Source of the DNA: a virus
Length of the DNA stretch: 64,000 nt
Strand: one strand, 5' to 3'
Virus record (IMG/VR): IMGVR_UViG_3300013104_000005
Location: 4,464-68,463 of that record
Positions within the stretch are counted from its first letter, which is position 1, and each line of letters opens with the position of its first letter. The translations under genes were made by a program, and so were the position numbers. The notes under the pieces are model-generated. The model ran no database searches. It was not told the DNA's origin and worked only from the letters and a program-made list of their open reading frames with translations. Below are positions 1 through 64,000 of the stretch, piece after piece.

Positions 1-2208
1 AAACCGCGCGATGTCCTCTGGCTGCGGGATCAGTCGGCTGAGCGCTTCGATGCCGGTTATGCCCAATTCTGACAGAAGTTTCCCCATGCCGGGGTTACAG
101 AGCCAGATAGATCTAACTCGAGCTCGAAAGCTAGCACTAGCAGCTTTGGTGATGCGGACGACTCCTTCGCTACGCGTGCTTGATAGCGCGTCGATGAGAC
201 TTGCACGGTGACTTCGTCCCCCTTGGAACTCGTCCAAGCAGACGATCCCTCCATCCTGTTGAGGATAGAGGCCAGCAAGGACGTATCTCTCTCCAGTGTT
301 CGGGGAGCTAACCACTGATCCGAGGATGCCTGCGACAGTCTGGAGTTTGCAATCCACCAGAAGTCCAAGACTGTAAAATCCAGCCATCCGTCGGAAAGTG
401 GCGGACTTTCCGCAACGAGTGTCCCCCAGGACAACGGCTTCAATCCAACCGCGAAGTACATCAGATCCACCAAAGCGATAGGAGAGTACGGAATGCCACA
501 CGGTACGATAAGCAAGGTGTAGGTCCTCCCTGTCGCGGATCATCGTGACCGACGCCGCGAGGTCTCGGGCCACCGCACGGAGCTTAGCCATGCACGTCTC
601 GTCCGATTGTGGCTGGAAGATCTCGAGCATCTCTTGCACTGGCGGGGTGATCTCAAAGTTGTCAAACGTGGTGGCGCTGGGCGTGAAACGGTCGATGAGA
701 AAGATGGCCGCCTGTGTCTTGGGCTCGGGGTAAACGAAGCCCTCGAGCACGTAGTCACGGTTCTCCTCCAGGTGGCTAGGCCCATTGAGCATGATGAGCG
801 CCTCGCGGCGCTGGCGTTCGTTGTCTTGCGTGCCGTCGCCGATCTCTGCGGCAGACGCGTTGAGGATAACGGGCTCGATGTTCACAGCCCGCTCTGTCTC
901 TGCCGTGACGTCTGGGCACATCGTAGGGATGCCGTGCCGAGCTTTGTAGACGTCGAGCTGCTCCTTCTGCGTGCTGCGGATGAGCTTCAGCGTGTCACCC
1001 GCTCGGGGGTCGTGGTTGAACCGCGCGTTCCCGTGAAACTCGGTCCGCATCGGACAGCGAGGACAATAGGGGTGACCCCCAGCTGGGCAGGTCAGCACGA
1101 TGGTGGTCGGCAGGATGAATCGCTTCTCCGACCGCGCGGTGAGCCGAGCTGCGAAGGCCAGGCGCCTGCGGAGGTTGTCCGATGAGAGTGCGGTAGAGAA
1201 TGACTGCGTGTCTGCTGGCTGGTCGAAGACGTCGTGCGGGGTCTCTACCTGCGCAGCTGTCTGCAGTAGCTCGCTGAACATGCGCTGCTGCTGCTCCAGC
1301 GTCACGCCCTCGTTCCGTAGGTAGAGTAGGTAGTCGCTGATGTCAGCGTTCCTGGGGCGGTTGGGCCACTGCGGAAGCGTGACTATCCTAACTTCGGTGG
1401 CCGACGGCCGCAGGATGCGGATGGCTTCGCCGACTGCCTCCTGGCCCTTGGTGTCGATGTCGAAGAGGACGTAGATGATCTTGCCGCGGTGCCACAAACC
1501 TTCAGGTACCGGCATCGACGCGCCCATCATGCCGCTGATGCCGGTGACGCCGATAGACCGCAGCGAGATAGCGTCGGCCTCACCCTCTACCAGCACCAAC
1601 ACCGGCTCTTCATAAGCAGACACCGGCCACAAGAAGTTACTGGTAAGGTGCGGCAACAGCCACAGTATCTTGGGTTGCCCACCCGGGCGATACATCCTGC
1701 AGTTAACGATGTGGCGGTGTCGATCGTAGACTGGGATGACGAACCGGTCGGTCTCTGCATCGTAGCCGATGTTGAGGTGATAGAGTTGCGCCGGGTCCCA
1801 TGGCTTGTACTGCTGTAGGTGGTACTGCAGCGACTGGTTCTGCCAGAGAGTGTCTCGACACGCAGCGACCCAGCCCAGGTCGATGGCCTGCACCAGGCCC
1901 AGCTCTTGCATCAGCTGGCGTTCAGCAGCGCCGTAATCGGGGATAGCTAGACCGCGGTCGTCGAACTCGGTCGCGTCCATCAGCGCTCGGAACATGACAT
2001 AGTCGCCGCCACGGTCCGAGTTGAAGCAGTGCCACACGCCCTCGATGATGTTTACCGAGAAGGAGGGCCGCGTGTCAATTACATCCGGGAAGGGCGACCT
2101 CGCCGCCCGCTCTCCACGTGCACTAGGGCGAGAGAGACCCTGTACGTGTTGTTCATAAAGCTGTTCCCACCCAATCCGCTCTAAAGCCTGCCTTAGTTCT
2201 CGGTTCAT
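1..2208 (-). CDS. TOPRIM DNA primase fused to MCM-family AAA+ helicase (C-terminus runs off the window)
   Basis: Manually translated open frame from ATG 2208 to base 1; absent from the ORF track because there is no stop. N-terminal SFSVNIIEGVWHCF (degenerate primase Zn-binding domain), TOPRIM LVEGEADAIS and VLFDID, Cys cluster CPAGGHPYCPRC, Walker A GDTRCGKS, DGGIVCLDEF (Walker B), ARVRSIWLCNP (sensor 1), IARF (Arg finger). Confidence 0.85.
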   Translation of the reverse strand, partial: MNRELRQALERIGWEQLYEQHVQGLSRPSARGERAARSPFPDVIDTRPSFSVNIIEGVWHCFNSDRGGDYVMFRALMDATEFDDRGLAIPDYGAAERQLMQELGLVQAIDLGWVAACRDTLWQNQSLQYHLQQYKPWDPAQLYHLNIGYDAETDRFVIPVYDRHRHIVNCRMYRPGGQPKILWLLPHLTSNFLWPVSAYEEPVLVLVEGEADAISLRSIGVTGISGMMGASMPVPEGLWHRGKIIYVLFDIDTKGQEAVGEAIRILRPSATEVRIVTLPQWPNRPRNADISDYLLYLRNEGVTLEQQQRMFSELLQTAAQVETPHDVFDQPADTQSFSTALSSDNLRRRLAFAARLTARSEKRFILPTTIVLTCPAGGHPYCPRCPMRTEFHGNARFNHDPRAGDTLKLIRSTQKEQLDVYKARHGIPTMCPDVTAETERAVNIEPVILNASAAEIGDGTQDNERQRREALIMLNGPSHLEENRDYVLEGFVYPEPKTQAAIFLIDRFTPSATTFDNFEITPPVQEMLEIFQPQSDETCMAKLRAVARDLAASVTMIRDREDLHLAYRTVWHSVLSYRFGGSDVLRGWIEAVVLGDTRCGKSATFRRMAGFYSLGLLVDCKLQTVAGILGSVVSSPNTGERYVLAGLYPQQDGGIVCLDEFQGGRSHRASLIDALSSTRSEGVVRITKAASASFRARVRSIWLCNPGMGKLLSELGITGIEALSRLIPQPEDIARF

Positions 2209-2280
2209 GTCTGCCTTCAGGCGAGGGGTGGAGGCAGCTCCCGCCTACCTCCACCGGATGGTTGTAACGCCTGGAGCAGT

Positions 2281-3168
2281 TTACGTCCAGTTAGGCTGGG
2301 GCGTGCCCTCGCTGGCAGCGGCCGAGAGACCTGGGGTCTCGTAACCCTCTGCGTAGCCGCCGTTCACTTTGTTCTGGATGGCGCCGTTGTAGAGGTCGTG
2401 CTTGATGCGGAACCGCACGACGTAGTCCTTGAAGTCCTGAGGACCCTGGCCGATGAACTTAGCGCCGTCGGGATCAAGGAGATCACACGCTTTGGCGAGG
2501 CTCTTGAACTTCCACATCGAAGCCTCGGTCAGCACCACGCGGTCCCAGAGCTTGGTGCCGGCGAACTCGGTGGGAAAGGTCACCTTCAGCGTGAGCTTCA
2601 GCATTGGGTTGCCGTTCTGCGAGCGCTCGGGGTCGACCGCCTGGATCTCGGCTTCGTAGTCGAGCTCCTCGGGCAAGACGCGGTACTGACCAGCCACCAC
2701 GCCCGAGAGGTCGATCTGGCTAAGGTCAATGCCGAGTCCAACGCCACCTCCGGCCGCGGCTCCGCCCATCATCGCGCCCATCTGCTGGTCAAGCTCTGTA
2801 GGCGCCTCGCCAGGTGCCTGAGGAGTTTGTGCCTGAGCGGCCCCGGCGAAAGGATCAGCTGGGGGTGTAGGTTGAGCGATCGGCTGAGGCTGAGCCTGAG
2901 GAGCAGGCTGAGGCTGTGCTGTGACGCCCGGAAGGGGCGGCATCGCGGCCGGTTGTACCGGTGCAGGCCTCGGCGCTGGCGCAGGAGCGGCAGCAGCGAG
3001 CGGTGTCTGCACGACTGGCGCAGCGAGTGAGACCGGCGCTGGGATCGGCTGCGGTGCAGGGATCGGCGCTGGCGTGGGTACCGCAACTGGAGCAGCGGGC
3101 TGCGGTGGAACCGCAACTGGTGCCGCTGGCTGAGCTGGCGGTTGTGACGGGGGTCCTGCCTTGGGCAT
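2281..3168 (-). CDS. DUF669-like phage ssDNA-binding protein with long Pro/Ala/Gln-rich N-terminus
   Basis: C-terminal YEAEIQAV..SQNGNPMLKLTLKV..KLWDRVVLTEASMWKF; lies next to a Sak4-like ATPase; SD AGGAGG before ATG 3168. Confidence 0.7.
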   Translation of the reverse strand: MPKAGPPSQPPAQPAAPVAVPPQPAAPVAVPTPAPIPAPQPIPAPVSLAAPVVQTPLAAAAPAPAPRPAPVQPAAMPPLPGVTAQPQPAPQAQPQPIAQPTPPADPFAGAAQAQTPQAPGEAPTELDQQMGAMMGGAAAGGGVGLGIDLSQIDLSGVVAGQYRVLPEELDYEAEIQAVDPERSQNGNPMLKLTLKVTFPTEFAGTKLWDRVVLTEASMWKFKSLAKACDLLDPDGAKFIGQGPQDFKDYVVRFRIKHDLYNGAIQNKVNGGYAEGYETPGLSAAASEGTPQPNWT

Positions 3169-3179
3169 GACTTCCTCCT

Positions 3180-3944
3180 TCACCCAGTGGTCTGGGTGGG
3201 AACGAGCGCCGTAGTCATCGACTGGTTGATCTTGTCGAAGATGGCGTCTATGTTGGGTAACTCGTACCGCTCTAAGCAGCTGAACCGATCCTTAGCGTGT
3301 GACCACTGATCCCGCTGGGTCAAAAGCCATCGGTCGATCTGCTGCACGTTTGTACCGTCCGCTTGTTTAACTAGCCGCTCGAACAGTACAAATCTGAAGA
3401 CAGAGGAGAAAGCGCGGCCGTACTCCTCTTTGTAAGCTCCCTTGAAGGCGGGCATGTACATTGTCCTGCCGTAGTACGCGTCTTCCTTTTGCATCTCGTG
3501 ACACAGGAAGATGACGTGCTGAGGGAGTTGCTTGAGGTTGCGGGTCACTGCGTCCATGAGGTTCAGGACGATGCCCCACTCCCGCTGAGAGGCGACCTGC
3601 ACCTTAGCGAGGTCACAGACCTGCTGGAGCAAGGTTCGCTGAAACTCGGTAGCGGTATCCAGCACCACCAAATCGTACTTCGACTTGTTGCTTATCAGGT
3701 ACTGGTAACCGCTGATGAACTCTGCCTGGCTCGGTGTGGGCCAGACAGTGACCAGGTCATCGCGTAACCCGTGACGGAGGATGTGGCGGCGAGCGCTGAC
3801 CATGCCGATGTCAGCGTCGAAGATGAAGGTCCTCATCCGCTGGGACGTAGCCGCAAAGATCGTCTTACCGACCCCAGTGGGCCCGTAGACCAGGGCCATG
3901 ACCTTGGGGTCGACGATCGCAGAGAGTGAGATAGCTGGCATCAA
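3180..3944 (-). CDS. AAA_24 / Sak4-like ATPase (single-strand annealing protein)
   Basis: ALVYGPTGVGKT, DLVVLDTATE, HVIFLCHE, AKDR motifs. Confidence 0.8.
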   Translation of the reverse strand: MMPAISLSAIVDPKVMALVYGPTGVGKTIFAATSQRMRTFIFDADIGMVSARRHILRHGLRDDLVTVWPTPSQAEFISGYQYLISNKSKYDLVVLDTATEFQRTLLQQVCDLAKVQVASQREWGIVLNLMDAVTRNLKQLPQHVIFLCHEMQKEDAYYGRTMYMPAFKGAYKEEYGRAFSSVFRFVLFERLVKQADGTNVQQIDRWLLTQRDQWSHAKDRFSCLERYELPNIDAIFDKINQSMTTALVPTQTTG

Positions 3945-4171
3945 CTGGCCTCCACCGTGTTGAAGAAGGTAACGATGTGGGCCAGCATCTCTGCGCGGGA
4001 TTCCGCGTTGTCATTACCGCGGTCTTGGTAAGCGAATGTCTTACCTGTGCCCATCTCGGTTACTAGGTACCCGTTAACTGTCCGACTGATGCGCACCGTG
4101 TTGCGATTACGCTCACGCTGCAACCTCGAAGTTTGAGAAGGGGTATACCCCTGTGTGGTCGTGTCTGGCAT
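3941..4171 (-). CDS. hypothetical protein
   Basis: ORF downstream of a sigma70 promoter; 4-bp overlap with the next gene. Confidence 0.65.
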   Translation of the reverse strand: MPDTTTQGYTPSQTSRLQRERNRNTVRISRTVNGYLVTEMGTGKTFAYQDRGNDNAESRAEMLAHIVTFFNTVEAS

Positions 4172-4245
4172 TGAGCACGCCTTTCTGATAGAAGATGCCT
4201 GGAAACTACAGGAACCGCCGGGGATGATGCAGATGAGGTGATACT

Positions 4246-4274
4246 ATTGTATCACAATGTATTCATCCTGTCAA
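4246..4274 (-). promoter_or_regulatory. sigma70-type promoter TTGACA-17-TACAAT with extended -10 TG
   Basis: tgtcaa 4269-4274 and attgta 4246-4251 on the + strand. Confidence 0.75.
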
Positions 4275-5995
4275 GGCCCAGAAACGGTGTGAGGAGCTAA
4301 CCTTTCAGCAAGCGATTCCTTTCTATCGAGCGCGGCATAGACCTGTTCGTCGATGGTCCCAGCTGCTACCAGCTGGATATACCTCACCGCGCCCTCACGA
4401 CCCTGCCGGTGAGATCTATCCTCCGACTGGGTATGTTCTATGTATGACCAGGTGGGCGAGTGATAGATGTGGTAGTCGGCCGCCTGGAGGTTTTGTCCAA
4501 ACGCCATCTTCTGATACTGACACACCATCACCTGCACCCCACCCAACTCGCGCGCGTTAAAGGAGGCTTTCGCCACCTCTAAGTCTGCGGTGGTAGTCCC
4601 ACCGTGTGCCGCGAAAGCGGTACCACTACTCCCCAGGACCTCGGTTAGCGCGGCCTGGATGCGGTCGATCTCGGGACGAAACCTACACCAGATGAGTACC
4701 CGAGTCTGAGGGTATTCGAGCAGGTTATCCTTGGCCCAGTTGATGAGCCAGTTTACCTTCGGGTCTGGGAGTGGCTCAAGCGTGTTGCACACTGCCTCCT
4801 CGCCCAGGCCGAAGGTCGAGTGCAGCATCGGCCGATGTCCCCCGGCTATCTGCTGCAAGCGTAACTTCACCACTCGCTCGTCGTTGAGCGACATCGGGTT
4901 GCCGAGGGCAAACTCACCGTTGACCGCAACGTCGTTGTACAAGGCTCTGGTGCTCTCGGGCAGTTGCAGCGAGATCCTTTGGTATTGCTTGGGCGGCAGT
5001 TGTAAGCAAGTCTCCTTAGTAGCGCGGTACCAGACACGCTCCAGCTCTCGCATGAGCCCGATGGGGTCAAGGCACCCGACCGGCTTCTGCACCTCTCGAA
5101 AATGACCTGACCGGGTCGGCACCGACACGTTAATCATGCGGGCGTAGCGCTGCATGAACTCCCAGTAGGGCATCGCTAGCTCGGGCCGCAGCAGCTTGAG
5201 CTGGCTCCAGAGGTCTCCGACGTCATTGCCGATGGGTGTGCCAGACATGAGGAGCACGTGCGCGGCGTTAGGCGTGAGGGCCAGCGCGGCCTTGGTAACC
5301 TGGGCAGAGCGAGCCTTCAAGCGGTGGCTTTCGTCGAAGATGAAGCAGTCTGGGCGGAAGGCGTTGACGGCTGAGGCCAGGCTGTAGAGCACGTCGTAGT
5401 TCAGGATGGCTGCGGTGTGAGTGGTCTTGCTCAGGTTCCTCAGCTGAGCGTCACGTGACTGGATAGACGCGCTGTCGAGCGGGATGGGCTGCAGCAAGCC
5501 GCTGGCCGGTTCAAAGACCTTATCGTGCTCTAAGACCCACTCAGGCACAACCGACTTGGGCGCCACGATCAGTACCCGCTGACAGCGCCAGAGGTGAGCG
5601 AGCACCCACCCTGCGGCGGTCTTGCCGGTGCCCATCTGGGAGGCGTTGAAGGCGGCTCGCTGCTTACTGACCAGGGCCATGAACTCCAGTTGGTGCGGCA
5701 GGAGCGCGCGGCGCAGCGGTAGTTCACGCGCGATCCGCGCCTCTACCTCACGCGTATCCACGGCCATCACCGCGCGGCGAGCCTGTCGGTACGCGTCGCT
5801 GACGTTCTCCGGGATCGACAGTGCCTCGAGCGACAGGACATTCAGCCGGGTGAGGGGCATGGACACGAAGGGCGGGTGTCCCACCCACCGTTGGGCCCGC
5901 TCCATCCGCTCGAGCGCCTGTAGCTGCGGCTCACTGCCGCGCACGCACACCAGCCGAGTGTCTGGGTCATAGGTTAACTGGTAAGGCTGCAGCAT
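4271..5995 (-). CDS. SNF2-family helicase/ATPase
   Basis: LLPHQ, MGTGKT, DESH, MSGTP, QSEDRSHRQG motifs. Confidence 0.9.
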   Translation of the reverse strand: MLQPYQLTYDPDTRLVCVRGSEPQLQALERMERAQRWVGHPPFVSMPLTRLNVLSLEALSIPENVSDAYRQARRAVMAVDTREVEARIARELPLRRALLPHQLEFMALVSKQRAAFNASQMGTGKTAAGWVLAHLWRCQRVLIVAPKSVVPEWVLEHDKVFEPASGLLQPIPLDSASIQSRDAQLRNLSKTTHTAAILNYDVLYSLASAVNAFRPDCFIFDESHRLKARSAQVTKAALALTPNAAHVLLMSGTPIGNDVGDLWSQLKLLRPELAMPYWEFMQRYARMINVSVPTRSGHFREVQKPVGCLDPIGLMRELERVWYRATKETCLQLPPKQYQRISLQLPESTRALYNDVAVNGEFALGNPMSLNDERVVKLRLQQIAGGHRPMLHSTFGLGEEAVCNTLEPLPDPKVNWLINWAKDNLLEYPQTRVLIWCRFRPEIDRIQAALTEVLGSSGTAFAAHGGTTTADLEVAKASFNARELGGVQVMVCQYQKMAFGQNLQAADYHIYHSPTWSYIEHTQSEDRSHRQGREGAVRYIQLVAAGTIDEQVYAALDRKESLAERLAPHTVSGP

Positions 5996-5997
5996 TG

Positions 5998-6240
5998 TTA
6001 CCTCAAGAATTCAGCGGGTGAAAGGTTAGCGATGTCTGCGTCGCTGTCGCCGCTGCCGTCAGCGGGTAGACCGTCAAGTCCTACCTCCTTTGCCTCGGCG
6101 TCAGCGTCGGGGTTGTAGTGGTTGACGTTGTACGCCTTAGCCGCGGCGCCGGTATAAGTGTCGAAGAGAAAGGGCTTGCCGGTAGCGTCCATGCACCACT
6201 GACCGCCGACCCACACGCCGTATGTCTTGTCTTCCATCAA
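5998..6240 (-). CDS. hypothetical protein
   Basis: Tightly packed ORF with GGAGG SD. Confidence 0.6.
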   Translation of the reverse strand: MMEDKTYGVWVGGQWCMDATGKPFLFDTYTGAAAKAYNVNHYNPDADAEAKEVGLDGLPADGSGDSDADIANLSPAEFLR

Positions 6241-6464
6241 GCACCTCCTCTACTTTGCTTCTTCCAAATCTCGGGTTCAACCATAGCCCTAACGCCACCT
6301 GGCCTCGTCCTGTTGTCGTAGTCAAGGTCGACTACAACCGACCCGCAGTTTCTACACCACCTGACCACCGCTTCTCCATACGAGAGGCGACTGGCGTGTA
6401 TCGCCACGAGGTAGTGTTCGCCGTTATTACACTTAAGCATCTTGACCGTCCTCACGCCACGCAC
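6237..6464 (-). CDS. small hypothetical protein (CxxC, possible Zn ribbon)
   Basis: VVRWCRNCGSVVVD; overlaps its neighbours. Confidence 0.55.
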   Translation of the reverse strand: MRGVRTVKMLKCNNGEHYLVAIHASRLSYGEAVVRWCRNCGSVVVDLDYDNRTRPGGVRAMVEPEIWKKQSRGGA

Positions 6465-6690
6465 TCACGAGCAGCTGAGCGGCTTCACACGGTTTGCCCT
6501 GCGCCTTCATGCCCGGCTTAACTTCGAGGAGAGCCCGAATACCGGGACGCACGTACCCGCACACCCAGCCCTCCCGAGAGTTGGTCAGAAACCTACACGT
6601 GTCTGCGCCCTGCAGCAGCCGACACCGAGACTTTACGATCTCGTTATTGAGCTGAAGTACTTCCTCCATCGCCCACCTCCTTTGGTTCAC
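6433..6690 (-). CDS. small Cys-containing hypothetical protein
   Basis: Packed ORF; the true start is probably the MEEVLQ Met. Confidence 0.5.
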   Translation of the reverse strand: MNQRRWAMEEVLQLNNEIVKSRCRLLQGADTCRFLTNSREGWVCGYVRPGIRALLEVKPGMKAQGKPCEAAQLLVSAWREDGQDA

Positions 6691-7054
6691 GGTCTATCGG
6701 TAGTACCCAATTGTGAGGAGACAGCTGCTTGAACCCACACGCAACGCACCAGGGCTCAGACAGCTCGTTAACAAAGCCGGTGACCACCTCAGAGGTGGTA
6801 GTGTACGCCCCTACTAAAAACTCCAGCAGGCGAGTAGCGACCTTCATGCGGCGGAACTCTTCGTGCACGTAGATGTTAAGGATGGCCACCCTGTCCGCGA
6901 CCTCGTGTCGGTACCACATGACGCCGATGGGCATGGGAAAGTCTGGGTGGATATACTCTACGGTACAGGTCCCGGGGATGCTGGTATCATTGTGCGTTAT
7001 GCGCGGTCTATTATCGCGTAATCGTTGCCGAGCATAGTCAAACTCTGGGTCCAT
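6644..7054 (-). CDS. GNAT-family acetyltransferase
   Basis: ILNIYVHEEFRRMKVATRLL (motif A) and C-terminal ACGF. Confidence 0.75.
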   Translation of the reverse strand: MDPEFDYARQRLRDNRPRITHNDTSIPGTCTVEYIHPDFPMPIGVMWYRHEVADRVAILNIYVHEEFRRMKVATRLLEFLVGAYTTTSEVVTGFVNELSEPWCVACGFKQLSPHNWVLPIDREPKEVGDGGSTSAQ

Positions 7055-7064
7055 GATGTGTACC

Positions 7065-7511
7065 TTACAGGAAGATCTTTGAGCCTACCTCAAAGCTTTT
7101 TTGGTTGAACTTGTTCTTTACCGCCGTGCCGAGGTCGATGCCTGCCCTGGCCGCGAGTAAGTCGGCGTAGAGCACCAGGTCGGCGAGCTCCTCGGCCAAG
7201 CTGCTCAGCAGCTCTTCTCGGTCATCCTCACCGGGCTTGATGACTCCGGGCGCCTGTCCCTGGGGGTCCTCTAAGCGGCGCAGCTTCTTCACGAAGTTAA
7301 GCGCCTCGCCGCACTCGCCGCCCATCGCGGTAGCCCAGTCAGTCAAGGTCCAGCGCTCGAGCTTGTGGAACGTCTGCTCGCAGCGGCCTACGTTGGCCTG
7401 ACGTAACTTGCCGAAGTTGATAGAGTCCTCTTCGTCTGCTTCCCAGTACACCTGACCCCAGCTTGAGAGTTTATACGGCATGACCCACTTCCTCTCTATG
7501 TCAGTCCACAT
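7065..7511 (-). CDS. MazG-like nucleotide pyrophosphohydrolase
   Basis: GGECGEALNFVKK...LAEELADLVLYADLLA...KNKFN. Confidence 0.8.
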   Translation of the reverse strand: MWTDIERKWVMPYKLSSWGQVYWEADEEDSINFGKLRQANVGRCEQTFHKLERWTLTDWATAMGGECGEALNFVKKLRRLEDPQGQAPGVIKPGEDDREELLSSLAEELADLVLYADLLAARAGIDLGTAVKNKFNQKSFEVGSKIFL

Positions 7512-8001
7512 GTTGATAAGACACCAGCCACGCCACGTCCCGACGGACCGTAGCGAGTAGGAACGCTCGAGCGTTAGACCTGAGCGTTAACACGCCGAAC
7601 TGACCCTGGTCTAGCTGCTTGACGGTGGCCGGTGCGGCGTTGAGCCACAGCCGGTAGGTCCAGGTAGGGTGGTTATACAGGAAGGTCACGAGCTTCATCC
7701 ACTGCATGTATTCGAGCAGGTGGCACGACCAGGGAAACACCAGCGACAGGTAGTGTCCTGGCTGCTGGGTGTCTTCGCACTGATAGTCTTGGTGAGCCCA
7801 CTGGTCGTCGGTGCCGTTGATGACCTCGTGCACGTAGCGGTCGGCAGCGGGAGCGAAGGGAGGCAAGACACGAGGCCTCACAAAGTCCTCGGTCTCGCCT
7901 ACCATGTACCAGCCTCGCTGTAGGCCCACCGCGATGTCATCCCACGCCACCCGCTGGGCCAACCTGCCCAGGCTGTGACTGTCGAGGTTGGCGAGGTTCA
8001 T
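7501..8001 (-). CDS. hypothetical protein
   Basis: 166-aa ORF within the operon. Confidence 0.6.
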   Translation of the reverse strand: MNLANLDSHSLGRLAQRVAWDDIAVGLQRGWYMVGETEDFVRPRVLPPFAPAADRYVHEVINGTDDQWAHQDYQCEDTQQPGHYLSLVFPWSCHLLEYMQWMKLVTFLYNHPTWTYRLWLNAAPATVKQLDQGQFGVLTLRSNARAFLLATVRRDVAWLVSYQHVD

Positions 8002-8234
8002 CGTGCGGCGGGACGCTGTAGCTTGTCGCTGATGGCCTCGCGCACGAAGTCGGCGTACTTCAAGTTACGCCGCTTACACTCCGACTCTACCGCCACCTTC
8101 AAGGTCTCGGTAACCCTGACTGGGGGCAATAGTCCTCGCTTTCGCGGGTGGACGATGGGTGTAGAGCTGAGCCGGATGGGCGTGCCTATATCTACCTGAC
8201 TGGTTCTTACGCTGATACCTGGCATGTTTGCCAC
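7998..8234 (-). CDS. ribbon-helix-helix-like DNA-binding protein
   Basis: PPVRVTETLKVAVESECKRRNLKYADFVREAISDKL fits the RHH pattern. Confidence 0.6.
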   Translation of the reverse strand: MANMPGISVRTSQVDIGTPIRLSSTPIVHPRKRGLLPPVRVTETLKVAVESECKRRNLKYADFVREAISDKLQRPAAR

Positions 8235-8237
8235 CTT

Positions 8238-8645
8238 TCATGGTTGAAGCTTTGGCCAGAACAGCGGCTCGTTAGTGACGCTGGCCCAGTCAAACTGTTG
8301 ATAGTGCGGTTGACGCAGCTGCAGCAGGAGGTTGCGGTGCGAGACGTGCACCTTGGTATACAACCAAGGAGGAGCCGCTAAGTTCAGCGAGAAGATCCGC
8401 GGCGACAGCAGCTTACACACCTCGAGCAGTGGTCGCTCGTTACCCAACCGCTGGTAAGCGGCTGAAGCGCACTTGAAGAGCGACCACTCGTAACCTTGCC
8501 ACATGTAGGTCAGGGGGTCGGCCGGAGCCTTCCCCTGACACAAGGCCTTCAGCAACTTTACACTGTGCTCGGCGTGCTCTAAGAGGTCCTCTGGAGCGAG
8601 GCACGCCGCAGTACTGGTATAGTCGGCATAAGGTAGGTATATCAA
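8238..8645 (-). CDS. MSMEG_6728 / pyrimidine-dimer glycosylase-like protein (diverged)
   Basis: YLPYADY, MWQGYE, PPWL..HVSHRNLLL, PLFWP. The family's usual RLGKQRVE segment is not conserved. Confidence 0.6.
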   Translation of the reverse strand: MIYLPYADYTSTAACLAPEDLLEHAEHSVKLLKALCQGKAPADPLTYMWQGYEWSLFKCASAAYQRLGNERPLLEVCKLLSPRIFSLNLAAPPWLYTKVHVSHRNLLLQLRQPHYQQFDWASVTNEPLFWPKLQP

Positions 8646-8659
8646 ACTCTACTCCATTG

Positions 8660-9037
8660 CTACCTGACTGGTCGGTTAGGGTCATGGTTAGCCAGGGCGA
8701 ACAGCGTTCGCTGCTCCTCGGGCGTAGCGTTCCTTAATTTGGCCAGCGTATCTGCGCAGACGTCGATCCGCTGGGAGATGGGTGTACTGAGTCCCTTATA
8801 CTGGATGAACACCGTGCAGTTAACCGCGCGGTGGGGGTCCTGGGGGCAATGTCCGCCCCGCGGCACGAGCAGGTGCAACACATCCCGGTCAAGCCGCGAG
8901 ATGATGGTAGCCAGTAGGTAGCGCGGTAGGCCGAGTCCCTTGGCCTGGCGCCGGATATACTCCAGCTGCTCTACCGTCACCACCTTCGGTGGCTGCACCG
9001 CACTAGGGTCAGTGAGCCAAGAGGCCATCCTCGCCAT
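8660..9037 (-). CDS. hypothetical protein
   Basis: Packed ORF with SD. Confidence 0.6.
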   Translation of the reverse strand: MARMASWLTDPSAVQPPKVVTVEQLEYIRRQAKGLGLPRYLLATIISRLDRDVLHLLVPRGGHCPQDPHRAVNCTVFIQYKGLSTPISQRIDVCADTLAKLRNATPEEQRTLFALANHDPNRPVR

Positions 9038-9038
9038 G

Positions 9039-9353
9039 CTACTTCACCTCCGCAGAGCACTTGCTGCAGTCAAGCAGGTGTTCAGCCGCCCGCTTCCGCA
9101 TCTCGACGATGCGATCTGGTACGTCAAAGAAGATCAGCGCAAGCGTGCCCATCACCAGGCGGCCGTCAGCCGGGTTGAAGATCAGCAGTGGTTCACGGTG
9201 ACCTTCCTTCATGAGGGAGGCCACCGTCTGGCCTACGCGGATAGCGAGACCATGCTTACCATCGGCTATAAGCCGATAGACAATGTAGGACCAGTCACGC
9301 TCGCTGTGTAGCAAGGCGAGGCGAGATTCGTAAGGTTGGCGGTCGTCAGGCAT
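9039..9353 (-). CDS. hypothetical protein
   Basis: Start moved to MPDDRQ (GGAG SD). Confidence 0.55.
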   Translation of the reverse strand: MPDDRQPYESRLALLHSERDWSYIVYRLIADGKHGLAIRVGQTVASLMKEGHREPLLIFNPADGRLVMGTLALIFFDVPDRIVEMRKRAAEHLLDCSKCSAEVK

Positions 9354-9549
9354 TGTGCATCTCCATGTAGATCTGCTCAGTAAGATCTCCTGCCTGCACC
9401 TCGAGGTTAAGCTTGCTCTGGATGAGCTCAAGGCGTTCAGCGCGGCACCTGACGATCCGGGCCTTCTCGGCCAGGTCTTCTGCCTGCCTATGCAGCTCAG
9501 CACGTCGAGCGATGAGGGCTCTGGCCTTCTCGGTTAACGTTGTTGGCAT
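9346..9549 (-). CDS. small coiled-coil hypothetical protein
   Basis: MPTTLTEKARALIARRAEL; heptad-like pattern. Confidence 0.55.
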   Translation of the reverse strand: MPTTLTEKARALIARRAELHRQAEDLAEKARIVRCRAERLELIQSKLNLEVQAGDLTEQIYMEMHNA

Positions 9550-9562
9550 GGTCTGTCTTTCT

Positions 9563-9628
9563 GTAGACTGGGGCCTATTCCCCATAGCGTGACTTGCGCC
9601 ACGCTCGCACGAGTTGAACGCCGTCCAC
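9563..9628 (-). ncRNA. putative structured multi-hairpin RNA element
   Basis: Closing stem GUGGAC/GUCUAC encloses a T-loop-like GCG-UUCAACU-CGU, a GCAA-capped AGCGUGGC/GUCACGCU hairpin and a GGGG/CCCC hairpin. Confidence 0.4.
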
Positions 9629-9713
9629 TACTGCCTACTACTGCCTACTACTGCCTACTACTGCCTACTACTGCCTACTACTGCCTACTACTGCCTACTA
9701 CTGCCTACTACTG
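9628..9713. repeat. perfect 10-bp tandem repeat (CTGCCTACTA) x8 plus partial flanks
   Basis: Directly visible at 9631-9710; intergenic. Confidence 0.97.
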
Positions 9714-9714
9714 T

Positions 9715-10245
9715 TTACCGCCTGTACTCACCGTAGAGCTTCAGCCACTCGGCCAGACCGGCCATCAGGCCCATCGCGATGTCCTGGTCGATGACCCAGA
9801 GCTTCTCACCACCCGCTCCCAGCAGCCACCACTGCTCTACCGTGTCCGGCTCGTTCATCAGGTTGATTGAGAGGTCAGTGCCCGGCACCAACACCTCAGC
9901 GATACAGTGGTCATAGCGGTGGGGGTCGGCCACCTGCCCCGGCTTGGTAGTCGCTTGCATCAGCATAAATAAGGCCTGCTCTAGCGCTGGGTTAAGTTGC
10001 CGCTTGGCCTTGCGGTCGTGCTGCGCCTCGGTGCTAAAGGCCATCTGCATCGCGTTATTCGCTCGAGCGTTGATGGCAGCGGTGACATCGCTGTGGTCGT
10101 CGAGCTGCTCGAACTCATAGTCCATGGCGAAGATCAGGCAGGTGTCAGGCTTATAGTCCTCTTGCCTGACGTCCCTGGCTTTTTGCTCAGAATCTAGAAC
10201 CCGTAACACCTCGCCGTTCCTGTCGACGATAAACCATCGCTTCAT
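9715..10245 (-). CDS. hypothetical protein
   Basis: 176-aa ORF with AAGGAG SD. Confidence 0.65.
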   Translation of the reverse strand: MKRWFIVDRNGEVLRVLDSEQKARDVRQEDYKPDTCLIFAMDYEFEQLDDHSDVTAAINARANNAMQMAFSTEAQHDRKAKRQLNPALEQALFMLMQATTKPGQVADPHRYDHCIAEVLVPGTDLSINLMNEPDTVEQWWLLGAGGEKLWVIDQDIAMGLMAGLAEWLKLYGEYRR

Positions 10246-10277
10246 AGGGTCTCCTTGACTACCTCACCATGCTTATC

Positions 10278-10329
10278 AATTCTATCAGGTGTGAGGTGAG
10301 AGAACTGATCGCCTAAATCTCATTAGATC
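10278..10329 (-). repeat. dispersed ~50-bp element, copy A (ATCTAAT...TCTCACCT...GATAGA)
   Basis: Aligns with 22131-22182, including an identical 14-mer CAGTTCTCTCACCT. Confidence 0.7.
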
Positions 10330-10397
10330 CCACGTAGGTCATCGCTGACCAGCACCTACGGCCGACGCCAGTGAGTCCGCGCCGTAGGCGAGAGCAC

Positions 10398-10805
10398 CTA
10401 CCTTCGCCGGGGCGAGACCTGCATGATAAGCTCGATGAGCTCGGTAACCGAAGCGGGCTTAGCCCCTACCAGGACCATCACTTCGTTGGTGAGCTTGGTG
10501 AGAGCGTTGTCCATCGCCACGATCGTAACGGCCTGGGCAGAGTTGTTATAGCTAGTGGGCGTGTCGATGAACTCCTTCAGCATGCCCTCTACTGTCTGCT
10601 GCAGGTGCATCAGGAAGTGGGTTGGCTTCCATTCGCGGATCATGGCCCGCAGCTGCTCGCGATGAGCTTCGCACTTGGCCGCCTCTTCCTCCTGCGTCTC
10701 CTCAGCCTCGTGCTGTTTTACCTCCTCTTCGTCGGTCGAGATGGACCGCTCCTCAACGCCGGGTTGAGGTCCTGCTTCGATGTTTCGCACTTCTCCTTCA
10801 GTCAT
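10398..10805 (-). CDS. hypothetical protein (acidic N-terminus)
   Basis: ORF within the operon. Confidence 0.6.
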   Translation of the reverse strand: MTEGEVRNIEAGPQPGVEERSISTDEEEVKQHEAEETQEEEAAKCEAHREQLRAMIREWKPTHFLMHLQQTVEGMLKEFIDTPTSYNNSAQAVTIVAMDNALTKLTNEVMVLVGAKPASVTELIELIMQVSPRRR

Positions 10806-10832
10806 GTGACTGCCTTTCGTGTGAGAGTGCCG

Positions 10833-11027
10833 CTAGTGAAACCAGAACTCGGCCAGGAACTGATAAGTGTACCTGTTCTCTGTGGCCACCGAGAAGGGTA
10901 CCGTGTAAAGCTGGCCAGTGTAAGACTCGGCCTGCAGTGACGGCGGGTAGATCTCGCCGTCAACATCACATACCTGGCAGACCTCACCCTGGTACATGAA
11001 AAACTCGCCGGCCTGGATAGGCTTCAT
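10833..11027 (-). CDS. hypothetical protein
   Basis: 4-bp overlap with the upstream gene; GAGG SD. Confidence 0.55.
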   Translation of the reverse strand: MKPIQAGEFFMYQGEVCQVCDVDGEIYPPSLQAESYTGQLYTVPFSVATENRYTYQFLAEFWFH

Positions 11028-11914
11028 TGTAACCTCTTTTGAGGGTTCATGTCAACCTTGTCCCCGGCCCTGAGGCCCTCGACGTAAGCGGAATGGTCGA
11101 CCTTGACCTCCTTCGGCTCCACCTCCTTTACGTCAAACTTCTGCTGCATGTACAGGTCGTTGTCTACCTGCTTGGAGTAGACCAGCGCGGTAGCCGCTCC
11201 AGCCTGTAGGGCGCCGCGAGCCTGATAGTCGGCTCGGGTTACCGCACGCTGCTTTTCCTGCCTCAGCCTGTCGGCTAAGCGCTGCGCGATGCCGAGCAAG
11301 AACGCGCCATACCACTTACGCGCGTTGATGTGTGGTCGGTGGTCGCCGATGCGATAGGACTTAGGCACCGACACCATCCGCCCGTTGATGGACACCTGCT
11401 TGAGCTGGTGCACGTTCAGGCCCTGGATGCTCGGGATGCTGAAGCAAGTCGTGTAGCAGAGGTACTCTGCCTGCTCCGACAGCCACTCGTAGAGGGTGAC
11501 CGCGGCAGTGGCGTCGGTGGCCGTGCCGATGAAGACCATGCGGCGCGTCTTCTCCCAGTAGATCATGTTGCAGAAGCAAGCGTCGGCCACGCCCGCTCCT
11601 AGCATAACGCACCAGGCGAAGGGCGTGCTCTTCGGCGCCTTCGTGTCAAACCTGACGTGGGTGGTAATCTTCTTCGACTTCTTGCTGGGGTCGTGGGCCT
11701 CGAGGTCAACGAGCTCGAGCCCGTATTGCAGCAGGATCTCGTTGACCTTCGACGCGGCTACCGCGGCCTCCTGTTCGGAGGCATGTCGCTGCTCAACCGA
11801 GGCCTGAGCGTGCGCCGAACCCTGGGCGGTGTTCAGCAGGGCGAAGATCCGCCGCATGACCCGCTCATCAGGTAAGTTCTTGCCCTCGGTAACGTGAAAC
11901 TGTGCCTCACTCAT
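11024..11914 (-). CDS. DUF2786-domain protein
   Basis: RRIFALLNTA..SEQEAAVAASKVNEILLQYGL, MVFIG, C-terminal AYVEGLRAG. Confidence 0.75.
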   Translation of the reverse strand: MSEAQFHVTEGKNLPDERVMRRIFALLNTAQGSAHAQASVEQRHASEQEAAVAASKVNEILLQYGLELVDLEAHDPSKKSKKITTHVRFDTKAPKSTPFAWCVMLGAGVADACFCNMIYWEKTRRMVFIGTATDATAAVTLYEWLSEQAEYLCYTTCFSIPSIQGLNVHQLKQVSINGRMVSVPKSYRIGDHRPHINARKWYGAFLLGIAQRLADRLRQEKQRAVTRADYQARGALQAGAATALVYSKQVDNDLYMQQKFDVKEVEPKEVKVDHSAYVEGLRAGDKVDMNPQKRLQ

Positions 11915-12437
11915 TACCGCCCTCCCTACCCAAGCAGAAGATGCTGTTGATGAAGGCTTGACCGTAGTAAGCGACCGGATCTACCTTTTCGAGTGTGTTC
12001 TCGCAGAGGAAGGGGTCGACAACGAAGATGCCCTCGTACTCAAAACCGAGCATGTAGCTCGCTGCGCCTTCGGCCTCGAACTGTAGCTCCAGTTGCTTGT
12101 TGAGCTCAGCCAGTTGTTCGGCTTTCTCGCGCAACACCGTCGGCAGGTCGTTAAAGCAGATCGCTGGCTTTTCTAGCAGTAACACGGTCAGTCTCCTGTT
12201 GATGAGCTGCTCGAGCGCTCGAGCGATGATGGTGCCCTCACCTCCCCCAGTCAACAGGGAGTGAACCAGTCGATAGCCGAGTTTGCCGTCGGCCTTGACG
12301 TAAAAGTTACCGCTGGGCTTGAAGGTACCATCACCTTGCCGCACAGCAAACGCGCCTGAGTTGTAGACGCGGAGGGTGAGGATGTAGCCCTGGGGCGTGG
12401 TCACCTGATAGGTGCCCGGCGCCATGTGTGCTATCAT
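11907..12437 (-). CDS. hypothetical protein
   Basis: Packed ORF. Confidence 0.6.
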   Translation of the reverse strand: MIAHMAPGTYQVTTPQGYILTLRVYNSGAFAVRQGDGTFKPSGNFYVKADGKLGYRLVHSLLTGGGEGTIIARALEQLINRRLTVLLLEKPAICFNDLPTVLREKAEQLAELNKQLELQFEAEGAASYMLGFEYEGIFVVDPFLCENTLEKVDPVAYYGQAFINSIFCLGREGGNE

Positions 12438-12805
12438 AGCTTCATCTCCCTCACACACTTGCCACCGAGGCCAGATGAGGCGGTCTTGCCGCCCCTAAGC
12501 GTGCGGTTGCAGGCGTAGCAGCGCCCGGTCTCTTGGGCGTAGAGTTGTCCGGCGGACTGGGGGTGCTTCAGCAGGTCGATGACCATCACGTAGTCACGCT
12601 TGATGGTCTTGGACTTGAAGGGGATGATGTGACCCAGCCTGATGTAACAGACCGGCACCGTTTCACCTGTGTCCTCTGCGTAGCGGTCGATGGTCCACTC
12701 GGGATCTGCGTTCTTCCCAGGATCGTGGGCTCTGACCAGGAACAAGTGCTTGACCTGCTGATCGTCCCTCACTAGGTAACGACCTGAGATCAGCTTTCTC
12801 GACAT
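12434..12805 (-). CDS. DUF6011-like Zn-finger protein
   Basis: YAQETGRCYACNRTL..SSGLGGKC. Confidence 0.65.
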   Translation of the reverse strand: MSRKLISGRYLVRDDQQVKHLFLVRAHDPGKNADPEWTIDRYAEDTGETVPVCYIRLGHIIPFKSKTIKRDYVMVIDLLKHPQSAGQLYAQETGRCYACNRTLRGGKTASSGLGGKCVREMKL

Positions 12806-13000
12806 ACGGTAAACCTCGACTCGTAGTCTGCACTCTGCGCTCTCCGCCTATTCGGAGCGCCGGGCTTGTGACCGGCATCGCCGCATTAACTACCACAAAC
12901 TGGATGGTGGCGGCATCCTCGTACGCTGGCCAGCCGCGTTTCGGTACGCTCGCACGGATGCTCGTTGTCAACGCCTCCACCGCGTTACCACCCATGTCCA

Positions 13001-13333
13001 CTAGTTGAAGACGATCTGAAACTCGGGCTTCTCGAGCGTCGAGTCAACCTCAGTGCCTTCGATAAACACTACCACCTGCACATTAAGCTTAATGCGCAGT
13101 TGGTCGATGTTACTGTCGCTGCCTTCGGGTACCTCTGGGATAGCGTTGAGCATTTCCTCAGCGATGAGGTCGAAGAACGACGCACCTCGCGGGTTGTAAA
13201 TCCGCTTGGCCTCTTCTTCAGCTATCTGGAGAGATAGCTGGCCGGTGATGTCGTCTGGGATGAGCGGAAGTACCTGCTGGTCAAGGTTGTCTTCCTGAAA
13301 CTCCCAGTTTAGGTCATTGTCTACGATGCGCAC
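13001..13333 (-). CDS. acidic hypothetical protein
   Basis: GTG start with GGAGG SD. Confidence 0.6.
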   Translation of the reverse strand: MRIVDNDLNWEFQEDNLDQQVLPLIPDDITGQLSLQIAEEEAKRIYNPRGASFFDLIAEEMLNAIPEVPEGSDSNIDQLRIKLNVQVVVFIEGTEVDSTLEKPEFQIVFN

Positions 13334-13346
13334 TGTCGGTTCCTCC

Positions 13347-13715
13347 TTAGGTACCTGACTCTTCAGTAGGGATACAGATGACCCACTGAGGGTAGGTAGG
13401 ATTATTCACTCGAGTGATGGCCGCGGTGTGCAGCGGGTAATGGCGCACCACGTAGTTGACCGCTTCACTGAGGTTGCCAAAGTCTCGCTCGATGTGTGCT
13501 ATCGTGTTCACGTCCGCAAGCTTGTGGTCTTTGCCCGTCGCTGCGTTGTTGAGGACACGGCTCTTGGCTCCTAGCACCTGTTGTACCAGGGTCGAGCGCA
13601 CGTTGTCAAAGGTCGCGGTGATCTCGTGGCTCAGGATGATGCCGCTCTGACTAAACCTCATGGCTTGACCGCATGGCACTGATGCCAGTGACGCCGACAA
13701 GTCCGAGCTCGTCAA
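13347..13715 (-). CDS. hypothetical protein
   Basis: ORF; start uncertain, probably MRFSQ. Confidence 0.5.
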   Translation of the reverse strand: MTSSDLSASLASVPCGQAMRFSQSGIILSHEITATFDNVRSTLVQQVLGAKSRVLNNAATGKDHKLADVNTIAHIERDFGNLSEAVNYVVRHYPLHTAAITRVNNPTYPQWVICIPTEESGT

Positions 13716-14526
13716 GTGCTTGGTTAAGCAGCGGGCGAGATGCCTCGTCCTTGCAGTCTTGCTCGTCGTAGGAGTCTCGCATCGCCATGTACGCTACTGT
13801 CTGCGGGTGAGCCTTGCACCACTGCTGCATGGACTGCTGGGTAAGTGTAGGCTGCGAGAGCGACTTAAACCGCAGACTGTGGTAAAACGCCCACTGTACC
13901 AGGAGGTGTTGCTGTTCGGGGCCCGGCTCTAGCTGGTCGATGATCCGAGAGAAGGCCTCTACCGCTCGCTCGACGTACTCGTGACCCTTGACTGGGGGTA
14001 GCAGCTTGTAGAACGGCTGGTCGCGCCGGCACTCGAGGAACTCGTAAAGGATACCGTCGAGGTGCGCGCCTGTAAAGTCCGCTCCGTGCACGCAAGACCG
14101 GCTGATGTTGGCCCGCTCCAGGTGGGCGTAGGTGAAGTCAGTCTGCGTGAGGTCGGCGCCCGTAAACCGGGCTCCGCTTAACCAGGCGTAAGCGAAGTTA
14201 GCGTGGGTGAGGTCGGCCCTGTCGAAGTTGGCCAGGTTGGCATCTGCACCGTGAAAGATGGTGTTGTGGCAGGTGGCCCCTGACAGGTAGGCGCTGTTGA
14301 GGTGAGCCCCAGTAAACTGGGCGCCTGTGAGGTCAGCGCGCATGAGGTTGCCGTGTGCTAACTGACAGTTGGTCAGGTTCCGAAACGACAGGTCACGAGC
14401 GTGTAGGTCTACGCTGTGGAGGTCTATCACGAAGTCTGGCTCCGCGTCCCTCATGTCTTTCCAGCGATCTGCGTCGTGTAGCAGCACCTGTAGCAGGCTG
14501 CTACGGTCTAGCTGTGATAACTTCAC
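13651..14526 (-). CDS. pentapeptide-repeat protein
   Basis: A(D/N)LxGA-type repeats (ADLTGAQFTGAHLNSAYLSGA...); GTG start at 14526 with GAGGAG SD. Confidence 0.85.
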   Translation of the reverse strand: MKLSQLDRSSLLQVLLHDADRWKDMRDAEPDFVIDLHSVDLHARDLSFRNLTNCQLAHGNLMRADLTGAQFTGAHLNSAYLSGATCHNTIFHGADANLANFDRADLTHANFAYAWLSGARFTGADLTQTDFTYAHLERANISRSCVHGADFTGAHLDGILYEFLECRRDQPFYKLLPPVKGHEYVERAVEAFSRIIDQLEPGPEQQHLLVQWAFYHSLRFKSLSQPTLTQQSMQQWCKAHPQTVAYMAMRDSYDEQDCKDEASRPLLNQALDELGLVGVTGISAMRSSHEV

Positions 14527-14569
14527 GGTAACTCCTCGTGAGTCTCTAACTGCCACGTGATTGTGGCAT

Positions 14570-14616
14570 ACCGCCTGCCCGACTCGAACGGGCTGCCCAC
14601 TGACTGGGGAGGCAGT
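14570..14616 (-). ncRNA. minimal tRNA-like element (acceptor stem, one hairpin, T-arm)
   Basis: ACUGCCU/AGGCGGU 7-bp stem, CCCA-GUCAG-UGGG hairpin, GCCCG-UUCGAGU-CGGGC T-arm stacked directly on the acceptor strand. Confidence 0.6.
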
Positions 14617-14621
14617 GTCAC

Positions 14622-15119
14622 TTACCCGCCGGGGTGCTCGCAAGCGATGTTGATAGCGTGAGCGCCGGGTGTCGGGTCGTCCCAGCGGATCCTGGTGCCG
14701 CACTCGCGGCAAAGTTGGCACGACTGGCACACCCGCATCGGAACCAGTCCACGAGGGCCCATCGACACAAGCGCCTCGCTTAGTAGGTTACCTGGTAGGG
14801 GAAGCGTACCGCACAACTCGCACCATTCGTACGCGACCTTCCAGACTGGAGCGATGACAAAACCTGTGTGAATACGACGACCGGTGTCCTCAAACAGGCC
14901 AGATGCCAGCGCAGCGTAGGCGAGTGGAATGTTCTCCATCCAGACCTTAGCAAAGAACTCACCCGGCCACAGCGTGTGGGCCTGGTCAGGGATGTTGACG
15001 GAGAGGGTAGCAAGTGGCTCGTGCTCGGTATTCTCTAACTTCACCGCTAAGTTGCTGTCAGGGTACTTAGTGATGACGACCCTAACAACGCCGTCAGGCG
15101 TGTTAAACCTTGCTCTCAT
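14622..15119 (-). CDS. DUF4313-like protein with Cys-rich C-terminus
   Basis: YPDSNLAVKL..EPLATLSVNIP..FAKVWMEN..TGRRIHTGFVIAPV; three CxxC pairs. Confidence 0.6.
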   Translation of the reverse strand: MRARFNTPDGVVRVVITKYPDSNLAVKLENTEHEPLATLSVNIPDQAHTLWPGEFFAKVWMENIPLAYAALASGLFEDTGRRIHTGFVIAPVWKVAYEWCELCGTLPLPGNLLSEALVSMGPRGLVPMRVCQSCQLCRECGTRIRWDDPTPGAHAINIACEHPGG

Positions 15120-15153
15120 AGTTACCTCTAACGTATGGAGTGTGTAGAGTGTC

Positions 15154-15210
15154 TGCTCTCGTCAGTGGCCGCTTTACGACCAGACCGTGGCTACGCCACG
15201 GTTTCGGCAT
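15154..15210 (-). ncRNA. hammerhead ribozyme (type II, stem II open)
   Basis: UGCC-GAAA-CCGUGGC(GUA)GCCACGG-UC/UGGUCG(UAAAG)CGGCCA-CUGACGA-GAGCA. All core nucleotides present; predicted GUC cleavage between 15183 and 15182. Confidence 0.88.
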
Positions 15211-15440
15211 GGGTAGTAGGTAGCAAGAGGCCCAAGGTACTCTTGTTAGGTTGTAACCCAGGGCCTCTTACCTGAGAGATCGGATTGTCCGTAGTTTGCC
15301 ATCCCTCGTGGCTTCGGGACTACCGCGTGACTCATAAAGCTTGTTGCTACTAAGCTCGTCGTTCTCAAGCCAGAGGCGGTAATCACCCGAAACTAAGCGT
15401 AGGATAACCTACGCCCTGGCGGGTACCTTGTGAGTTGGCG

Positions 15441-15584
15441 TTAGCGCCTGTTGTACGCCTGATAACCGCGCCTCACGCACCCGCCGCAGTGTCGTTGAGG
15501 GACAGTCCTGCCGCGCCGCCGCACGCGTCGCCAGCCGACGACACGCCGACCACACTTAACGCACTTAAACCTGAGCGTGTTCAA
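15441..15584 (-). CDS. 47-aa Arg-rich Zn-finger microprotein
   Basis: Manual translation MNTLRFKCVKCGRRVVGWRRVRRRGRTVPQRHCGGCVRRGYQAYNRR; the TTG start overlaps the upstream TGA; GGAGG SD. Confidence 0.6.
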   Translation of the reverse strand: MNTLRFKCVKCGRRVVGWRRVRRRGRTVPQRHCGGCVRRGYQAYNRR

Positions 15585-15895
15585 TGTCGGCTTACCTCCA
15601 GGATGAGCGACTTCAGGTCGTCGATGGTCGGTTCCTCGTCGGGGTTAACCACTGCGATGGATCGGTCACGGTAGTCAGTAGCGATGGGACGGTCTAACAC
15701 CAGGTAGGTGCCTACAGCGAGGGCCTCCTCAGGTGCCAGGTCGTGGAAGTTGAAGACACCCAGGAAGGACTTGACCTTAGCGGGTGGTGCCTCGTGAGTA
15801 ACGAGCAAGATGATGGGGTCTCGGACTGGCCAGTTAAAGCCGTCGGTGCCCTGGTAGCTAAACGACCCCGAGACCGTGAGCAAGTGTTTAAGCAC
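15581..15895 (-). CDS. hypothetical protein
   Basis: Packed ORF. Confidence 0.6.
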   Translation of the reverse strand: MLKHLLTVSGSFSYQGTDGFNWPVRDPIILLVTHEAPPAKVKSFLGVFNFHDLAPEEALAVGTYLVLDRPIATDYRDRSIAVVNPDEEPTIDDLKSLILEVSRH

Positions 15896-16304
15896 GCTTC
15901 GCCATCTTGTCTAGCAACAGGTCGATGTCGTTGCAGAGCGTTACGCTGAAGTCGAAGAGGCGGGTGAGGACCACGACGTTAAGTCGGTCGTGTGGGGTAG
16001 TCACCGTGAACCCGTTCTGCATGATGGCACCTAAGGCGCCCATGAGGTGGACCGCGAAGTGACTCACGCCCACTCGCTTGATGTCATCGGCGAGGTCGGC
16101 CACAGCCTGGTCGCAGGCGAGGTCGTCTTCAGTGGTCTCGTTGAGGTCACCGATGTCCTGGGCAGTGTGGGCTCGGGTGAGGATGTCGTCAAGCATCTGC
16201 TTGAGGCTTGGGTTGTTGTCACGGGTCCGGAAAGCGTATTCGAACAACTCGTTAACCGTGACCTGACTGGTCTCCTTCGGCACATCTTCCTTCCTTCGGC
16301 TCAT
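15888..16304 (-). CDS. hypothetical protein
   Basis: Start MSRRKE; ATGA overlap with the upstream gene. Confidence 0.6.
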   Translation of the reverse strand: MSRRKEDVPKETSQVTVNELFEYAFRTRDNNPSLKQMLDDILTRAHTAQDIGDLNETTEDDLACDQAVADLADDIKRVGVSHFAVHLMGALGAIMQNGFTVTTPHDRLNVVVLTRLFDFSVTLCNDIDLLLDKMAKRA

Positions 16305-16909
16305 CGGCGCACCCTCTCTATCACTCGACACTCGATGCCGCAACCGGCCAAAGACCCGACCGCTGTCAACAATACCTGCGTATCACTGTACTCGCGGACG
16401 GAGCTGAAGAACTGGCTCCTCGGCTTCACCTGCAGAACCACCACGCGCCCGAACTTCAGGCTGAACGTGGGCGACGCGTGATTGACCAGTCGGTAACCGG
16501 CGGGGATGCTATCCGGTGCCGGCGCCTTCACCTTGGGCTGTGGACGAGGTCTAAGGTCATCTCGTCGCGGCAACTTCGATTCCTCCAGGTGCTTGTTGTC
16601 ATTCTGGTGACCCGGACCCAGGGGGCAAGGTCGGCCCTGATGGAACTTCTCGTAACGCCGATACGCTCGCTGGTTGACATCTGCCTTTTGACCGCCATCC
16701 TGGCAATTCGGCAGAGGCTCCAGCTCGTTCAGCTCGTCAACCCGTCGGAGGCGGAAGATCTTCCCCCGCCAGATCCGGTGAGTCTTCGGTAACGGGTGCC
16801 CCTGGGCGATATACGCCTCGAAGTCGGGGTCGCCCTTGCTCGGCGCCGGGTCAGGCTTGAACATCACCTCCGTGTCGCCGTGCATGAGCTTCGGATTGAA
16901 CCTGCTCAT
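16301..16909 (-). CDS. basic hypothetical protein
   Basis: 202-aa ORF with GGAG SD, directly after the twister ribozyme. Confidence 0.65.
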   Translation of the reverse strand: MSRFNPKLMHGDTEVMFKPDPAPSKGDPDFEAYIAQGHPLPKTHRIWRGKIFRLRRVDELNELEPLPNCQDGGQKADVNQRAYRRYEKFHQGRPCPLGPGHQNDNKHLEESKLPRRDDLRPRPQPKVKAPAPDSIPAGYRLVNHASPTFSLKFGRVVVLQVKPRSQFFSSVREYSDTQVLLTAVGSLAGCGIECRVIERVRR

Positions 16910-16928
16910 TGATACACTCCATGTAGGT

Positions 16929-17000
16929 AGTGATCTACTCTGCTCTCCCCCTCGGTCGGGGGCGCCGGACTTGTAACCGGCATTGTAGCATTAGATCACT
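16929..17000 (-). ncRNA. twister ribozyme (type P1, with P5 hairpin)
   Basis: AGUGAUC-UAA-UGCU-ACAAU-GCCGG-UUACAAGU-CCGGC-[CCCC/GGGG hairpin]-AGCA-GAGUA-GAUCACU. P1, P2, P4 and both pseudoknots (UAC/GUA, AC/GU) can form; predicted U/A cleavage at 16993/16992. Confidence 0.9.
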
Positions 17001-17030
17001 GGGCAGGGGGAGGTGAATTCCCCCTGCCCT
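17001..17030 (-). other. strong hairpin GGGCAGGGGG/CCCCCUGCCC between an ORF stop and the twister
   Basis: Inverted repeat with no U-tract; could protect the 3' end of the upstream cleavage product. Confidence 0.6.
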
Positions 17031-17037
17031 GTTCTTG

Positions 17038-17793
17038 TTAGATTGTAACTGCGTCGGGGACCTCCGTTGCCTCGACGACCGGTTCTGCCAGCGGCTCCAT
17101 CACCGGCGGCAACTCGTCGACCACCGGCGTCGTGGGCTCAGTCGGGTCAGGGGTGATAGGACTCACCGTGTCAGGGGCGTTGGCGGTGAATGCCTTCACC
17201 TGGTTGGCGGTATTCCGTGCCCAGATGAGGCAGAGCTCACGCGCACGCTCTTGCTTCTTGGTGATCTGGGGACGCCCTCCGGGGCTCGGCATACATACCT
17301 GCGTGGGCAGATGCATGGCTCGGAAATACCCGGGCTTGTCTGGGGTCGTGATAACCGCATAGTGACCGTTGACGCGCTCTACGATCATGTCCTCGGTAAA
17401 ATCCGTCACCGGCGGTGGCGTCTGTGCTGTGTAATTCTGACCAGCCTTCGGCGTCTTCGGCGCCTTCGGCTCTCCAGTCGCCGTCGACGCGTGGGGCTTC
17501 CGCAACTTCAACTTCAACTGGCTGAGCTGCTGGGCGGCATCTGCCATCGTCATGCCTGTCGTGTCGATCCGGTCAATCTTGAGTGCGTCGCAGAGCTGCT
17601 CGATTGCCATCAACTGGGATGCCGCTGCCGGCGCGTGGTTGATGGGTGGCAGGGGCTCCTGCGGTGGGGCGGTCGCCTCCGTGGGAGCAGGCTCCGCAAC
17701 CGGCTCCTGTACTTCCGGCTCAACCGGCTCGGCCGGCTGCGTCGGGGTGGTTGGGGCAGACCCGTGCCCGTTGTTGCGGTTCTTCTTAGCCAT
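17038..17793 (-). CDS. Pro/Ala/Glu-rich hypothetical early protein
   Basis: Start MAKKNRNN with GGAG SD. Confidence 0.7.
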   Translation of the reverse strand: MAKKNRNNGHGSAPTTPTQPAEPVEPEVQEPVAEPAPTEATAPPQEPLPPINHAPAAASQLMAIEQLCDALKIDRIDTTGMTMADAAQQLSQLKLKLRKPHASTATGEPKAPKTPKAGQNYTAQTPPPVTDFTEDMIVERVNGHYAVITTPDKPGYFRAMHLPTQVCMPSPGGRPQITKKQERARELCLIWARNTANQVKAFTANAPDTVSPITPDPTEPTTPVVDELPPVMEPLAEPVVEATEVPDAVTI

Positions 17794-17799
17794 CGTGTA

Positions 17800-18486
17800 T
17801 CTCCAACCTGTAAAGGTTTGGGCTCCTCTCCACGTGCCCGCAGCTATTCGCGGTTCCAGACTTGAGACTGGCATGGTAGTGTTAAAGCGCCGCAGATATT
17901 GCTTCCCCTCATTAGAAGAGGGAATCTTCCGCGGCGACGGTCATCACCGGTCAACGACGTACTCGGTAGAGCTGTGATGCCGAGCTCGACCCGTCAGATC
18001 GAAACAATCACTCGAGGTCAATGTCGTTGGGGCAACCCATCAGTTATCAGTCACCTGTCGCCGTCGATCGTTACTTCCTCACCACTGCCAGTCGGATATT
18101 AGTTGGTCATCTGCTGGTCGTTGGACTCCGGTTTAGGCGTCGACCCGTTGGACATGTCGTAGGGCTCGAGGCGTAAGGTAAGTCAGCGGGCTTTGATTTT
18201 CCCACTGAGCCTTGTCGCCTGTCGCGGCCCAAACAACGGTTTGGTTTCAGGCTCTGTCGCGGTGCCAGGGTGGGCCATGAGGCTCTTGGGCACCGTCCTT
18301 ATTCCCTTGTTAACGGTTTTCGGTCATCTTCCGCACAAGCACGGCACTGAGGACCAGTCGGGTCGTTATATCCCCGGAGAGAACCACGGTCATCGCGGAT
18401 CTGGCTCCCTCAAACTGAGATGATGACACAACAGCCCCCATAGGGGGAAACACTAGAACCCTGTTCTGTGTATCATTTATCATCAT
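17800..18486 (-). ncRNA. putative large structured ncRNA or 5' leader with many YGAC motifs
   Basis: Follows a TTGACA/TACAAT promoter; no credible minus-strand ORF; many hairpins; 21 YGAC motifs counted on the transcribed strand in 17940-18393. Confidence 0.55.
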
Positions 18487-18489
18487 TCT

Positions 18490-18519
18490 ATTGTATCACA
18501 CTTATCCCCAGTTTGTCAA
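18490..18519 (-). promoter_or_regulatory. sigma70-type promoter TTGACA-18-TACAAT with extended -10
   Basis: tgtcaa 18514-18519, attgta 18490-18495; ATGATGATAA at the expected start site. Confidence 0.75.
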
Positions 18520-18577
18520 CTAGTTTTGAGATGAGTTACCGGTATTTTGGGGCAGGGGGAGGGTCGGCGAAGCACAC

Positions 18578-18610
18578 AAAAAAGCGGCGCCGCGATGAGG
18601 CGGCACCGCT
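18578..18610 (-). terminator. intrinsic terminator
   Basis: AGCGGUGCCGC/GCGGCGCCGCU stem followed by a U-run, after ORF 18630. Confidence 0.8.
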
Positions 18611-18629
18611 AGTGAGGGAGGGTAGGCAA

Positions 18630-18800
18630 CTAGCGCGACCTGTTCGCTAGCCAGTAGCAGGTGGCCCCAGCGAGGAGGGAGATGACTAGGGCCACAGCGA
18701 AGTCAACCGGGTAGGGGCTAAGTGAGGCGAGGGCCAGGCAATAGCCTCCCCCAGCGAAGAGGGCCAGGAGGGAGGGTTGGGTCTGGTGGGTAGGCTGCAT
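18630..18800 (-). CDS. small two-TM membrane protein
   Basis: Two hydrophobic stretches; AAGGA SD. Confidence 0.55.
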   Translation of the reverse strand: MQPTHQTQPSLLALFAGGGYCLALASLSPYPVDFAVALVISLLAGATCYWLANRSR

Positions 18801-18854
18801 GGTAGGTCCTTTCAAGGTGCCCTGGCCCTCGCGGACCAGGGCGGGATGGGCCCC

Positions 18855-19091
18855 TTACGGGGCGATAAGTCCTTCGATGTAATCGGTCACGACGTCCTGG
18901 GTAACGGGGTCGATGTGATTGACCTCGTAGTAATCGGCCGCGCGGTCCTCGCCGGCCTGCCTCGCCTCGGTGACCGAGTCGAAGGGACCGAACTGTTGGG
19001 CGTGGCCCTCGGCGATGTCCTGGGCAAGGGTTCGCTCCTGGGCATCTGGGTTATCAGCGAAAGAGCGATAGATGACCAAACTGAACTTCAT
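18855..19091 (-). CDS. hypothetical protein
   Basis: Start MKFSLVIY with GGAGG SD. Confidence 0.65.
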   Translation of the reverse strand: MKFSLVIYRSFADNPDAQERTLAQDIAEGHAQQFGPFDSVTEARQAGEDRAADYYEVNHIDPVTQDVVTDYIEGLIAP

Positions 19092-19179
19092 GGTAATGCC
19101 TCCTGGATAGGTGCTGTGTACTAGGTTCCTGTAAATGATGGATGCCCCGTATCCAGCGATACGGGGCACCTGTTACCTG

Positions 19180-19428
19180 TTAGGCAACTTGTTCGGCAAC
19201 CGGTTCGGCAACGGAGGCATCAGAAACGATGCCGGCTCGTCGATCCTGATCCAGCACCTCTGCGCTGGATCCCTTCATCCAGGACGCTGCCAGTTCCGCG
19301 GCCCGATCCCGTTTACGCGTTACGATCGGTTTTCCCGCGGGTGTCAACATGAACCGGCCCGATCCCGTATCCTGTATCGCGTAGAAATTCGGCTTGGCAG
19401 CCGGAACAACAATCGCAGTAATCTTCAT
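19180..19428 (-). CDS. early hypothetical protein, paralogue 1
   Basis: MKITAIVVPAAKPNFYAIQD...; clear paralogue of 19847-20170. Confidence 0.75.
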   Translation of the reverse strand: MKITAIVVPAAKPNFYAIQDTGSGRFMLTPAGKPIVTRKRDRAAELAASWMKGSSAEVLDQDRRAGIVSDASVAEPVAEQVA

Positions 19429-19552
19429 GGGTATCTCCTGGCAATATGCCGGGGATGATGCCGGTGCCCCCGGCAGGGGATGATGACAAGAACACAAGAC
19501 TGGTCAGAGATTCTGGACCAGACTGGATTTTATCGTTTATCATCATGTATAC

Positions 19553-19614
19553 ATTGTATCACATCGCCGGATAGTTGTCAATATTATTTAATATTTATTA
19601 TATCAATAAAGGAA
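19553..19614 (-). promoter_or_regulatory. sigma70 promoter TTGACA-17-TACAAT with AT-rich UP element
   Basis: The 41-bp block 19574-19614 is identical to 20298-20338. Confidence 0.85.
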
Positions 19615-19801
19615 CCCGCGTGTTTTGAGGGGGTAGGAGGGGTACAGTTGCAACATTACCAACGACCCTACAGGGTGAGGGGCAGGGGATAAGCGATACC
19701 GTTTTAATAGTATTAATTAACCACTGATAGGGTTGCAACATAACCGATAAGGGTAAGTGATGGGGGTAGGTAGAGCAAACCAGTACAGGCTCGCCAGTGA
19801 C

Positions 19802-19835
19802 AAAAAAAGACCCCCACCCCTTTCGGGGTAGGGGC
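19802..19835 (-). terminator. intrinsic terminator
   Basis: CCCCUACCCC-GAAA-GGGGUGGGG stem followed by U7. Confidence 0.85.
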
Positions 19836-19846
19836 GAACTCACCAG

Positions 19847-20170
19847 TTACTTCTTGCTCTTGCCCTTCTTGCCAGTCGCGGCAACCGGTTCGGGGGAAAC
19901 CGCCTCGGCGATTGCCTCCTCCAATTCACCGGTTGAGAGAGACCGGTCAGAGATATCGGTCACCTTCACCAATCCCTGCCGGCGATCCTGATCCAGCACC
20001 TCCGCGCTCTTGCCGCGCATCCAACTCTCCGCCAGCTCCTTCGCCCGTTCCGGTCGCCGCGTGATGATGGGCAACCCCTTGGGCGAGAGCAGGAACCGGC
20101 CCGACTCGTCATCCTGGATGGCCCAGAAATTCGGTTTTGCCGCACGAACCACGATTGCCTTGATTGCCAC
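19847..20170 (-). CDS. early hypothetical protein, paralogue 2
   Basis: GTG start, MAIKAIVVRAAKPNFWAIQD...; GGGAGG SD. Confidence 0.75.
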   Translation of the reverse strand: MAIKAIVVRAAKPNFWAIQDDESGRFLLSPKGLPIITRRPERAKELAESWMRGKSAEVLDQDRRQGLVKVTDISDRSLSTGELEEAIAEAVSPEPVAATGKKGKSKK

Positions 20171-20276
20171 GATAACCTCCCTGCGTAAAGACCGGTGCCG
20201 CCGGTGCGGATGAACATGATGCTGGTGCCTTAGGTAGGGACCAGTTTGTATTGTTATCATCATTTATTATGTATAC

Positions 20277-20338
20277 ATTGTATGCCATTCCATTCCGGTT
20301 GTCAATATTATTTAATATTTATTATATCAATAAAGGAA
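20277..20338 (-). promoter_or_regulatory. sigma70 promoter TTGACA-17-TACAAT with AT-rich UP element
   Basis: Duplicate of the promoter at 19553-19614. Confidence 0.85.
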
Positions 20339-20588
20339 AAAGACCTGGTAAGGGGCATAAGACCGGTCAGGATGGGAGGACTGGCAAGGGATGGGAGATC
20401 TATCATCTACCGTAGGTAGGGATGAGGAGGAGGGTGAGAGGGGCCAAGGCGTCCTTGCTGAGGGGAAATGGGGAGGGGCAAGGGGGTCTATATCTCAATG
20501 GTTATGTCTCAATGGGGGTACCTGGGGTAGGTAGGCGAGGTGGATTGGTCTCGTTGTCACATAGTGAGCGGGGACTGATCTTGTAGCA

Positions 20589-20700
20589 ACATAAGGGTGG
20601 GTGAATGAGATGGTATGGTTGAGATATAACCATCGGCACATAAGGGGCAGGGGCGCAGGTAGGATGGTTGAGACTCAACCATCGGTACATAAGGGGTAGG
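20589..20700. repeat. 49-bp-period direct repeats containing an ATGGTT/AACCAT palindrome
   Basis: ATGGTTGAGA...AACCATCGGYACATAAGGGGYAGG at 20615-20651 and 20664-20700; ACATAAGGG at 20589, 20638 and 20687. Confidence 0.8.
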
Positions 20701-21840
20701 TCGCTCACCGGTTGGGTGGGTAGGTAAGGCGAAGGTGGGAGGCCCCCTACAGGAGTAGGCCAGACAGGCGAGGCAGCAGGTCGTAGGACTGGGCAGGTAG
20801 GTCAGCGAGACCGGAGGCGGAGTAGGCTACAGGGGGTAGGCAGGCGAGGTGAGGCAGACGGCTTGGTGAGGTGAGGTGAGCGGGTAGTGCGTAGTCAGGT
20901 AAGCGAGAGCGAGGCGAGGTGGGCAGCGAGAAGGTGCCTGGCGCCTGGTGTGGTGGGTAGGTGAGAGGGGCGCGGTGCAGGCGCGGTGGCGGTCGTAGCG
21001 AGGGTGGGTCCGGGTGGTCAAGCGGGACGGTGGCAGGTCAGGCGGGCAGTGAGCGAGCGAAAGCGGGGTGGTGTGGTAGGTAGGCGAGAGCGCGGCGCAG
21101 GCTCGCTATAGGGGTGCGGTGCGGCGCAGGCGGGGTAGGTGGCAGGTGAGGTCAGCGCCGGGTGACCTGGGCAGCGAGACAGGGCAAGGCGGGTAGTGTG
21201 GTGAGGCGCGGCGAGGGTCAGGCAGGTGAGGTAGCGAGGGTCAGGCGGGTGACGTGGTGAGAGGGTACGCGTGGGTCAGTAGGTGCGGTGAGGCGTGAGG
21301 CGGGCAGTAAGAGCGGGGTGGGTGGGTAGTGTGGTGGAGGTCGGTGAGGTGGTCGGGTCAGTGGCGAGGTAGGTCGTGAGCGAGGTCAGCGGGGTGGTGG
21401 TCAGTGGTCAGTAGGTAAGGTTAGGTGGGATGGTGGTCGTGAGAGCGGGGTTGGCGGTAGCTGGGCGGGTGGTCTGGGAGGTGACGTGGTGGTGAGGCGG
21501 GCGCGCGGTGCGGTGATGAGGTGCATAGGTGCGGTGAGGGGTGAGCGGAGGTAGGGTAAGCGGGGTAGGTGCGGTGGTGGCAGCGAGAGGAGGGTAGGCA
21601 GGTAGGGTGATGGGAGGTGGGTGAGTGAGAGGTGCGGCGCGGCAGGTGGGTGGTGAGCGGGTTGCAGGCGTGGCCGGGTAGTGAGGTGAGGTGAGCGGGT
21701 AAGTGAGGTGAGGTGGCGGTTGGGTTGGGTGAGAGGGTGCGAGTGATGGTGAGATAGCGTGGGGAGGGATGGTGGCAGTCGTGAGGTTGGAGCTTATGGT
21801 TGTGTAGCGAGTGGCAGAGGGCGTAGAACGTAGGTAAAAG
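20700..21840. other. low-complexity G-rich non-coding tract (GGTGAG/GGTAGG/GCGAG motifs)
   Basis: Strong G over C excess on the + strand; only spurious Pro/His/Thr-rich ORFs. Confidence 0.85.
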
Positions 21841-22130
21841 GGTCGGAGACTGGTCCACCCGCACATTTCACTGTCTCCCGTCATTTTGCCGCGATGTTAG
21901 TCACCTGCTTGGCGAGGTGACCGACGAGACCCGCGCCGAGGTAGACCAACCAGGTAGTGTATGTCGGCGTTGCGTTGGGCGTTTGTGGGCCGCTAGACCC
22001 CACTGGTTAAAGAACGAGCGGCCTTCGGTTTTGTGCCCCCTCCCCCTACACCTCCAGCACTTGGGATAGCCCTTGCTTAAAGCACCATTAACATCATCAT
22101 CACATAACCTCAGCCCAGAACGACCACCAT

Positions 22131-22182
22131 GATCTAATTAGAAAAAGCTGACAGTTCTCTCACCTATCAACGATAGATTCAA
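22131..22182 (+). repeat. dispersed ~50-bp element, copy B
   Basis: GATCTAATTAGA...CAGTTCTCTCACCT...GATAGATTCAA. Confidence 0.7.
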
Positions 22183-22257
22183 TGGTGGTCATCCTGGCAT
22201 CAACCTACCCCCTTCCTGTATGATTATCCCCTCATTATGCCCCTATCCCCTCGCCTA

Positions 22258-23136
22258 TCACCCACGCCGCAGCTTCACCGCAGGCCTACGTGTGCCTATC
22301 ACCACAGCACTACTCACCTCAGGCACACTCACCTTAACGTTTACCTCGCTAATCTTATTCGGCAACTTGACTACCTGAGCGTTCACGCAGTCAAACGCGT
22401 GGTTGCCCTGCGAGTCTACAGAGCAAAACGCACACTGCTCTACCTCACCCTCGCCTTCACCGCTATCTTTCACCGCATACCCGTGAAAACCAGGGATCAT
22501 ACTCTTGCCCGCCGACACTCGCTGCAGGGCCTCTGCCGCTAACTTCTCCCGCTCGGCTCGTGTGCCGATTGACTTGCCCTGGTACTGCGTATGAATGCGC
22601 CCCTGCTGATCGTACACGCTGACCACGTTCTCGGGCTTCACCTCACCCCACACCTCACTCACCTCGATGCCCTTACCTACCTCACGCACCTCATCACTGC
22701 CTCGCACCTCATCACTTCCACTTCCCCGTGCCTCACGCACCTCACGGTGAGTCTCGATCGTGCGCTGACCGTCCATCCTCTCCTCACCCGCTAAGTTCGT
22801 AAGCTGAGGCAGCATATCTGCTCGCGCTAGCTCCCTACGCTCGGGCCGCAGGATGAAGTCCTCTCGCCGCAGCCCGTTGACCCTGAGGTGGTTGTAGACC
22901 GTTTGCCAGGTCCACGGCTTGAAGTAGGGCGTTAACTGCCCGGCCTTGTTTAGCTCATCTGCGAGCTGCGCGTACGAGGGCCAATAGCCGTATACCTCAT
23001 CCCAGGTCTCGAGCAGCCGGGTCATCACTTGCTTAGTCAACAGCATCCTGCGCTCGCGGAATGTCATATTCTTTGCGCGACTTATTAACTCGGTGGGCAT
23101 GTTATTCGGTATCGGCTCTTCTACTAATCTCATCAC
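22258..23136 (-). CDS. protein with recombinase-like helix-turn-helix domain
   Basis: SYAQLADELNKAGQLTPYFKPWTWQTVYNHL resembles the serine-recombinase DNA-binding motif; no catalytic domain seen. Confidence 0.6.
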   Translation of the reverse strand: MMRLVEEPIPNNMPTELISRAKNMTFRERRMLLTKQVMTRLLETWDEVYGYWPSYAQLADELNKAGQLTPYFKPWTWQTVYNHLRVNGLRREDFILRPERRELARADMLPQLTNLAGEERMDGQRTIETHREVREARGSGSDEVRGSDEVREVGKGIEVSEVWGEVKPENVVSVYDQQGRIHTQYQGKSIGTRAEREKLAAEALQRVSAGKSMIPGFHGYAVKDSGEGEGEVEQCAFCSVDSQGNHAFDCVNAQVVKLPNKISEVNVKVSVPEVSSAVVIGTRRPAVKLRRG

Positions 23137-23148
23137 ATTCTACCTTTC

Positions 23149-23727
23149 TTATCGCCTCACTCGCAGCCTCAACAGCTCTTGCCGCTCGGCCTCTATCGCT
23201 AGCCCCTCGTCCAAGCTAACCTTACCTGCTACCACCGACTTATCCAACTCTTCAGCGCTGATGCCACTACTCAAGATATCCTGCAGTACACTCTCACCAC
23301 TCTCCCTACTCGTGTCGACGCCGGTATCCTTCAGGATCTGGCCTCGCATCACGACGTCCCGCTCAAACGCTGTGTACCACCACTCCTTCATCTGTGAGGC
23401 TAACTTCCAGCGCTGCACGAAGTAGATCAGCTGCATCCGCGTCCAGTCATGCCGGCTACCGATGGACCGAGCGTTGAACATGCCCGCCAGTTCCTTGAAC
23501 CCCGGCTGCGGCTTCTGCTCCTTACCCGCGGCCTCAACTGCCTCCCTAATCACCCTGATGCCCGCGTCTCTTGACTTATCGCTACCGTCTATCGCGGCGT
23601 AACAGTGTCGACACGCTACGATCGGTAGGGTCCCTATGATGTAATCACGCGCGTCATACGAGCCACAGTACATACACTTGTAGGTGATCTTTCGCTCCTT
23701 CTTGCCGCCGTCTCCGATGCTGGCCAT
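23149..23727 (-). CDS. hypothetical protein with N-terminal Zn finger
   Basis: CMYC...CRHC; GGAGG SD; extended -10 TG-A-TATAAT at 23789-23797. Confidence 0.6.
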   Translation of the reverse strand: MASIGDGGKKERKITYKCMYCGSYDARDYIIGTLPIVACRHCYAAIDGSDKSRDAGIRVIREAVEAAGKEQKPQPGFKELAGMFNARSIGSRHDWTRMQLIYFVQRWKLASQMKEWWYTAFERDVVMRGQILKDTGVDTSRESGESVLQDILSSGISAEELDKSVVAGKVSLDEGLAIEAERQELLRLRVRR

Positions 23728-23853
23728 ACTTGCCTCCTCCCTTGCCTTACGCTCCCCTTGCCGCATACCACAGTATTCACCCCTATCTATTATATCACCT
23801 TAGTAAACCTTTTGTTCGTTCTACGACAAGCCCAAAATACACTACTAGAATCA

Positions 23854-24150
23854 CTTATATCTCAATAATATGAACTTAGTATAATATATCTCATTTACTA
23901 TAATTACATCTGAAAAACCATATTAGGGGGATTTTCTCAAACCCTTATACTATTTCTTTTACTACTTCTTCCACTACTTTTATAACTATTATACTTATAT
24001 CAATGTACTACGTGCAATACTATATAATAGAAATAGTATTAGAAATAGTAATAGATATAGGGTTTCAGAAATCATCTAATATACGATTTTTCCGATGTAA
24101 TTGAGGTAATTGAGAAAATCAAGTCTTGGTTTATATCATCGAGATATAAG
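23854..24150. repeat. ~300-bp AT-rich imperfect palindrome at the early/late divergence
   Basis: Paired arms CTTATATCTC/GAGATATAAG, AATTACATCTGAAAAA/TTTTTCCGATGTAATT and TATTAG..AAACCCT/AGGGTTT..CTAATA. Confidence 0.8.
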
Positions 24151-24298
24151 GGCGCTGCCGCCCTCTTCTGCACCCACTCGCGTGCCCCACTCACGCCTCT
24201 ACCTCGCGGCGAGATGCTTTACACGCCCTGCCGCCCTACCCTCACCCTCGCTCGCGCCCTCCTGTTCCTTACCACTCTCGCCACCCCTCAGGTCGCAT

Positions 24299-24350
24299 CA
24301 TCTAATCAATTTACGCCCTAAGGAACCTACCCCTCAAACGTGATTAGAAA
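24299..24350 (+). repeat. dispersed ~50-bp element, variant copy
   Basis: TCTAATCA ... TGATTAGA inverted ends spanning 48 bp. Confidence 0.45.
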
Positions 24351-24367
24351 CTAATTCGTGCGCCTCG

Positions 24368-24396
24368 TTGACAGGGTCGTCGCGGCGTGATACAGT
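24368..24396 (+). promoter_or_regulatory. sigma70-type promoter TTGACA-17-TACAGT with extended -10
   Basis: Lies directly upstream of the rightward operon. Confidence 0.65.
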
Positions 24397-24417
24397 ATAC
24401 GGAGGCGTAACCGTAGC

Positions 24418-24906
24418 ATGCACATCAAGCTTCGGACTGTTTTAGCATACTTTGTATCGTGGGACCCTGAGGCCACCGAACTGCAGAACGGCTGGCTATC
24501 CTTACTCTTGGGTATTCGTTGCCTAACCGCTCCACTGTGGCCGCTGTTCGCTATAAGTCCTCATTACTATCGAGGCATGTCGCAGATCGCTGGGGAGGGC
24601 GTGTGGGGATTGACCTTGGTAGGGTTAGGGGCACTACAGCTGATAGCGGTGTGGGGCTGCATGAGGTCCCTCAGCGACGGCTGGGCACGCTACTTCCAGC
24701 TTCGGTCGTGGCTGTCGATCCTCTCGTCGGGCCTGTGGGCGTTGGTCTTGTGGGCGTTGGCCTCGACCGACGATCGTACCCTGGGGTGCATCTTCTTCTT
24801 CGTGATGTGGATGAGCTCGCTGAGTGTGGTGGTCAGGCTACACTCGGCTGGCCGCGCGGTGACCGTGGACGTGCACGACGCCCACGATATCCCAGGTGGA
24901 GGTTGA
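24418..24906 (+). CDS. multi-pass membrane protein (possibly lysis-related)
   Basis: About four hydrophobic segments; GGAGG SD. Confidence 0.65.
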   Translation: MHIKLRTVLAYFVSWDPEATELQNGWLSLLLGIRCLTAPLWPLFAISPHYYRGMSQIAGEGVWGLTLVGLGALQLIAVWGCMRSLSDGWARYFQLRSWLSILSSGLWALVLWALASTDDRTLGCIFFFVMWMSSLSVVVRLHSAGRAVTVDVHDAHDIPGGG

Positions 24907-24962
24907 CCTGTTACCTAAGCGATAGTCACTACCGTCACGCTCGGTGCTGGGAGTGGAACTGG

Positions 24963-25544
24963 ATGACCCCAAAGCTAACAGATGCCGGCTTCGGCGCCTT
25001 TTTCGCTGCTGTGGTGATGTTCATCGGGCTAGTCATCAAGCAGTTTTTTGCCAATCCTTCCCAGCGAAACGACCGACGGAAGTCCGATGAATCCGCTGCC
25101 CAGACCTTCCGCGAAGACATCCTGAAAGAGCTACACCGCGTGAAGGAGGCGCAGCGACTGCAGGAGTCGGAGTGGCGCCGCACGCTCTACCTGCAGGAGC
25201 GAGAGACACTGCGGTGGCGGTACTACTCGTTTGACCTGTTAGACTGGTGCGCGCAGATGCGCATCACACACATGGACCTGCGGCATGAGTTTGACGTGAT
25301 AAAGCGGGATATGGGGCAGGACCCCATCAAGTGGAGTGACCTGCCGCCGATCCCTAACTTGAAAGACAGTAATACCTACGAGTTGGAGCAGCAACAGCCC
25401 CAGACGGCGAGGGCCATCCCTACTCCTAACCTCTCCCAGCCTGAGTGTCCACCTGCCAAGCCTACCCAGACTGAGGTGAAGGTCACCGTTACCGACGCCG
25501 TGGACGCGTTGGTCAACACCCTAACGCAGCAGAAGGAGGAATAG
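24963..25544 (+). CDS. membrane-anchored coiled-coil protein (lysis region)
   Basis: Start moved to MTPKLTD; one N-terminal TM followed by a charged helix. Confidence 0.6.
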   Translation: MTPKLTDAGFGAFFAAVVMFIGLVIKQFFANPSQRNDRRKSDESAAQTFREDILKELHRVKEAQRLQESEWRRTLYLQERETLRWRYYSFDLLDWCAQMRITHMDLRHEFDVIKRDMGQDPIKWSDLPPIPNLKDSNTYELEQQQPQTARAIPTPNLSQPECPPAKPTQTEVKVTVTDAVDALVNTLTQQKEE

Positions 25545-25545
25545 C

Positions 25546-25803
25546 ATGTTGCAGTTGAACAAGTGGAACCTGGCGTTTGAGCTGATCTCAGAGGCCATGA
25601 TGGGCATCTCGCAAGTGCAAGCCGGGCAGACCTACCAGTCGCCTACCATCGACATCAACGTCGGCGGCGGCGAAGATGTTGAGGTTGTTGTCACGGTCAG
25701 GAAGAAGATCCTCCCCCAGGCTCGCCCAGTCCCTACCCCGGGCCCGGACGTAGTGACGCCTCCGGGCCTGACGCTTGTGAACACCCAGGACAGCCCCCTA
25801 TGA
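25546..25803 (+). CDS. hypothetical protein
   Basis: AAGGAGG SD. Confidence 0.6.
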   Translation: MLQLNKWNLAFELISEAMMGISQVQAGQTYQSPTIDINVGGGEDVEVVVTVRKKILPQARPVPTPGPDVVTPPGLTLVNTQDSPL

Positions 25804-26150
25804 ACCTCTACCCTGCGGACTTCACTGCGGTGAAGGCCCCGGACAGTCCTCGCAGTGCCAAGGACTACGTTCACTGGGTCATCCTCACGGCTTGCCTCTG
25901 CGTGGCGGCCATCACCATCGCGTACCTCGTGAGCGTGATGTGGTTTCGCACGCCGCAGGGCGAGCTTGGCTCGCTCTGCCGCGAGGGGTTAGCCTTCCTG
26001 TTTGGCCTGCTGGGTAAGACCAGCATCGACTTCTTCCACACCGAAGAGACGCCGACGGTCAAGCTTGACCAACCAGCCACCGAGCCGGTGCCAGTGACCG
26101 AACAGCCAGCACCGCTTGCTGAACAGAAGGCAGCGACAGACCTACCCTAA
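25800..26150 (+). CDS. putative holin
   Basis: Small, one or two TMs, upstream of the endolysin. Confidence 0.5.
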   Translation: MNLYPADFTAVKAPDSPRSAKDYVHWVILTACLCVAAITIAYLVSVMWFRTPQGELGSLCREGLAFLFGLLGKTSIDFFHTEETPTVKLDQPATEPVPVTEQPAPLAEQKAATDLP

Positions 26151-26172
26151 CTACAATGCTACAAATTGACAG

Positions 26173-26201
26173 TTGACAGGGCAACGATAATGGATTATCA
26201 T
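26173..26201 (+). promoter_or_regulatory. sigma70-type promoter TTGACA-17-TATCAT
   Basis: Tandem TTGACA at 26166 and 26173. Confidence 0.6.
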
Positions 26202-26281
26202 TAGCTATAGTCAACATCACATGAGGAGGTAGGCGATGCAGGGCCAGTCATGGACAGTTATCCCGGCGCAGCGAGGCAACC

Positions 26282-27067
26282 ATGCATCCGCTCGTTAAGG
26301 AGACCCTGGTTTACGCTGAAAAAGCCTCAGGTATCCGAGAGGTCGGAGACAACGGGGGACCAGAGGTTACCCAGTACCTTAAGACTACTGGCTTAGGGCC
26401 GGGTAACCCCTGGTGTATGGCTTTCTGTTTTGCCAAGCATCAGCAGGCAGCTAAGTTCCTCTCGCTGCCGACGGTCATCCCCTGCACAGCGTCGTGCGAG
26501 GTGGCGAGGGTCTACGCTCGGGAGCGTGGTTGGCTACGAGATTACCCCTCAGTGGGTGACCTGATGCTGAGGGTAGGCAAGATCGCGGGCGAGTTCAGGG
26601 CGCACCACGCTGGCCTGGTGCTCACCGTGACCCACGACACGTTTCACACGGTAGAGGGTAACACTAACAACTGGGGCGGGCGCGAGGGCGTGGGCGTGTT
26701 TGAGTTAGGTCACGCCGTTTCCTCGGCCTATGTGTTCGCGCACTGGGAGCTGGGCTGCAGCGCTCCCGGCGTGCCGTGGAGGTTGGTTGACACGAAGGGC
26801 AGGGACATGCAGGTGCCCATCATCCAGCTCAGCGGCGCTATACTTGCAGGTATCCGCGCTTTGGGTACTGTGGTAGGCTGCAAGGTAGGTTGGGTGCCTG
26901 AGAAGCAGTGCGCCACCTACAACGGTGGGGAGGTACCAGTACAGATCAGTTGGAGTAACGGGTCGACCTTCGCTCCTATCACAGAGCTCGCTCACGCTCT
27001 GGGGCTAACGGCACAGGTTGACGAGCAGGATCACATCATCAGGCTGAGCCGAGGAGCCAAGCCATGA
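26282..27067 (+). CDS. endolysin: CHAP domain plus copper-amine-oxidase-N-like domain
   Basis: GNPWCMAF, GDLML, HAGLV, TVEGNT; C-terminal IRALGTVVGCKVGW and FAPITELAHALG. Confidence 0.85.
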   Translation: MHPLVKETLVYAEKASGIREVGDNGGPEVTQYLKTTGLGPGNPWCMAFCFAKHQQAAKFLSLPTVIPCTASCEVARVYARERGWLRDYPSVGDLMLRVGKIAGEFRAHHAGLVLTVTHDTFHTVEGNTNNWGGREGVGVFELGHAVSSAYVFAHWELGCSAPGVPWRLVDTKGRDMQVPIIQLSGAILAGIRALGTVVGCKVGWVPEKQCATYNGGEVPVQISWSNGSTFAPITELAHALGLTAQVDEQDHIIRLSRGAKP

Positions 27068-27129
27068 AGTTAGGACCACTGACAGTCGATTACAGGCTGT
27101 CACTTTCACTCGCCGGGAGAGTTACCATC

Positions 27130-27717
27130 ATGTCAGATACACAGGGCACAGGCGCCGTCACGGGCGGCGCGAGCGGTGGCCAGCTGTCGGACCTCGACAG
27201 CAGCATTCAGGACCTGGTCTCGGTTGAGCAGCAGGTCGTCGACGGGGTGCACAGCGAGGTAAACGCGCTTGAAGCCGAGGTCGCTTCACTGCAGGCGCAG
27301 GCCGTAGCGCAGAACGTCAACTTCACCCCCAGGATCCAGGCACTTCAGACCATCACGCAGAACTTGCGCGGCCTGCTGCCACCGCCATCGCCTGTCGCTG
27401 GCGGTTCGACCGCGCCTCCTGAGGCCACGGGCGGCAACCCTCCTTCGGTCACGCCGGTCACGGGAGACACAGGCACCGGTGGGCCAGCGCCGACCAGCTC
27501 GCCCGCGCCGCCTGAAGCGACGGGCGGAACATCTACCCCAGCACCCGCGGACGCCAACGGCTCGACCGACGCTACCTCGAGCGGCACGGTGGCCGCCGTC
27601 CCTACGGACAGCGGCTCTACCGCGGCAGCGGCACCCGCCGACACCTCACTGGTTGACCAGGCGCCGGTTAGCGGCACACCCTCTGGTCAGGATACTGGCT
27701 CTACTACCGGGAGCTAA
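27130..27717 (+). CDS. coiled-coil protein with low-complexity tail
   Basis: Start MSDTQG with GGGAG SD. Confidence 0.6.
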   Translation: MSDTQGTGAVTGGASGGQLSDLDSSIQDLVSVEQQVVDGVHSEVNALEAEVASLQAQAVAQNVNFTPRIQALQTITQNLRGLLPPPSPVAGGSTAPPEATGGNPPSVTPVTGDTGTGGPAPTSSPAPPEATGGTSTPAPADANGSTDATSSGTVAAVPTDSGSTAAAAPADTSLVDQAPVSGTPSGQDTGSTTGS

Positions 27718-27885
27718 TCAGCCTCGAGTGATGATCGTCGCCGCCGATCGTCTCTCGAGCGAGGGGATGACTGCCTTCCCTCGGTTAAGCCGCGGCTAAA
27801 ACTTCTGGGCGGTGTTCCTCTTCCTCCTTACATCGCCCAGGAGTTGCACCTCATCACCTGTGATACATGATTACTGGAGGGTAGT

Positions 27886-28530
27886 ATGCGGTTTCAGCGG
27901 GTATCTTTGCTGTGGGGGACGGTTGACCAGCCCTTTCAGTGGGATGTGCTGAAGGAGCAGGCTGCCGTGATGGTCGCGTCGGGCGAACACCTGGACGAGG
28001 AGATCGCTGCCACGCTTGACATCAACCTCAGCACTCTTCAGGGTTGGCGTGCCAACAAGATCTTCTGGGGCCGGGTGCAGGAGACCATCAGGGAGTTCAG
28101 GGTAGCGATCCGCGAACACGGCATTGCTATCATGGAAAACCGGCTCAATCGCATGAACAATGACTGGCTGCAGATCCAGGAGATCATTCACGCTCGAGCG
28201 CAGGATAACGCAGCGAGGCACCCCACCGTGCCGGGCGCGGATACCGGCTTACTGGTCCGAGAGACTCGAGCGGTTGGTTCTGGCGCTAACCAGGTGGTAG
28301 AAGATTACTGGCGCTTGGACACCGCGTCGCTAAAGGAGCTGCGAGAGATGGAGGTGCAGGCTGCGAAGGAGATGGGCCAGTGGACCGAGAAGCATGACCT
28401 CACCTCTGGGGGCCAGGTCATCAACACCGTGGGCTATGTGGTCACGCCGCCTGCGGTCGAGCAGCCCACCGACGAGCAGCTGTCGTTTGAGGATAACACG
28501 TCACCCGAGCCGGAGTCAACCGATGAGTAG
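27886..28530 (+). CDS. terS: terminase small subunit
   Basis: N-terminal HTH (DEEIAATLDINLSTLQGW), C-terminal KHDLTSGG; directly upstream of TerL. Confidence 0.75.
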   Translation: MRFQRVSLLWGTVDQPFQWDVLKEQAAVMVASGEHLDEEIAATLDINLSTLQGWRANKIFWGRVQETIREFRVAIREHGIAIMENRLNRMNNDWLQIQEIIHARAQDNAARHPTVPGADTGLLVRETRAVGSGANQVVEDYWRLDTASLKELREMEVQAAKEMGQWTEKHDLTSGGQVINTVGYVVTPPAVEQPTDEQLSFEDNTSPEPESTDE

Positions 28531-28542
28531 GAGCGCGGTCGC

Positions 28543-29979
28543 ATGACTTTAGGCCTCGTCGAGCCACCACCTCCTTCGGTCATCGCTCGGCCTACCGACC
28601 TCGCTCGCCTCCGAGACGATGGCCAGATCGAGTTTACCCCACACCCTGGCCAGTGGCGAGCGTGGGAATCCGACGCTCGGTTCGTGTGCGTCTTGGCCGG
28701 CACGCAGGGTGGCAAGACCTCCTTCGGGCCTCACTGGTTGTACCGGGAGATCCAGCGCTGCGGTCCAGGTGACTACATCGTGGTCGCGCCGACTTACCCG
28801 ATGCTGAACCTCAAGCTGGTGCCTGAGTTTAAGCGCCTCTTTGAGCGGTGGCTACGCCTGGGCAAGATGAGCGCCGGCGCCACCATGCGGTTTGAGTTCT
28901 CCCCAGACGGCCAACGCAAGACATTCGGGCATTACAACCCAGATGTGCCTACCACCGTGATCTTCGGACACGCGATGCAGCCGGAGTCGCTCGAGTCCGC
29001 TACTTGTAAGGCAGCGTGGCTAGATGAGGCGGGACAGAAGCGGTTTAAGCTCGGGTCCTGGGATGCTATCCTACGTCGGCTTTCCCTCGCTACTCGCCAC
29101 GGCCAGGGACGCGTCCTCATCACCACCACGCCGTATGACCTCGGGTGGCTGAAGCAGCAGGTGTGGGACAAGTGGAAGCAGCAGGACCCTACCGCTACCA
29201 AGAAGGTCTACGACGTCATCCGGTTTGACAGCACCGAGAATCCCTCGTTCCCGCCTGAGGAGTTTGAAGACGCACGTCGCCGCATGCCGAAGTGGAAGTT
29301 TGACATGTTCTACCGCGCTATCTTCACGCGCCCAGCGGGCATGATCTACGACTCGTACATCGACGAGCTGGCACCTAACGGGCACCTGGTGCCTCGGTTC
29401 ACGATCCCAGACCACTGGCCTCGCTATGCCGGCATCGACTTTGGCGGCGTGAACACCGCAGCGTGTCTCTACGCGCGTGAGACTATCATCGAGCAGGCTG
29501 AGAAGCCGAGCATGCGCGGTTGGGTCGTGCAGCGCCCCGCTGGCCGCCCCAGGTCACTCGACATGGGCAGGTACTTTCTCTACCGCACCTATAAGGCAGG
29601 CTCGCGAGCTATCGAGGTACATGCTAAGGCCATCAAGCACGGTGAGCCGATGGTGCCTACTGCCGTAGGCGGTTCTAAGTCTGAAGGTCAGTGGCGCATC
29701 CAGTTTGCTTCAGCAGGTCTGCCTGTGGCTTCGCCGGTCATTAACGAGGTAGAGGTAGGGATCGGCTTAGTCTACGGCATGCACGCTGAGAACCGCATCA
29801 TGGTCTTCGATGACCTTCAGGAGTACCGCGAAGAAAAGACCACCTACTCGAGGGAAGTTGACGATCAGGGTGAACCTACCGAGAAGATAGAGGACAAGTC
29901 AACCTATCACCATATGGACGCCGAGCGGTACATCATGGGCTTCCTGGCCGGTTACGACTCTACACCGCAGGTAATCTGA
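28543..29979 (+). CDS. terL: terminase large subunit
   Basis: PHPGQ, AGTQGGKT, WLDEAG, ITTTP, GIDFG, HHMDAERY. Confidence 0.93.
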   Translation: MTLGLVEPPPPSVIARPTDLARLRDDGQIEFTPHPGQWRAWESDARFVCVLAGTQGGKTSFGPHWLYREIQRCGPGDYIVVAPTYPMLNLKLVPEFKRLFERWLRLGKMSAGATMRFEFSPDGQRKTFGHYNPDVPTTVIFGHAMQPESLESATCKAAWLDEAGQKRFKLGSWDAILRRLSLATRHGQGRVLITTTPYDLGWLKQQVWDKWKQQDPTATKKVYDVIRFDSTENPSFPPEEFEDARRRMPKWKFDMFYRAIFTRPAGMIYDSYIDELAPNGHLVPRFTIPDHWPRYAGIDFGGVNTAACLYARETIIEQAEKPSMRGWVVQRPAGRPRSLDMGRYFLYRTYKAGSRAIEVHAKAIKHGEPMVPTAVGGSKSEGQWRIQFASAGLPVASPVINEVEVGIGLVYGMHAENRIMVFDDLQEYREEKTTYSREVDDQGEPTEKIEDKSTYHHMDAERYIMGFLAGYDSTPQVI

Positions 29980-29988
29980 CGGGAGGTA

Positions 29989-31461
29989 GTGATGCCTGAG
30001 CAGTCTCCACAGCTGGTACCTTTTGAATATAAGCCCGGCTTTCGCGAGCGGCTCAAGCTCTTCTTGAAGGGTGCGCCCTTCGCTACCGGCGGCACCTCAT
30101 GGGGCGGGTTTACCAACTCGTTGTGGTCACTGTTGCCCGGTACTAACTTTGACTACATGCGGGAGGTGGGTAACCTTTGGCAGAACTCTATCGTGCAGAC
30201 CTGCCTCTCGTGGCAGTGTCGCACCTTCTCGGAGGCTCCGCCGGTCGTGCGGCGACAGTACCGAGACGCTTCGGGCGACCTGAAGTGGCAGATCGTCGAT
30301 GACCATCCCCTCACGCGGCTTTGGCTGCGGCCCAACGACTGGTTTGACGAGACACAGCTGCAAGACGCTACGCTCCTCTCGGGCATGATGGGCGGCAACT
30401 GTTACATCGAGAAGCTGCGAGCCACAGACGGCACACTCAACGGCCTGAACTGGTTGCCTTACTGGCTGGTTGAGCCTCGCTGGGACACGGCGGGTAAGCA
30501 GTTCATCACGGCCTACGAGTACAAGCCCGGCAACGTGCCCATCTATATCGACCCTGTCAACATGATACACATCCGGTTTGGTCCGCCGGACCCAGACAAC
30601 ATTCGCAAGGCCTTAGGGCCCCTTGACTCGGTGTTCCGAGAGATCGCGCTTGACAATTCTAGCAGCACGATGGTAGCGTCGCTAGCGAGGAATGTAGGCG
30701 TGCCGGGCGTGGTCATCATGCCGAAGGTTGATGGCGTGAAGTGGTCTGAGGAGCGGGCGAAGGACATGAAGGCCGAATACATGGCTCGCTTCGGCGGCGA
30801 CAAGATGGGCGAGCCCTACGTGCTCACCACCGCTGTAGACATGAAGAACATCGCGTGGTCACCTACCGAGATGAACCTCGAGGCCTTGCGCCGCTTGCCC
30901 GAGGCCAGGGTCTGCTCTAACCTCGGCATCGCGCCGGTGGTCCTTTACCTGCAGGTCGGGATGGATAAGAGCACCTATAACAACGTCAAAATGGCCTACG
31001 ACGCTGCGTGGCACTCGAACATCATCCCTACCCAGCGGCGCATCGCCTCCGCCATTAACCGTCAGCTGCTGTGGGAGCTGGGTAACCCGAAGCGAGAGAA
31101 GTTTGGCTATGACCTGAGCCAGGTCTACTACCTGCAGCAGGACCAAACAGACCTCGCCAACCGCGTCGCGACCCTCTACAATTCTGGCATCATCATGCGG
31201 TCCCAAGCCCTCGAGATGCTCGATCTGCCGTTCACCGAAGCAGACCATATCTACAAGACCGACATCGTGGCGGCTGGTAGCGGTCAGGGTGAGCAGCCTA
31301 ACCTGGGCAACAGTCGCAACCCGATGCCTTCGCTGGATGACCCGAACGATAAGCACTGGGACCTGGTAGTCAGGGACATCGCCCGGCACTTTGAACTGCC
31401 CATCGAGGAGGTCACGGGTTACGCTCGCCAGGCGCGTGCCACAGCCGCGCTTGTCTCGTAG
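29989..31461 (+). CDS. portal protein (HK97-like)
   Basis: HPLTRLWLRPN, GNCYIEK, MIHIR, STYNN; follows TerL. Confidence 0.9.
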   Translation: MMPEQSPQLVPFEYKPGFRERLKLFLKGAPFATGGTSWGGFTNSLWSLLPGTNFDYMREVGNLWQNSIVQTCLSWQCRTFSEAPPVVRRQYRDASGDLKWQIVDDHPLTRLWLRPNDWFDETQLQDATLLSGMMGGNCYIEKLRATDGTLNGLNWLPYWLVEPRWDTAGKQFITAYEYKPGNVPIYIDPVNMIHIRFGPPDPDNIRKALGPLDSVFREIALDNSSSTMVASLARNVGVPGVVIMPKVDGVKWSEERAKDMKAEYMARFGGDKMGEPYVLTTAVDMKNIAWSPTEMNLEALRRLPEARVCSNLGIAPVVLYLQVGMDKSTYNNVKMAYDAAWHSNIIPTQRRIASAINRQLLWELGNPKREKFGYDLSQVYYLQQDQTDLANRVATLYNSGIIMRSQALEMLDLPFTEADHIYKTDIVAAGSGQGEQPNLGNSRNPMPSLDDPNDKHWDLVVRDIARHFELPIEEVTGYARQARATAALVS

Positions 31462-31492
31462 CACGCCGCCCCAAAATACTTTTGCGTAGGGG

Positions 31493-31522
31493 TTGACAAG
31501 CGTATCACTCTTGTGATACGAT
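31493..31522 (+). promoter_or_regulatory. sigma70-type promoter TTGACA-18-TACGAT with extended -10
   Basis: Upstream of the protease and capsid genes. Confidence 0.6.
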
Positions 31523-31560
31523 ATATCTTAGTTCACCGTAACACCTGGAGAGGAACTGCC

Positions 31561-32502
31561 ATGCTGTTTAAGAATGTCTTCGGTGACGCACCTGCCACCC
31601 TCAAGGGCGAAGACGACAACCCAGAGGAGTGGGGGTTTCAGGGCCACGGCGCAGCTTTTGGCAACTTGGACCGAGTCGGTGATGTTATCGCGCCCGGTGC
31701 GTTTGATAAGGCGATTCCCTGGTTTAAGGATAACGGGATCATCGCTAACCAGCACCGTTGGTTTGAGCCCATCGGGGCACCCATCGAGGCTTATCAGGAC
31801 GGCAAGGGACTCTTCCTGGACGCGTCTATCGCTCCTACCGCATTGGGCAAGGACGTGCGGACGCTCATGCAGAAGAAGGTCCTGAAGACCCTCTCCATCG
31901 GTTATGACGTCGAGGAGGCAGAGCCGTGGTCGGTTGACCTCCTTCGCAAGACCATCGGCGAGCAACAGTTTGCCAGCCTCACTGCACCGCAGCTGGAGAA
32001 GACCTTGCTGTGGGGCCGGCTAATCAAGACCATCTTTCCGCTCTACGAGGTATCTCCGGTGTCCATCGCCGCTAACGGCGAGGCGGGTATCACCGGTGTG
32101 AAGGGTATCTTCGACGAGTCGGTGGACAACCCCTTCGGCCTGCGTGCAGGCCTGAAGCTGCAGGACAATGAAGAGGCGGTGCGTGCTACCGTCATCGAAT
32201 GCTCCAAACTGGCTAAGCGGTGGGTTGACCTCGCTATGCAGTGTGAAAAGAAGGAGGGACGACCCCTCTCGGAGGCGCGTCGAGCTCGACTACGATCCAT
32301 GGTGGACTGCATTCACGAAGCTCATGGTTCGCTGAAGGGCGTGGCTACAGACCTGGAAGGCCTGTTGGCTGAGACCGCGCCAGAAGATAACGAGGGCAAG
32401 TCACTCATCACCGACACTGAGGCCGATGCGTTACTTAACCAGCACATCGCTATTCAGGCCAAGTTGTATGGCCTGAATTATTCAACTTCCAGGAGTAACT
32501 GA
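31561..32502 (+). CDS. HK97-family prohead protease
   Basis: FGNLDRVGDVIAPGAF, QH, LSIGY, LYEVSPVSIAAN. Confidence 0.9.
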   Translation: MLFKNVFGDAPATLKGEDDNPEEWGFQGHGAAFGNLDRVGDVIAPGAFDKAIPWFKDNGIIANQHRWFEPIGAPIEAYQDGKGLFLDASIAPTALGKDVRTLMQKKVLKTLSIGYDVEEAEPWSVDLLRKTIGEQQFASLTAPQLEKTLLWGRLIKTIFPLYEVSPVSIAANGEAGITGVKGIFDESVDNPFGLRAGLKLQDNEEAVRATVIECSKLAKRWVDLAMQCEKKEGRPLSEARRARLRSMVDCIHEAHGSLKGVATDLEGLLAETAPEDNEGKSLITDTEADALLNQHIAIQAKLYGLNYSTSRSN

Positions 32503-33824
32503 TGGCAGAAAAGGTAGAGCTTACCGCTGAACAGAAAGCCATGTCATGGCAGGGTGTTCAGGAGCTGGTCACGGTCAAGAACACGGAGCTGAAGGACTTC
32601 CTTGCCAAGTTCGACAAGGACGGCAGGCTCGAGGGCATGACCGCTGAAGATCGCCGAGAAGCTGAGAAGCGGATGGGTGAGATCGACGCGCTCGGAGCTG
32701 ACCGCGACGAGAAGCGAGCGGTTGACGAGAACTTCCGGCGGGTGCAGAAGGAGATGCGAGACAGAGGGTACACCAACAACGGTGACCCTTCGCCCTTTCC
32801 CGGTACCCCGCCACCCGCTGCGGGTCAGCAGATCCAGGCGTATAAGTCCATCGGGCAGCACTTCGTAGAGGCTGCCGAGTACCGCGAGAAGGGCGCGACC
32901 TGGCGCAAGGGCCAGACGCTCTCTATCGCGTTTGAGGACGCCGATCCCCAGCAGGTGATGGACACGCGGTATTACAAGGCTACCCTCTCTGAGGGCGCCG
33001 GGTTCCCGCCGTTTGTGCCCCGAGGTCCTCGGATCGAGATGATCCCGCAGCGCCGACCGGTCGTCGCTGACCTCATTCCCCAGGACACCACCACGGTCAC
33101 GGCCATCAAGTACATGCAGCAAACGGTCTTCACCAACGCGGCCGATGTGGTTGCCGAGGGCGGCGTGAAGCCAGAGGCCGCGCTGCAGTGGGTTGAGGTG
33201 ACGGTCACGATGGAGAAGATCGCCGTCCTCATCCCCATCACCGACGAGCAGCTCGCCGACGTGCCGCAGGTTCGGTCGCTGGTCGACAACCAGATGACCC
33301 TGATGATTAAGCTGAAGGAAGAGGACGAACTGCTCAACGGTTCGGGCGTCTCGCCGCACATCTTCGGCTTCTTCAACAAGCCCGGCATTCAGACCCAGGC
33401 CGCAGGCTCTGAGCCAGTGCCTGACACCATCTATCGGGCGATGACCGCCGTGCGGTGGACAGGCTACGCCGAGCCGTCGGGCGTTATCATGAACCCGACA
33501 GATTGGATGGGTATTCGCTTGCTTCGGACCGCTGACGGCCTCTACATCTGGGGTTCGCCCTCCGACGACGGGCCCGAGCGGGTGTGGGGCATGACCGTGG
33601 TTCCCACCAACGCGATGGCGCAGGGAACCATGCTCACCGGTGACTTCCCGATGTATTCGCACATCAGCCGCCGGCAAGGGATCACGATCGACGTCAGCAA
33701 CTCGCACGCTGACTACTTCGGAAAGAACTTGCAGGCGATCCGAGCAGAGGAGCGGTTCTCCCTGGAGATCTACCGCGCCTCGGCTTTCTGCCAGATCACC
33801 GGAGTTCCGGCGCCTGCGCCGTAA
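32502..33824 (+). CDS. major capsid protein (HK97 fold)
   Basis: VAEGGVKPE, KIAVLIPITDEQLAD, LLNGSG, IRAEERF; N-terminal delta domain. Confidence 0.95.
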   Translation: MAEKVELTAEQKAMSWQGVQELVTVKNTELKDFLAKFDKDGRLEGMTAEDRREAEKRMGEIDALGADRDEKRAVDENFRRVQKEMRDRGYTNNGDPSPFPGTPPPAAGQQIQAYKSIGQHFVEAAEYREKGATWRKGQTLSIAFEDADPQQVMDTRYYKATLSEGAGFPPFVPRGPRIEMIPQRRPVVADLIPQDTTTVTAIKYMQQTVFTNAADVVAEGGVKPEAALQWVEVTVTMEKIAVLIPITDEQLADVPQVRSLVDNQMTLMIKLKEEDELLNGSGVSPHIFGFFNKPGIQTQAAGSEPVPDTIYRAMTAVRWTGYAEPSGVIMNPTDWMGIRLLRTADGLYIWGSPSDDGPERVWGMTVVPTNAMAQGTMLTGDFPMYSHISRRQGITIDVSNSHADYFGKNLQAIRAEERFSLEIYRASAFCQITGVPAPAP

Positions 33825-33833
33825 GGGGAAACA

Positions 33834-34358
33834 ATGGCACATCGGACACTATTGGTGGGAGGCCAGGTGGTGCCCGGGTCAGGGCAAGGTGACCCCTTGC
33901 TCTGGCACGGCGTACCTAACGCTGCAAGCGCTGGCACCGCTGCTATTTTCACGCTGCACTCGACAGCTACAGGAGGCACCATCAATGTGGCAGTTGACGG
34001 CGTAACCGTCGCCACGTTGTTTGACGCCCACCTGGGAACGGCCGCCGACCTACAGGCGGCTATCAACGCTGACCTGGGCGCAGGGTACGCTACGGTCGGC
34101 GGCGGTCCATTTGGGACCGCTGACCTCACCGTGACGTTCCCGAACACCGGAGTGCATACTGTTACGGTTGACCCTGCCAACGCGGTGGGCGGCACCGTGA
34201 CCTCGACCAACTCTACAGCGGCCGTGGCCGCCGTCCCAGCGCCCTACACCAACCGGGCTGCTAAGGGCGCGCTGCTCGCTGACGTAGACAACGGCACGTT
34301 CTACGTCAACACCGGGACCCTCACAGCACCGGTGTGGACGGGAGTGACCATCCCCTAA
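33834..34358 (+). CDS. putative capsid decoration protein
   Basis: Ala/Gly/Thr-rich; directly after the major capsid gene. Confidence 0.55.
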   Translation: MAHRTLLVGGQVVPGSGQGDPLLWHGVPNAASAGTAAIFTLHSTATGGTINVAVDGVTVATLFDAHLGTAADLQAAINADLGAGYATVGGGPFGTADLTVTFPNTGVHTVTVDPANAVGGTVTSTNSTAAVAAVPAPYTNRAAKGALLADVDNGTFYVNTGTLTAPVWTGVTIP

Positions 34359-34367
34359 CGATGGTGC

Positions 34368-34412
34368 ACCCTCATAGGGGCGATCCCCTCGCGGCATCGC
34401 CCCTATGAGGGT
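34368..34412 (+). other. perfect 17-bp stem hairpin after the capsid genes
   Basis: ACCCTCATAGGGGCGAT/ATCGCCCCTATGAGGGT; no U-tract. Confidence 0.75.
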
Positions 34413-34454
34413 CAATCAGGATGAATACTAGGCATGCTAGGTTCATTTAGGCGT

Positions 34455-34503
34455 GATCTATCGGAAGAAGGGGATGAATCCCCCAGGGAGGATTGGATTA
34501 GAT
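34455..34503 (-). repeat. dispersed ~50-bp element, copy C
   Basis: Minus strand ATCTAATCCAAT...ATTCATCCCCT...GATAGATC. Confidence 0.55.
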
Positions 34504-35062
34504 GATAGCAGACCGGCACATCTACGTCGACGCAACTAAGACGCGCGCGGTAGAGCAGGGTGACCCCGACGCGGTATACCTTCTCGCGGCACCGGGCCAT
34601 GAGGTGGACGAGCGCGTTGTTGAGCAGTATGGTTTGACCTCGAGCGCTGAGAAGCTCGAGGACGTCATCGCGCCGAAGGACCCGGCTCACCCGCGTAACA
34701 AGGTGAACCTTCCGGGCGCGGTGCGCTTCGGCGGCAGCGACTACAAGGGCTCTGATCCGACGGCCGGCGCCCTCGCAGACCAGGGTCGTGACCACCTGGA
34801 GTTCAACGCTGGCCGCCAGCCGGTGAAGAACTCGACCCAGGCTCGCGCCGACGCCGCGACACTCGACGCTACCGGACGCGATCCCGAGACCGTTCGCAAC
34901 GACAAGGCGCTCACCGGACCCGGCGAGAACAAGGCCATCACGGGTCCCGAGGAGAACAAGACCGTTACCAAGACACCGCCGGCGCCGACGACACCTACGC
35001 CTCCGGCGAGCACAGGTGCGGTGCCGGTGGTACCTTCCGCTGATAACAAGGCGGCAGCGTAA
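34502..35062 (+). CDS. hypothetical protein (head region)
   Basis: 186-aa ORF coupled to the next gene. Confidence 0.6.
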   Translation: MIADRHIYVDATKTRAVEQGDPDAVYLLAAPGHEVDERVVEQYGLTSSAEKLEDVIAPKDPAHPRNKVNLPGAVRFGGSDYKGSDPTAGALADQGRDHLEFNAGRQPVKNSTQARADAATLDATGRDPETVRNDKALTGPGENKAITGPEENKTVTKTPPAPTTPTPPASTGAVPVVPSADNKAAA

Positions 35063-35835
35063 TGCCCAAGTCGGCGTGGCCTACGCTCGACGACCTGAAG
35101 CAGAGGTTAAGCTCTGCGTCGATCCCCTTTGGGACCACCGCAGACGCTAACTCAGACGACGCTACACTTTCGTCTCACCTGGCTAAGGCCATCGCCGACT
35201 TTGGCAATGACACGGAGCAGCGGCCCTTCCTGAACACGGGAGGGGCCAAGCTTACCCACCGTTTTTTTGACCCGCCGGGCGCCCCGTACGCCCACGCTCA
35301 CAGCTGGGCGCTGCGCGGCGGTAACCTCATCTTATCACTCGAGGCTGGACTGCTTGGGTCAGGACACTCTGCGGACGACGGTAGCTATGTCATCGTTGAC
35401 CCTACGCTCTCCGTCACTGGCCTGGGCTGGACACCCGGTGTGCAGTATTGGCTGAGGCCTACCGACGCTTTTAACAAGAACAAACCTTATACCCACGTAG
35501 AGTTCTCTTATTCGCCGATGGGGTTGCCCGAGTGCATCGACATCTACGGCGCGTGGGGTTACTGTGCTATCTTAATGGACGACGTCTGGGACGGTGTCTT
35601 ATCTTACGCGGCCTACCTCTGCATCCCCGAGACTGCCGCCAGGAGGACTGGTGGTACCATCCAGCGCCAGTCTGGCGTCACGATGGAGCGGTTCGCTGCA
35701 GGGCGAGGAGCTGGCGGTAACACTGGCACCTTGCCAGGTGCAGGATCTGGAGCTTGGTCTTTTGAAGCAGAGTTGTGGCAACAGTCTTACTCTATCGCGG
35801 TAGATAACAACACGCGGCGACCGATAGGCGTCTGA
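35062..35835 (+). CDS. head-tail adaptor
   Basis: WPTLDDLKQRL N-terminus, GAWGY; position. Confidence 0.65.
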   Translation: MPKSAWPTLDDLKQRLSSASIPFGTTADANSDDATLSSHLAKAIADFGNDTEQRPFLNTGGAKLTHRFFDPPGAPYAHAHSWALRGGNLILSLEAGLLGSGHSADDGSYVIVDPTLSVTGLGWTPGVQYWLRPTDAFNKNKPYTHVEFSYSPMGLPECIDIYGAWGYCAILMDDVWDGVLSYAAYLCIPETAARRTGGTIQRQSGVTMERFAAGRGAGGNTGTLPGAGSGAWSFEAELWQQSYSIAVDNNTRRPIGV

Positions 35836-36179
35836 TGACCTACGTCTTGCAGCACCCTGAACCAGTAGAGATCTACAAGGAAGGCAGGGCAGAGACCGCC
35901 TCTGGCGGTGAGGCGCTGACGAAGGTGGTCATCGCCGACACGCTAGCCGACATCACCGAGTTAAGTCTTACGAGTAACGTAGAACAGCGGTCAGAGACGC
36001 CCATCGGCGTGAGTACCACCGACCAACGCATCTTCATCTTTACCGAACCATACCCAGCAGTAAAGGTAGGACATTGGATTACGCGGGTCAATACCGGAGA
36101 TGTTTACCAGGTGCTTTACCTCTTCGAGTCGACGTTTAACTTTCAGCTTCAGGCTCGCCTGAAGCGGCAGGGCGACTGA
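35835..36179 (+). CDS. head closure (stopper) protein
   Basis: Size and synteny. Confidence 0.55.
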   Translation: MTYVLQHPEPVEIYKEGRAETASGGEALTKVVIADTLADITELSLTSNVEQRSETPIGVSTTDQRIFIFTEPYPAVKVGHWITRVNTGDVYQVLYLFESTFNFQLQARLKRQGD

Positions 36180-36643
36180 TGCCATCAGTAGCATGGAACA
36201 GGTCAATTCTTACCGAGCTGCGGCGCTCTAACGTGCGCCTGCAGCGCGACCTCACGCGCGGCTGTCAGGTCATCGCAGAGCTGCTGCAGCGCTACGCTGA
36301 AGAACATCACGGCAATGTCTTTAACCCGGCTAAGACGGTCTACCCTGAGCCCGGCCAAAAGTTTGAGCGGCCCGAGGGCATCGGCTGGTTAGACGTCACC
36401 GGACGCACGCAAGCCGGCACGCACGCTTATGTCGACACGCATGATAGGGACCATATCACGGTCATCCTCACCGCCGAGACAGACTACGCTAAGTTCATCG
36501 AGTTAGCGCAGGATGGCAAGTGGGCGTGGCTCTGGCCGGCCATTCACGAGAACCGCAAGGTGATCCGTAACTTGCTGGTGCAGTTTGGGCGGCAGTCTCT
36601 CAGCATCAGGGTCCCGATCTTAGGAGACGCTCATGGCCCCTAA
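36179..36643 (+). CDS. HK97 gp10-like neck protein
   Basis: DVTGRTQAG, YAKFIE, WLWPA; synteny. Confidence 0.6.
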   Translation: MPSVAWNRSILTELRRSNVRLQRDLTRGCQVIAELLQRYAEEHHGNVFNPAKTVYPEPGQKFERPEGIGWLDVTGRTQAGTHAYVDTHDRDHITVILTAETDYAKFIELAQDGKWAWLWPAIHENRKVIRNLLVQFGRQSLSIRVPILGDAHGP

Positions 36644-37112
36644 GCTCGCTGAGACCATCATCGCCTACACCAAGCGTAACACCGTCCTGAGCGGCGCCAA
36701 CGACGGCGTCACCCTGGGCCTGTTGGGCTGGGACACCGAGTTGAACAAGCCGGCTATCTACTATGGCAGCTATAACTCGGCAGAACCCAAGTTCCTCCCA
36801 GCCATCACCTTCTTGCCCTCGGGCGAGACGCCCAACGACCTCATCTCGGATGAGTGGGAAGAGGTCGAAGCTTACGTAGACTTCAGTATCTGGTGCGCGA
36901 GTCGCGAGCCTAACGACGTGACTAACATCGAGCAACAGCTACAGGGGATGTTCCACCGCAAAGAGGTTGCGATGGTGTCAGCGCCAGCGCCGGCTTACAG
37001 TCGCGCCAGGTATGCTCGGAAGGTATCAGCCCCCGTACAATCGAGGTGGGATCCTACTCTCCGACTGTTCTTTGGCCTGTTCCGGTATTGTTTTATCGTG
37101 GCAACAGGATAG
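36633..37112 (+). CDS. tail terminator-like protein
   Basis: PAITF, VDFSIW; precedes the tail tube gene. Confidence 0.55.
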   Translation: MAPKLAETIIAYTKRNTVLSGANDGVTLGLLGWDTELNKPAIYYGSYNSAEPKFLPAITFLPSGETPNDLISDEWEEVEAYVDFSIWCASREPNDVTNIEQQLQGMFHRKEVAMVSAPAPAYSRARYARKVSAPVQSRWDPTLRLFFGLFRYCFIVATG

Positions 37113-37155
37113 TTGTGCGTGACGTTCTTGGGCCTCAGGCCTGGAGGATACTAGT

Positions 37156-37977
37156 TTGATTGATGCAAACCTGAACGTCCCGGCGTCAGACGTCGTGTTC
37201 TCGACGGCGAGACTGTGGGGCAAGCTTCCGGGTTCTGGCGTGTATGACGTGCCGTTTGGCACGATGCACAACTTCCAGATCCAGGCAGCTCACACGCTGA
37301 AGGAACTGATGGACCCCGACTTCCTGACCGCTGTGGCGGTAGGAACCGAGAAGAGTGAGTACTCGGTCTCCATGCAGTACGCCCGGATCCGCAGCCGCAA
37401 CCTGCTGGCCGCCTTAGGCGGTGACCTATCGACCTCAGGCGCAGGCGCAACGCTGCGCACCAACCTGGACATCGGACCGAACTCGGTAGGACCTGTAGCA
37501 TTTGCCGCGCAGATCCTAAGCAGTGCAGCGGCGCAGGCGCCCATCATCGGCACCATCTACGCCCTGCTCTGCAACCAATTCACGCTCGACTTCAAGATGC
37601 GTGACTACGTCATGCCCTCGCTCTCGGCCAAGGCTTACCTGGACTCCGTGACCAACAAGGTCATGACCCTCAGCCTCGCCGGTGATGAGACCACTGATCC
37701 TGGTGCGGTGCCTGCTACACCAGTGATGACCCTCTCGGGTGACGCGACACTACACGCCATCGTGATCTCCTGGCCCGCTGTAGCCGGTGCTACCAGCTAC
37801 AACATCTACCGAGGTACCGGTGCAGGTGGCCCCTTCGTCTACATCGGCAACACCACCGCGGTGAGCGCAGTTGACACCGCAGTGACTACCGGCACGACTT
37901 ATTGGTACGTGATGAGTGCGGTGAGTGGCGCTGGCGAGTCTGTGACCACCGCAGCCGCTAGCTTCGTCGCACCCTAA
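37156..37977 (+). CDS. major tail tube protein with C-terminal FN3 domain
   Basis: ISWPAVAGATSYNIYR..TTYWYVMSAV..GES; synteny. Confidence 0.75.
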   Translation: MIDANLNVPASDVVFSTARLWGKLPGSGVYDVPFGTMHNFQIQAAHTLKELMDPDFLTAVAVGTEKSEYSVSMQYARIRSRNLLAALGGDLSTSGAGATLRTNLDIGPNSVGPVAFAAQILSSAAAQAPIIGTIYALLCNQFTLDFKMRDYVMPSLSAKAYLDSVTNKVMTLSLAGDETTDPGAVPATPVMTLSGDATLHAIVISWPAVAGATSYNIYRGTGAGGPFVYIGNTTAVSAVDTAVTTGTTYWYVMSAVSGAGESVTTAAASFVAP

Positions 37978-38067
37978 GTAGTTAGCACCTGAGCGGGCAG
38001 TCGACCTTGATTGTCCGCTCTTCGGCCTCGGAGGAAGGCCTACACTCACACTCACAGGAGGAATGTT

Positions 38068-38742
38068 TTGGCAGACACGCAGACAGCAACACCGGGCATC
38101 GAGATCGTCAGGCGGCAGGACTCACCTGAGCCGCTGTTTAAGGCAGCACCCGGGTACGACATCGACGACTTCATCGAGAAGCCCCAACCCGCTTTCCTGA
38201 ACGCAGGCAACATGGGTATGTCTCTTGACGCGGCGTTGGGCATGATCCCAATAGACATCGACGGTGAGCCTTACTTTGTAAAGCCGCCCAAGATCAACGC
38301 GATGAAGGAGCTGACCTACTGGCAGGAGAAATACGACGCCATCGCTGACGACGAGCGGCAGACGCCCGAGAACATGGACATGGCCCTCAAGATGGTCGCG
38401 CCCATCCTGCGCAAGCAGGTCGAAGCCTTTGGCCTCACCAAGCGCATTTACGGCAAACTGGTAGACGCTGTGGCGCTCGTCAGGGACCATACGGACGACG
38501 AGGTAGCGGATGCGTTGGCTGAACTGCTGCAGCAGGTCGCGCCCGCGGTCGGCGTCTCTGGTCGTTACCGCAAGGTGACCATAGAGGAGATCGGCGAGCA
38601 CGTCGGCTTTGAGGACATCCCTCGGATCTTCCGCACCGCCTTTCCCCAGACTACACCACTCGGCTTGGCGGAGGATGCTGGCATAGACCCAAAAGCATCG
38701 GCATCTCTCACCCCGGAGACTGGGGACCCATCTACTGCCTAG
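38068..38742 (+). CDS. tail assembly chaperone (G)
   Basis: TTG start with AGGAGG SD; lies between the tail tube and tape measure genes. Confidence 0.7.
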   Translation: MADTQTATPGIEIVRRQDSPEPLFKAAPGYDIDDFIEKPQPAFLNAGNMGMSLDAALGMIPIDIDGEPYFVKPPKINAMKELTYWQEKYDAIADDERQTPENMDMALKMVAPILRKQVEAFGLTKRIYGKLVDAVALVRDHTDDEVADALAELLQQVAPAVGVSGRYRKVTIEEIGEHVGFEDIPRIFRTAFPQTTPLGLAEDAGIDPKASASLTPETGDPSTA

Positions 38743-38888
38743 TACTTGAACGGTTTCATACCCACTTCACGGACTTAACCTACTACGAGCTTAAGGCCAT
38801 CCTGACCTATAACCGGAAGTTACCCGGTGCGTTGGTCACGATGGTCGAGCCTCAAAAAGAACCCACGCGACCTATCTTCGAGGAGTAG
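38688..38888 (+). other. -1 frameshift site CCCAAAA and GT chaperone extension
   Basis: C CCA AAA is in the G reading frame; the -1 frame is open (SIGISHPGDWGPIY...FTDLTYYEL...) to TAG 38888, 3 bp before the tape measure start. Confidence 0.75.
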
Positions 38889-38891
38889 CGA

Positions 38892-41800
38892 GTGAGCGAG
38901 TTTGGCGGGACCAACATCGGTTCTCTCTACGCCGACGTTGACCTTGACACGCGAGGCCTCGAAGCGGGTGCGGTGCGAGCTAACGCCATCTCTACCAAGA
39001 TGGCAAGTGCACTCAACGACCTGTTCCTCCGGCAGGCTGAACGAGCTGCCGAGATCCAGCGGCGTAGTAACCAACAGCTAGAGCTCATCGAGCTGCAGCA
39101 TCAGCGGCGCATCGTGGCCATCCAGGTGGCCGCTGAGAACGAGAAAGCTACGCCTCGGCGTCGCGCTGACGCGCTAGCCGACGTGAGTGTCGAGACGCAG
39201 CGCCTGGTGCAGGCGCTGCGAGCTCAGCACGCCGAAGAGAACCGCTTAGAGAACGAGGCAGCACAGCGACGTCTCATCACCGCTCGTACTACCAACGCGC
39301 AGCTCAACGCCGAGGATTCTAACAGGATCCAGAGCGCTCGGCGGATGCAGCGTGAAGCTGACCGTGCTGAGGCTGCAGACAAGCGCAAGACGGTCGCGGA
39401 GGCCGCAGCGGCTGAGGCGAGGCTCTCTCGCCTACGCACCGAGATACAGGCGAAAGACGCCGCTGAAGCTCGCAAGTTTGACGCAGGCGTCTCTGCGTTG
39501 CACCGTCAGCTCATGGCTAAGGATGCGGCCGATGAGAAACACGCGGTTGACGAGCAGCTCGGCTACTGGAAGCGCTACTACGCAGAGCGAGAGCAGTTAG
39601 CGCGCGAGCAGTCAGCGGCGATGGCGGAGGACGCGCGCCGCACCGCAGCGTCAGAGCGCAGCGTTAGTAACCTCCTCGCTCAGGTCAGGGCTAAAGACGC
39701 AGCGGACCAGCGACAGTTGCTGCGTGACCACTCGTCTGCTATCGCCGAAGACGCCCGCCGCACGGCTGCGGCTAACGCTCGAGTTAGTGCCTTACAGAAG
39801 GAGCTGCGCGCTAAGGACGCTGCCCAGGAGCGGGCAGACCTGGCCGACCAAATCAACTTCGCTCGGCGCCGCAACGCTGAGAACAATAGTCAGCAAAGCA
39901 AGGACCTGGCTGACCAGATCAGCTTCGCCAGTCGGCGCAGCGCTCAGCTGAAGCGGCAGGAGGCAGCTGACCTCGCCGAGCAGATCAGTTTTGCTCGACG
40001 CCGCAACTCTCAGCAGCAAGCGCAGGAGAAGGCAGACCTCGCTGAGCAGATCAGTTTCGCTACGCGCCGTAACGCGCAGATCACCGCGCAGCAACGGCGA
40101 GAGCAGCACGCGATGGAGCGCCTGGGCGGCATGCCCGGGCAGCGGCAAGGCTTGCTTGACATCGCCGGCAATGCGAGCATGGTGGCGGGCGGCGTAGGCT
40201 TGGGCATCTTGGGCGTGGGCGTAGGGGTCGCCGACACCTTCGAGGGCCAACTGAACAAGGTGCGGCAGAACGCAGGCCTCACCAGCGCTGAGGTCGACGA
40301 GCTTCGCCAGCACATCATGCAGCTGGGCCGCGAGGTACCTCTGCCGCTTAGCAAGATCGCCGACGGTTTCAAGTCTATCCACGACCTGGGCTTCAGGGGC
40401 AAGGACGCCTATGACCTGCTAGATCGGTCCGCTAAGCTCGCTGTAGCGTCGCAGGGTGACTTCGGGACCGAGGCCGCTATCGTCGCTCGGGTCATGCAGC
40501 AGTTCCACATGCAAACCAGCGACGTTAACAAGGCGATGGCGGTCATGCAGCAGGGCATCGCTGACGGTCACACGTCATGGGATGACTACGCAAAGTCTAT
40601 GAGCACCGTGATGGGCGTAGCCGGCCAGTTCCGCGTCAACTTCATGGACATGAACGCCATCATCTCTACCCTCACCCAAACGACGGGTAGTGCAGGATTG
40701 GCGCGGACTCAAGCACTCAACTTGCTGATGCGCCTGCAGAACCCTACAGCTAAGACGCGCAAAGAGCTCGACGCGATGCCCGGACAGCTGGGCGTCGACA
40801 TGCGGAAGGACTTCAGCCCAGAGGGGTTGGGCTCGCAGGGCGGGGTACTGAAGGCCTTAAGCGACCTGCACACGGCTCAGCTGCAAGGTCACCCGGTCAC
40901 GCAGTTCATCGCTGGGATGCGCGGTGGCGTGGGCGCGAGTATCTTGGCGGGTGACAACTTCAAGGTGCTGCAAGCCGAGGCTACCAAGCTAGAACAGGTC
41001 TTCAAGACTGGCGTCAACCCTACCCTCGCTAACTACACCATCGAGGCAGGGCGGGCCGCGTCGCAGGGCGTGCTGCTGCAGAACGCGTGGGTGCAGATCG
41101 GCGAGACCATCCGCACAGACCTCCTCCCAGTCATCGTGTCGGTAGCCGGCTACGTGCGCGATGCTGCCGCTGAGTTTTCCAAGATGCCTGAACCGGTGCG
41201 CACCACCATCATCACGCTCGCCGCGCTCACCGGCGTGACCTTGCTGGTAGGAGGTGGCTTCCTTAAGCTCGCCTCTGGCATCATCGAGTTCCGCTCTACC
41301 ATGAAGTTGCTAGCGGAGATCCCCCTGGTAGCTACAGGGCTGGAGAAGCTAGCGGCCGCCAGCACCCTAGTCGGTACAGCTTTTCGCAGCGGCGGCGCCA
41401 TCGCTGGCGTGACTGAGCTAACCACCGTCCTCAAGGGCGGCATCGCTGCAGCTTGCGCTTCAGCGACCTCTGCGCTCAGCGGTGTGGTGACCTTTATGCT
41501 TGGCCCCGTCGGCGTCGCGATAGCCGCGGTTGTCCTCGCGGTGGGTCTGCTAGCGGTCGCTTGGCAGAAAGACTGGGGCCGCATCCAGGAGCGCACTGCC
41601 GACACCATCCAGGCCGTCAAGAGTAACCTGTCTACCACGTGGGACAACATCAAGGGCGACCTGCGTACAGACATCGACTCGATGGGCAACAGCTGGGACG
41701 AGTTCTGGAGTGACCTACAGGGGACAGCAGATAAGAAAGGTAAGATCCTACGGACCACGGTCACAGGTAACTGGTTGAAGATGGCCTATGACCAGAAGGA

Positions 41801-44800
41801 CGCGACCGACCGCATGGGCTACCAGATCCAAGCTTTCTGGGACAACCTCTGCGAGGTCAGCAAGGAGATGGGCACGGTCTTCGTTCAGATCTTTGACGTG
41901 ATCGTTCACGGTATACTGGACACGTTTAGCTTCCTGGGCAGGATGGGTGCTAACCTCATCATCGGCATCAAGGCGTACGCTCAGGGTAACATGAACCCCC
42001 AGTACTTGAATACCGACGTAGGCACTGGCGGAGCCACCGACATCTTCAAGGGGTCGGAAGACGCTATAGCAGCGTTGAGAGCTCCGTTCAAGAACAGGTT
42101 CCAGAGCGGCCTCAGCGAGTATCGGTCAGAGTATGACCGCGCTCACACGCCACAGCCAGTAGATAATACGCCGTCCAACCGCAACATGAACCGCGACCAT
42201 AACGCGCCTACGGTAGAACCTGCGAGCAGCGATAGTGGCGCAGGCAAGGGCGGCAAGGGCGTTGAGGTCGTCGACAACGTAGGTAGCGGTCTCTCTACGG
42301 TAGCGCGGCGCGGCATCACCGACACCGACGTCGTGCTTCGCATCGCTAAGGACCAGATCAAGATAGCGAAGGCCGCGATGGACCTACACACGGATGCTAA
42401 CCTTCGCAAGTATAACGGGTTCTGTCAACAGCTGCAAGAAGCCACGCTCAACGTCGCCGACTCGACAGCTAAGAAGCTCATAGACAGGATCGCCTCGGCC
42501 CACGGGTCGGCTGCTGAGCGGATGCACGCACTGATGGCCCACCGCACAGAGTTGGCCGCTCACGGCATAGATGTAGGTACGGTCGGCGAATTGGGCATCC
42601 AGAAGGGCGACTTCATCTACAGCGACCGCATGGGTTACAATAAGCGAAAGCATCGCTACGACGGCCACGTGATGACTGCAGTTAGCGGCAAGACGTCTGC
42701 TCTCGCCAGCAACGCGCAGCGTGATGCTACCACAGCGGAGAAGGAACAGGATAGGATCGACGGGCTCATCGACGACGCACGCGAGAAGTATTACGAGACC
42801 GTGCAGCAGGGGTGGCAGAACCAACTGCGTGACATCACCAAGAAGCGAGACGAGCTACTCTCGGAGCATAACCCTCAACTCACCCGCCTAGCGCTAGAGT
42901 CCTATAACGCGCAGTACAAGAAGATCATGTCCGAGCATCACAAGGACCTGCTCGCTAAGGCTCAGGAGCGAGAGTCTGACCTCAGCGAGGCACAGCTCGG
43001 CATGCACGAGGCGCAGGCACAGAACTACACAGGCTTTCAACAGGTCACCGCAGACCACCGCACCGCGCTGGGCCGCATCCGCGCTCAGGGCGGTCAGGCC
43101 TTCGCGGCGGCCGCGACCAAGTACGGGCCTCACTCCGATGCGGCCCTCGCCCAGTTGGCCGCCACGCACGCCCAGATTACCGCTGAGAACAATAAGTACG
43201 CCGCGCAGCAGTTGCACGAGCAGGAGCGCCAGAACTCGCAGAGGTACGCTAACTACCAGGAAGACTCGGACACCTACCTACGCTTCTTGCGGCTAAACCA
43301 GCGACACTACATGGAGTGGCAAGCTGAGTACTGGCAGAACCTTCAACTCACGCGCGAGGTAGAGCTGCAGTCTATCCAGACACGGCTGACCTTGCAGCAA
43401 ATTACGCCAGGCGCGGCGTTTACCGCACTCAGTAATACCACCAATGGCCGGCAGGGCGCGGACCTCGAGAAGGGCCTAGACGACGTGAGTACAGGCGCGT
43501 CGGCCATCGTCGAGAACATGCGCCGAGGCATGACAGCCGGTACTACTACCGCCGCTGCGGTCCGTCAACAGCTTGAGCAGATCGTGGCCTTCTTCAGGGA
43601 AGCTGGGCCCCTTGGCGAGACTTACATGACCGAGTGGACCCGGCAACTGCAAGACTTTGACGAGAGCCTCAGCAGTGCTAACGAGAAGTTGAAGGTCATC
43701 GGCGAGGACCAGCGCCTCACCGACCTGGGCAAGCGCTTGGCCGATGCCAAGCACAGCGCAGACCCGAACGACCAGCTCAAGGCCTACGCTGACCTGGAGT
43801 CTTACGCTCGAGATGCGATAGAGACCTCGCGCACCAGCTTTGAAGACCACCTTATCACCACCGCTCAGTATACCGCTGAGCTGCAGAAACTGATGGACAT
43901 CTTCGCCAAGCTGGGTCCGGTCGGGCAGGATGAGGTCGCTAAGATCGTTAAGGTGATGGACGCGCTGGCTAAGTCTACCGCCGAAGGTAACAGGACAGCC
44001 AACAACCTGTTCGCTAGCTTTGGCGTCAACCTGGCTAAGGCCATCGGCGGTCCTGCCGCAGACCTCGCTGAAAAGCTACAGCAGATCAACGCTACCAAGG
44101 CCAACGCACTGGCGCAGCTTGACCAGACATATAACGCCCTGCCGAAGGAACAACGAGATGACCCGAAGGTGCAGGCAGCGGTCGCCACTGCTCGCCGCAA
44201 CATCGGTCAGACCGCTAACGTAGACACGACCAACGCGCGAGACGCCTCGGCCAGGGCGCAGCGTAACATCGTAGATCAGAATGAGGAGTACTATCGGCAG
44301 CAGCAGCTCATCAGCCTGAAGAGTTACGAAGCGTACTACGCCGCTCGCACTGCTGAGGCAGCCAAGGCGTTGGCTGCCGAGCGTAACCTCAACAGCCAGC
44401 ACTACGATGACCTACTCAAGACGTACCGCGACTACGCTGACAAGTACCATAGGATCGTGGAAGAGGTCACGGCCAAGCAGGAGAAACAACTCTCCCCAGT
44501 CACGCGAGACGTGGAGAGTGGCGTGGACGCTGGCTTAGGTCGGCTGCGAGATGGCCTAGCTAAGCAGGGCGTCATAGGCAAGATGCTCGGCGACCTGCTG
44601 CACGACACCATCTACGACAGCTTCAAGACAGGCTTTGAGAAGTCCATCCACGACAGCCTCTTCAAGAAGAACCTGGGAGGCGTGTTGAGCAACCTGGGTG
44701 CACCCGGCGGCAAGAAGGCCGACGCTACAGACCAGGTAGCCAAGCAGATCAGCGACGCTGCTAAGGCCAGCTCGGCTGCAGCAACGAGGCACATGATAGC

Positions 44801-45263
44801 AGCGACCACGCATCAGGTCGCCGCGGTCACCCACAGCGCCGCTGCAGCTACGCATCAGGTAGCTGCGACGACAGGTGTAGCCGCTAGTACAGGCTTAGAA
44901 GGTGCAAGTATACAATTAGACGGCGCCGCTCTCTCTCTAAAGGCTGGTGGACTTGGTGGTGCTGCTGGCGGTGTCGCTGGCGCCACTGGAGGTGTTGGAG
45001 GTGCAGGAGGACTCTTAGGGCTTACTGGGCCTTGGGGTATCGTCGCTGGTGTTGGGTTAGGGTTGTTAGGTGGTTTACTCGGCGGAGGTGGTGGTACGTC
45101 GTCACCGCGTGCGCCTGTGGTTGACCGTCCCACCGGGAATACCACGATCCATCAAGACCTCAGAGGAGCTTTCCTCCCAGACCACCGCTCCATCGAGCAC
45201 CTCGCAGAGATGGTAGGTAGCAAGGTCAGAGAACAGAAGGCCGTGCGGAACAGCACTAAGTAG
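38892..45263 (+). CDS. tape measure protein (2123 aa)
   Basis: IGSLYADVDLDT start, TP901-type core, long Ala-rich helices, embedded CHAP/NlpC-like segment. Confidence 0.93.
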   Translation: MSEFGGTNIGSLYADVDLDTRGLEAGAVRANAISTKMASALNDLFLRQAERAAEIQRRSNQQLELIELQHQRRIVAIQVAAENEKATPRRRADALADVSVETQRLVQALRAQHAEENRLENEAAQRRLITARTTNAQLNAEDSNRIQSARRMQREADRAEAADKRKTVAEAAAAEARLSRLRTEIQAKDAAEARKFDAGVSALHRQLMAKDAADEKHAVDEQLGYWKRYYAEREQLAREQSAAMAEDARRTAASERSVSNLLAQVRAKDAADQRQLLRDHSSAIAEDARRTAAANARVSALQKELRAKDAAQERADLADQINFARRRNAENNSQQSKDLADQISFASRRSAQLKRQEAADLAEQISFARRRNSQQQAQEKADLAEQISFATRRNAQITAQQRREQHAMERLGGMPGQRQGLLDIAGNASMVAGGVGLGILGVGVGVADTFEGQLNKVRQNAGLTSAEVDELRQHIMQLGREVPLPLSKIADGFKSIHDLGFRGKDAYDLLDRSAKLAVASQGDFGTEAAIVARVMQQFHMQTSDVNKAMAVMQQGIADGHTSWDDYAKSMSTVMGVAGQFRVNFMDMNAIISTLTQTTGSAGLARTQALNLLMRLQNPTAKTRKELDAMPGQLGVDMRKDFSPEGLGSQGGVLKALSDLHTAQLQGHPVTQFIAGMRGGVGASILAGDNFKVLQAEATKLEQVFKTGVNPTLANYTIEAGRAASQGVLLQNAWVQIGETIRTDLLPVIVSVAGYVRDAAAEFSKMPEPVRTTIITLAALTGVTLLVGGGFLKLASGIIEFRSTMKLLAEIPLVATGLEKLAAASTLVGTAFRSGGAIAGVTELTTVLKGGIAAACASATSALSGVVTFMLGPVGVAIAAVVLAVGLLAVAWQKDWGRIQERTADTIQAVKSNLSTTWDNIKGDLRTDIDSMGNSWDEFWSDLQGTADKKGKILRTTVTGNWLKMAYDQKDATDRMGYQIQAFWDNLCEVSKEMGTVFVQIFDVIVHGILDTFSFLGRMGANLIIGIKAYAQGNMNPQYLNTDVGTGGATDIFKGSEDAIAALRAPFKNRFQSGLSEYRSEYDRAHTPQPVDNTPSNRNMNRDHNAPTVEPASSDSGAGKGGKGVEVVDNVGSGLSTVARRGITDTDVVLRIAKDQIKIAKAAMDLHTDANLRKYNGFCQQLQEATLNVADSTAKKLIDRIASAHGSAAERMHALMAHRTELAAHGIDVGTVGELGIQKGDFIYSDRMGYNKRKHRYDGHVMTAVSGKTSALASNAQRDATTAEKEQDRIDGLIDDAREKYYETVQQGWQNQLRDITKKRDELLSEHNPQLTRLALESYNAQYKKIMSEHHKDLLAKAQERESDLSEAQLGMHEAQAQNYTGFQQVTADHRTALGRIRAQGGQAFAAAATKYGPHSDAALAQLAATHAQITAENNKYAAQQLHEQERQNSQRYANYQEDSDTYLRFLRLNQRHYMEWQAEYWQNLQLTREVELQSIQTRLTLQQITPGAAFTALSNTTNGRQGADLEKGLDDVSTGASAIVENMRRGMTAGTTTAAAVRQQLEQIVAFFREAGPLGETYMTEWTRQLQDFDESLSSANEKLKVIGEDQRLTDLGKRLADAKHSADPNDQLKAYADLESYARDAIETSRTSFEDHLITTAQYTAELQKLMDIFAKLGPVGQDEVAKIVKVMDALAKSTAEGNRTANNLFASFGVNLAKAIGGPAADLAEKLQQINATKANALAQLDQTYNALPKEQRDDPKVQAAVATARRNIGQTANVDTTNARDASARAQRNIVDQNEEYYRQQQLISLKSYEAYYAARTAEAAKALAAERNLNSQHYDDLLKTYRDYADKYHRIVEEVTAKQEKQLSPVTRDVESGVDAGLGRLRDGLAKQGVIGKMLGDLLHDTIYDSFKTGFEKSIHDSLFKKNLGGVLSNLGAPGGKKADATDQVAKQISDAAKASSAAATRHMIAATTHQVAAVTHSAAAATHQVAATTGVAASTGLEGASIQLDGAALSLKAGGLGGAAGGVAGATGGVGGAGGLLGLTGPWGIVAGVGLGLLGGLLGGGGGTSSPRAPVVDRPTGNTTIHQDLRGAFLPDHRSIEHLAEMVGSKVREQKAVRNSTK

Positions 45264-45270
45264 GAGGCAC

Positions 45271-46077
45271 ATGCAATTCGGTACCTATACATTTCCCCTG
45301 GGCTGGGGCTGCACCGAAGATAACGACGAGCAAGAGGTACCCATGCAACAGACCGCGCGCCGTGACGGTGCGGCCTGGTTGCCTGGGCGCCGTAAGGCTC
45401 GCGTGTGGACGCTCGACGGCGGTTTCGTGCGCGGCTGGGCCGGTACAGCTAACACAGACAACGGCGTGAGGGACCAGATTGACGCCCTGAAAGCGGCTCT
45501 ACTCAGCGGGCCCAGCAACTTTTACATCGACCCAGACCGTTACTTCCGCCTGGTACAACTACAAGCCATCCCTACCAAGGAGGATAAAGCGCATCGCCGA
45601 TACGCTTTCTTTACCTGTAAGGCGGTGGGCCCCGACCCCTTCGCCTACTCGACAACGGTTACCACCACCCCAGAGATCGTGGCAGCTGGGAATACCTACA
45701 ATTACTTGGGCACCTTAGGTAACGCCTACGCGCAGCCTACCTGGTATATCGAAGCGACCGCCGCGCTTAACACGGCCTTCGACTGGACCTTCACCAACAC
45801 AACCACCGGTGAGGTGGTGCACCTCTTCGGCACGTGGCCTGTGGCGGGAGCCGGTTACTTCATCGTCGATAGCTTAAACTTCACGGTGCAGTTTGCGCCC
45901 TCGCTCGGAGGCACCCTCGGACCGGCTGACGCTGATCCTGCCAACATAACTAGCGTCTTTAATTCCTTTGAGGGTCAGTTTCCCCGCCTCAACCCGGGTG
46001 TCAACAACTTTACCTTAGCCCACACCGGCATCGCTCCCGGAGGTGCCTGGGCCGTCTTTGCCGGCAGATATTTCTAA
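45271..46077 (+). CDS. distal tail (Dit)-like protein
   Basis: PDPFAYS, GNAYAQP, FPRLNPGVNNF; follows the tape measure gene. Confidence 0.8.
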   Translation: MQFGTYTFPLGWGCTEDNDEQEVPMQQTARRDGAAWLPGRRKARVWTLDGGFVRGWAGTANTDNGVRDQIDALKAALLSGPSNFYIDPDRYFRLVQLQAIPTKEDKAHRRYAFFTCKAVGPDPFAYSTTVTTTPEIVAAGNTYNYLGTLGNAYAQPTWYIEATAALNTAFDWTFTNTTTGEVVHLFGTWPVAGAGYFIVDSLNFTVQFAPSLGGTLGPADADPANITSVFNSFEGQFPRLNPGVNNFTLAHTGIAPGGAWAVFAGRYF

Positions 46078-46123
46078 TTAAGTTTCTCCCCTATGATCTC
46101 ATCACCTACATCTCAATAGATTG
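46072..46123 (+). repeat. dispersed ~50-bp element, copy D
   Basis: TTCTAATTAAG...TCTCATCACCT...ATAGATTG. Confidence 0.55.
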
Positions 46124-46134
46124 GATAGTGCAGC

Positions 46135-46566
46135 ATGACGGTAGTTCAGAGTATCCAGAAGTTCCTTGCGCAGCAGTTGGGTACCGTGATCTCGGTGCCT
46201 GATACCCAAGACGCTATCGTGCGACTGGTCAGCCACGAGGGCAACACTGCATTGCGAGCACGGTTTGCTGCGGTGGCGCCGGCTGCCAAAGCGCGACTCA
46301 TCCATGACGGCTGGTTCTACCTTCCCAGCAACAGGGCGCCTGAGGGCGAGTTTCACACCGCCATCGCGTCGTGCGCTTACTTCCTGTTTGAGTATACCTT
46401 AGACTTTGAGGGCGATAACCTGGCCGCAGGCGCGCTGCAAGGCTACTGCCTACAGGGACTCTTGGCGCAGGTACCCGCCGTGATGACCCAAGTGAAGGGC
46501 GGCGAAGATGCGCTGCTCACCGCCGTAGGTAATACACTCGCTGACATCCTCTGCCCTGCTGGGTAG
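46135..46566 (+). CDS. hypothetical protein within the tail module
   Basis: 143-aa ORF. Confidence 0.6.
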   Translation: MTVVQSIQKFLAQQLGTVISVPDTQDAIVRLVSHEGNTALRARFAAVAPAAKARLIHDGWFYLPSNRAPEGEFHTAIASCAYFLFEYTLDFEGDNLAAGALQGYCLQGLLAQVPAVMTQVKGGEDALLTAVGNTLADILCPAG

Positions 46567-46575
46567 GAGTAACAC

Positions 46576-49500
46576 ATGGCCGACCTCGCAGGACGCGAGT
46601 TTGACGTAAGACTATACACCCCGCCTACCATACTGGCACCTGTCGTCTCGGCCGCCACTGCCGGTATCGGCAACAGGTTCACTAACAACTGGATGGCAGA
46701 CGGTAATATAGCGCCAGACGGCTCGTGGGCCACCGTGACCTTTTCGCCACCCACGGGCCACGCCGTACAGGCCGCTACGCTCGTGCTGTCGCTGCAGTTT
46801 GCGGGCCCGGGCTCGTACGCAGGTTCACTGACCACAAACATCAGGTATGATGGCACGCCCGTCGGCGCCACAGGCGCAGATGAACTGACCCCAGGGCTGG
46901 CGTGGAGCACCAGTCCTACCCTGGTCTCGATCCCGCTGTCGGTAGGTCACCTGGCGATCTTGAACGACTACGCCACCTCTAACCCCACGCCTACCACGCC
47001 GCTTTACATGGTGTTAGAGGCGCCTACCTCTACCCCGACTACCGTTGTCGCGGCCTCACTGCACATCACCTTCGTGCAGGATAAGTGGGTGCGTGAAGCA
47101 CTGCCGGACTTTGAGTTGACCAGCCTCGACTTTGAGGTGCTGGAGCGGGGCGGGTTTGGTAGCGGGCACGTGGGGCTCACCACGGCCTGGGAGAACCAAC
47201 AGCTCAAGGGCACCGAGCGTGTCGACATCTGGGACGGCGCAGGCGCTAACCTCCTCTACCGCGGCGACGTGCGCCTGCCCGAGTCTCACCTCGAGGTAGA
47301 AGAGACCAAGGACCTAGCACTTTACGGCAGAGTCTCTGCTTCAGGTGACTGGAACGTAGGTCGTCGGTATGTTTACCCGCTCCTGACAGACTTGGCAGAT
47401 GTAGCGGCAGACCTCTTTACTGACATCGTGTCCGTGTTTGACCCTACGGCTGTCTCAGACCTGCAAGCTACAGGCGCGTTTGTGCAGCCGGGTGAGGTGC
47501 TAGACTGGACGTCGACCAGCTTGGCCAGCGCGATGGACAGCCTGATAGAGCGGGCGCCTGACCAGGCTATCTGGGGTTGGGATACCGCAGCTGACCCCAG
47601 CGGAGGTCTGGTACCGGTTAACCAGCTCTACGTGCGGCCCAGGGCCCAGGCTAACAAGTATAACTACAGCGTGGGCGACACCATTCAGGCCTTGGTTTAC
47701 CCTGTAGATGCTACCCAGATAGTGAACACGCTGCACATCACGGGCGGGCCCGCGCTGCAGCCTAACCTGTGTAACAACGGCGGGTTTGAAAACTTGGTAG
47801 CGCCCGACGAGCATCACGGCAACCTGCTCTTAGACGGAGACTTCGAGAAGAGCTGGTTTCGCTACACGCACTTCTTAGGTGTAGTGACTGGCGGCGCGCC
47901 AGTGAACCCTTACTGGACACTAGTCAGCGGCGCGACGCTCGTCGACACAGGCCACAACGGCACTGCGCTTACGTTCTTTGGACACCCTGTCGGCGGAGGT
48001 GAAGGTGGCGGCTCTACCCTCGCTAACGACGGCAACTGGTGGGTTTCACTTGACAGCAACGGTGAAGCCGTAGAGCAGACCGTTACAGTTGACCACACGA
48101 AGATCCTGCGGGCCGCAGCGTGGACACGCCGAGGCAAGGATAACAATCCAGCTACCGTCAACCTCTTCTTAGACGCGCTCGACGCTAGCGGCGCTGTCTT
48201 AGGTACCATCGGTCACCCGGCCAACCCCATCGACCCAGGCATGTTGCCCACCTCACTGGCTGACACGCTCTACCAACGCGTGGTGTGGGACGCTGACTTT
48301 ACGGGTGGCACCTACGCTACCTGCACCAAGGTCCGGCTCAGGATCGTAGGCGCTTCAGGTACCGGGGCCGACGACGGAGTCTTAGTTGACACCTGTGGCG
48401 TGTGGTACCGCGACTTTCCCGTGCAGGCAGCGTGGATCGTGTCACAGGGCGACGGCAACTCTCAACCCTCAGCTCCGGTAAGTCCTACTCCCTCAGTCTA
48501 CTGGGCGCAGAAAGCTACCACACCCGGCGATGCTACCGCAGCGCTGAAAGGTGGGTACTGCGTGAAGTTGACCGGCGCTCCGGTCAGCGGCAGCTGGGTA
48601 GAGTTGCAGCAGGAGCTGTTTGCCAAGTTTACAGGCAAGCGGTTTCACACCTACACCGTGATGTTTCAGTTCAAGACGGGCGGCGGTAACCTGCAGGTAA
48701 CGGCCGGAGCTTACGGTTACAACTCTGATGGGAGCTTGTGGGCCGTGCTTGAGGGCGACCCTTTCTTAGAGGGCAGCGACGGGAACTGGCACACGGCCTT
48801 CGCTACCATCTCTATCCAAGACGCTGACGCAGACATGCAGCCATTCATCCGGCTCTACACCGCAGGCACCCTATACATCGACAACGTGATGGTGGTCGAG
48901 GGTCCGCCGCCTGTCGAGTGCACCGAGCTGGGAGACTTCAACTTCTGGGAGGGTAGCAACTACGAGTGGTACGTTAACACAAACAATAGCAGCTTGACCT
49001 TACCGGCATTGGCAGCGGCGTCCATCGCTACATTCGGCGTACGAAGTACGCAGGTTGACCAACCCTTAGCGCTAGACCGCGCCTCGAGCGTAGCCTTCGC
49101 CGAGGGCTACTTTCAAGCTAACGCAGTAGCGCGCTGCCAGGGGCGCATCACCCTCGTGAACGACCCTTCACCGGTGGGCCTCGACGGTCTAGTCCGCATC
49201 CACAACTTTCCAGGCGCGGCGTCAGGTGCTCCCCCAGCAGACCAGCCGCTGGTGCCGGTGCGCGTGCGGTGGCAATACTCAGCCGCCGGCATGGTCTGCG
49301 ACATCGACATTAACAACGACCGCCCCAGTCTAGCGGCTCTCTTCCTGCAAGAGAACAACAGCCAGAATAGTTCGGCGGCTCAACTCAGGCTAGGCCAGTT
49401 GGCACAGCAGAACAGTAACTCGGGCAGCGGACCAGCTAACAATCAGGGCGGCGCTTACTCTACGGGGTCGGCAATCAGCGGCAACACCGCGCTGCTCTCG

Positions 49501-51747
49501 GGCGACCCCCAGTCCATCCAAGCGCAGACATTCTTCAAGACGCCCACCGGCACCGACGAAGTAATCCTGGGGGTGCAGCGGGAGGCGTCGGGCCAGACCT
49601 CTGACCTGATGGAGTTCTACGATGAGACCGGATCAGTTCTCGCCAAGGTACTGCCGTCCGGTGGTTTTGCTGGCCCTACCTTACAGCCAACTGGCTTGCC
49701 TGGCGCAGTAGCTGCTGCGCGGTTCGTGGGAGCTACAGTAGGAGGCGCGCCCACTACAGGCACCTTTGCTGTAGGTGATGTGGTCGTTGACCAGACAGGA
49801 GCGCTCTGGGTCTGCACGGTAGCAGGCACTCCCGGCACCTGGATCTCAGGCTTAACCAACCCTATGGCTGCTCAGGACGACCTCATCGTAGGCGGAGTAG
49901 GCGGTGTGCCTACTGCCTTAGGTCCAGGTGCGCCGGGCGACGTGCTGACGGTCGACCTGGTATCTGGGCACGTTGTGTGGGACGTGCCCTCGAGCGGGTT
50001 TACCAACCCCATGACTGCGCCCGGTGACCTCATCGTGGGTGGAGTGGCTGGTGCGCCGGGTAGACTCGCCGCAGGCACGGTAGGCCAACTCCTAAGCGTA
50101 TCTAGCAGTGGGGCGCCGGCCTGGGGTGTGGCCTCAGTGACTCTGCCCACCGACGTCACTGGGTTTGCTACGCCCTCAGCGTGGTATGACGCGCAGCAGC
50201 AAACAGGTTTAGCCGATGGCGCGTCTGTCACACTCATGACTGACAGGGGCAGCGGTGCGAGAAACCTCGCACCCGGCGGGTCGGCTTGCACATACCGAAC
50301 TTCAGGCTTCAACTCTAAGCCCACCTACGAGTTCAACGGCACCAACCAGTGGTATAGCGCTGCAGGTAATAGCCTGGGTGACGCTAGCGGCGTGGCCGGC
50401 CCCTTCACGATGTGGGCGGTCTATTACCCTTCAGCAGGGCTGCCCTCACAGTTTCAAAGTATCTTTGCCGCTGGCTCTACTGCTGAAGCGAACAGTACCT
50501 ATGGTTCGCTCTTCATTGGCAACACTAACCTCTGGGCCTACGCTAACGCCGGCACCGACGTGGCCAGCAACGCTAAGATCATCTCTACTACCTTTGGCAA
50601 GCAAGCCCAGGTCTTCCGAGTGACCTACGACGGTAGCACGCTCTTTCTGCACGTCAACGGCATGGCCGCAGGCTACGGGGTGCCTACCTGCAACATCGCC
50701 ACTGGCGGCACCACGTTCTTAGGTAACAACGCCTACTCTCAGTTTCTCAAGGGCCGTCTAGGCGAGACGGGCATCATCAACCGCGCTTTACTGGGCGCAG
50801 AGGGTGAAGCGTTTGACCAGATGCTCATGCGGAAGTGGGGCATCGACACTTACGCACTGGCGGGCATCCCCAACCCTATGAGCGCCGCGGGTGACATCGT
50901 TGTAGGCGGCGCCGGCGGGTCACCCACCAAGCTTACCGCAGGCGCCAGTCGCTCGGTGCTTAACACCATCAGCGGTACTCCAGCGTGGCTAGTGCCTGGC
51001 AAGGGGCCAAAGGAGGTCTCTATCACCAGCGGCCTGGTCGGCCAGTGGCGAGCCTCGGACGGGGTCGGCACGCAGGCGGACGGCAGCAAGATCGTCAAGC
51101 CCCTGGTAGACCAGCTCGGCCACTCTAATATGAAGATGTTCGGCTTCTCGGTAGCACCCATCTGGTATGAACGGCGCTTGAACGGGGTCGCCGGCGTGGC
51201 CATGGACGGCAACACCTTCCTATCCGCCGACTACAACTCTATCTGGGACTTTGAGCGAACAGACCCATTTTCGTGGTACGTGGTCTTTCGGCCCATGTCA
51301 CTGGGGAGCTTGAACTGGATCATTGCACACGAGGCCAACAGCGGAAACTTCGCTGGATGGTATGGCTTCATCAACTCCACCGGGACGCTCTCGGCTCGCA
51401 TGGACTCAACCAGTACCAGTGCGATCGGCTTTACTGGCACCACCGTCTGCACGGTAGGGACTCCCTATGTCTTTGCCTTCAAGAGCACGGGGACCAGCAC
51501 CGCGGCTGGCTGTAGTATCTGGCTGAACGGGGTCAAGGAAACAGTCTCCAGCGTGGCACAGGACAACCTTACTACCAGCATCAAGAACGCGTCGCCCCTC
51601 TGCCTCGGCTGCAGGCGAGACGCAGCCAACTCAGGCGCCCTCATGTTCCCCACCGACATCATGGAGGCGGGCGTCTACGCCGGCGCCGTCAGCGACCCCG
51701 ACATGCTGACACTCGCCAATGACCTGCGGACCAAGTATAGTTTCTAA
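46576..51747 (+). CDS. large tail tip / receptor-binding protein with carbohydrate-binding and LamG-like domains
   Basis: NLCNNGGFE and NLLLDGDFE (CBM-like), three NPMxAxxDxxVGG repeats, two LamG-like beta domains. Confidence 0.8.
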   Translation: MADLAGREFDVRLYTPPTILAPVVSAATAGIGNRFTNNWMADGNIAPDGSWATVTFSPPTGHAVQAATLVLSLQFAGPGSYAGSLTTNIRYDGTPVGATGADELTPGLAWSTSPTLVSIPLSVGHLAILNDYATSNPTPTTPLYMVLEAPTSTPTTVVAASLHITFVQDKWVREALPDFELTSLDFEVLERGGFGSGHVGLTTAWENQQLKGTERVDIWDGAGANLLYRGDVRLPESHLEVEETKDLALYGRVSASGDWNVGRRYVYPLLTDLADVAADLFTDIVSVFDPTAVSDLQATGAFVQPGEVLDWTSTSLASAMDSLIERAPDQAIWGWDTAADPSGGLVPVNQLYVRPRAQANKYNYSVGDTIQALVYPVDATQIVNTLHITGGPALQPNLCNNGGFENLVAPDEHHGNLLLDGDFEKSWFRYTHFLGVVTGGAPVNPYWTLVSGATLVDTGHNGTALTFFGHPVGGGEGGGSTLANDGNWWVSLDSNGEAVEQTVTVDHTKILRAAAWTRRGKDNNPATVNLFLDALDASGAVLGTIGHPANPIDPGMLPTSLADTLYQRVVWDADFTGGTYATCTKVRLRIVGASGTGADDGVLVDTCGVWYRDFPVQAAWIVSQGDGNSQPSAPVSPTPSVYWAQKATTPGDATAALKGGYCVKLTGAPVSGSWVELQQELFAKFTGKRFHTYTVMFQFKTGGGNLQVTAGAYGYNSDGSLWAVLEGDPFLEGSDGNWHTAFATISIQDADADMQPFIRLYTAGTLYIDNVMVVEGPPPVECTELGDFNFWEGSNYEWYVNTNNSSLTLPALAAASIATFGVRSTQVDQPLALDRASSVAFAEGYFQANAVARCQGRITLVNDPSPVGLDGLVRIHNFPGAASGAPPADQPLVPVRVRWQYSAAGMVCDIDINNDRPSLAALFLQENNSQNSSAAQLRLGQLAQQNSNSGSGPANNQGGAYSTGSAISGNTALLSGDPQSIQAQTFFKTPTGTDEVILGVQREASGQTSDLMEFYDETGSVLAKVLPSGGFAGPTLQPTGLPGAVAAARFVGATVGGAPTTGTFAVGDVVVDQTGALWVCTVAGTPGTWISGLTNPMAAQDDLIVGGVGGVPTALGPGAPGDVLTVDLVSGHVVWDVPSSGFTNPMTAPGDLIVGGVAGAPGRLAAGTVGQLLSVSSSGAPAWGVASVTLPTDVTGFATPSAWYDAQQQTGLADGASVTLMTDRGSGARNLAPGGSACTYRTSGFNSKPTYEFNGTNQWYSAAGNSLGDASGVAGPFTMWAVYYPSAGLPSQFQSIFAAGSTAEANSTYGSLFIGNTNLWAYANAGTDVASNAKIISTTFGKQAQVFRVTYDGSTLFLHVNGMAAGYGVPTCNIATGGTTFLGNNAYSQFLKGRLGETGIINRALLGAEGEAFDQMLMRKWGIDTYALAGIPNPMSAAGDIVVGGAGGSPTKLTAGASRSVLNTISGTPAWLVPGKGPKEVSITSGLVGQWRASDGVGTQADGSKIVKPLVDQLGHSNMKMFGFSVAPIWYERRLNGVAGVAMDGNTFLSADYNSIWDFERTDPFSWYVVFRPMSLGSLNWIIAHEANSGNFAGWYGFINSTGTLSARMDSTSTSAIGFTGTTVCTVGTPYVFAFKSTGTSTAAGCSIWLNGVKETVSSVAQDNLTTSIKNASPLCLGCRRDAANSGALMFPTDIMEAGVYAGAVSDPDMLTLANDLRTKYSF

Positions 51748-52170
51748 CTACAGGCAAGTAGGCCAGCCGATGTAAGCTTTCAGTTCGGTGTTGTACTGCA
51801 GCTCAAACGAGTCCATGTCACATAGCCGCATCCCCAGGGGCATGAGGTTAGTGCTGTTAGGCACCCGATAAGCCCTGACCACAGCGTTAGCTTGCCAGTA
51901 AAATACGGCCAGCGCGATGGCCCCAGTGTTAGCGAAGACTCGCAGCCACTGCTGTTGGTGTGGCTCAAAGAGGTCCCAGGGCATGTAGCCCTCGGTGGTA
52001 AGGCTAGACCTGATGACCTTAGCCTCCAAAGCCACCCCCAGTCCCCTCGCCGAACACCCGCCGATGTCGAAGGGCTTGCGCCCTCCGGCATCGTCGCGGA
52101 TGCGGTAAAGCGGCCAGCCGCAGCGCAGCGCACCCGCTACTAGGGGCGGGTAGAGGCTGGCCTCCTTCAC
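51748..52170 (-). CDS. PD-(D/E)xK nuclease, RecU / Holliday-junction-resolvase-like
   Basis: KPFDIGG..VALEAK..PHQQQWL. Confidence 0.7.
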   Translation of the reverse strand: MKEASLYPPLVAGALRCGWPLYRIRDDAGGRKPFDIGGCSARGLGVALEAKVIRSSLTTEGYMPWDLFEPHQQQWLRVFANTGAIALAVFYWQANAVVRAYRVPNSTNLMPLGMRLCDMDSFELQYNTELKAYIGWPTCL

Positions 52171-52505
52171 GTCAGGCTCACGTTAGTGCTGAGCTCGACG
52201 TGCATGATGTTCCTCGACGAGACCACCAGCGTCTTTTGAGGTCCCAGCGTGATGATGAGGAAGTCACCCTCGGCGGTTATCACGTCGTGGAAGTAGAGCG
52301 GGTCACAGACGCCGTCAAAGTCACTGCGCCGCTCGTTGGTGTAACGAACGTGGACCATGAACCTCATAGACTCAGCAGTATGCGCGCGGTTGACGGTCTT
52401 GACCTGGGCCTCGCTGAGCGGTGGTTCGGGCACCTGAGCGCTGGGCGTAGGTGCAGCTACAGTCGGGAGTGAAGGCATTATCGTAGTCTCTCTTTCCAGT
52501 TCCAC
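52167..52505 (-). CDS. hypothetical protein
   Basis: Packed ORF. Confidence 0.55.
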   Translation of the reverse strand: MELERETTIMPSLPTVAAPTPSAQVPEPPLSEAQVKTVNRAHTAESMRFMVHVRYTNERRSDFDGVCDPLYFHDVITAEGDFLIITLGPQKTLVVSSRNIMHVELSTNVSLT

Positions 52506-53413
52506 CTGATGAGGTTACACCACTTTCGCCAGAACGTGTGCTCTGCCTCGAGTGGCGAGTAAAAGTTACGCCAGTGGTTCACGTTCATGCCGGCGATGCC
52601 GCTCACGATGATGTGGCTGAGCAGGTCATCGAGGATCTGTCCGGCGCCGACCTTCACCTGTTCCCAGGTCCAGAGGTTGGGCAACTCTGGCGGGATGCGT
52701 AGTTGAGGGATCTCGACATCTACCCAACGCTCTTGGCCGATGTGCGCCAGCTGCACCGGGTTATTGTCATAGCTGTGAAGTGACCCCGCGATGTGGGTAT
52801 AAGTGCCTACCTGCATGTTCAGTAAGCTCGCCATCGTGCACTGGATGGCGCAGAAGGCCGCGACATCGTAGGGCAGGCCCAGCTTGATGTCGTTCGACCG
52901 CATGTTCACCACTAGGCTTAAGCCTTGCGACCCCTTGAGAAACTGCATGCTGAGGGTGCAGGGTACATCGAGTGAAGGCGCCGGCAGGCCAGGTGACCAG
53001 ATAGTAGCCACCGCTTGCCGTGAGTCTGGGTCACGCTTGAGCAGTGCGTGGATGTCTCCCAGCGAATGCGCTAGCCGCGGACCATAGGCCCCGTCAAATG
53101 TGCCGGTGACCGGGTTAACGAACTTCTTCATCTCGCTGTTGACCGCGATGAGTAGCTCTGCGTGCTTGCGGTCACCGCCGTGGCCAGCCATATACTGCAG
53201 TGTCTCTACTGCCCAGAAGCGATAGTTAAGCCTGCGTGACGCGCCGGAGTATAGCCCTAGTTCGGCTGACGACAGGTGAAAGATGCCGGGCCGCACCTCC
53301 TTACACGGCAGGTTGCGAGGCTTGAACGGTTCGCCCCACCTATCAACAAACTCGACAAGCCGCGGGTAGAGTTCTGCCATCGACTCGCAACTTACCGTAG
53401 ATAAACCCCACAT
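52478..53413 (-). CDS. thymidylate-synthase homologue, dCMP-type (hydroxymethylase, methylase or hydroxylase)
   Basis: GAYGPR, DSRQAV, DVPCT, MRSND..GLPYD (Asp in place of the dUMP-specifying Asn), GSLHSY. Confidence 0.85.
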   Translation of the reverse strand: MWGLSTVSCESMAELYPRLVEFVDRWGEPFKPRNLPCKEVRPGIFHLSSAELGLYSGASRRLNYRFWAVETLQYMAGHGGDRKHAELLIAVNSEMKKFVNPVTGTFDGAYGPRLAHSLGDIHALLKRDPDSRQAVATIWSPGLPAPSLDVPCTLSMQFLKGSQGLSLVVNMRSNDIKLGLPYDVAAFCAIQCTMASLLNMQVGTYTHIAGSLHSYDNNPVQLAHIGQERWVDVEIPQLRIPPELPNLWTWEQVKVGAGQILDDLLSHIIVSGIAGMNVNHWRNFYSPLEAEHTFWRKWCNLIRWNWKERLR

Positions 53414-53417
53414 TGTT

Positions 53418-53876
53418 TTAACCTCCCAGGTCGCCGGCGAAGAAGTCGATGTGCGTGAGCTGCACCACCTCGATAAGGTGTGGGTTGTCATCCAGGAACG
53501 CGTCTCGATCAGGGTCGACGTACTCTCGACAGTAGTAGAGGCGCATGACCCCCAGCGTGATGGCTGCTTTCAAGCAGGTTAAGCACGACTGGTCGGTGCA
53601 GTACAGGGTGTCAGCTTCGCCTGTGCGGGAGAGCAGGGCATTGAGCTCTGCGTGTATTGTGCGGATGCAGTGAGGTTTGGGACGGTCATGTGCTAGCAAG
53701 CAACCTGCGTCTTCGCAGTGGGGTGTGCCTGGCAGCGAGCCATTGTAGCCAGTAGCCACGATCTTGTTGCGGTAGGTGAGTACCGCGCCTACCTTGCGCC
53801 GCGGGCAGGTCGACCGAGCGGAGGCTAACCACGCGATCTTCATAAAGTACTGTGAGGTACAGATCCTGCTCATCAT
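53418..53876 (-). CDS. dCMP deaminase
   Basis: RSTCPRRKVGAV, GYNG, HAELNAL, CLTC. Confidence 0.9.
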   Translation of the reverse strand: MMSRICTSQYFMKIAWLASARSTCPRRKVGAVLTYRNKIVATGYNGSLPGTPHCEDAGCLLAHDRPKPHCIRTIHAELNALLSRTGEADTLYCTDQSCLTCLKAAITLGVMRLYYCREYVDPDRDAFLDDNPHLIEVVQLTHIDFFAGDLGG

Positions 53877-53961
53877 CCCTCCTTAGGGAAAAGCATCAGG
53901 CGCGCCCGCCACGGCGCGCCTGACTACCTCCAGATGATCTAATCGAATGAAAGCGGGAGAA

Positions 53962-54426
53962 TTATGCCGCTGTTTCTGCCGCCTTCTTGTTAGATTTGGT
54001 GGGAGCAGCAGGTGCCGCCGGTGTAGGAGCGGTCCTGGGGAAAATGGCCAACTCCATCCGAGAGACCTCGGGCGTGGCGCCCTCGGCGGCCGGCTCGGTG
54101 ATGATGAAGCCGTAGATGTCGGTCCCATTCACCTCATCCTCAGAGCCCTGCTGACGACTCAGCCGGCTCTTGAGGCCCTGCAGCTTGGCGCCGCGAGCTC
54201 GGGCCTTTTTCGCCTCTTCACGGATGGTCTGCAGCAGCGGGCGATAGGACCCCGAGGGGTCGCCGAAGCTGCTTTGCCCGTTCTTGGTCACCTTGATGCG
54301 GTAGTCGCTGGGCGACAGCACCGACTTGCGGACCGTGCGCGTGGGCTTAACCACCGCTCCCTCAGCGGGCTGTGCTGGCTCAGCCGGTTGTATGGCATCT
54401 AGGGCTACTGTCTGTGTATCAGTCAC
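53962..54426 (-). CDS. basic hypothetical protein
   Basis: GGAGG SD; has its own promoter. Confidence 0.65.
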   Translation of the reverse strand: MTDTQTVALDAIQPAEPAQPAEGAVVKPTRTVRKSVLSPSDYRIKVTKNGQSSFGDPSGSYRPLLQTIREEAKKARARGAKLQGLKSRLSRQQGSEDEVNGTDIYGFIITEPAAEGATPEVSRMELAIFPRTAPTPAAPAAPTKSNKKAAETAA

Positions 54427-54487
54427 GATGTTCCTCCTACTCCAGCTGGGCTACACCATTGTAACCTCAGCATCATGCTACATTACC

Positions 54488-54516
54488 ATTATAATGGGAA
54501 GAGCATGAATTGTCAA
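54488..54516 (-). promoter_or_regulatory. sigma70 promoter TTGACA-17-TATAAT
   Basis: Perfect consensus. Confidence 0.8.
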
Positions 54517-54521
54517 CCGAG

Positions 54522-54869
54522 CTAGACTTTTTGTTCTAATCTCTTGATAGAGAGCTCTCGCAGCCGCTGCACCTCAGCGTCTGACAAGACGCAGTTAGAG
54601 CCCTCGTTTTTCTTCCACTGCGAAGCGTGGTCAATGAGTTGCTGAGCTATGCCCACCCAGAAGCTCTTGACCAGCTCGCCCTGCAGGTCAAAGAAGGTCA
54701 GCGCGTCTGCTTCGCCGTGTTGCCTGGCTAATTTCTCTGCGAGGTTGTGCACGTGCGGCGTGCCCTCGTAGAGGGCGCACGCTAGCTCCTCCACGTCCAA
54801 CTTGTCAGTGCGCGGCTTCGCTGCCAACCTTACCGCTATAGAGTTGTCTAACACTATTACCTCCTTCAC
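54522..54869 (-). CDS. hypothetical protein
   Basis: ORF within the modification cluster. Confidence 0.6.
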   Translation of the reverse strand: MKEVIVLDNSIAVRLAAKPRTDKLDVEELACALYEGTPHVHNLAEKLARQHGEADALTFFDLQGELVKSFWVGIAQQLIDHASQWKKNEGSNCVLSDAEVQRLRELSIKRLEQKV

Positions 54870-54873
54870 ACCC

Positions 54874-55980
54874 TCAGTCTTTGAGGCCCATGACCTCGCG
54901 CATCCTGGTGGCTGCCCACCAAGCGTTGTTTACCGGGATCCCCTGCGCTATCAAGTGGGGAAATAACCGGTGAAACTTCCAGCTGTCCGGGTACCCCATG
55001 AGCCTGGCCATCTCGCGCATGGTTAAGAAGCGATGGTCGATGGGGTGGATGTACTTGTAAGAGCCGATGATGGTAGCGCCAGCCTCGTGCCAAGGGATGA
55101 TGTAGGGGCGGTGGCACTGCATGCCGCCAAACTCTCGAGGACAGTCTTCCCAGATGAGCTGTTCTACCTGCAGCAGCTCTCGCTGCGCCACCCTGTCGCC
55201 GTTGTCGGCTCGCTCCTGGATCTTGCGGCGGTCCTTCGGCGTCAGAAACCTGCTGCTCAGTCGACCGATGTTCTGCTTCACAAGCGCGTTGAGTTCAACC
55301 GTCTTGATAGGCTCGTACCAGTGCTGCGTGACTACTTCGCCGGTCGTGGACCACACGGGATCTGGTGAGGGATCGACACCTACCAAGTTTGCCAGGTATG
55401 GTCCCACTGGGCAGAGGCTCCTATCCCTACTGGAGGGTAGGTCGTCGAGTGGGATCAGCTCGGGGTGCTTGGGCACATCGAGGGACGCGCACAAAAAAGC
55501 GCGGCGGCGGATCTGCGGCGTGTGGATCTGGTAAGAGTACATTATCCACGTCCACCAGTAATAGTCATGCTGGTCCAGCACATCGGTCAGGTCTGTGAGC
55601 AGGCAACCTACTCGCTCGGTGGCCAGCTGGAATGCGTTCTCCATCAGGATCATCCGTGGACGCGCTTTCACCACCATTCGTATCCACTGCCGCATACAGT
55701 TGTTAGTAGGCGACGAGAGGCGAGAGGCGGTCATAGCCGACAACCCGCCGCAGGGCGGGTTGCCATAGATGAGGTCGACCCCGCTCGCGACGCGAGCGAG
55801 GTGGTCTGAGGTATGGTCAAGTTCAAACACCTGGTGTCTCAGCTCGGGTCTGTTAAGGTCCCAAGTTGCAGCGTTCTTTGAGTATCCCGGCGTCTCCCAG
55901 ACGGCCTTCAGGTCGAAGCCAGCGGCCTCGACCCCGAGCGACATCGATCCGGCACCGATTAGGTAAGCAATGGCGTCCAC
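54874..55980 (-). CDS. C5-cytosine DNA methyltransferase homologue
   Basis: Motif I YLIGAGS, IV GNPPCGGLS, VI MENA, VIII QIRRRAF, IX RFLTMREMARLMGYP, X IAQGIP. Confidence 0.85.
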   Translation of the reverse strand: MDAIAYLIGAGSMSLGVEAAGFDLKAVWETPGYSKNAATWDLNRPELRHQVFELDHTSDHLARVASGVDLIYGNPPCGGLSAMTASRLSSPTNNCMRQWIRMVVKARPRMILMENAFQLATERVGCLLTDLTDVLDQHDYYWWTWIMYSYQIHTPQIRRRAFLCASLDVPKHPELIPLDDLPSSRDRSLCPVGPYLANLVGVDPSPDPVWSTTGEVVTQHWYEPIKTVELNALVKQNIGRLSSRFLTPKDRRKIQERADNGDRVAQRELLQVEQLIWEDCPREFGGMQCHRPYIIPWHEAGATIIGSYKYIHPIDHRFLTMREMARLMGYPDSWKFHRLFPHLIAQGIPVNNAWWAATRMREVMGLKD

Positions 55981-56012
55981 AGTTGTCCTTTAGCTTGAGA
56001 GTTGCGCTGACG

Positions 56013-56981
56013 CTATATCAGCGGAGGTGCTTGTTTGTCACAGTAAGGCTCGAGCGCCTGTTTTAGCTGCCCGGCCCAATCGTGGAACTCGCCGTGCTTA
56101 AACCGGCGAGCGTACTGGGGATGCGTCAGGTGGTACACCTGCCAGGGGCCCGCTACGTCGCGCATCGCGCTGCGCGCCTGGGTGCCCAGGCAGATGACCC
56201 GCGACGGGTTGAGGTTAGCGATGGTCACCTCCAGGTCGTACGCTGACGCGAAGACGTTCACGTTGGTGATGTAGCCCAACCACCACCGGAGGTAGATCGC
56301 GTCGATGGCCTTCCACAACCACTCCGACGAGGGACCTCGGTCGAAGGGCCCGCCGGGTAAGTCGTCCTTCGTGTCGGTGATGCTCGCAGCCTCCCCCAGG
56401 ATCACGAACTGGGGTGAGGTATTACCCCAGCCGATCCGCGCCGGCGGCAGGTAGGAGATGGCCTTTGCGATCGTTACCTGTCGCTCGACAATCTGTCGCA
56501 GCGTCTGTGTAGGCTTGCCGTCAGTGAGGTTGATGAGCTGCGGCAGCTTGTACCTCTCACACCACAGGTGCGAGCTGTACATTCGCCCCGGCCTCAGGAG
56601 GGAGTCGTAGAGGTCGACGAGGGCCGGCACCTGGGCAAAGTCAGGCTCGTCAGGTGTCCAGCGCTCCCTCATACGCTCTACCGAGTCGTGTAGGTAGATG
56701 ACCTGCGTGCCGTAGGTCAAGAGCATGAGCTCAATCATGCGCCACTCGTGCGGCGTGAGGTGTACCTCGTCTCGGTAAGCGTAGCCATAGGCGATCTGAC
56801 TCCAGTGCGCGCGGTCCAGGATGGTCTGGGGCCGGGCATTCTCGAGCATCCAGCCAAAATAGCTGAACGGCTTCACCGGAGGCTTTATCTGGTGCCGGTA
56901 CACCCAGCCGGGCATCAGGGCTCGCAGCGCACTGCACACCACGCCCTTGCCACACTTGTCGATGCCCTCAACTAAGATCAT
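56013..56981 (-). CDS. dNMP (thymidylate-like) kinase fused to a uracil-DNA-glycosylase-like domain
   Basis: ILVEGIDKCGK and ILDR (kinase); VILGEA, GPF, YITNV, ICLG, HPQY (UDG fold). Confidence 0.75.
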   Translation of the reverse strand: MILVEGIDKCGKGVVCSALRALMPGWVYRHQIKPPVKPFSYFGWMLENARPQTILDRAHWSQIAYGYAYRDEVHLTPHEWRMIELMLLTYGTQVIYLHDSVERMRERWTPDEPDFAQVPALVDLYDSLLRPGRMYSSHLWCERYKLPQLINLTDGKPTQTLRQIVERQVTIAKAISYLPPARIGWGNTSPQFVILGEAASITDTKDDLPGGPFDRGPSSEWLWKAIDAIYLRWWLGYITNVNVFASAYDLEVTIANLNPSRVICLGTQARSAMRDVAGPWQVYHLTHPQYARRFKHGEFHDWAGQLKQALEPYCDKQAPPLI

Positions 56982-56995
56982 GTCCTGCCTCCTTG

Positions 56996-58213
56996 TTACG
57001 CGCGGTCGGACCACTGCGGAAGCTTCGCCGCTAGCAGTAGGTCCTTGTAGGGGTTGAAGTGCCAGGGTCCTCGGATGGGCCCCTCCATCAGTCGCTTTCC
57101 TGCCTCATAGAGCGACATGGAGTACCGCTCGTGCGATGTGTAGTAGCTAAGCGCCGCACGCTGATACTCAAAATACTCTCGCCAGAGATCCGGGTGCCGC
57201 ACCAGGATGTCTAGTTTCTCGCGCACCTGGTCGCCGTTCACGACCATAAACCACTCTCCCAGCAAGGCCGTGGCTATCTGCAACTTGGCGTCGCAGAAGG
57301 CGATAGCCCCGCCCCTCACGATCTCTGAGAGGCGGCCGGTGATAAGCTGGATCTTGTAGGCGTCAAACCGAGCGATGTTCAGTCCGGCGCCGTGTTGATA
57401 GTAGAGTTGCTCGAGGTTAAAGTCCTTGTTAGGCACGAAGGGCCCGTGGACCACTCCCCCAGCAGCACCAAACGTGCCGATGAAGTCGTCCTTGATGCGG
57501 CCGTAGTGATGCATCCGCTCGTTAGTAAAGAACTGGAGCATGGTGTCACGTCGTCGGTAGTCGTTGCCGACGTACGCGCACTCCAGGTAATCGTGGTCAA
57601 GCGACTGGGGTAGCTGGCGGTACGACAGCTGGGGGATGATGGTCACCACCTGCTGAGCGTAGCGACGGCCAAAGTGATAGGTCGCCACCACGATCCGCTC
57701 TTGCCAGTTTGGCAACCACTTCTTGATCTTCGAGATGGTGGTGCCAGCGGTAAGGTCTTGGTCGATGACGATGAGCCCCAGGTTGGGGTTCTTCTCCCAG
57801 CAAGAGCGCGCTACCTCGTTGACGCCGTAGGCCCCACCCATCTGGCCGGTAGCTTCGACGATCAGGATGTCAAGCTCTGGGTAGTCGTACTTGAAGAGCT
57901 CCTTCGGAGGTCGGTTCTCGCTGAGCCAGATGTGGCGGTTAGTGGTGGGTGCGGTGTTGACATACCGCATCATCTTTTGGAAGTTGTCGCCGTAGTGCAC
58001 CACAGACGCGTGCACCTCGAGCTCATCTGGCTCGGCGGTAGCTGGGTTGGGAATGTGACAGTCCGGCACCAGGCACTTGAGGGGCATCCAGTGGACCGGC
58101 TCGCCGGTCCACTTGCGCAGGTCAAGCATCGCCGGATAGTACTGGTCACACGAGCCGATGGGCGCGATGAGGTCGCGCCGTAACGAAGTATAGCCGGTCC
58201 ACCCTATCCTCAC
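56996..58213 (-). CDS. GT-B glycosyltransferase, T4 beta-glucosyltransferase-like
   Basis: AYVGNDYRRRDTMLQFF, HHYG and ITGRLSEIVRGGAIAFCD resemble T4 BGT / CgeB-type C-terminal motifs. Confidence 0.7.
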   Translation of the reverse strand: MRIGWTGYTSLRRDLIAPIGSCDQYYPAMLDLRKWTGEPVHWMPLKCLVPDCHIPNPATAEPDELEVHASVVHYGDNFQKMMRYVNTAPTTNRHIWLSENRPPKELFKYDYPELDILIVEATGQMGGAYGVNEVARSCWEKNPNLGLIVIDQDLTAGTTISKIKKWLPNWQERIVVATYHFGRRYAQQVVTIIPQLSYRQLPQSLDHDYLECAYVGNDYRRRDTMLQFFTNERMHHYGRIKDDFIGTFGAAGGVVHGPFVPNKDFNLEQLYYQHGAGLNIARFDAYKIQLITGRLSEIVRGGAIAFCDAKLQIATALLGEWFMVVNGDQVREKLDILVRHPDLWREYFEYQRAALSYYTSHERYSMSLYEAGKRLMEGPIRGPWHFNPYKDLLLAAKLPQWSDRA

Positions 58214-58214
58214 C

Positions 58215-58811
58215 TTAATAGTCTCCTGACTCAGAGCGGCCGTGGTTTATCGAGTTCTTGGCCACGTATTCGTTGTAGATAGTGTCGGCGTCCATGTTCA
58301 ACAGCATGAAGATGTTCACCAAGAAGTGCAAGATGTCGATGGCTTCGTCGCGGATCTCGTCGATGTGCTCACGACTGCCCACTACGAAGGTAGGGTTACC
58401 CTTGTCCACCTTGTTGCCCAGCGACCTGCTCCAATGCTTCCAGGCGAACCAGTCTTCCAACTCTACCACCTCGTGCATGATGGGCCGCGTATGCTTGAGC
58501 ACCTCGTTCTGCAGGTCTGTTAATTCACCCGGGGTAAGGGGTACCTCTTCATCACTGCTGCAGTCGATGGTGTCCCAGTCAGTGACGTTGGTCGGTTGAC
58601 CGAGCTTTACTTGCAGGTCATGTTGTTGCTCGATGATGCTCTCGAGCATGTCTGGCCTGTACTCGGTAGGCTGTGAGAGGTAGAACACGGCGTCCTTCAA
58701 CACGTCTGCTGGTACCTCGCCTGGCTCCATCAGGTAGCACTTGAGGTTATCGGTTACTTGCTCGCGCGTGAAAGTCGGCGTCATCGAACGTGGCTCTGTA
58801 CTCATCTGCAT
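58215..58811 (-). CDS. all-alpha dCTPase/dUTPase (T4 gp56 / dimeric dUTPase-like)
   Basis: HEVVEL..WKHW..DEAIDILHF..YVAKNSINHGR..GDY. Confidence 0.8.
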   Translation of the reverse strand: MQMSTEPRSMTPTFTREQVTDNLKCYLMEPGEVPADVLKDAVFYLSQPTEYRPDMLESIIEQQHDLQVKLGQPTNVTDWDTIDCSSDEEVPLTPGELTDLQNEVLKHTRPIMHEVVELEDWFAWKHWSRSLGNKVDKGNPTFVVGSREHIDEIRDEAIDILHFLVNIFMLLNMDADTIYNEYVAKNSINHGRSESGDY

Positions 58812-59730
58812 AGTCCTTTCTGTGCTGTGACCAGCCGCTGAAGTTACCTTGGGGCGCGGTTAGGACAGCTGGTTGAGGTCCTTCGTAGTGAACTGGGGCG
58901 GTGATGTAGGCTCGAGACGGGTGCTCGAGCGGTGACATGTGACGCGGGTCCTTGCCGCATGAGTACTCGCTCATCACGCCGTTGGGAGGATAGACTAACT
59001 TGCCGTAAACGCCCAGCCATTCTTCGATGGTCCTCGCGTCGTTTTGGCGGAGGTAAGAGATGGCAGCGCACCGCGCTGAGCTGACCTTTACCAGGTCTGC
59101 GCACAGCAGGTCTGAACAGCGCTCGGGGTCGGTGATGTAGGGCAAGTGCCAGAGGCGCTTGCACCAGTGCACGTCATTGTAGCTAAACGGCCTTCGTTGG
59201 TAAGGCCAACACCGGATAATTGGCCGTGAGCTACGCTGGGCAGAGTACATGTCACCCGCTAACTTTTGGATCTCGGGCGTAGCCGCACCATGCCATCGCT
59301 GGTTGAAGAAGTTAGCGTAGTTAGTAGAGGAGCATACCACCGTGATGAACTGCCACGGTCCCAGTAAGCGGTTCACGGTCTCCTTAGCGACGTCGTACTC
59401 GTTAGCCAGGATCTCGGCTGCGGTACACGCGTTATCACGCTGCACCAACCACTGGTGCAACGCGGCTCGCTGGTCCTCTGGGCTTAGGTCTTCGCCTGGC
59501 ACCATGCCCCTGGCGTTGTGTCGCCACCGCAGGGGGATGTAGGGGTGATCTCGCACCGCAGCGATGATCTTCTTCACGGGGATGGCTCGGTTGCTCGCCG
59601 CGTTTCGCGAGAACTCCCGGTGCGTCATAAACTCGTTGTGAACGATGAGGGGGTACACCAGCTCGAACGTCGTGAGCCTCTCGCCCACGTCGTTGACCGA
59701 GTCAGCTACCACCTTGACTGACCACGACAC
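58747..59730 (-). CDS. thyX: FAD-dependent thymidylate synthase (Thy1/ThyX-like)
   Basis: THREFSRNAASNR signature, NFFNQR, PEIQKLA, HMSPLEH. Confidence 0.8.
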   Translation of the reverse strand: MSWSVKVVADSVNDVGERLTTFELVYPLIVHNEFMTHREFSRNAASNRAIPVKKIIAAVRDHPYIPLRWRHNARGMVPGEDLSPEDQRAALHQWLVQRDNACTAAEILANEYDVAKETVNRLLGPWQFITVVCSSTNYANFFNQRWHGAATPEIQKLAGDMYSAQRSSRPIIRCWPYQRRPFSYNDVHWCKRLWHLPYITDPERCSDLLCADLVKVSSARCAAISYLRQNDARTIEEWLGVYGKLVYPPNGVMSEYSCGKDPRHMSPLEHPSRAYITAPVHYEGPQPAVLTAPQGNFSGWSQHRKDYADEYRATFDDADFHARASNR

Positions 59731-59959
59731 TCTGTCTTGTCCTCTCTAAGATGAGCCGGGTAGGGCCTGCGCCTGACTCGTCAAGTCCTCCATACGCTAC
59801 CAACTTGTAGCTAGACTTACCGTACTCGTTCAGGGCTCGCTGCAAGTTCTCGTCTACGCAGATGAGGCGACCGTTGTTAAACCACGCCGGCTGCCCAGTC
59901 TGCTCCTGTAGGCCCCACACCAGTACTATGTAGTCCATGATCTCCGTCATCATCGGCAT
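59702..59959 (-). CDS. hypothetical protein
   Basis: Small ORF. Confidence 0.5.
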   Translation of the reverse strand: MPMMTEIMDYIVLVWGLQEQTGQPAWFNNGRLICVDENLQRALNEYGKSSYKLVAYGGLDESGAGPTRLILERTRQSVVVSQGGS

Positions 59960-60022
59960 CCGCGGGGATCCTTATGAGGGGATGATAGGATCCCTATCCA
60001 GTGATTACCTAAGCGCTGTGGT

Positions 60023-60074
60023 TGAATCTATCTATCATCCCCGATGAATCTCTAATCTAGAATCTGATTAGATC
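60023..60074 (-). repeat. dispersed ~50-bp element, copy E
   Basis: Minus strand GATCTAATCAGATT...ATTCATC...GATAGATTCAA; both ends match copy B. Confidence 0.6.
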
Positions 60075-60079
60075 TTGGG

Positions 60080-60307
60080 TCACCCCAAGACAGTCGGGTT
60101 GCCGTCTCGCATGACCGGGATTACCAACTGGTTACCGCACTTAGGCGTGGGACACTGCATGTACTCCTTGCCGTTGCGGTCGACGATCACCTTGTCGGTG
60201 TCACCTCGCTCGAGCCTGGCTGAGAAGTTACAGCGGCAGCAGTTCACCACCGCTCCTACCCAGCGAGGCGCGTCCTCCGGCACGCGACCCTTTCGTAATG
60301 TCTTCAC
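60080..60307 (-). CDS. small Zn-ribbon protein
   Basis: CCRC...CPTPKC. Confidence 0.6.
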   Translation of the reverse strand: MKTLRKGRVPEDAPRWVGAVVNCCRCNFSARLERGDTDKVIVDRNGKEYMQCPTPKCGNQLVIPVMRDGNPTVLG

Positions 60308-60922
60308 TTAGTCCTCCTTCGGGGGTAACGGTATGTCACGAGCGAACAGCCAGGCGTCGTGGATATGCTCGTATGCCCACACGCGCAGGTAATCGGTCAT
60401 GCTCTGGTGCCACTTCAGTGATGTCTCGGTGTTGATGTTCATCGACGCGTACTTGACGTCGCTAGCTCCGCTGGGGTCGCGCTGCTGGGCGAGTGACATG
60501 TACTCCTTGTACTCTCCAGTCGCCCACACGCGCGGTAGGTAGAGCCACCACGGCTCGAGCGCCACCGCGAGCTTATCCGCTACGCAGAGGCGAGAGAACC
60601 GACAGTTAAGGTACTGGCAGAGGAACCGCGAGTGTAGAAGCACGAACAGCGCCCACTTCCCGCCGAACCACTGACCCATCACCCGAGCCGCCCACCGCGG
60701 GTGAGTCTCACCCTCGGGCCTGTCCATGTTGGGCTTCCCCCAGTAACCAAGGTCGTGGATGAAGAAGGCCACCCACAGCCGCGGGTCCCAAGGAAAACCG
60801 TACAGCTTCCACCACGCTATAGCTACAAACCAGGGGTGGATGAAGAAGCAGTGAGCGCCGTAGAGCACACTCCTACTACCTATCGGGACCTTCTGGTGCC
60901 AGCGTGTTAGGATGGAGCGCAT
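60308..60922 (-). CDS. HD-like hypothetical protein
   Basis: IHDLGY, H, ADKL pattern. Confidence 0.55.
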   Translation of the reverse strand: MRSILTRWHQKVPIGSRSVLYGAHCFFIHPWFVAIAWWKLYGFPWDPRLWVAFFIHDLGYWGKPNMDRPEGETHPRWAARVMGQWFGGKWALFVLLHSRFLCQYLNCRFSRLCVADKLAVALEPWWLYLPRVWATGEYKEYMSLAQQRDPSGASDVKYASMNINTETSLKWHQSMTDYLRVWAYEHIHDAWLFARDIPLPPKED

Positions 60923-61205
60923 ACTTTTCTACTGCCTCTCTCCAGGCTTCATCGGTAGGCGCGGTGAGCACGCCTAGCGCGTGGAACAGGTGTAACTGGT
61001 AATCGCGAGCGCCCCGGCAAAGGTGCGTGTCAACCTTGCCGTGCGCGCACCCGCTGGAGTGGCAAGTTTGGTTGATGCCCTTCAGCGTGTTCATCACCAC
61101 ATTGTGCCTGACAGCAGCACACCCGCTAGGGTTAAACGGGCACGTCTTGCAGCGTGCAGACATCACCGGCAAGCCGGTGATGTCCCTTATCTCGACGTTA
61201 GGCAT
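60876..61205 (-). CDS. Cys/His-rich hypothetical protein
   Basis: CKTCPF, TCH, LCRGA. Confidence 0.55.
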   Translation of the reverse strand: MPNVEIRDITGLPVMSARCKTCPFNPSGCAAVRHNVVMNTLKGINQTCHSSGCAHGKVDTHLCRGARDYQLHLFHALGVLTAPTDEAWREAVEKYALHPNTLAPEGPDR

Positions 61206-62286
61206 CAGGTGCGACGATCCCGGTGCGCTCCAACTCCTCCGCTCCTTCCAGGATGTGAGCGCCGACAAAGTTAGCGACCGGACGAGGTAGCCTGGCCGTA
61301 ACCACCTCAAAGTTGGCGGCCCAGTCTCCAGCAGACGCGCCTAACGTGCGCGAGATGTTGCGCGGCAGTTCGCCGTGGGTGGCCAGCCTCGTAAATGCGT
61401 TGAGGATGTGCCACTCGGTGTTGCCTGGCTCCTGCTCGAACATCTCGGTCAGCTGGGGGAGGAAGCGGGCCGGCAGGCGCATGGCTCGGGCGTGCTCGCG
61501 CAGTACCGAGACGTAGTCGCCGTCGAAGGTGGTGTTAGCCATCACCCGTGAGCGGTCAACCACGCGGCGATAGGCTACCATCGCTGATGCCAGCGAGTCC
61601 TGCGCCCACTCCAGCTGATGCTGCCGCGAGCTGTTGGCCCGAAACTTCCAGCTGAACTCAGACGCGTTAGCGGTCATGCCGTTGAGGCAGACTAAGCGAC
61701 GGGTGTAGAGCGCGACCTGGGTCGAGGTGCCGTAGCACTGCCGGACCTCGACGCCCATGTTGAGGATGTCGCCGACCGCGGGCGTCACGGGCTCCTCTAT
61801 CGGCGTCACAAACCGGCAGTACATGCCAGACTCTTGGCACTGGGCCACGTCGACCGTAACGTCGAGCTCCAGCATGTCGCGCAGGCCATCGTAGAAGAAC
61901 TGAGCGGTCTCCTGGTAAGGTAGCACCTCGCGGTGGCCGGGCACCAGGTTAGTGAAGCTATCGCCGTGGACGTAGGCCGTAAACTGCCGGGCCGGCGTCG
62001 ACTGGATGCGGTCGTTCATCACGGTGACCGCGGTGTTAGGCGTCAGCTTCTCGATGAAGTCCACCGGAAACTGCGTGTGCCAACCCAACTCGCGCAGTGA
62101 CTGGTGTGACGCGTAACCGAGGTCACGTCCACCTGCGCTTACGGCATAGCCGCCTGTCTCGTTGAGGTTCACCTCGAGCTCGTTTAACGAGATCGGCATA
62201 GTCCTGCTCTCCGGCCACCGAGACCACGGGTGTTCCTCCTCTACGGGAACATGACCAGAAGTCAAGGCCTGCTCTATGTTAATCAC
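61198..62286 (-). CDS. DUF932-like protein
   Basis: RLVCLNG and TEWHILNAFT motifs. Confidence 0.7.
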   Translation of the reverse strand: MINIEQALTSGHVPVEEEHPWSRWPESRTMPISLNELEVNLNETGGYAVSAGGRDLGYASHQSLRELGWHTQFPVDFIEKLTPNTAVTVMNDRIQSTPARQFTAYVHGDSFTNLVPGHREVLPYQETAQFFYDGLRDMLELDVTVDVAQCQESGMYCRFVTPIEEPVTPAVGDILNMGVEVRQCYGTSTQVALYTRRLVCLNGMTANASEFSWKFRANSSRQHQLEWAQDSLASAMVAYRRVVDRSRVMANTTFDGDYVSVLREHARAMRLPARFLPQLTEMFEQEPGNTEWHILNAFTRLATHGELPRNISRTLGASAGDWAANFEVVTARLPRPVANFVGAHILEGAEELERTGIVAPDA

Positions 62287-63568
62287 TGGTTCCTCCTTTG
62301 GGTCCAGTTAACGGGATAGACCCAGGTCCCGGTTCAAGCTGTGCTGCTGCTTGAACACGCTTGATGCTCAGGGTATACTCGCTGTTAGGCTTGTCGTATA
62401 TCACCTGCTTAAACCATGCGGCGAGTTCTGGGCGAGCCTTCAACATGAGGTCAAGTCCGGTAACCTTCACGGTAAAGATGTTCTCGGCGTACTCGCGCAA
62501 CAACTCGGGTAAGCTGGGCACCTCGACGCTCAGCTTAGCGATGAGGTCGTTGAGGTCCAGGAAGTTGACGGCTCGGCGCTTGCCGCGCGAGACCTTCAAC
62601 ACGGCGTTAGGCGTCTGCACGAAGGTGTCTTCGCCGCCAGACTGCTCGAGAGCGTTGTTTACAATCTCCTGCTTCAGCTGGTCGCGGATCGCTTCGCCGC
62701 ACTTGAGCACGTCAGTAATCCAGACGTAGCGCTCTTCGGGCGTCTGCTCCTGCACGGCCGAGACAAACGAGTTGCGCAGCGTCTTGAGTGCGCTCTCAAA
62801 CTCGGGACACTCGTTCCGCATCGGACAGTAGCAGCACCCCTCGTTGACGTGGTAGGGAAAGAAGTTCTGCCTGAAGTACCCGGCCATGCAGGTCCAGACC
62901 TCGGTGAGCTTGGCCTCTAAGGCCACGTCGTCGAGCTTGGAGGTCTCCCACTCGACATCCTCCCCCAGGTTCACGTAACCGATCCGGAACCGCACCCGCT
63001 TGAACTGCGGCCAGAGCTTCCGCGCGGCCCACGCGTACATCAGGGGCTGGTTGCCGTTGCTCCAGTACTCTACATTCTGGTAACGACGGTTGGTCTTGTG
63101 GTCCACGATCAGCAGGGTATCACCCAGGCCAAAGACCGCGTCGATGTGGCCGTGTAGCGGTAGGCCCACGAAGTCTACCTTAAACTTCCACTCCTGCTCG
63201 ATGGCCAGACAGGTCTCTGCCGGGTTGAGCTCGCCGAGGTGGTCTAAGTATCGCTGCAAGTTCTCGACCTCTGTCTCGGTCGCTCCAGCGTCGTAGAGTA
63301 GTACCCTGTAGACGTCAGGGTCGTTGGTCACCTCGCCCCTCAGGAAAGCCTCGATGACCGAGTGTACCGTAGTGCCGATCTTTGCGTATTTATTTTGCGT
63401 CTCCGGCATGTCAGGATTAAGTAGTGGCATGATGGTCCTATGATACCAAGATGCTGGGCACTGCTCAAACACGGCTACGCTGGTGGTGCGGATGCCAGAG
63501 ATTAAGGCAGAAGCTCCAGTCTTTACTACGCCTACCCCTGCGGTGTTAAGCTTCGGTAGTTTTGGCAC
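62279..63568 (-). CDS. Cas4/RecB-like PD-(D/E)xK exonuclease with four-Cys Fe-S motif
   Basis: CP..GTTVH, GHIDAV..IVDHKT, QPLMY, CCYCPMRNEC. Confidence 0.85.
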   Translation of the reverse strand: MPKLPKLNTAGVGVVKTGASALISGIRTTSVAVFEQCPASWYHRTIMPLLNPDMPETQNKYAKIGTTVHSVIEAFLRGEVTNDPDVYRVLLYDAGATETEVENLQRYLDHLGELNPAETCLAIEQEWKFKVDFVGLPLHGHIDAVFGLGDTLLIVDHKTNRRYQNVEYWSNGNQPLMYAWAARKLWPQFKRVRFRIGYVNLGEDVEWETSKLDDVALEAKLTEVWTCMAGYFRQNFFPYHVNEGCCYCPMRNECPEFESALKTLRNSFVSAVQEQTPEERYVWITDVLKCGEAIRDQLKQEIVNNALEQSGGEDTFVQTPNAVLKVSRGKRRAVNFLDLNDLIAKLSVEVPSLPELLREYAENIFTVKVTGLDLMLKARPELAAWFKQVIYDKPNSEYTLSIKRVQAAAQLEPGPGSIPLTGPKGGTSD

Positions 63569-63998
63569 CCTTCTTTCCTCTCTTCGGTGTAGCCACAGCC
63601 CTACGCTGCAGCAGTGTGTAATCCCGGGCGAACAGGACATCTCCTGTCCACCAACCGGTGACAGCGATGTAATCTGAGACCTCGAGCAACTTGAACTTGG
63701 GCGCTAGCTCCTCTACGGTGCGAGCGGAGAGCCGGACCGTAATGGCGTGATGCTCGTCCTCCAGGACAAAGATGACCTTGCCCGGCTTGAAGACCGTCGC
63801 GGTGACGTAGCCGCACACGACCGAGGTCTCTTCTAGCATGGTGCCCAGCGGCAGGCCGTTGAGCTGCATCAGGTGGTACCTGTCGCGCAGCGCGGCTTCG
63901 CTGGCGCCGGTCTGCTTCACCGGGTACCAGGGCGCTAGGGTGATGATGGCCTGCACGTCGTCGCCGCGGGTGAGGTTCAGCTTCTCGGCGAGCGCCGG
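63546..63998 (-). CDS. C-terminal OB-fold part of a larger protein (possibly DnaE-like); truncated by the window
   Basis: Frame is open to the window edge; VCGYV..VIFVLED..YIAVTG OB pattern. Confidence 0.5.
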   Translation of the reverse strand, partial: PALAEKLNLTRGDDVQAIITLAPWYPVKQTGASEAALRDRYHLMQLNGLPLGTMLEETSVVCGYVTATVFKPGKVIFVLEDEHHAITVRLSARTVEELAPKFKLLEVSDYIAVTGWWTGDVLFARDYTLLQRRAVATPKRGKKGAKTTEA

Positions 63999-64000
63999 GG

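What the first reader, a model, noticed from the sequence alone, without database searches (positions are those of the whole stretch)
14551..17030. Early operon cut into modules by a twister, a hammerhead and a tRNA-like element
Seen: three consecutive sizeable intergenic gaps on the minus strand each hold a different RNA element in the sense direction. They are the twister (16929-17000), the hammerhead (15154-15210) and a mini tRNA-like fold (14570-14616), each ending 20-45 nt before the next start codon. Known: twister and hammerhead cleavage leaves 5'-OH and 2',3'-cyclic phosphate ends, which are the RtcB substrate ends, and 5'-OH ends resist 5'-monophosphate-stimulated decay. Inference: the phage pre-programmes processing of this mRNA. 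The ~1.8-kb piece 16992-15183 (four unknown ORFs plus a structured 3' tail) would carry 5'-OH and cyclic-phosphate ends, so it could be stabilised or circularised as a natural ribozyme-flanked mRNA cassette.
Basis: partly seen in the sequence, partly recalled or inferred. Interest (0 to 1): 0.85.

Follow-up and report, generated by a model that had tools for sequence, protein, structure and literature searches.

The report
Ribozyme-punctuated early operon of a phage
A soil phage's long early message carries three twister ribozymes, one hammerhead ribozyme and a tRNA-like fold, each just ahead of a gene start, so the message is probably cut into separate pieces; phages are already known to do this, and this is a rich new example.

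Summary
Confirmed and extended. The window is a complete 68-kb tailed-phage genome. A minus-strand unit starts at a sigma-70-like promoter (18519-18490). It carries three type-P1 twisters (17888-17822, 17000-16929, 12893-12823), one type II hammerhead (15209-15154) and a 47-nt tRNA-like minihelix (14616-14570). Each ends 17-43 nt before a Shine-Dalgarno/start codon.

None reaches Rfam's gathering score. Even so, per-genome E-values are 3e-5 to 3e-4 for the twisters and 6e-7 for the hammerhead, and the catalytic cores are intact. The three twisters co-vary in every helix, including both pseudoknots. Their low scores come from a rare architecture (no P3, closed P5).

In two metatranscriptome studies, RNA contigs stop 11-20 nt downstream of the three twister cut sites and of the tRNA-like element's 3' end, while DNA contigs run through. 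This is a weak but consistent hint of cleavage in nature.

The tRNA-like element is the weakest part. Circularisation has no support: the phage has no RtcB or Rnl2-type RNA ligase match (two Pfam families searched) and no junction was seen. Ribozyme arrays flanking genes in phage transcripts have been described since 2011. This is therefore a new, unusually rich member of a known kind, in an orphan phage with no retrievable relatives.

The parts
18490..18519 (-). Sigma-70-like promoter TTGACA-18 nt-TACAAT with TG before the second hexamer. It follows a terminator-like hairpin plus T run at 18610-18583. This is the likely start of the unit (about 18483).
   Evidence: 11 of 12 hexamer matches. 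Four more sites with the same two hexamers lie on the same strand.
17885..18483 (-). Leader of about 600 nt with no ORF over 41 aa inside it. It would be cut off by the first twister.
   Evidence: Highest RNA contig depth of the stretch, in bin 17939-18100. Fold z -1.5.
17822..17888 (-). Twister Tc, type P1, no P3, closed P5. U^A cut between 17884 and 17883. 28 nt lie between its end and ATG 17793.
   Evidence: RF03160 23.7 bits, E 3.4e-4 per genome. Alignment. Covariation. Own model 77.4 bits. RNA contigs of X5 and X6 both stop at 17872, while DNA contig 17621-18008 bridges.
17038..17793 (-). Module 1 gene, 251 aa, Pro/Ala-rich, weak phrog_6032 match.
17001..17029 (-). Strong hairpin (12 pairs, 9 G-C) directly upstream of twister Tb. 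Probably a 3'-end protector of module 1, or a partial terminator.
   Evidence: RNA contigs resume only at 17048/17049.
16929..17000 (-). Cut between 16993 and 16992. 19 nt lie between its end and ATG 16909.
   Evidence: Own model 90.9 bits. RNA contigs of X5 and X6 both stop at 16973, while DNA contig 16286-17341 bridges.
15441..16909 (-). Module 2: four overlapping ORFs (202, 138, 104, 47 aa) with no family match.
15210..15440 (-). Structured non-coding tail of module 2.
   Evidence: Fold -87.9 kcal/mol, z -4.24, 0 of 200 shuffles as stable. No Rfam match at E up to 10.
15154..15209 (-). Type II hammerhead. Core CUGACGA, GAAA, GUC. Stem III 7-8 bp, stem I 6 bp, stem II 4 bp with one bulged A. 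Cut between 15183 and 15182. 34 nt lie between its end and ATG 15119.
   Evidence: RF02276 34.9 bits against a gathering score of 37. Stems I and III are in the minimum-free-energy fold. No loop I / tail pseudoknot found.
14622..15119 (-). Module 3 gene, 165 aa, Cys-rich C-terminus, no family.
14570..14616 (-). tRNA-like minihelix: acceptor 7 bp, short hairpin, T arm 5 bp with loop UUCGAGU. An alternative 80-nt reading runs 14648-14569. 43 nt lie between its end and GTG 14526.
   Evidence: The 3' 25 nt are identical to the 3' end of a tRNA-His(GTG) in one MAG. RNA contigs stop at 14550 (X5) and 14557 (X6), while DNA contig 14504-14752 bridges.
13001..14526 (-). Module 4: pentapeptide-repeat protein (291 aa) and two ORFs (122 and 110 aa).
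12823..12893 (-). Twister Ta, type P1, no P3, closed P5. Cut between 12888 and 12887. 17 nt lie between its end and ATG 12805.
   Evidence: RF03160 27.4 bits, E 2.9e-5 per genome. Alignment. Covariation. Own model 85.2 bits. RNA contigs stop at 12874 (X5) and 12867 (X6), while DNA contig 12713-13004 bridges.
12434..12805 (-). First gene of module 5, 123 aa, with a DUF6011-like C-terminus (23.1 bits, below the cut-off of 26.6).

Best explanation
A host-RNA-polymerase transcript starts near 18483 and runs leftward for at least 7 kb. It is cut, probably while still being made, at four self-cleaving ribozymes (twisters at 17884/17883, 16993/16992 and 12888/12887; type II hammerhead at 15183/15182). 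It is possibly also cut by host tRNA-processing enzymes at a tRNA-His-like minihelix (14616-14570).

Every cutter sits 17-43 nt upstream of a Shine-Dalgarno/start codon. Each downstream block therefore begins with a 5'-OH, a short fixed leader and a folded cap: the twister body, or hammerhead stem I flush at the end. Each upstream block ends in a 2',3'-cyclic phosphate behind a hairpin (17029-17001, hammerhead stem III, or the structured tail).

The expected result is five or six independent mRNA modules. Their stability and translation no longer depend on neighbouring sequence, as with the ribozyme insulators used in synthetic biology.

Shown here: the elements, their cores, the covariation, their position relative to starts, and the lack of internal promoters of the phage's own type.
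Hinted here: breaks in natural RNA at the predicted places.
Inferred: self-cleavage itself, co-transcription, and the consequences for stability and translation.
For: Rfam matches:
- Three full-length twister-P1 matches, all on the minus strand, with E 2.9e-5, 8.6e-5 and 3.4e-4 per genome.
- Hammerhead_II with E 6.2e-7 per genome.
- These are the four best of the 6 matches at E up to 5 in the whole window.

Twister structure:
- On the three twisters, 91.7% of 72 cells are paired.
- 12 of 24 pairs have changes on both sides; 0 of 500 shuffles reach this.
- Slid controls give 31-46% paired.
- Both pseudoknots are 100% paired with compensatory changes.
- Across the 17 rows with letters at the core columns (3 own, 14 others), out of 26 distinct rows: P4 68/68, T1 49/51, T2 31/33 and P2 62/68 paired, with A8, A9, U31, G32, U37, A41, A42 and A112 invariant.
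- The low Rfam scores are explained by architecture: no P3, closed P5. P3 occurs in 78% and P5 in 1% of twisters (PMC6154101, passages).
- In the 12 of 28 IMG/VR loci that were scanned, no type-P1 twister reached the twister-P1 gathering score either, although my model matches them full length.

Hammerhead: the core is fully consensus, and stems I and III are in the minimum-free-energy fold.

Transcription unit: promoter at 18519-18490 with a terminator-like site just before it, and no promoter with the same hexamers until 11055.

Natural RNA:
- RNA contigs of two studies stop at 17872/17872, 16973/16973, 14550/14557 and 12874/12867. That is 11-20 nt downstream of the predicted 5' ends.
- They resume 38-73 nt upstream of the twister Ta and Tb cuts.
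- DNA contigs bridge all four places.
- Contig depth steps between modules: 16-22 for 17048-17872 against 5-8 for 16447-16973.

Other phages show the same layout:
- Twister or hammerhead directly before the ribosome-binding site and start, in unrelated IMG/VR contigs.
- Mixed twister plus hammerhead arrays (L006).
- tRNAs followed by a twister (L011, L020).

Precedent: prophage hammerhead arrays flank genes and cleave in vitro and in vivo (PMC3088659, passages).
Against: - No element reaches a gathering score.
- At E up to 10 the same two models also match in 10 and 11 of 14 control genomes, none over the cut-off.
- No relative of this phage could be retrieved. Covariation therefore rests on three paralogues in one genome plus 14 unrelated viral twisters.
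- Hammerhead stem II is only 4 bp with a bulge. The loop I / 3'-tail pseudoknot that most type II hammerheads have was not found.
- Twister Tc has a U-C mismatch in P2 and a 4-bp P1.
- The tRNA-like fold is not more stable than shuffles: z -0.81, with 36 of 200 shuffles folding as well. Neither ARAGORN nor Rfam calls it.
- Contigs cannot show RNA ends.
- 27 contig pieces were not listed.
- The hammerhead site has no informative contig.
- X5 has a loose end at 12877.
- Strongly folded RNA may simply be under-represented in RNA-seq.
- The tool itself rates such coincident stops as a weak hint.
- The hairpin at 17029-17001 could be a partial terminator, which would also explain the depth step.
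- A 5'-OH end can destabilise RNA in hosts with RNase J.
Confidence: 0.7

Rival explanations
1. One reading: the 1810-nt piece 16992-15183 has a 5'-OH and a 2',3'-cyclic phosphate, and host RtcB joins its ends into a circular mRNA.
For: Both flanking ribozymes are credible. Their products have the end chemistry that RtcB ligates. This is established knowledge; the RtcB papers were seen only in the reference list shown.
Against: The searches for RtcB (PF01139) and the Rnl2-type RNA ligase family (PF09414) found no match in the phage. Nothing brings the two ends together: after cleavage the 5' end is buried in the twister fold and the 3' end sits flush on hammerhead stem III. The same end chemistry arises at every module, so nothing singles out this piece. 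Known prophage ribozyme arrays are read as linear processing.
Confidence: 0.03
2. The ribozymes are real and cut, but the cutting is neutral baggage. They would be mobile or duplicated elements that persist in intergenic gaps without tuning expression.
For: The biological role of bacterial and phage twisters and hammerheads is still undetermined (review PMC6765202, passages). Ta and Tb are similar enough to be recent duplicates (78% mean column identity over the three copies).
Against: All five elements are in the sense orientation and stop 17-43 nt before a start. The same placement recurs in unrelated phages. Protective hairpins sit just upstream of the cuts. Compensatory changes keep all helices intact.
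Confidence: 0.12
3. The modules are separate transcription units with unrecognised promoters and terminators. The breaks and depth steps in the RNA contigs would then reflect transcription rather than cleavage, and the ribozyme look-alikes would be inactive.
For: The hairpin at 17029-17001 is terminator-like. The promoter scan covers only the sigma-70 consensus. Contigs cannot show ends or strand. No element passes Rfam's gathering score.
Against: No promoter of the phage's own TTGACA/TACAAT type lies between 18490 and 11055. Gaps between element ends and starts are only 17-43 nt. The E-values and the covariation, pseudoknots included, are far beyond chance.
Confidence: 0.07
4. For the tRNA-like element only: it is a decayed tRNA-His gene remnant or a chance fold with no processing role.
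For: Its fold is not unusually stable (z -0.81). ARAGORN finds nothing at default settings and only a poor 80-nt tRNA at a lowered threshold. Rfam finds nothing at E up to 10. Its 3' 25 nt equal a tRNA-His 3' end in one MAG, while the rest has diverged, as in a pseudogene. Only 1 of 301 sampled genomes of that class has this 25-mer within 2 mismatches.
Against: It is the only T-arm-on-acceptor site in the genome, against 0.05 expected per shuffled genome. It lies in the sense strand in a 95-nt gap, at the same distance from a start as the ribozymes. Acceptor-plus-T-arm hairpins are RNase P substrates (review PMC11143913, passage). RNA contigs of two studies stop 13-20 nt past its 3' end while DNA runs through. 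It is not an attP site: no tyrosine or serine recombinase was found.
Confidence: 0.5

Closest known systems
Multiple hammerhead ribozymes flanking genes in prophage polycistronic RNAs (Perreault et al. 2011, PMC3088659; passages read)
   Same: Several self-cleaving ribozymes lie in one orientation between genes or short gene blocks of a phage transcript. The proposal is processing into gene-length mRNAs. Type II hammerheads with short stem II are common there.
   Different: The array here is mixed (three twisters, one hammerhead, one tRNA-like fold). It lies in a free, complete, integrase-less phage genome. The hammerhead lacks the usual loop I / tail pseudoknot. Cleavage here is not tested at the bench.
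Twister ribozyme class, type P1 (Rfam RF03160, clan CL00120; review PMC6154101, passages)
   Same: P1-P2-P4 order, U-A cleavage dinucleotide, both pseudoknots T1 and T2, and the conserved loop nucleotides.
   Different: All three copies lack P3 (present in 78% of twisters) and carry a closed P5 (present in 1%). They therefore score 24-27 bits against a gathering score of 67.2.
Association of twister, hammerhead and other self-cleaving ribozymes with each other and with phage genes (review PMC6765202, passages)
   Same: Different ribozyme classes occur close together near phage genes. Processing of polycistronic transcripts has been suggested, but the function is still open.
   Different: Here there is a full map of one unit with promoter, five cutters, start-codon spacing and environmental RNA contigs.
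RNase P model substrates and tRNA punctuation (acceptor stem + T arm hairpins; review PMC11143913, passage; mitochondrial tRNA punctuation is recalled, from no call)
   Same: A 7-bp acceptor stem stacked on a 5-bp T stem with a canonical T loop lies between two cistrons.
   Different: It is not a decoding tRNA, and no cleavage is shown. Real tRNAs precede twisters in other phage contigs (L011, L020).
Synthetic ribozyme insulators placed between promoter and ribosome-binding site (RiboJ type; recalled, from no call)
   Same: A self-cleaving ribozyme directly upstream of the ribosome-binding site leaves a fixed, folded 5' leader with a 5'-OH.
   Different: The case here is natural, repeated along one operon, and uses twisters and a type II hammerhead.

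Membership tests
Twister ribozyme (type P1) | Helices P1, P2 and P4 in type-P1 order | tested here: met
   P2 91.7%, P4 100% and P1 77.8% of cells paired in the three copies, with changes on both sides in each helix. P1 of Ta is shifted by 2 nt in the alignment.
Twister ribozyme (type P1) | Double pseudoknot: T1 (P4 loop with the 3' internal loop) and T2 (P4 loop with the loop after P2) | tested here: met
   both 100% paired. T1 reads CAC/GUG, UAC/GUA and CUC/GAG. T2 reads GC/GC and AC/GU. T1 49/51 and T2 31/33 over 17 rows.
Twister ribozyme (type P1) | Conserved nucleotides, including the U-A cleavage dinucleotide | tested here: met
   UAA, AUG before P4, U and AA in the P4 loop, and GA before T1 are present in all three copies.
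Twister ribozyme (type P1) | Rfam gathering score | tested here: not met
   27.4, 25.8 and 23.7 bits against 67.2. The Twister-P5 reading of Tb scores 27.1 against 37.6. The cause is a missing P3 and an extra P5. Independent viral type-P1 twisters also miss it.
Twister ribozyme (type P1) | Self-cleavage | not testable with these tools
   Only indirect evidence: RNA contig stops 11-20 nt from the predicted 5' ends.
Hammerhead ribozyme, type II | Catalytic core CUGANGA, GAAA, and U-H before the cut | tested here: met
   alignment and sequence: CUGACGA, GAAA, GUC, plus the A15.1-U16.1 and G10.1-C11.1 pairs.
Hammerhead ribozyme, type II | Stems I and III closed by loops, stem II open | tested here: met
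   Stem II is 4 bp with one bulged A.
Hammerhead ribozyme, type II | Rfam gathering score | tested here: not met
   34.9 bits against 37.
Hammerhead ribozyme, type II | Pseudoknot between loop I and the tail after stem II (found in most type II hammerheads, not obligatory) | tested here: not met
   the best complement is 4 bp, 18 nt downstream of stem II. The L006 hammerhead shows the usual one.
Hammerhead ribozyme, type II | Self-cleavage | not testable with these tools
   No informative contig at this site.
tRNA / tRNA-like RNase P substrate | Cloverleaf recognised by tRNA finders | tested here: not met
   ARAGORN finds 0 genes. It finds only a tRNA at 80% of its threshold. No RF00005 match at E up to 10.
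tRNA / tRNA-like RNase P substrate | 7-bp acceptor stem stacked on a 5-bp T stem with a UUCRANY loop | tested here: met
   The 3' 25 nt are identical to a tRNA-His 3' end.
tRNA / tRNA-like RNase P substrate | Cleavage by RNase P / 3' processing | not testable with these tools
   Hint only: RNA contigs stop at 14550 and 14557.
Ribozyme arrays processing phage polycistronic RNA | Two or more self-cleaving ribozymes, same strand, flanking genes | tested here: met
   Four ribozymes between 17888 and 12823.
Ribozyme arrays processing phage polycistronic RNA | One primary transcript across them | tested here: inconclusive
   One promoter at 18519-18490 and none of its type until 11055. RNA is present in two metatranscriptomes. 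No end or strand data.
Ribozyme-flanked circular RNA | Ligase provided and a head-to-tail junction | tested here: inconclusive
   No match to RtcB (PF01139) or the Rnl2-type RNA ligase family (PF09414) in the phage. No joint in the contigs, which cannot show absence.

The most novel reading that the evidence does not exclude
The 1810-nt module 16992-15183 (or any other module bounded by two cutters) is joined end to end by a host RtcB-type ligase into a circular, translatable phage mRNA. A less extreme novel reading, with probability about 0.3, is that twister, hammerhead and a mini tRNA-His cut by RNase P/Z serve as interchangeable punctuation marks at the same position before ribosome-binding sites.
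Probability: 0.03. Interest if true: 0.85.

Novelty: new member of a known kind. Interest (0 to 1): 0.45.

Why it matters
The biological role of bacterial and phage twisters and hammerheads is still open. This genome offers a compact test case. It has one promoter, four ribozymes of two classes and a tRNA-like fold, all at the same distance from ribosome-binding sites, with protective hairpins on the upstream side. Environmental RNA already breaks at the predicted places.

If the modules do differ in stability, this would be direct evidence that phages use self-cleaving RNAs as natural operon insulators. The result also shows that Rfam's twister-P1 threshold misses P3-less, P5-bearing phage twisters. 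Such arrays are therefore probably under-counted in viral metagenomes.

Tried and rejected
- megablast against phages: none.
- The search for related loci in IMG/VR with the 165-aa, 202-aa, capsid and helicase proteins: none.
- The search for related loci in metagenome contigs with the 165-aa protein: none.
- tblastn against phages with the 202-aa, 123-aa and 251-aa proteins: none. The capsid's best hit is 37% identical.
- The 123-aa protein found only itself in the protein collection.
- A metagenome scan for the P5-type twister pattern gave 0 hits.
- The 28 IMG/VR loci that share the twister core are unrelated phages: no blastn or tblastn hit.

Twister-P5 reading of Tb: rejected. It would use the upstream hairpin strand in place of the T1 partner and would lose the UAC/GUA pairing that the type-P1 reading keeps.

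attP reading of the tRNA-like element: rejected. No tyrosine or serine recombinase was found.

Host tRNA mimicry:
- The 23-mer occurs in 2 of the GTDB species genomes scanned. One is a tRNA-His and the other is not a tRNA.
- The 25-mer occurs in 1 of 301 sampled genomes of that class within 2 mismatches.
- No host can be named from this.
- Neither contig is related to the phage.

RNA contig data:
- No joints were seen in the RNA contigs. This is not evidence against circles.
- There was no cover of 14551-15286 in X5 and no listed contig over the hammerhead. No conclusion can be drawn.
- The five variant sites in the runs all lie outside the elements, so they say nothing about covariation.
- The 17-letter loose end at 12877 in X5 is not phage sequence.

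Further copies or other ribozyme classes: none in the window at E up to 5, in the first 4.7 kb of the genome, or with my own twister model.

ARAGORN in mitochondrial mode gave 13 calls in the genome. I treated these as noise.

The leader 18483-17885 is not unusually folded (z -1.5).

Supplementary files of the papers were not opened; the gene-context tables of the 2011 hammerhead paper may hold closer precedents.

Full report
WHAT THE WINDOW IS. The window is bases 4464-68463 of a 68,463-bp virus record with direct terminal repeats, rated complete. It encodes an HK97-type capsid, portal, prohead protease and terminase on the plus strand. An SNF2 helicase and a PD-(D/E)XK nuclease lie on the minus strand. 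Minus-strand genes run from about 23766 down to 2281. Runs that hold it are labelled soil and rhizosphere metagenomes. No host can be named.

THE OBSERVATION. At gathering thresholds Rfam finds nothing in the window, and ARAGORN finds no tRNA. With E-value thresholds, the 3-kb region gives exactly two matches, both on the minus strand:
- Hammerhead_II at 15209-15147: 34.9 bits against a gathering score of 37, E 1.1e-4.
- A twister at 17028-16965 in the Twister-P5 reading: 27.1 bits, E 0.0069.

It also gives two more, at 12892-12827 (27.4 bits, 2.9e-5) and 17888-17822 (23.7 bits, 3.4e-4), all on the minus strand. The hammerhead has E 6.2e-7 per genome. As a caveat, at E up to 10 both models also match in 10 and 11 of 14 control genomes, none above the cut-off.

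Reading the sequence against the cmscan alignments places the cuts as follows:
- Tc: 17884/17883.
- Tb: 16993/16992.
- Hammerhead: 15183/15182.
- Ta: 12888/12887.

ARE THE TWISTERS REAL? The low bit scores have a structural cause. The twister-P1 model expects stem P3 and has no P5, whereas all three copies lack P3 and carry a closed hairpin after P4. A review states that P3 is present in 78% and P5 in 1% of twisters (PMC6154101, passages).

I aligned the three copies and counted pairs for P1, P2, P4, P5 and both pseudoknots:
- 91.7% of 72 cells are paired.
- 12 of 24 pairs carry changes on both sides, a value no shuffle out of 500 reaches.
- Slid controls give 31-46% paired.
- T1 reads CAC/GUG, UAC/GUA and CUC/GAG in the three copies.
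- T2 reads GC/GC or AC/GU.

A covariance model built from the three copies finds no fourth copy in the window or in the first 4.7 kb of the genome. It does match twisters in unrelated IMG/VR contigs over their full length, with E from 4e-13. Of 26 distinct aligned rows, 17 had letters at the core columns (3 own, 14 others). In those rows P4 is paired in 68/68 cells, T1 in 49/51, T2 in 31/33 and P2 in 62/68. A8, A9, U31, G32, U37, A41, A42 and A112 are invariant. I scanned 12 of the 28 loci at gathering level, and none of their type-P1 twisters reached the twister-P1 cut-off either. Missing that cut-off is therefore weak evidence against a phage twister.

The Twister-P5 reading of Tb is rejected because it would lose the T1 pairing.

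THE HAMMERHEAD. The core is fully consensus: CUGACGA, GAAA, GUC. Stems III (7-8 bp) and I (6 bp) are in the minimum-free-energy fold. Stem II is 4 bp with a bulged A. Perreault et al. report that stem II is often as short as 2 bp. The loop I / 3'-tail pseudoknot that most type II hammerheads have was not found, so the cleavage rate is uncertain.

THE tRNA-LIKE ELEMENT. The region 14616-14570 folds as a 7-bp acceptor stem, a short hairpin and a 5-bp T stem with the loop UUCGAGU. A descriptor for a T arm stacked on a 7-bp acceptor finds only this site in the genome. It allows two alternative 5' strands, at 14616 or at 14648. Shuffled genomes give 0.05 zero-mismatch sites on average, and 4% of shuffles have one or more.

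The fold energy is ordinary: z -0.81, with 36 of 200 shuffles as stable. Tools for tRNAs do not call it.

Its T arm, 3' acceptor strand and next base (25 nt) are identical to the 3' end of a tRNA-His(GTG) in one Rhodobacteraceae MAG. Within 2 mismatches, this 25-mer is found in only 1 of 301 sampled genomes of that class. The element looks tRNA-derived, but it is not a copy of a common host tRNA. It is not an attP site, because the phage has no tyrosine or serine recombinase.

Acceptor-plus-T-arm hairpins are classical RNase P substrates (PMC11143913, passage). I put the chance that it is a working processing site at about one half.

THE UNIT. A sigma-70-like promoter lies at 18519-18490: TTGACA, 18 nt, TG, TACAAT. 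It follows a terminator-like hairpin with a T run at 18610-18583. The same two hexamers recur on the minus strand at 20305, 19581, 11055 and 4274. None lies between 18490 and 11055. The five elements are therefore most simply read as parts of one transcript.

The transcript begins with an ORF-poor leader of about 600 nt. The spaces between each element's end and the next start are:
- Tc to ATG 17793: 28 nt.
- Tb to ATG 16909: 19 nt.
- Hammerhead to ATG 15119: 34 nt.
- tRNA-like element to GTG 14526: 43 nt.
- Ta to ATG 12805: 17 nt.

Each start has a GGAG- or GAGG-type Shine-Dalgarno sequence. A 12-pair hairpin (17029-17001) sits directly before Tb, and a 231-nt tail with z -4.24 sits before the hammerhead. 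After cleavage, hammerhead stem III would lie flush at the 3' end of the upstream piece. Stem I would lie flush at the 5' end of the downstream piece.

NATURAL RNA. Two metatranscriptome runs from different studies hold 76% of the sampled words of 12400-18100. Only contigs could be laid, and contigs cannot show ends or strand.

The listed RNA contigs of X5 and X6 stop at these places:
- 17872 and 17872 (cut at 17883).
- 16973 and 16973 (cut at 16992).
- 14550 and 14557 (3' end of the tRNA-like element at 14570).
- 12874 and 12867 (cut at 12887).

They resume at 17048/17049 and at 12961/12926, upstream of the hairpins. DNA contigs run across all four places: 17621-18008, 16286-17341, 14504-14752 and 12713-13004. 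No loose end is listed at 17872, 16973, 17048/9 or 14550/7, but one is listed at 12877 in X5.

Contig depth differs by module:
- 17048-17872: 16.2 in X5; 21.7 and 18.7 in X6.
- 16447-16973: 7.6 in X5; 5.1 in X6.
- 12926-13946: 8.7 in X5; 14.3 in X6.
- Below 12874: 3.0 in X5; 3.7 in X6.

The tool rates coincident RNA stops with DNA read-through as a weak hint. Twenty-seven pieces were not listed, and the hammerhead site is uninformative. Folded RNA may be under-sampled whatever its ends. I take this as consistent with cutting, not as proof.

COMPARISON WITH WHAT IS KNOWN. Perreault et al. 2011 reported multiple hammerheads flanking genes in prophages. They proposed processing of long phage transcripts and showed cleavage in vitro and in E. 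coli. Later work found twisters through their shared gene neighbourhood with hammerheads. A 2019 review still calls the role undetermined.

In my own sample of unrelated IMG/VR contigs the same layout recurs.
- Twister to start: a script that required a Shine-Dalgarno-like motif and an ORF of at least 60 codons found a start 8-27 nt after the twister in 6 of 14 independent rows. It found a start at 73-94 nt in 2 rows and none in 6 rows. In three of those six (L006, L017, L012:4068) a start after a purine-rich motif is visible in the printed sequence.
- L006 has a type II hammerhead (43.6 bits) on the same strand as its twister.
- L012 has several twisters within 1.3 kb.
- L011 and L020 have real tRNAs 37 nt upstream of a twister.

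The finding is thus a new member of a known kind. What it adds is the number and mix of cutters in one mapped unit, the rare P5 architecture, a possible tRNA-derived fifth cutter, and environmental RNA that fits.

Pre-programmed processing is the best reading (confidence about 0.7). Stabilisation by a 5'-OH end depends on the host: the 5'-OH product of glmS is a substrate of RNase J1 (PMC3328962, passage). Here the 5' ends are buried in a fold, which could protect them either way. Circularisation has no support. Searches for RtcB (PF01139) and the Rnl2-type RNA ligase family (PF09414) found no match in the phage. No junction was seen, and nothing distinguishes this module from the others. I put it at about 0.03.

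LIMITS. Supplements of the cited papers were not opened. Statements on RiboJ-type insulators, mitochondrial tRNA punctuation and RtcB substrate chemistry are recalled knowledge.

Noticed in passing
window 9627-9713: A perfect 10-nt tandem repeat, 8.7 copies (unit ACTACTGCCT on the plus strand), lies in a minus-strand intergenic gap. It may be iterons or a protein-binding array.
   Followed up: partly
window 20305-20277, 19581-19553, 18519-18490, 11055-11026, 4274-4246 (minus strand): Five promoter-like sites share identical hexamers TTGACA and TACAAT. The three upstream ones share AT-rich flanks. Terminator-like hairpins with T runs lie at 19835-19810 and 18610-18583. Together they look like a set of short early units followed by one long unit.
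   Followed up: partly
window 18483-17885 (minus strand): A leader of about 600 nt without a credible ORF lies between the promoter and the first twister. Its 17939-18100 part has the highest RNA contig depth of the stretch (19.3 and 48.7). It is not unusually folded (z -1.5). It may be a released non-coding RNA.
   Followed up: partly
window 15440-15210 (minus strand): A 231-nt non-coding tail has a very stable fold (z -4.24, 0 of 200 shuffles as stable) and no Rfam match. It ends in a long hairpin just before the hammerhead.
   Followed up: partly
window 17038-17793 and 12434-12805 (minus strand): The two genes that follow twisters Tc and Ta both match phrog_6032, in complementary parts of the profile (positions 75-166 and 155-274 of 296). 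The 123-aa protein also has a DUF6011-like C-terminus below the cut-off.
   Followed up: no
L012 2772-4126; L006 530-3919; L011 4482-4854; L020 3151-4005: Unrelated IMG/VR contigs carry arrays on one strand. L012 has several twisters within 1.3 kb. L006 has a twister plus a type II hammerhead. L011 and L020 have two or three tRNAs, then a twister, then a ribosome-binding site.
   Followed up: partly
L006, L007, L010, L011, L020, L023, L025-L028: Well-formed type-P1 viral twisters match my model full length but are not reported by Rfam at the twister-P1 gathering score of 67.2. The curated threshold seems to miss many phage twisters.
   Followed up: partly
L034 2489-2565; L035 6832-6854: The 23-mer of the phage's T arm plus 3' acceptor strand occurs in a tRNA-His(GTG) of a Rhodobacteraceae MAG. 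It also occurs, outside any tRNA, in an Acidobacteriota MAG contig.
   Followed up: partly
window 13651-14526 (minus strand): The 291-aa protein downstream of the tRNA-like element is a pentapeptide-repeat protein. That fold often mimics DNA, and in Agrobacterium a hammerhead array flanks the anti-restriction gene ardA. An early anti-defence role is a guess.
   Followed up: no

Follow-up and report, generated by a model that had tools for sequence, protein, structure and literature searches.

The DNA analysed here, called the window, is a stretch of 64 kb that corresponds to bases 4464-68463 of a 68,463-bp virus record, on which 123-bp direct terminal repeats are found. Head, tail and packaging genes occupy the + strand from about 24.4 kb, and the - strand below 23.8 kb carries a long block of early and replication genes. 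This block encodes a primase-helicase (phrog_47 and phrog_239 matches at window positions 1-2208), a helicase, a Sak4-like annealing protein and many proteins without a family. Within it lies an ORF-free stretch, 17793-18486, which is set between a terminator and promoter on one side and the gene for a 251-aa protein on the other. In the direction of transcription the features are:

18583-18610, - strand: intrinsic terminator with an 11-bp stem (9 G-C pairs) and a 6-nt loop, followed by TTTTTTGTGTG; it closes the upstream small-gene unit
18490-18519, - strand: sigma-70-type promoter, TTGACA-18-TACAAT with a TG extension (11 of 12 consensus matches); predicted start near 18483
18422-18484, - strand: predicted hairpin at the 5' end, about 63 nt long, that encloses a smaller terminator-like hairpin (18451-18434); present in the predicted fold and missing from the abundant RNA contigs
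17884-18417, - strand: body of an abundant non-coding RNA, about 534 nt, recognised by its RNA contigs and low coding scores and holding all 21 YGAC words
17940-18395, - strand: YGAC-rich core with 21 sites, including GAUGACC four times, GCGACAG three times and AACGAC three times, and with five close doublets or triplets 5-7 nt apart
17822-17888, - strand: probable type-P1 twister ribozyme (RF03160, 23.7 bits) with a P5 hairpin and no P3; predicted cut U17884/A17883
17038-17806, - strand: GGAG ribosome-binding site and 251-aa gene (ATG 17793), with a coding score of 0.344 and a GC3 of 0.77

An earlier note, made from the letters alone, had described a consensus promoter preceded by a terminator and followed by some 690 nt that hold no credible ORF, and all three are where it put them. 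The promoter belongs to a region rich in such sites: a scan of 10000-28000 finds 16 promoter-like sites versus 5.9 +/- 2.6 in shuffles, and the - strand of that interval holds four promoters at 11/12, this one among them. Across it, contig depth climbs at least 10-fold in both of the metatranscriptome runs compared here (X5 and X6).

The stretch is non-coding by every test applied. Nine ORFs of at least 25 aa, counted over its two strands, have codon log-odds of -0.30 to 0.08 per codon on a measure trained on the phage's long genes, which average 0.39. The neighbouring early genes mostly reach 0.2-0.45 on that measure, with two exceptions at 0.11 and -0.14; the mean for out-of-frame ORFs is -0.19 +/- 0.25. 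GC3 of the nine is 0.41-0.68 versus 0.74, gene-like values in a sliding coding scan of the stretch never extend beyond one window in any frame, and comparison of the nine with PHROGs and Pfam gave no match at curated level (best E 0.051 and 0.062).

Expression was followed in public sequencing runs. Part of 12700-19000 is held by 20 of the 21 runs listed, and half or more of its sampled words by six, all from soil or rhizosphere and five of them RNA libraries. Contig sets were compared over these 6.3 kb for two metatranscriptome runs, X5 and X6, and two DNA runs, X7 and X8; X5 and X6 come from two studies of the same habitat in the same year, and possibly from a single campaign. In each RNA run no contig of the 6.3 kb is deeper than the one on the RNA body (X5 record 7, 17926-18416, depth 48.7; X6 record 16, 18054-18417, depth 66.7), in agreement with the earlier proposal that the ORF-free region is transcribed. 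Contigs of the downstream 251-aa gene have depths of 18.7 in X5 (17414-17872) and 16.2 in X6 (17048-17872), so that by contig depth the RNA body is 2.6- to 4.1-fold deeper than the mRNA of that gene. The unit upstream of the terminator has a depth of 4.6 in X5 and 0-0.5 in X6, and the other listed RNA pieces lie at 3-14. DNA contigs are flat at depth 2.3-4.1, and the uneven RNA depth is thus an RNA signal rather than carried-over DNA. The listed pieces, when summed, equal the bin depths exactly, both for bin 17764-17974 (21.0 in X5, 8.35 in X6) and for bin 18397-18607 (4.62 and 6.63); hence there is no unlisted RNA contig in 17873-17925 (X5), 17873-18053 (X6) or 18418-18607 (both). The listing omits 18 pieces, and these gaps therefore depend on the bin arithmetic.

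Contigs cannot show true RNA ends, and stops that runs share are a weak hint of where such ends may lie. At the 5' side, the abundant RNA contigs begin at 18416 and 18417 in X5 and X6, respectively, about 66 nt below the promoter-predicted start, and the apparent end at 18417 sits just past the predicted 63-nt hairpin (18484-18422). The break in the RNA contigs at 18417 is bridged by a DNA contig (X7 record 23, 18285-18532). Processing of the 5' hairpin is a likelier cause of the 18417 end than a separate start, and an assembly break may also account for it. No good promoter for a start at 18417 was seen. A second ribozyme at the 5' end was considered and rejected, there being no Rfam match at E up to 10 and, by eye, no hammerhead- or HDV-like fold near 18417. 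A circular form of the RNA was likewise set aside, as no joints were seen in the contigs, and 27 loose letters on the X6 contig at 18417, absent from the window with up to 3 mismatches allowed, were treated as a chimera.

The apparent 5' end also bears on whether the transcript serves as an mRNA that encodes very small proteins, one or several; a 27-aa ORF at 18393-18310 is the strongest candidate, and the remainder would be a long 3' tail. The sequence GAGGGAG stands 7 nt from the apparent mature 5' end of the abundant RNA and 11 nt before the AUG; ribosome binding there could serve this ORF, or it could stabilise the RNA end. The peptide is partly hydrophobic, in keeping with a small-protein role. 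We nevertheless judge such an mRNA improbable: the coding score of the 27-aa ORF is 0.078, versus 0.16-0.58 for in-frame windows of the neighbouring gene, the enclosing 58-aa ORF has a GC3 of 0.58 versus 0.74, the ORF has no family match, and it covers only 84 of the approximately 534 nt and 4 of the 21 YGAC sites.

At the 3' end of the stretch, its last 67 nt form the candidate twister, an element absent from the earlier note, which ends 28 nt before ATG 17793. Its 23.7 bits fall far below the RF03160 gathering score of 67.2, with an E of 0.052 when 2.5 kb are searched and of 1.3 for the full 64 kb; the covariance model does not score the pseudoknots, and it penalises the 16-nt P5 insert. The pairing is nearly complete. 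The UAA at 17884-17882 directly follows a 4-bp P1 (GCUU/GAGC, with one G-U pair); P2 (CACU/CGUG) pairs at three of four positions, with a U-C mismatch; P4 (CCAG/CUGG) pairs at all four, and L4 retains the GU...AAG.C positions; P5 has 5 bp. Both pseudoknots are Watson-Crick throughout, T1 as AC/GU (2/2) and T2 as CUC/GAG (3/3), and both sides of each are changed relative to the Rfam consensus. This copy, 17888-17822, is the weakest of three twisters in the window, on account of its P2 mismatch and 4-bp P1. Judged by these modelled pairings, it is very probably a real twister.

A relaxed Rfam search of the 64-kb window (E up to 10) gave nine matches, none at the gathering score, of which five are self-cleaving ribozymes, all on the transcribed - strand. 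Apart from the copy just described and a weak HH9 match inside a gene, taken as chance, these are:

17028-16965 (cmscan span), - strand: twister, 27.1 bits, re-parsed as type-P1 with a 7-bp P1 at 17000-16929, cmscan having taken an upstream hairpin for P1
15209-15147, - strand: hammerhead type II, 34.9 bits versus a gathering score of 37, E 0.0024
12892-12827, - strand: twister, 27.4 bits

The three twisters lie 28, 19 and 17 nt before ATG 17793, 16909 and 12805, respectively, and the hammerhead lies 27 nt before ATG 15119. When re-parsed by script, each twister has the UAA, a 4-nt P2, a 2-nt T1 strand and a 4-bp P4 closing the conserved L4. These are followed by a hairpin (5 bp, 6-nt loop), which lies between P4 and the P2 3' strand, and then by GA with the 3-nt T2 strand, and P1. 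From the order of elements in the Rfam P5-type model, the hairpin between P4 and the 3' strand of P2 is P5. Directly after the 3' strand of P2 all three copies have a G, the first of GAGAG, which corresponds to the guanine conserved at the foot of that stem (PMC6154101). Both pseudoknots pair perfectly in every copy with differing bases, T2 as CUC/GAG, UAC/GUA and CAC/GUG (consensus CCC/GGG) and T1 as AC/GU in two and GC/GC in one. A generic twister descriptor, built from the Rfam consensus line and requiring P4, T1, T2 and at least three of four P2 pairs, finds exactly these three sites in the genome versus none in 300 dinucleotide-shuffled genomes, both strands searched. A control search over 48,056 bases from four related loci, run with E up to 5, turned up no match to a ribozyme. 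On this structural modelling the two sister twisters are almost certainly real. The available text of PMC6154101 describes P0, P3 and P5 as optional, in 21, 78 and 1 % of twisters, respectively, with T1 and T2 joining L4 to two internal loops; by those frequencies, three copies that bear P5 and lack P3 represent an uncommon form.

The contigs break close to the predicted cut. RNA contigs of both runs stop at 17872, which is 11 nt inside the predicted 3' cleavage product, and no RNA contig spans U17884/A17883, a site that is crossed by a DNA contig (X7 record 22, 17663-17979). The second twister has a break of this kind too: the RNA contigs of X5 and X6 both end at 16973, which lies 19 nt into the product of its predicted cut, U16993/A16992. 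The RNA gap there extends over 16974-17029 or 17047, and, as no DNA contig covers the break, it is taken as a hint. A comparable break at the third twister, where X6 stops at 12877, 10 nt inside the product, was dropped from consideration since a DNA contig also starts at 12876. From the fold and the contig break we infer that self-cleavage at U17884/A17883 would occur in vivo, and the twister thereby probably gives the non-coding RNA a defined 3' end. Alternatively, some transcripts could be terminated at a GC-rich hairpin (about 17935-17888) that precedes a CUUU.

The RNA so delimited is set apart by its word content. Over 17940-18393, YGAC occurs 21 times on the transcribed strand and three times on the + strand, exactly the number, and the asymmetry, first reported for this region; GATGACC occurs four times, again in line with that report, and CGACA six times. 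No other 454-nt window on either strand of the 64 kb holds as many, the next highest counts being 15 (-) and 14 (+). The chance expectation of about four that accompanied the original count was too low, the window mean being 5.1 per 454 nt and dinucleotide-preserving shuffles of 17940-18393 giving 9.28 +/- 2.37. The enrichment is significant all the same: none of 5000 shuffles reaches 21 (maximum 19), and for the RNA body as a whole (17884-18417) 21 sites stand against 9.1 expected, with none of 2000 shuffles reaching that number. The excess is thus real, at about 2.3-fold over the dinucleotide expectation, not 5-fold. The pyrimidine is almost invariant, in that 21 of the 22 GAC in the core are preceded by C or T. 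A signal shared with other ORF-poor stretches was looked for and rejected, a C-rich stretch having 24 YGAC versus 23.0 expected and the ORF-poor 15210-15580 before the hammerhead having 3 versus 2.9.

Coding habit offers one source for such words, in that the stretch could be a decayed gene or drifted sequence, functionless, that keeps the GAC-rich, pyrimidine-before-GAC habit of a coding strand. Of the codons in the long genes of the phage, 4.7 % are GAC, and two neighbouring genes have a milder, codon-driven YGAC excess (17 versus 11.0 and 14 versus 9.6 expected), together with the strand bias. The sites themselves do not behave as codons, however. They split 6/9/6 over the three frames, so that codons fail to explain them, and there are no frame runs, with six same-frame adjacent pairs versus about 6.7 at random by hand count. 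The coding score extends beyond one window in no frame. The YGAC density, 3.8 per 100 nt here versus 2.2-3.1 in the neighbouring GAC-rich genes, exceeds that of these genes only 1.2- to 1.7-fold but is above that of every gene in the window, and a leftover with its own strong promoter that yields the most abundant RNA of the stretch seems quite improbable.

The words could also act in the DNA, the + strand GTCR serving as primase start sites, origin iterons or operator heptads that are activated by transcription. Origins activated by transcription are known from T7 and T4, and the T7 primase site is a GTC preceded by G/T G/T on the template strand, the side opposite being ignored. The strong strand asymmetry, the word runs with a 6-7 nt period and the phage's own primase-helicase (phrog_47, phrog_239) would suit such a function, and the T7 primary origin likewise combines a strong promoter, a non-coding stretch, a strand-biased triplet and a primase-helicase in the phage. 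The likeness does not extend to the sites, however: four of the 21 fit the T7-type pentamer context (GGGTC once, TTGTC once and TGGTC twice), and the invariant pyrimidine is on the side that T7-type primases do not read. The stretch has a GC content of 0.55-0.56 and is not AT-rich, a much better candidate for unwinding exists at 23767-24109 (GC 0.28), there is no global GC-skew turn at the stretch, and the transcript accumulates as a free, abundant RNA. The primase-site alternative, raised with the original count, has gained no support, and a DNA-level signal of any of these kinds is very improbable.

Folding does not distinguish the RNA. The 534-nt molecule has a minimum free energy of -188.5 kcal/mol, at z -1.31, a stability that 12 of 100 shuffles match; for the whole stretch z is -2.05 over 20 shuffles. 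The many hairpins to which attention had been drawn are accordingly nothing special. Nor do the YGAC words favour loops, as a sponge might lead one to expect: in a partition-function fold their mean unpaired probability is 0.37 versus a background of 0.42 (permutation p 0.80). An Rfam scan of 17793-18486 gave nothing at low E except the twister, with no match at the gathering score and the twister only below it, and assigns the RNA to no family. Of the earlier note's proposal, an undescribed early decoy or scaffold RNA, the expression, the non-coding character and the want of an Rfam family have stood, and unusual structure and loop-borne words have not.

On balance, the stretch is probably the non-coding leading segment of a separate early transcription unit in the 68-kb phage, and a ribozyme probably releases an RNA from it. 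The strong host-type promoter at 18519-18490 would drive the transcript, whose first 66 nt or so, with the long hairpin, would probably be removed by processing. The twister at 17888-17822 would then cut between U17884 and A17883, releasing an RNA of about 534 nt (18417 to 17884) that is expected from twister chemistry to carry a 2',3'-cyclic phosphate end. The mRNA of the 251-aa gene would be left with a 5'-hydroxyl and with a folded ribozyme 28 nt before its start codon, and the released RNA would accumulate 2.6- to 4.1-fold above that mRNA. The nature assigned here to the two ends of the RNA is what we infer from these elements.

The same parts would serve a leader that acts in cis only, its long 5' portion tuning or delaying the 251-aa gene, for example through a ribosome-binding site that is masked until the ribozyme cuts. 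The abundant fragment would then be a functionless by-product and the YGAC excess incidental. That all four ribozymes end 17-28 nt before a start codon indeed suggests a role at the 5' end of the downstream mRNA more than one in the upstream piece, and in the full-length fold the region around GGAG is paired with the distant 5' portion, although long-range pairing in the minimum-free-energy fold of 692 nt is weak evidence. Processing roles have also been suggested for ribozymes in the available text of PMC6765202 and PMC3088659, the former calling the roles of bacterial and phage ribozymes largely elusive and suggesting the processing of polycistronic mRNAs. Unexplained by a leader are the approximately 0.5 kb of non-coding sequence in a compact phage, where the gaps that hold the other two twisters are 129 and about 195 nt, the 2.3-fold motif excess and the pyrimidine before 21 of 22 GAC. 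Considered as the whole explanation, a leader is unlikely. A working RNA is favoured over a by-product, given that the RNA is long for so compact a genome, has a promoter of its own and is abundant.

What a released, working RNA would do is the weakest step. It might be a trans-acting early RNA that offers many single-stranded copies of YGAC to a host or phage factor, a suggestion that we make tentatively and hold to be rather doubtful. The most concrete guess, in view of a word excess with an almost invariant pyrimidine, is a multi-site decoy: a twister-cut RNA, protected by its cyclic phosphate, that would titrate a host factor able to recognise YGAC in single strands, such as a defence ribonuclease with sequence specificity or an RNA-binding regulator. 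In this specific form the proposal is distinctly speculative. Targets of another kind were sought within the phage itself, where antisense complementarity is limited to chance-level 11-17-mers.

Several known systems resemble parts of this arrangement. RNAs of the CsrB/RsmZ type are protein sponges with many GGA words, mostly in hairpin loops. The RNA described here shares with them a non-coding length of a few hundred nucleotides and some 20 irregularly spaced short words on one strand, but differs in that its word is YGAC, which is not concentrated in predicted loops, and in that GGA is under-represented (7 versus 11.4 expected in 17940-18393). With GOLLD and ROOL it shares the character of a long non-coding RNA in a phage genome, but it has no match to any RNA family at any Rfam threshold tried, a folding z of -1.31 and no homologues found. 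The twister has in common with RF03160 the UAA cleavage loop, P1, P2, P4, the L4 loop words and both pseudoknots, and departs from it in a score far below gathering, the rare P5, the lack of P3, pseudoknot bases changed on both sides and the P2 mismatch.

Ribozyme arrays before genes are themselves already known. In the available text of Perreault et al. 2011 (PMC3088659), arrays of hammerheads flank genes in prophage transcripts, and in haloviruses HF1 and HF2 a hammerhead lies 13 nt before an early start codon, with a mapped 5' end that agrees with the cut. As in those arrays, several ribozymes are grouped here on a single transcribed strand over a span of a few kb, and each immediately precedes a gene; unlike them, so far as that text describes them, the phage mixes three twisters with one hammerhead, and one of its twisters, rather than lying between two genes, forms the end of a promoter-proximal RNA that is non-coding and about 0.5 kb long. 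For RNA viruses of fungi and plants, the available text of PMC13725137 describes 5'-UTR ribozymes for translation initiation. A literature search, not exhaustive and extending to parts of these sources, returned no promoter-proximal, abundant, motif-rich non-coding RNA with a twister-set 3' end, and no ribozyme-matured sponge RNA. Within the compass of that search, an abundant, motif-rich non-coding RNA ended by a twister appears to be a new variant.

Sequence searches place the phage apart. No close cultured relative was found, the large terminase having 22-30 % identity to those of five cultured-phage records. Three short IMG/VR contigs match the terminase at 44-58 %, none of which extends to the early region, and one contig of a Blastocatellia genome bin matches it at 51 % identity, a weak hint that the host may belong to the Acidobacteriota. 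A blastn search of 17700-18700 against 50,697 phage records gave no match. For the 251-aa protein there were no relatives in IMG/VR, and among candidates from 5.8 billion proteins there was the self-match only. Neither a 21-nt stretch of the twister nor an IUPAC twister pattern found anything in IMG/VR, and a metagenome contig (L005) that matched a 19-nt stretch was rejected as a relative, as it carries unrelated tandem twister-like units. These searches thus supplied no usable relatives of the non-coding RNA for covariation. Within the genome the stretch is single-copy, with internal repeats and other copies limited to words of 10-17 nt. The contig sets of the four runs are nearly identical to the window; of six variant places listed in the 6.3 kb, only one (18145) falls in the non-coding RNA, and strain variation of this order is too sparse to serve as a conservation test for the RNA.

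The early region of this phage thus combines three twisters with a hammerhead, all of them located shortly upstream of start codons, and one of the twisters ends an abundant non-coding RNA; contigs from public metatranscriptomes hint at cleavage in nature. The arrangement raises the question of whether the cuts set the 5' ends of mRNAs, release a working RNA, or both. An RNA without relatives and with a strand-specific word excess may represent a phage early RNA of a new kind. If the decoy proposal were true, it would give a twister of a bacterial virus a concrete biological job, the maturation of a sponge RNA by a ribozyme.

Further ribozymes lie in the early block of the phage:

16929-17000, - strand: second twister ribozyme (type P1), in which P1 is 7 bp long and a P5 hairpin is present
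12823-12893, - strand: third twister ribozyme, 27.4 bits
15147-15209, - strand: hammerhead ribozyme of type II, scoring 34.9 bits (gathering score, 37)

In the second twister, pairing is complete in every helix and in both pseudoknots (T2, UAC/GUA), and ATG 16909 begins 19 nt past the end of the ribozyme. Both metatranscriptome runs, read as contigs, stop at this element, at position 16973. Its assignment to type P5 by cmscan was rejected as a misreading, in which the upstream hairpin had been taken for P1. The third twister has CAC/GUG as T2 and a 3-nt spacer ahead of P1, and is followed after 17 nt by ATG 12805. An unrelated metagenome contig (L005, 1-180) also begins with twister-like units, each about 61 nt long and arranged in tandem; their L4 loop word is identical to that of the phage twister at 17888-17822.

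The hammerhead contains the core words CUGACGA, GAAA and GUC, its stems I and III are each of 6 bp, and ATG 15119 begins 27 nt past its end. The roughly 370 nt ahead of it (15210-15580) are poor in ORFs and show no YGAC excess.

Proteins of the early block include the following:

19180-19497 and 19847-20263, - strand: two small early proteins with a common AAKPNF(W/Y)AIQD...SGRF block
13651-14730, - strand: pentapeptide-repeat protein (Pfam PF00805, E 1.9e-24)

The two small proteins are likely paralogues, and each gene has its own 11-of-12 consensus promoter ahead of it, at 19581 for the former and 20305 for the latter.

Over about 1.5 kb (20400-21950, - strand), the transcribed strand is skewed to an extreme degree towards C and away from G (C up to 0.56; G 0.09-0.18), with abundant CTCACC, CCTACC and CTGACC words throughout; its YGAC count is accounted for by this composition. 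The coding score of the sole long ORF (21408-21884) is -0.03. The stretch resembles a C-rich, unstructured transcript and is a candidate Rho-loading site or Rho decoy. Immediately upstream, two ORFs on the same strand (22250-23750) are unusually G-rich (G 0.35-0.41), so that the GC skew changes sharply over a short distance, from +0.43 to -0.31. Just below the C-rich stretch, at about 20620-20700 (- strand), are two hairpin-like units in tandem, almost identical and each about 35 nt long.

The divergent early and late blocks are separated by an AT-rich gap (23767-24109, GC 0.28). As a candidate origin or unwinding element, this gap is preferred to the stretch encoding the YGAC-rich RNA.

Among species genomes, the closest terminase (51 % identity) is encoded at 7668-8933 of a 33.6-kb contig, L006, from a Blastocatellia (Acidobacteriota) genome bin; no ribozyme match was found in the 18.9 kb of its sequence that was scanned. 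The terminase similarity hints weakly at the host group of the phage.
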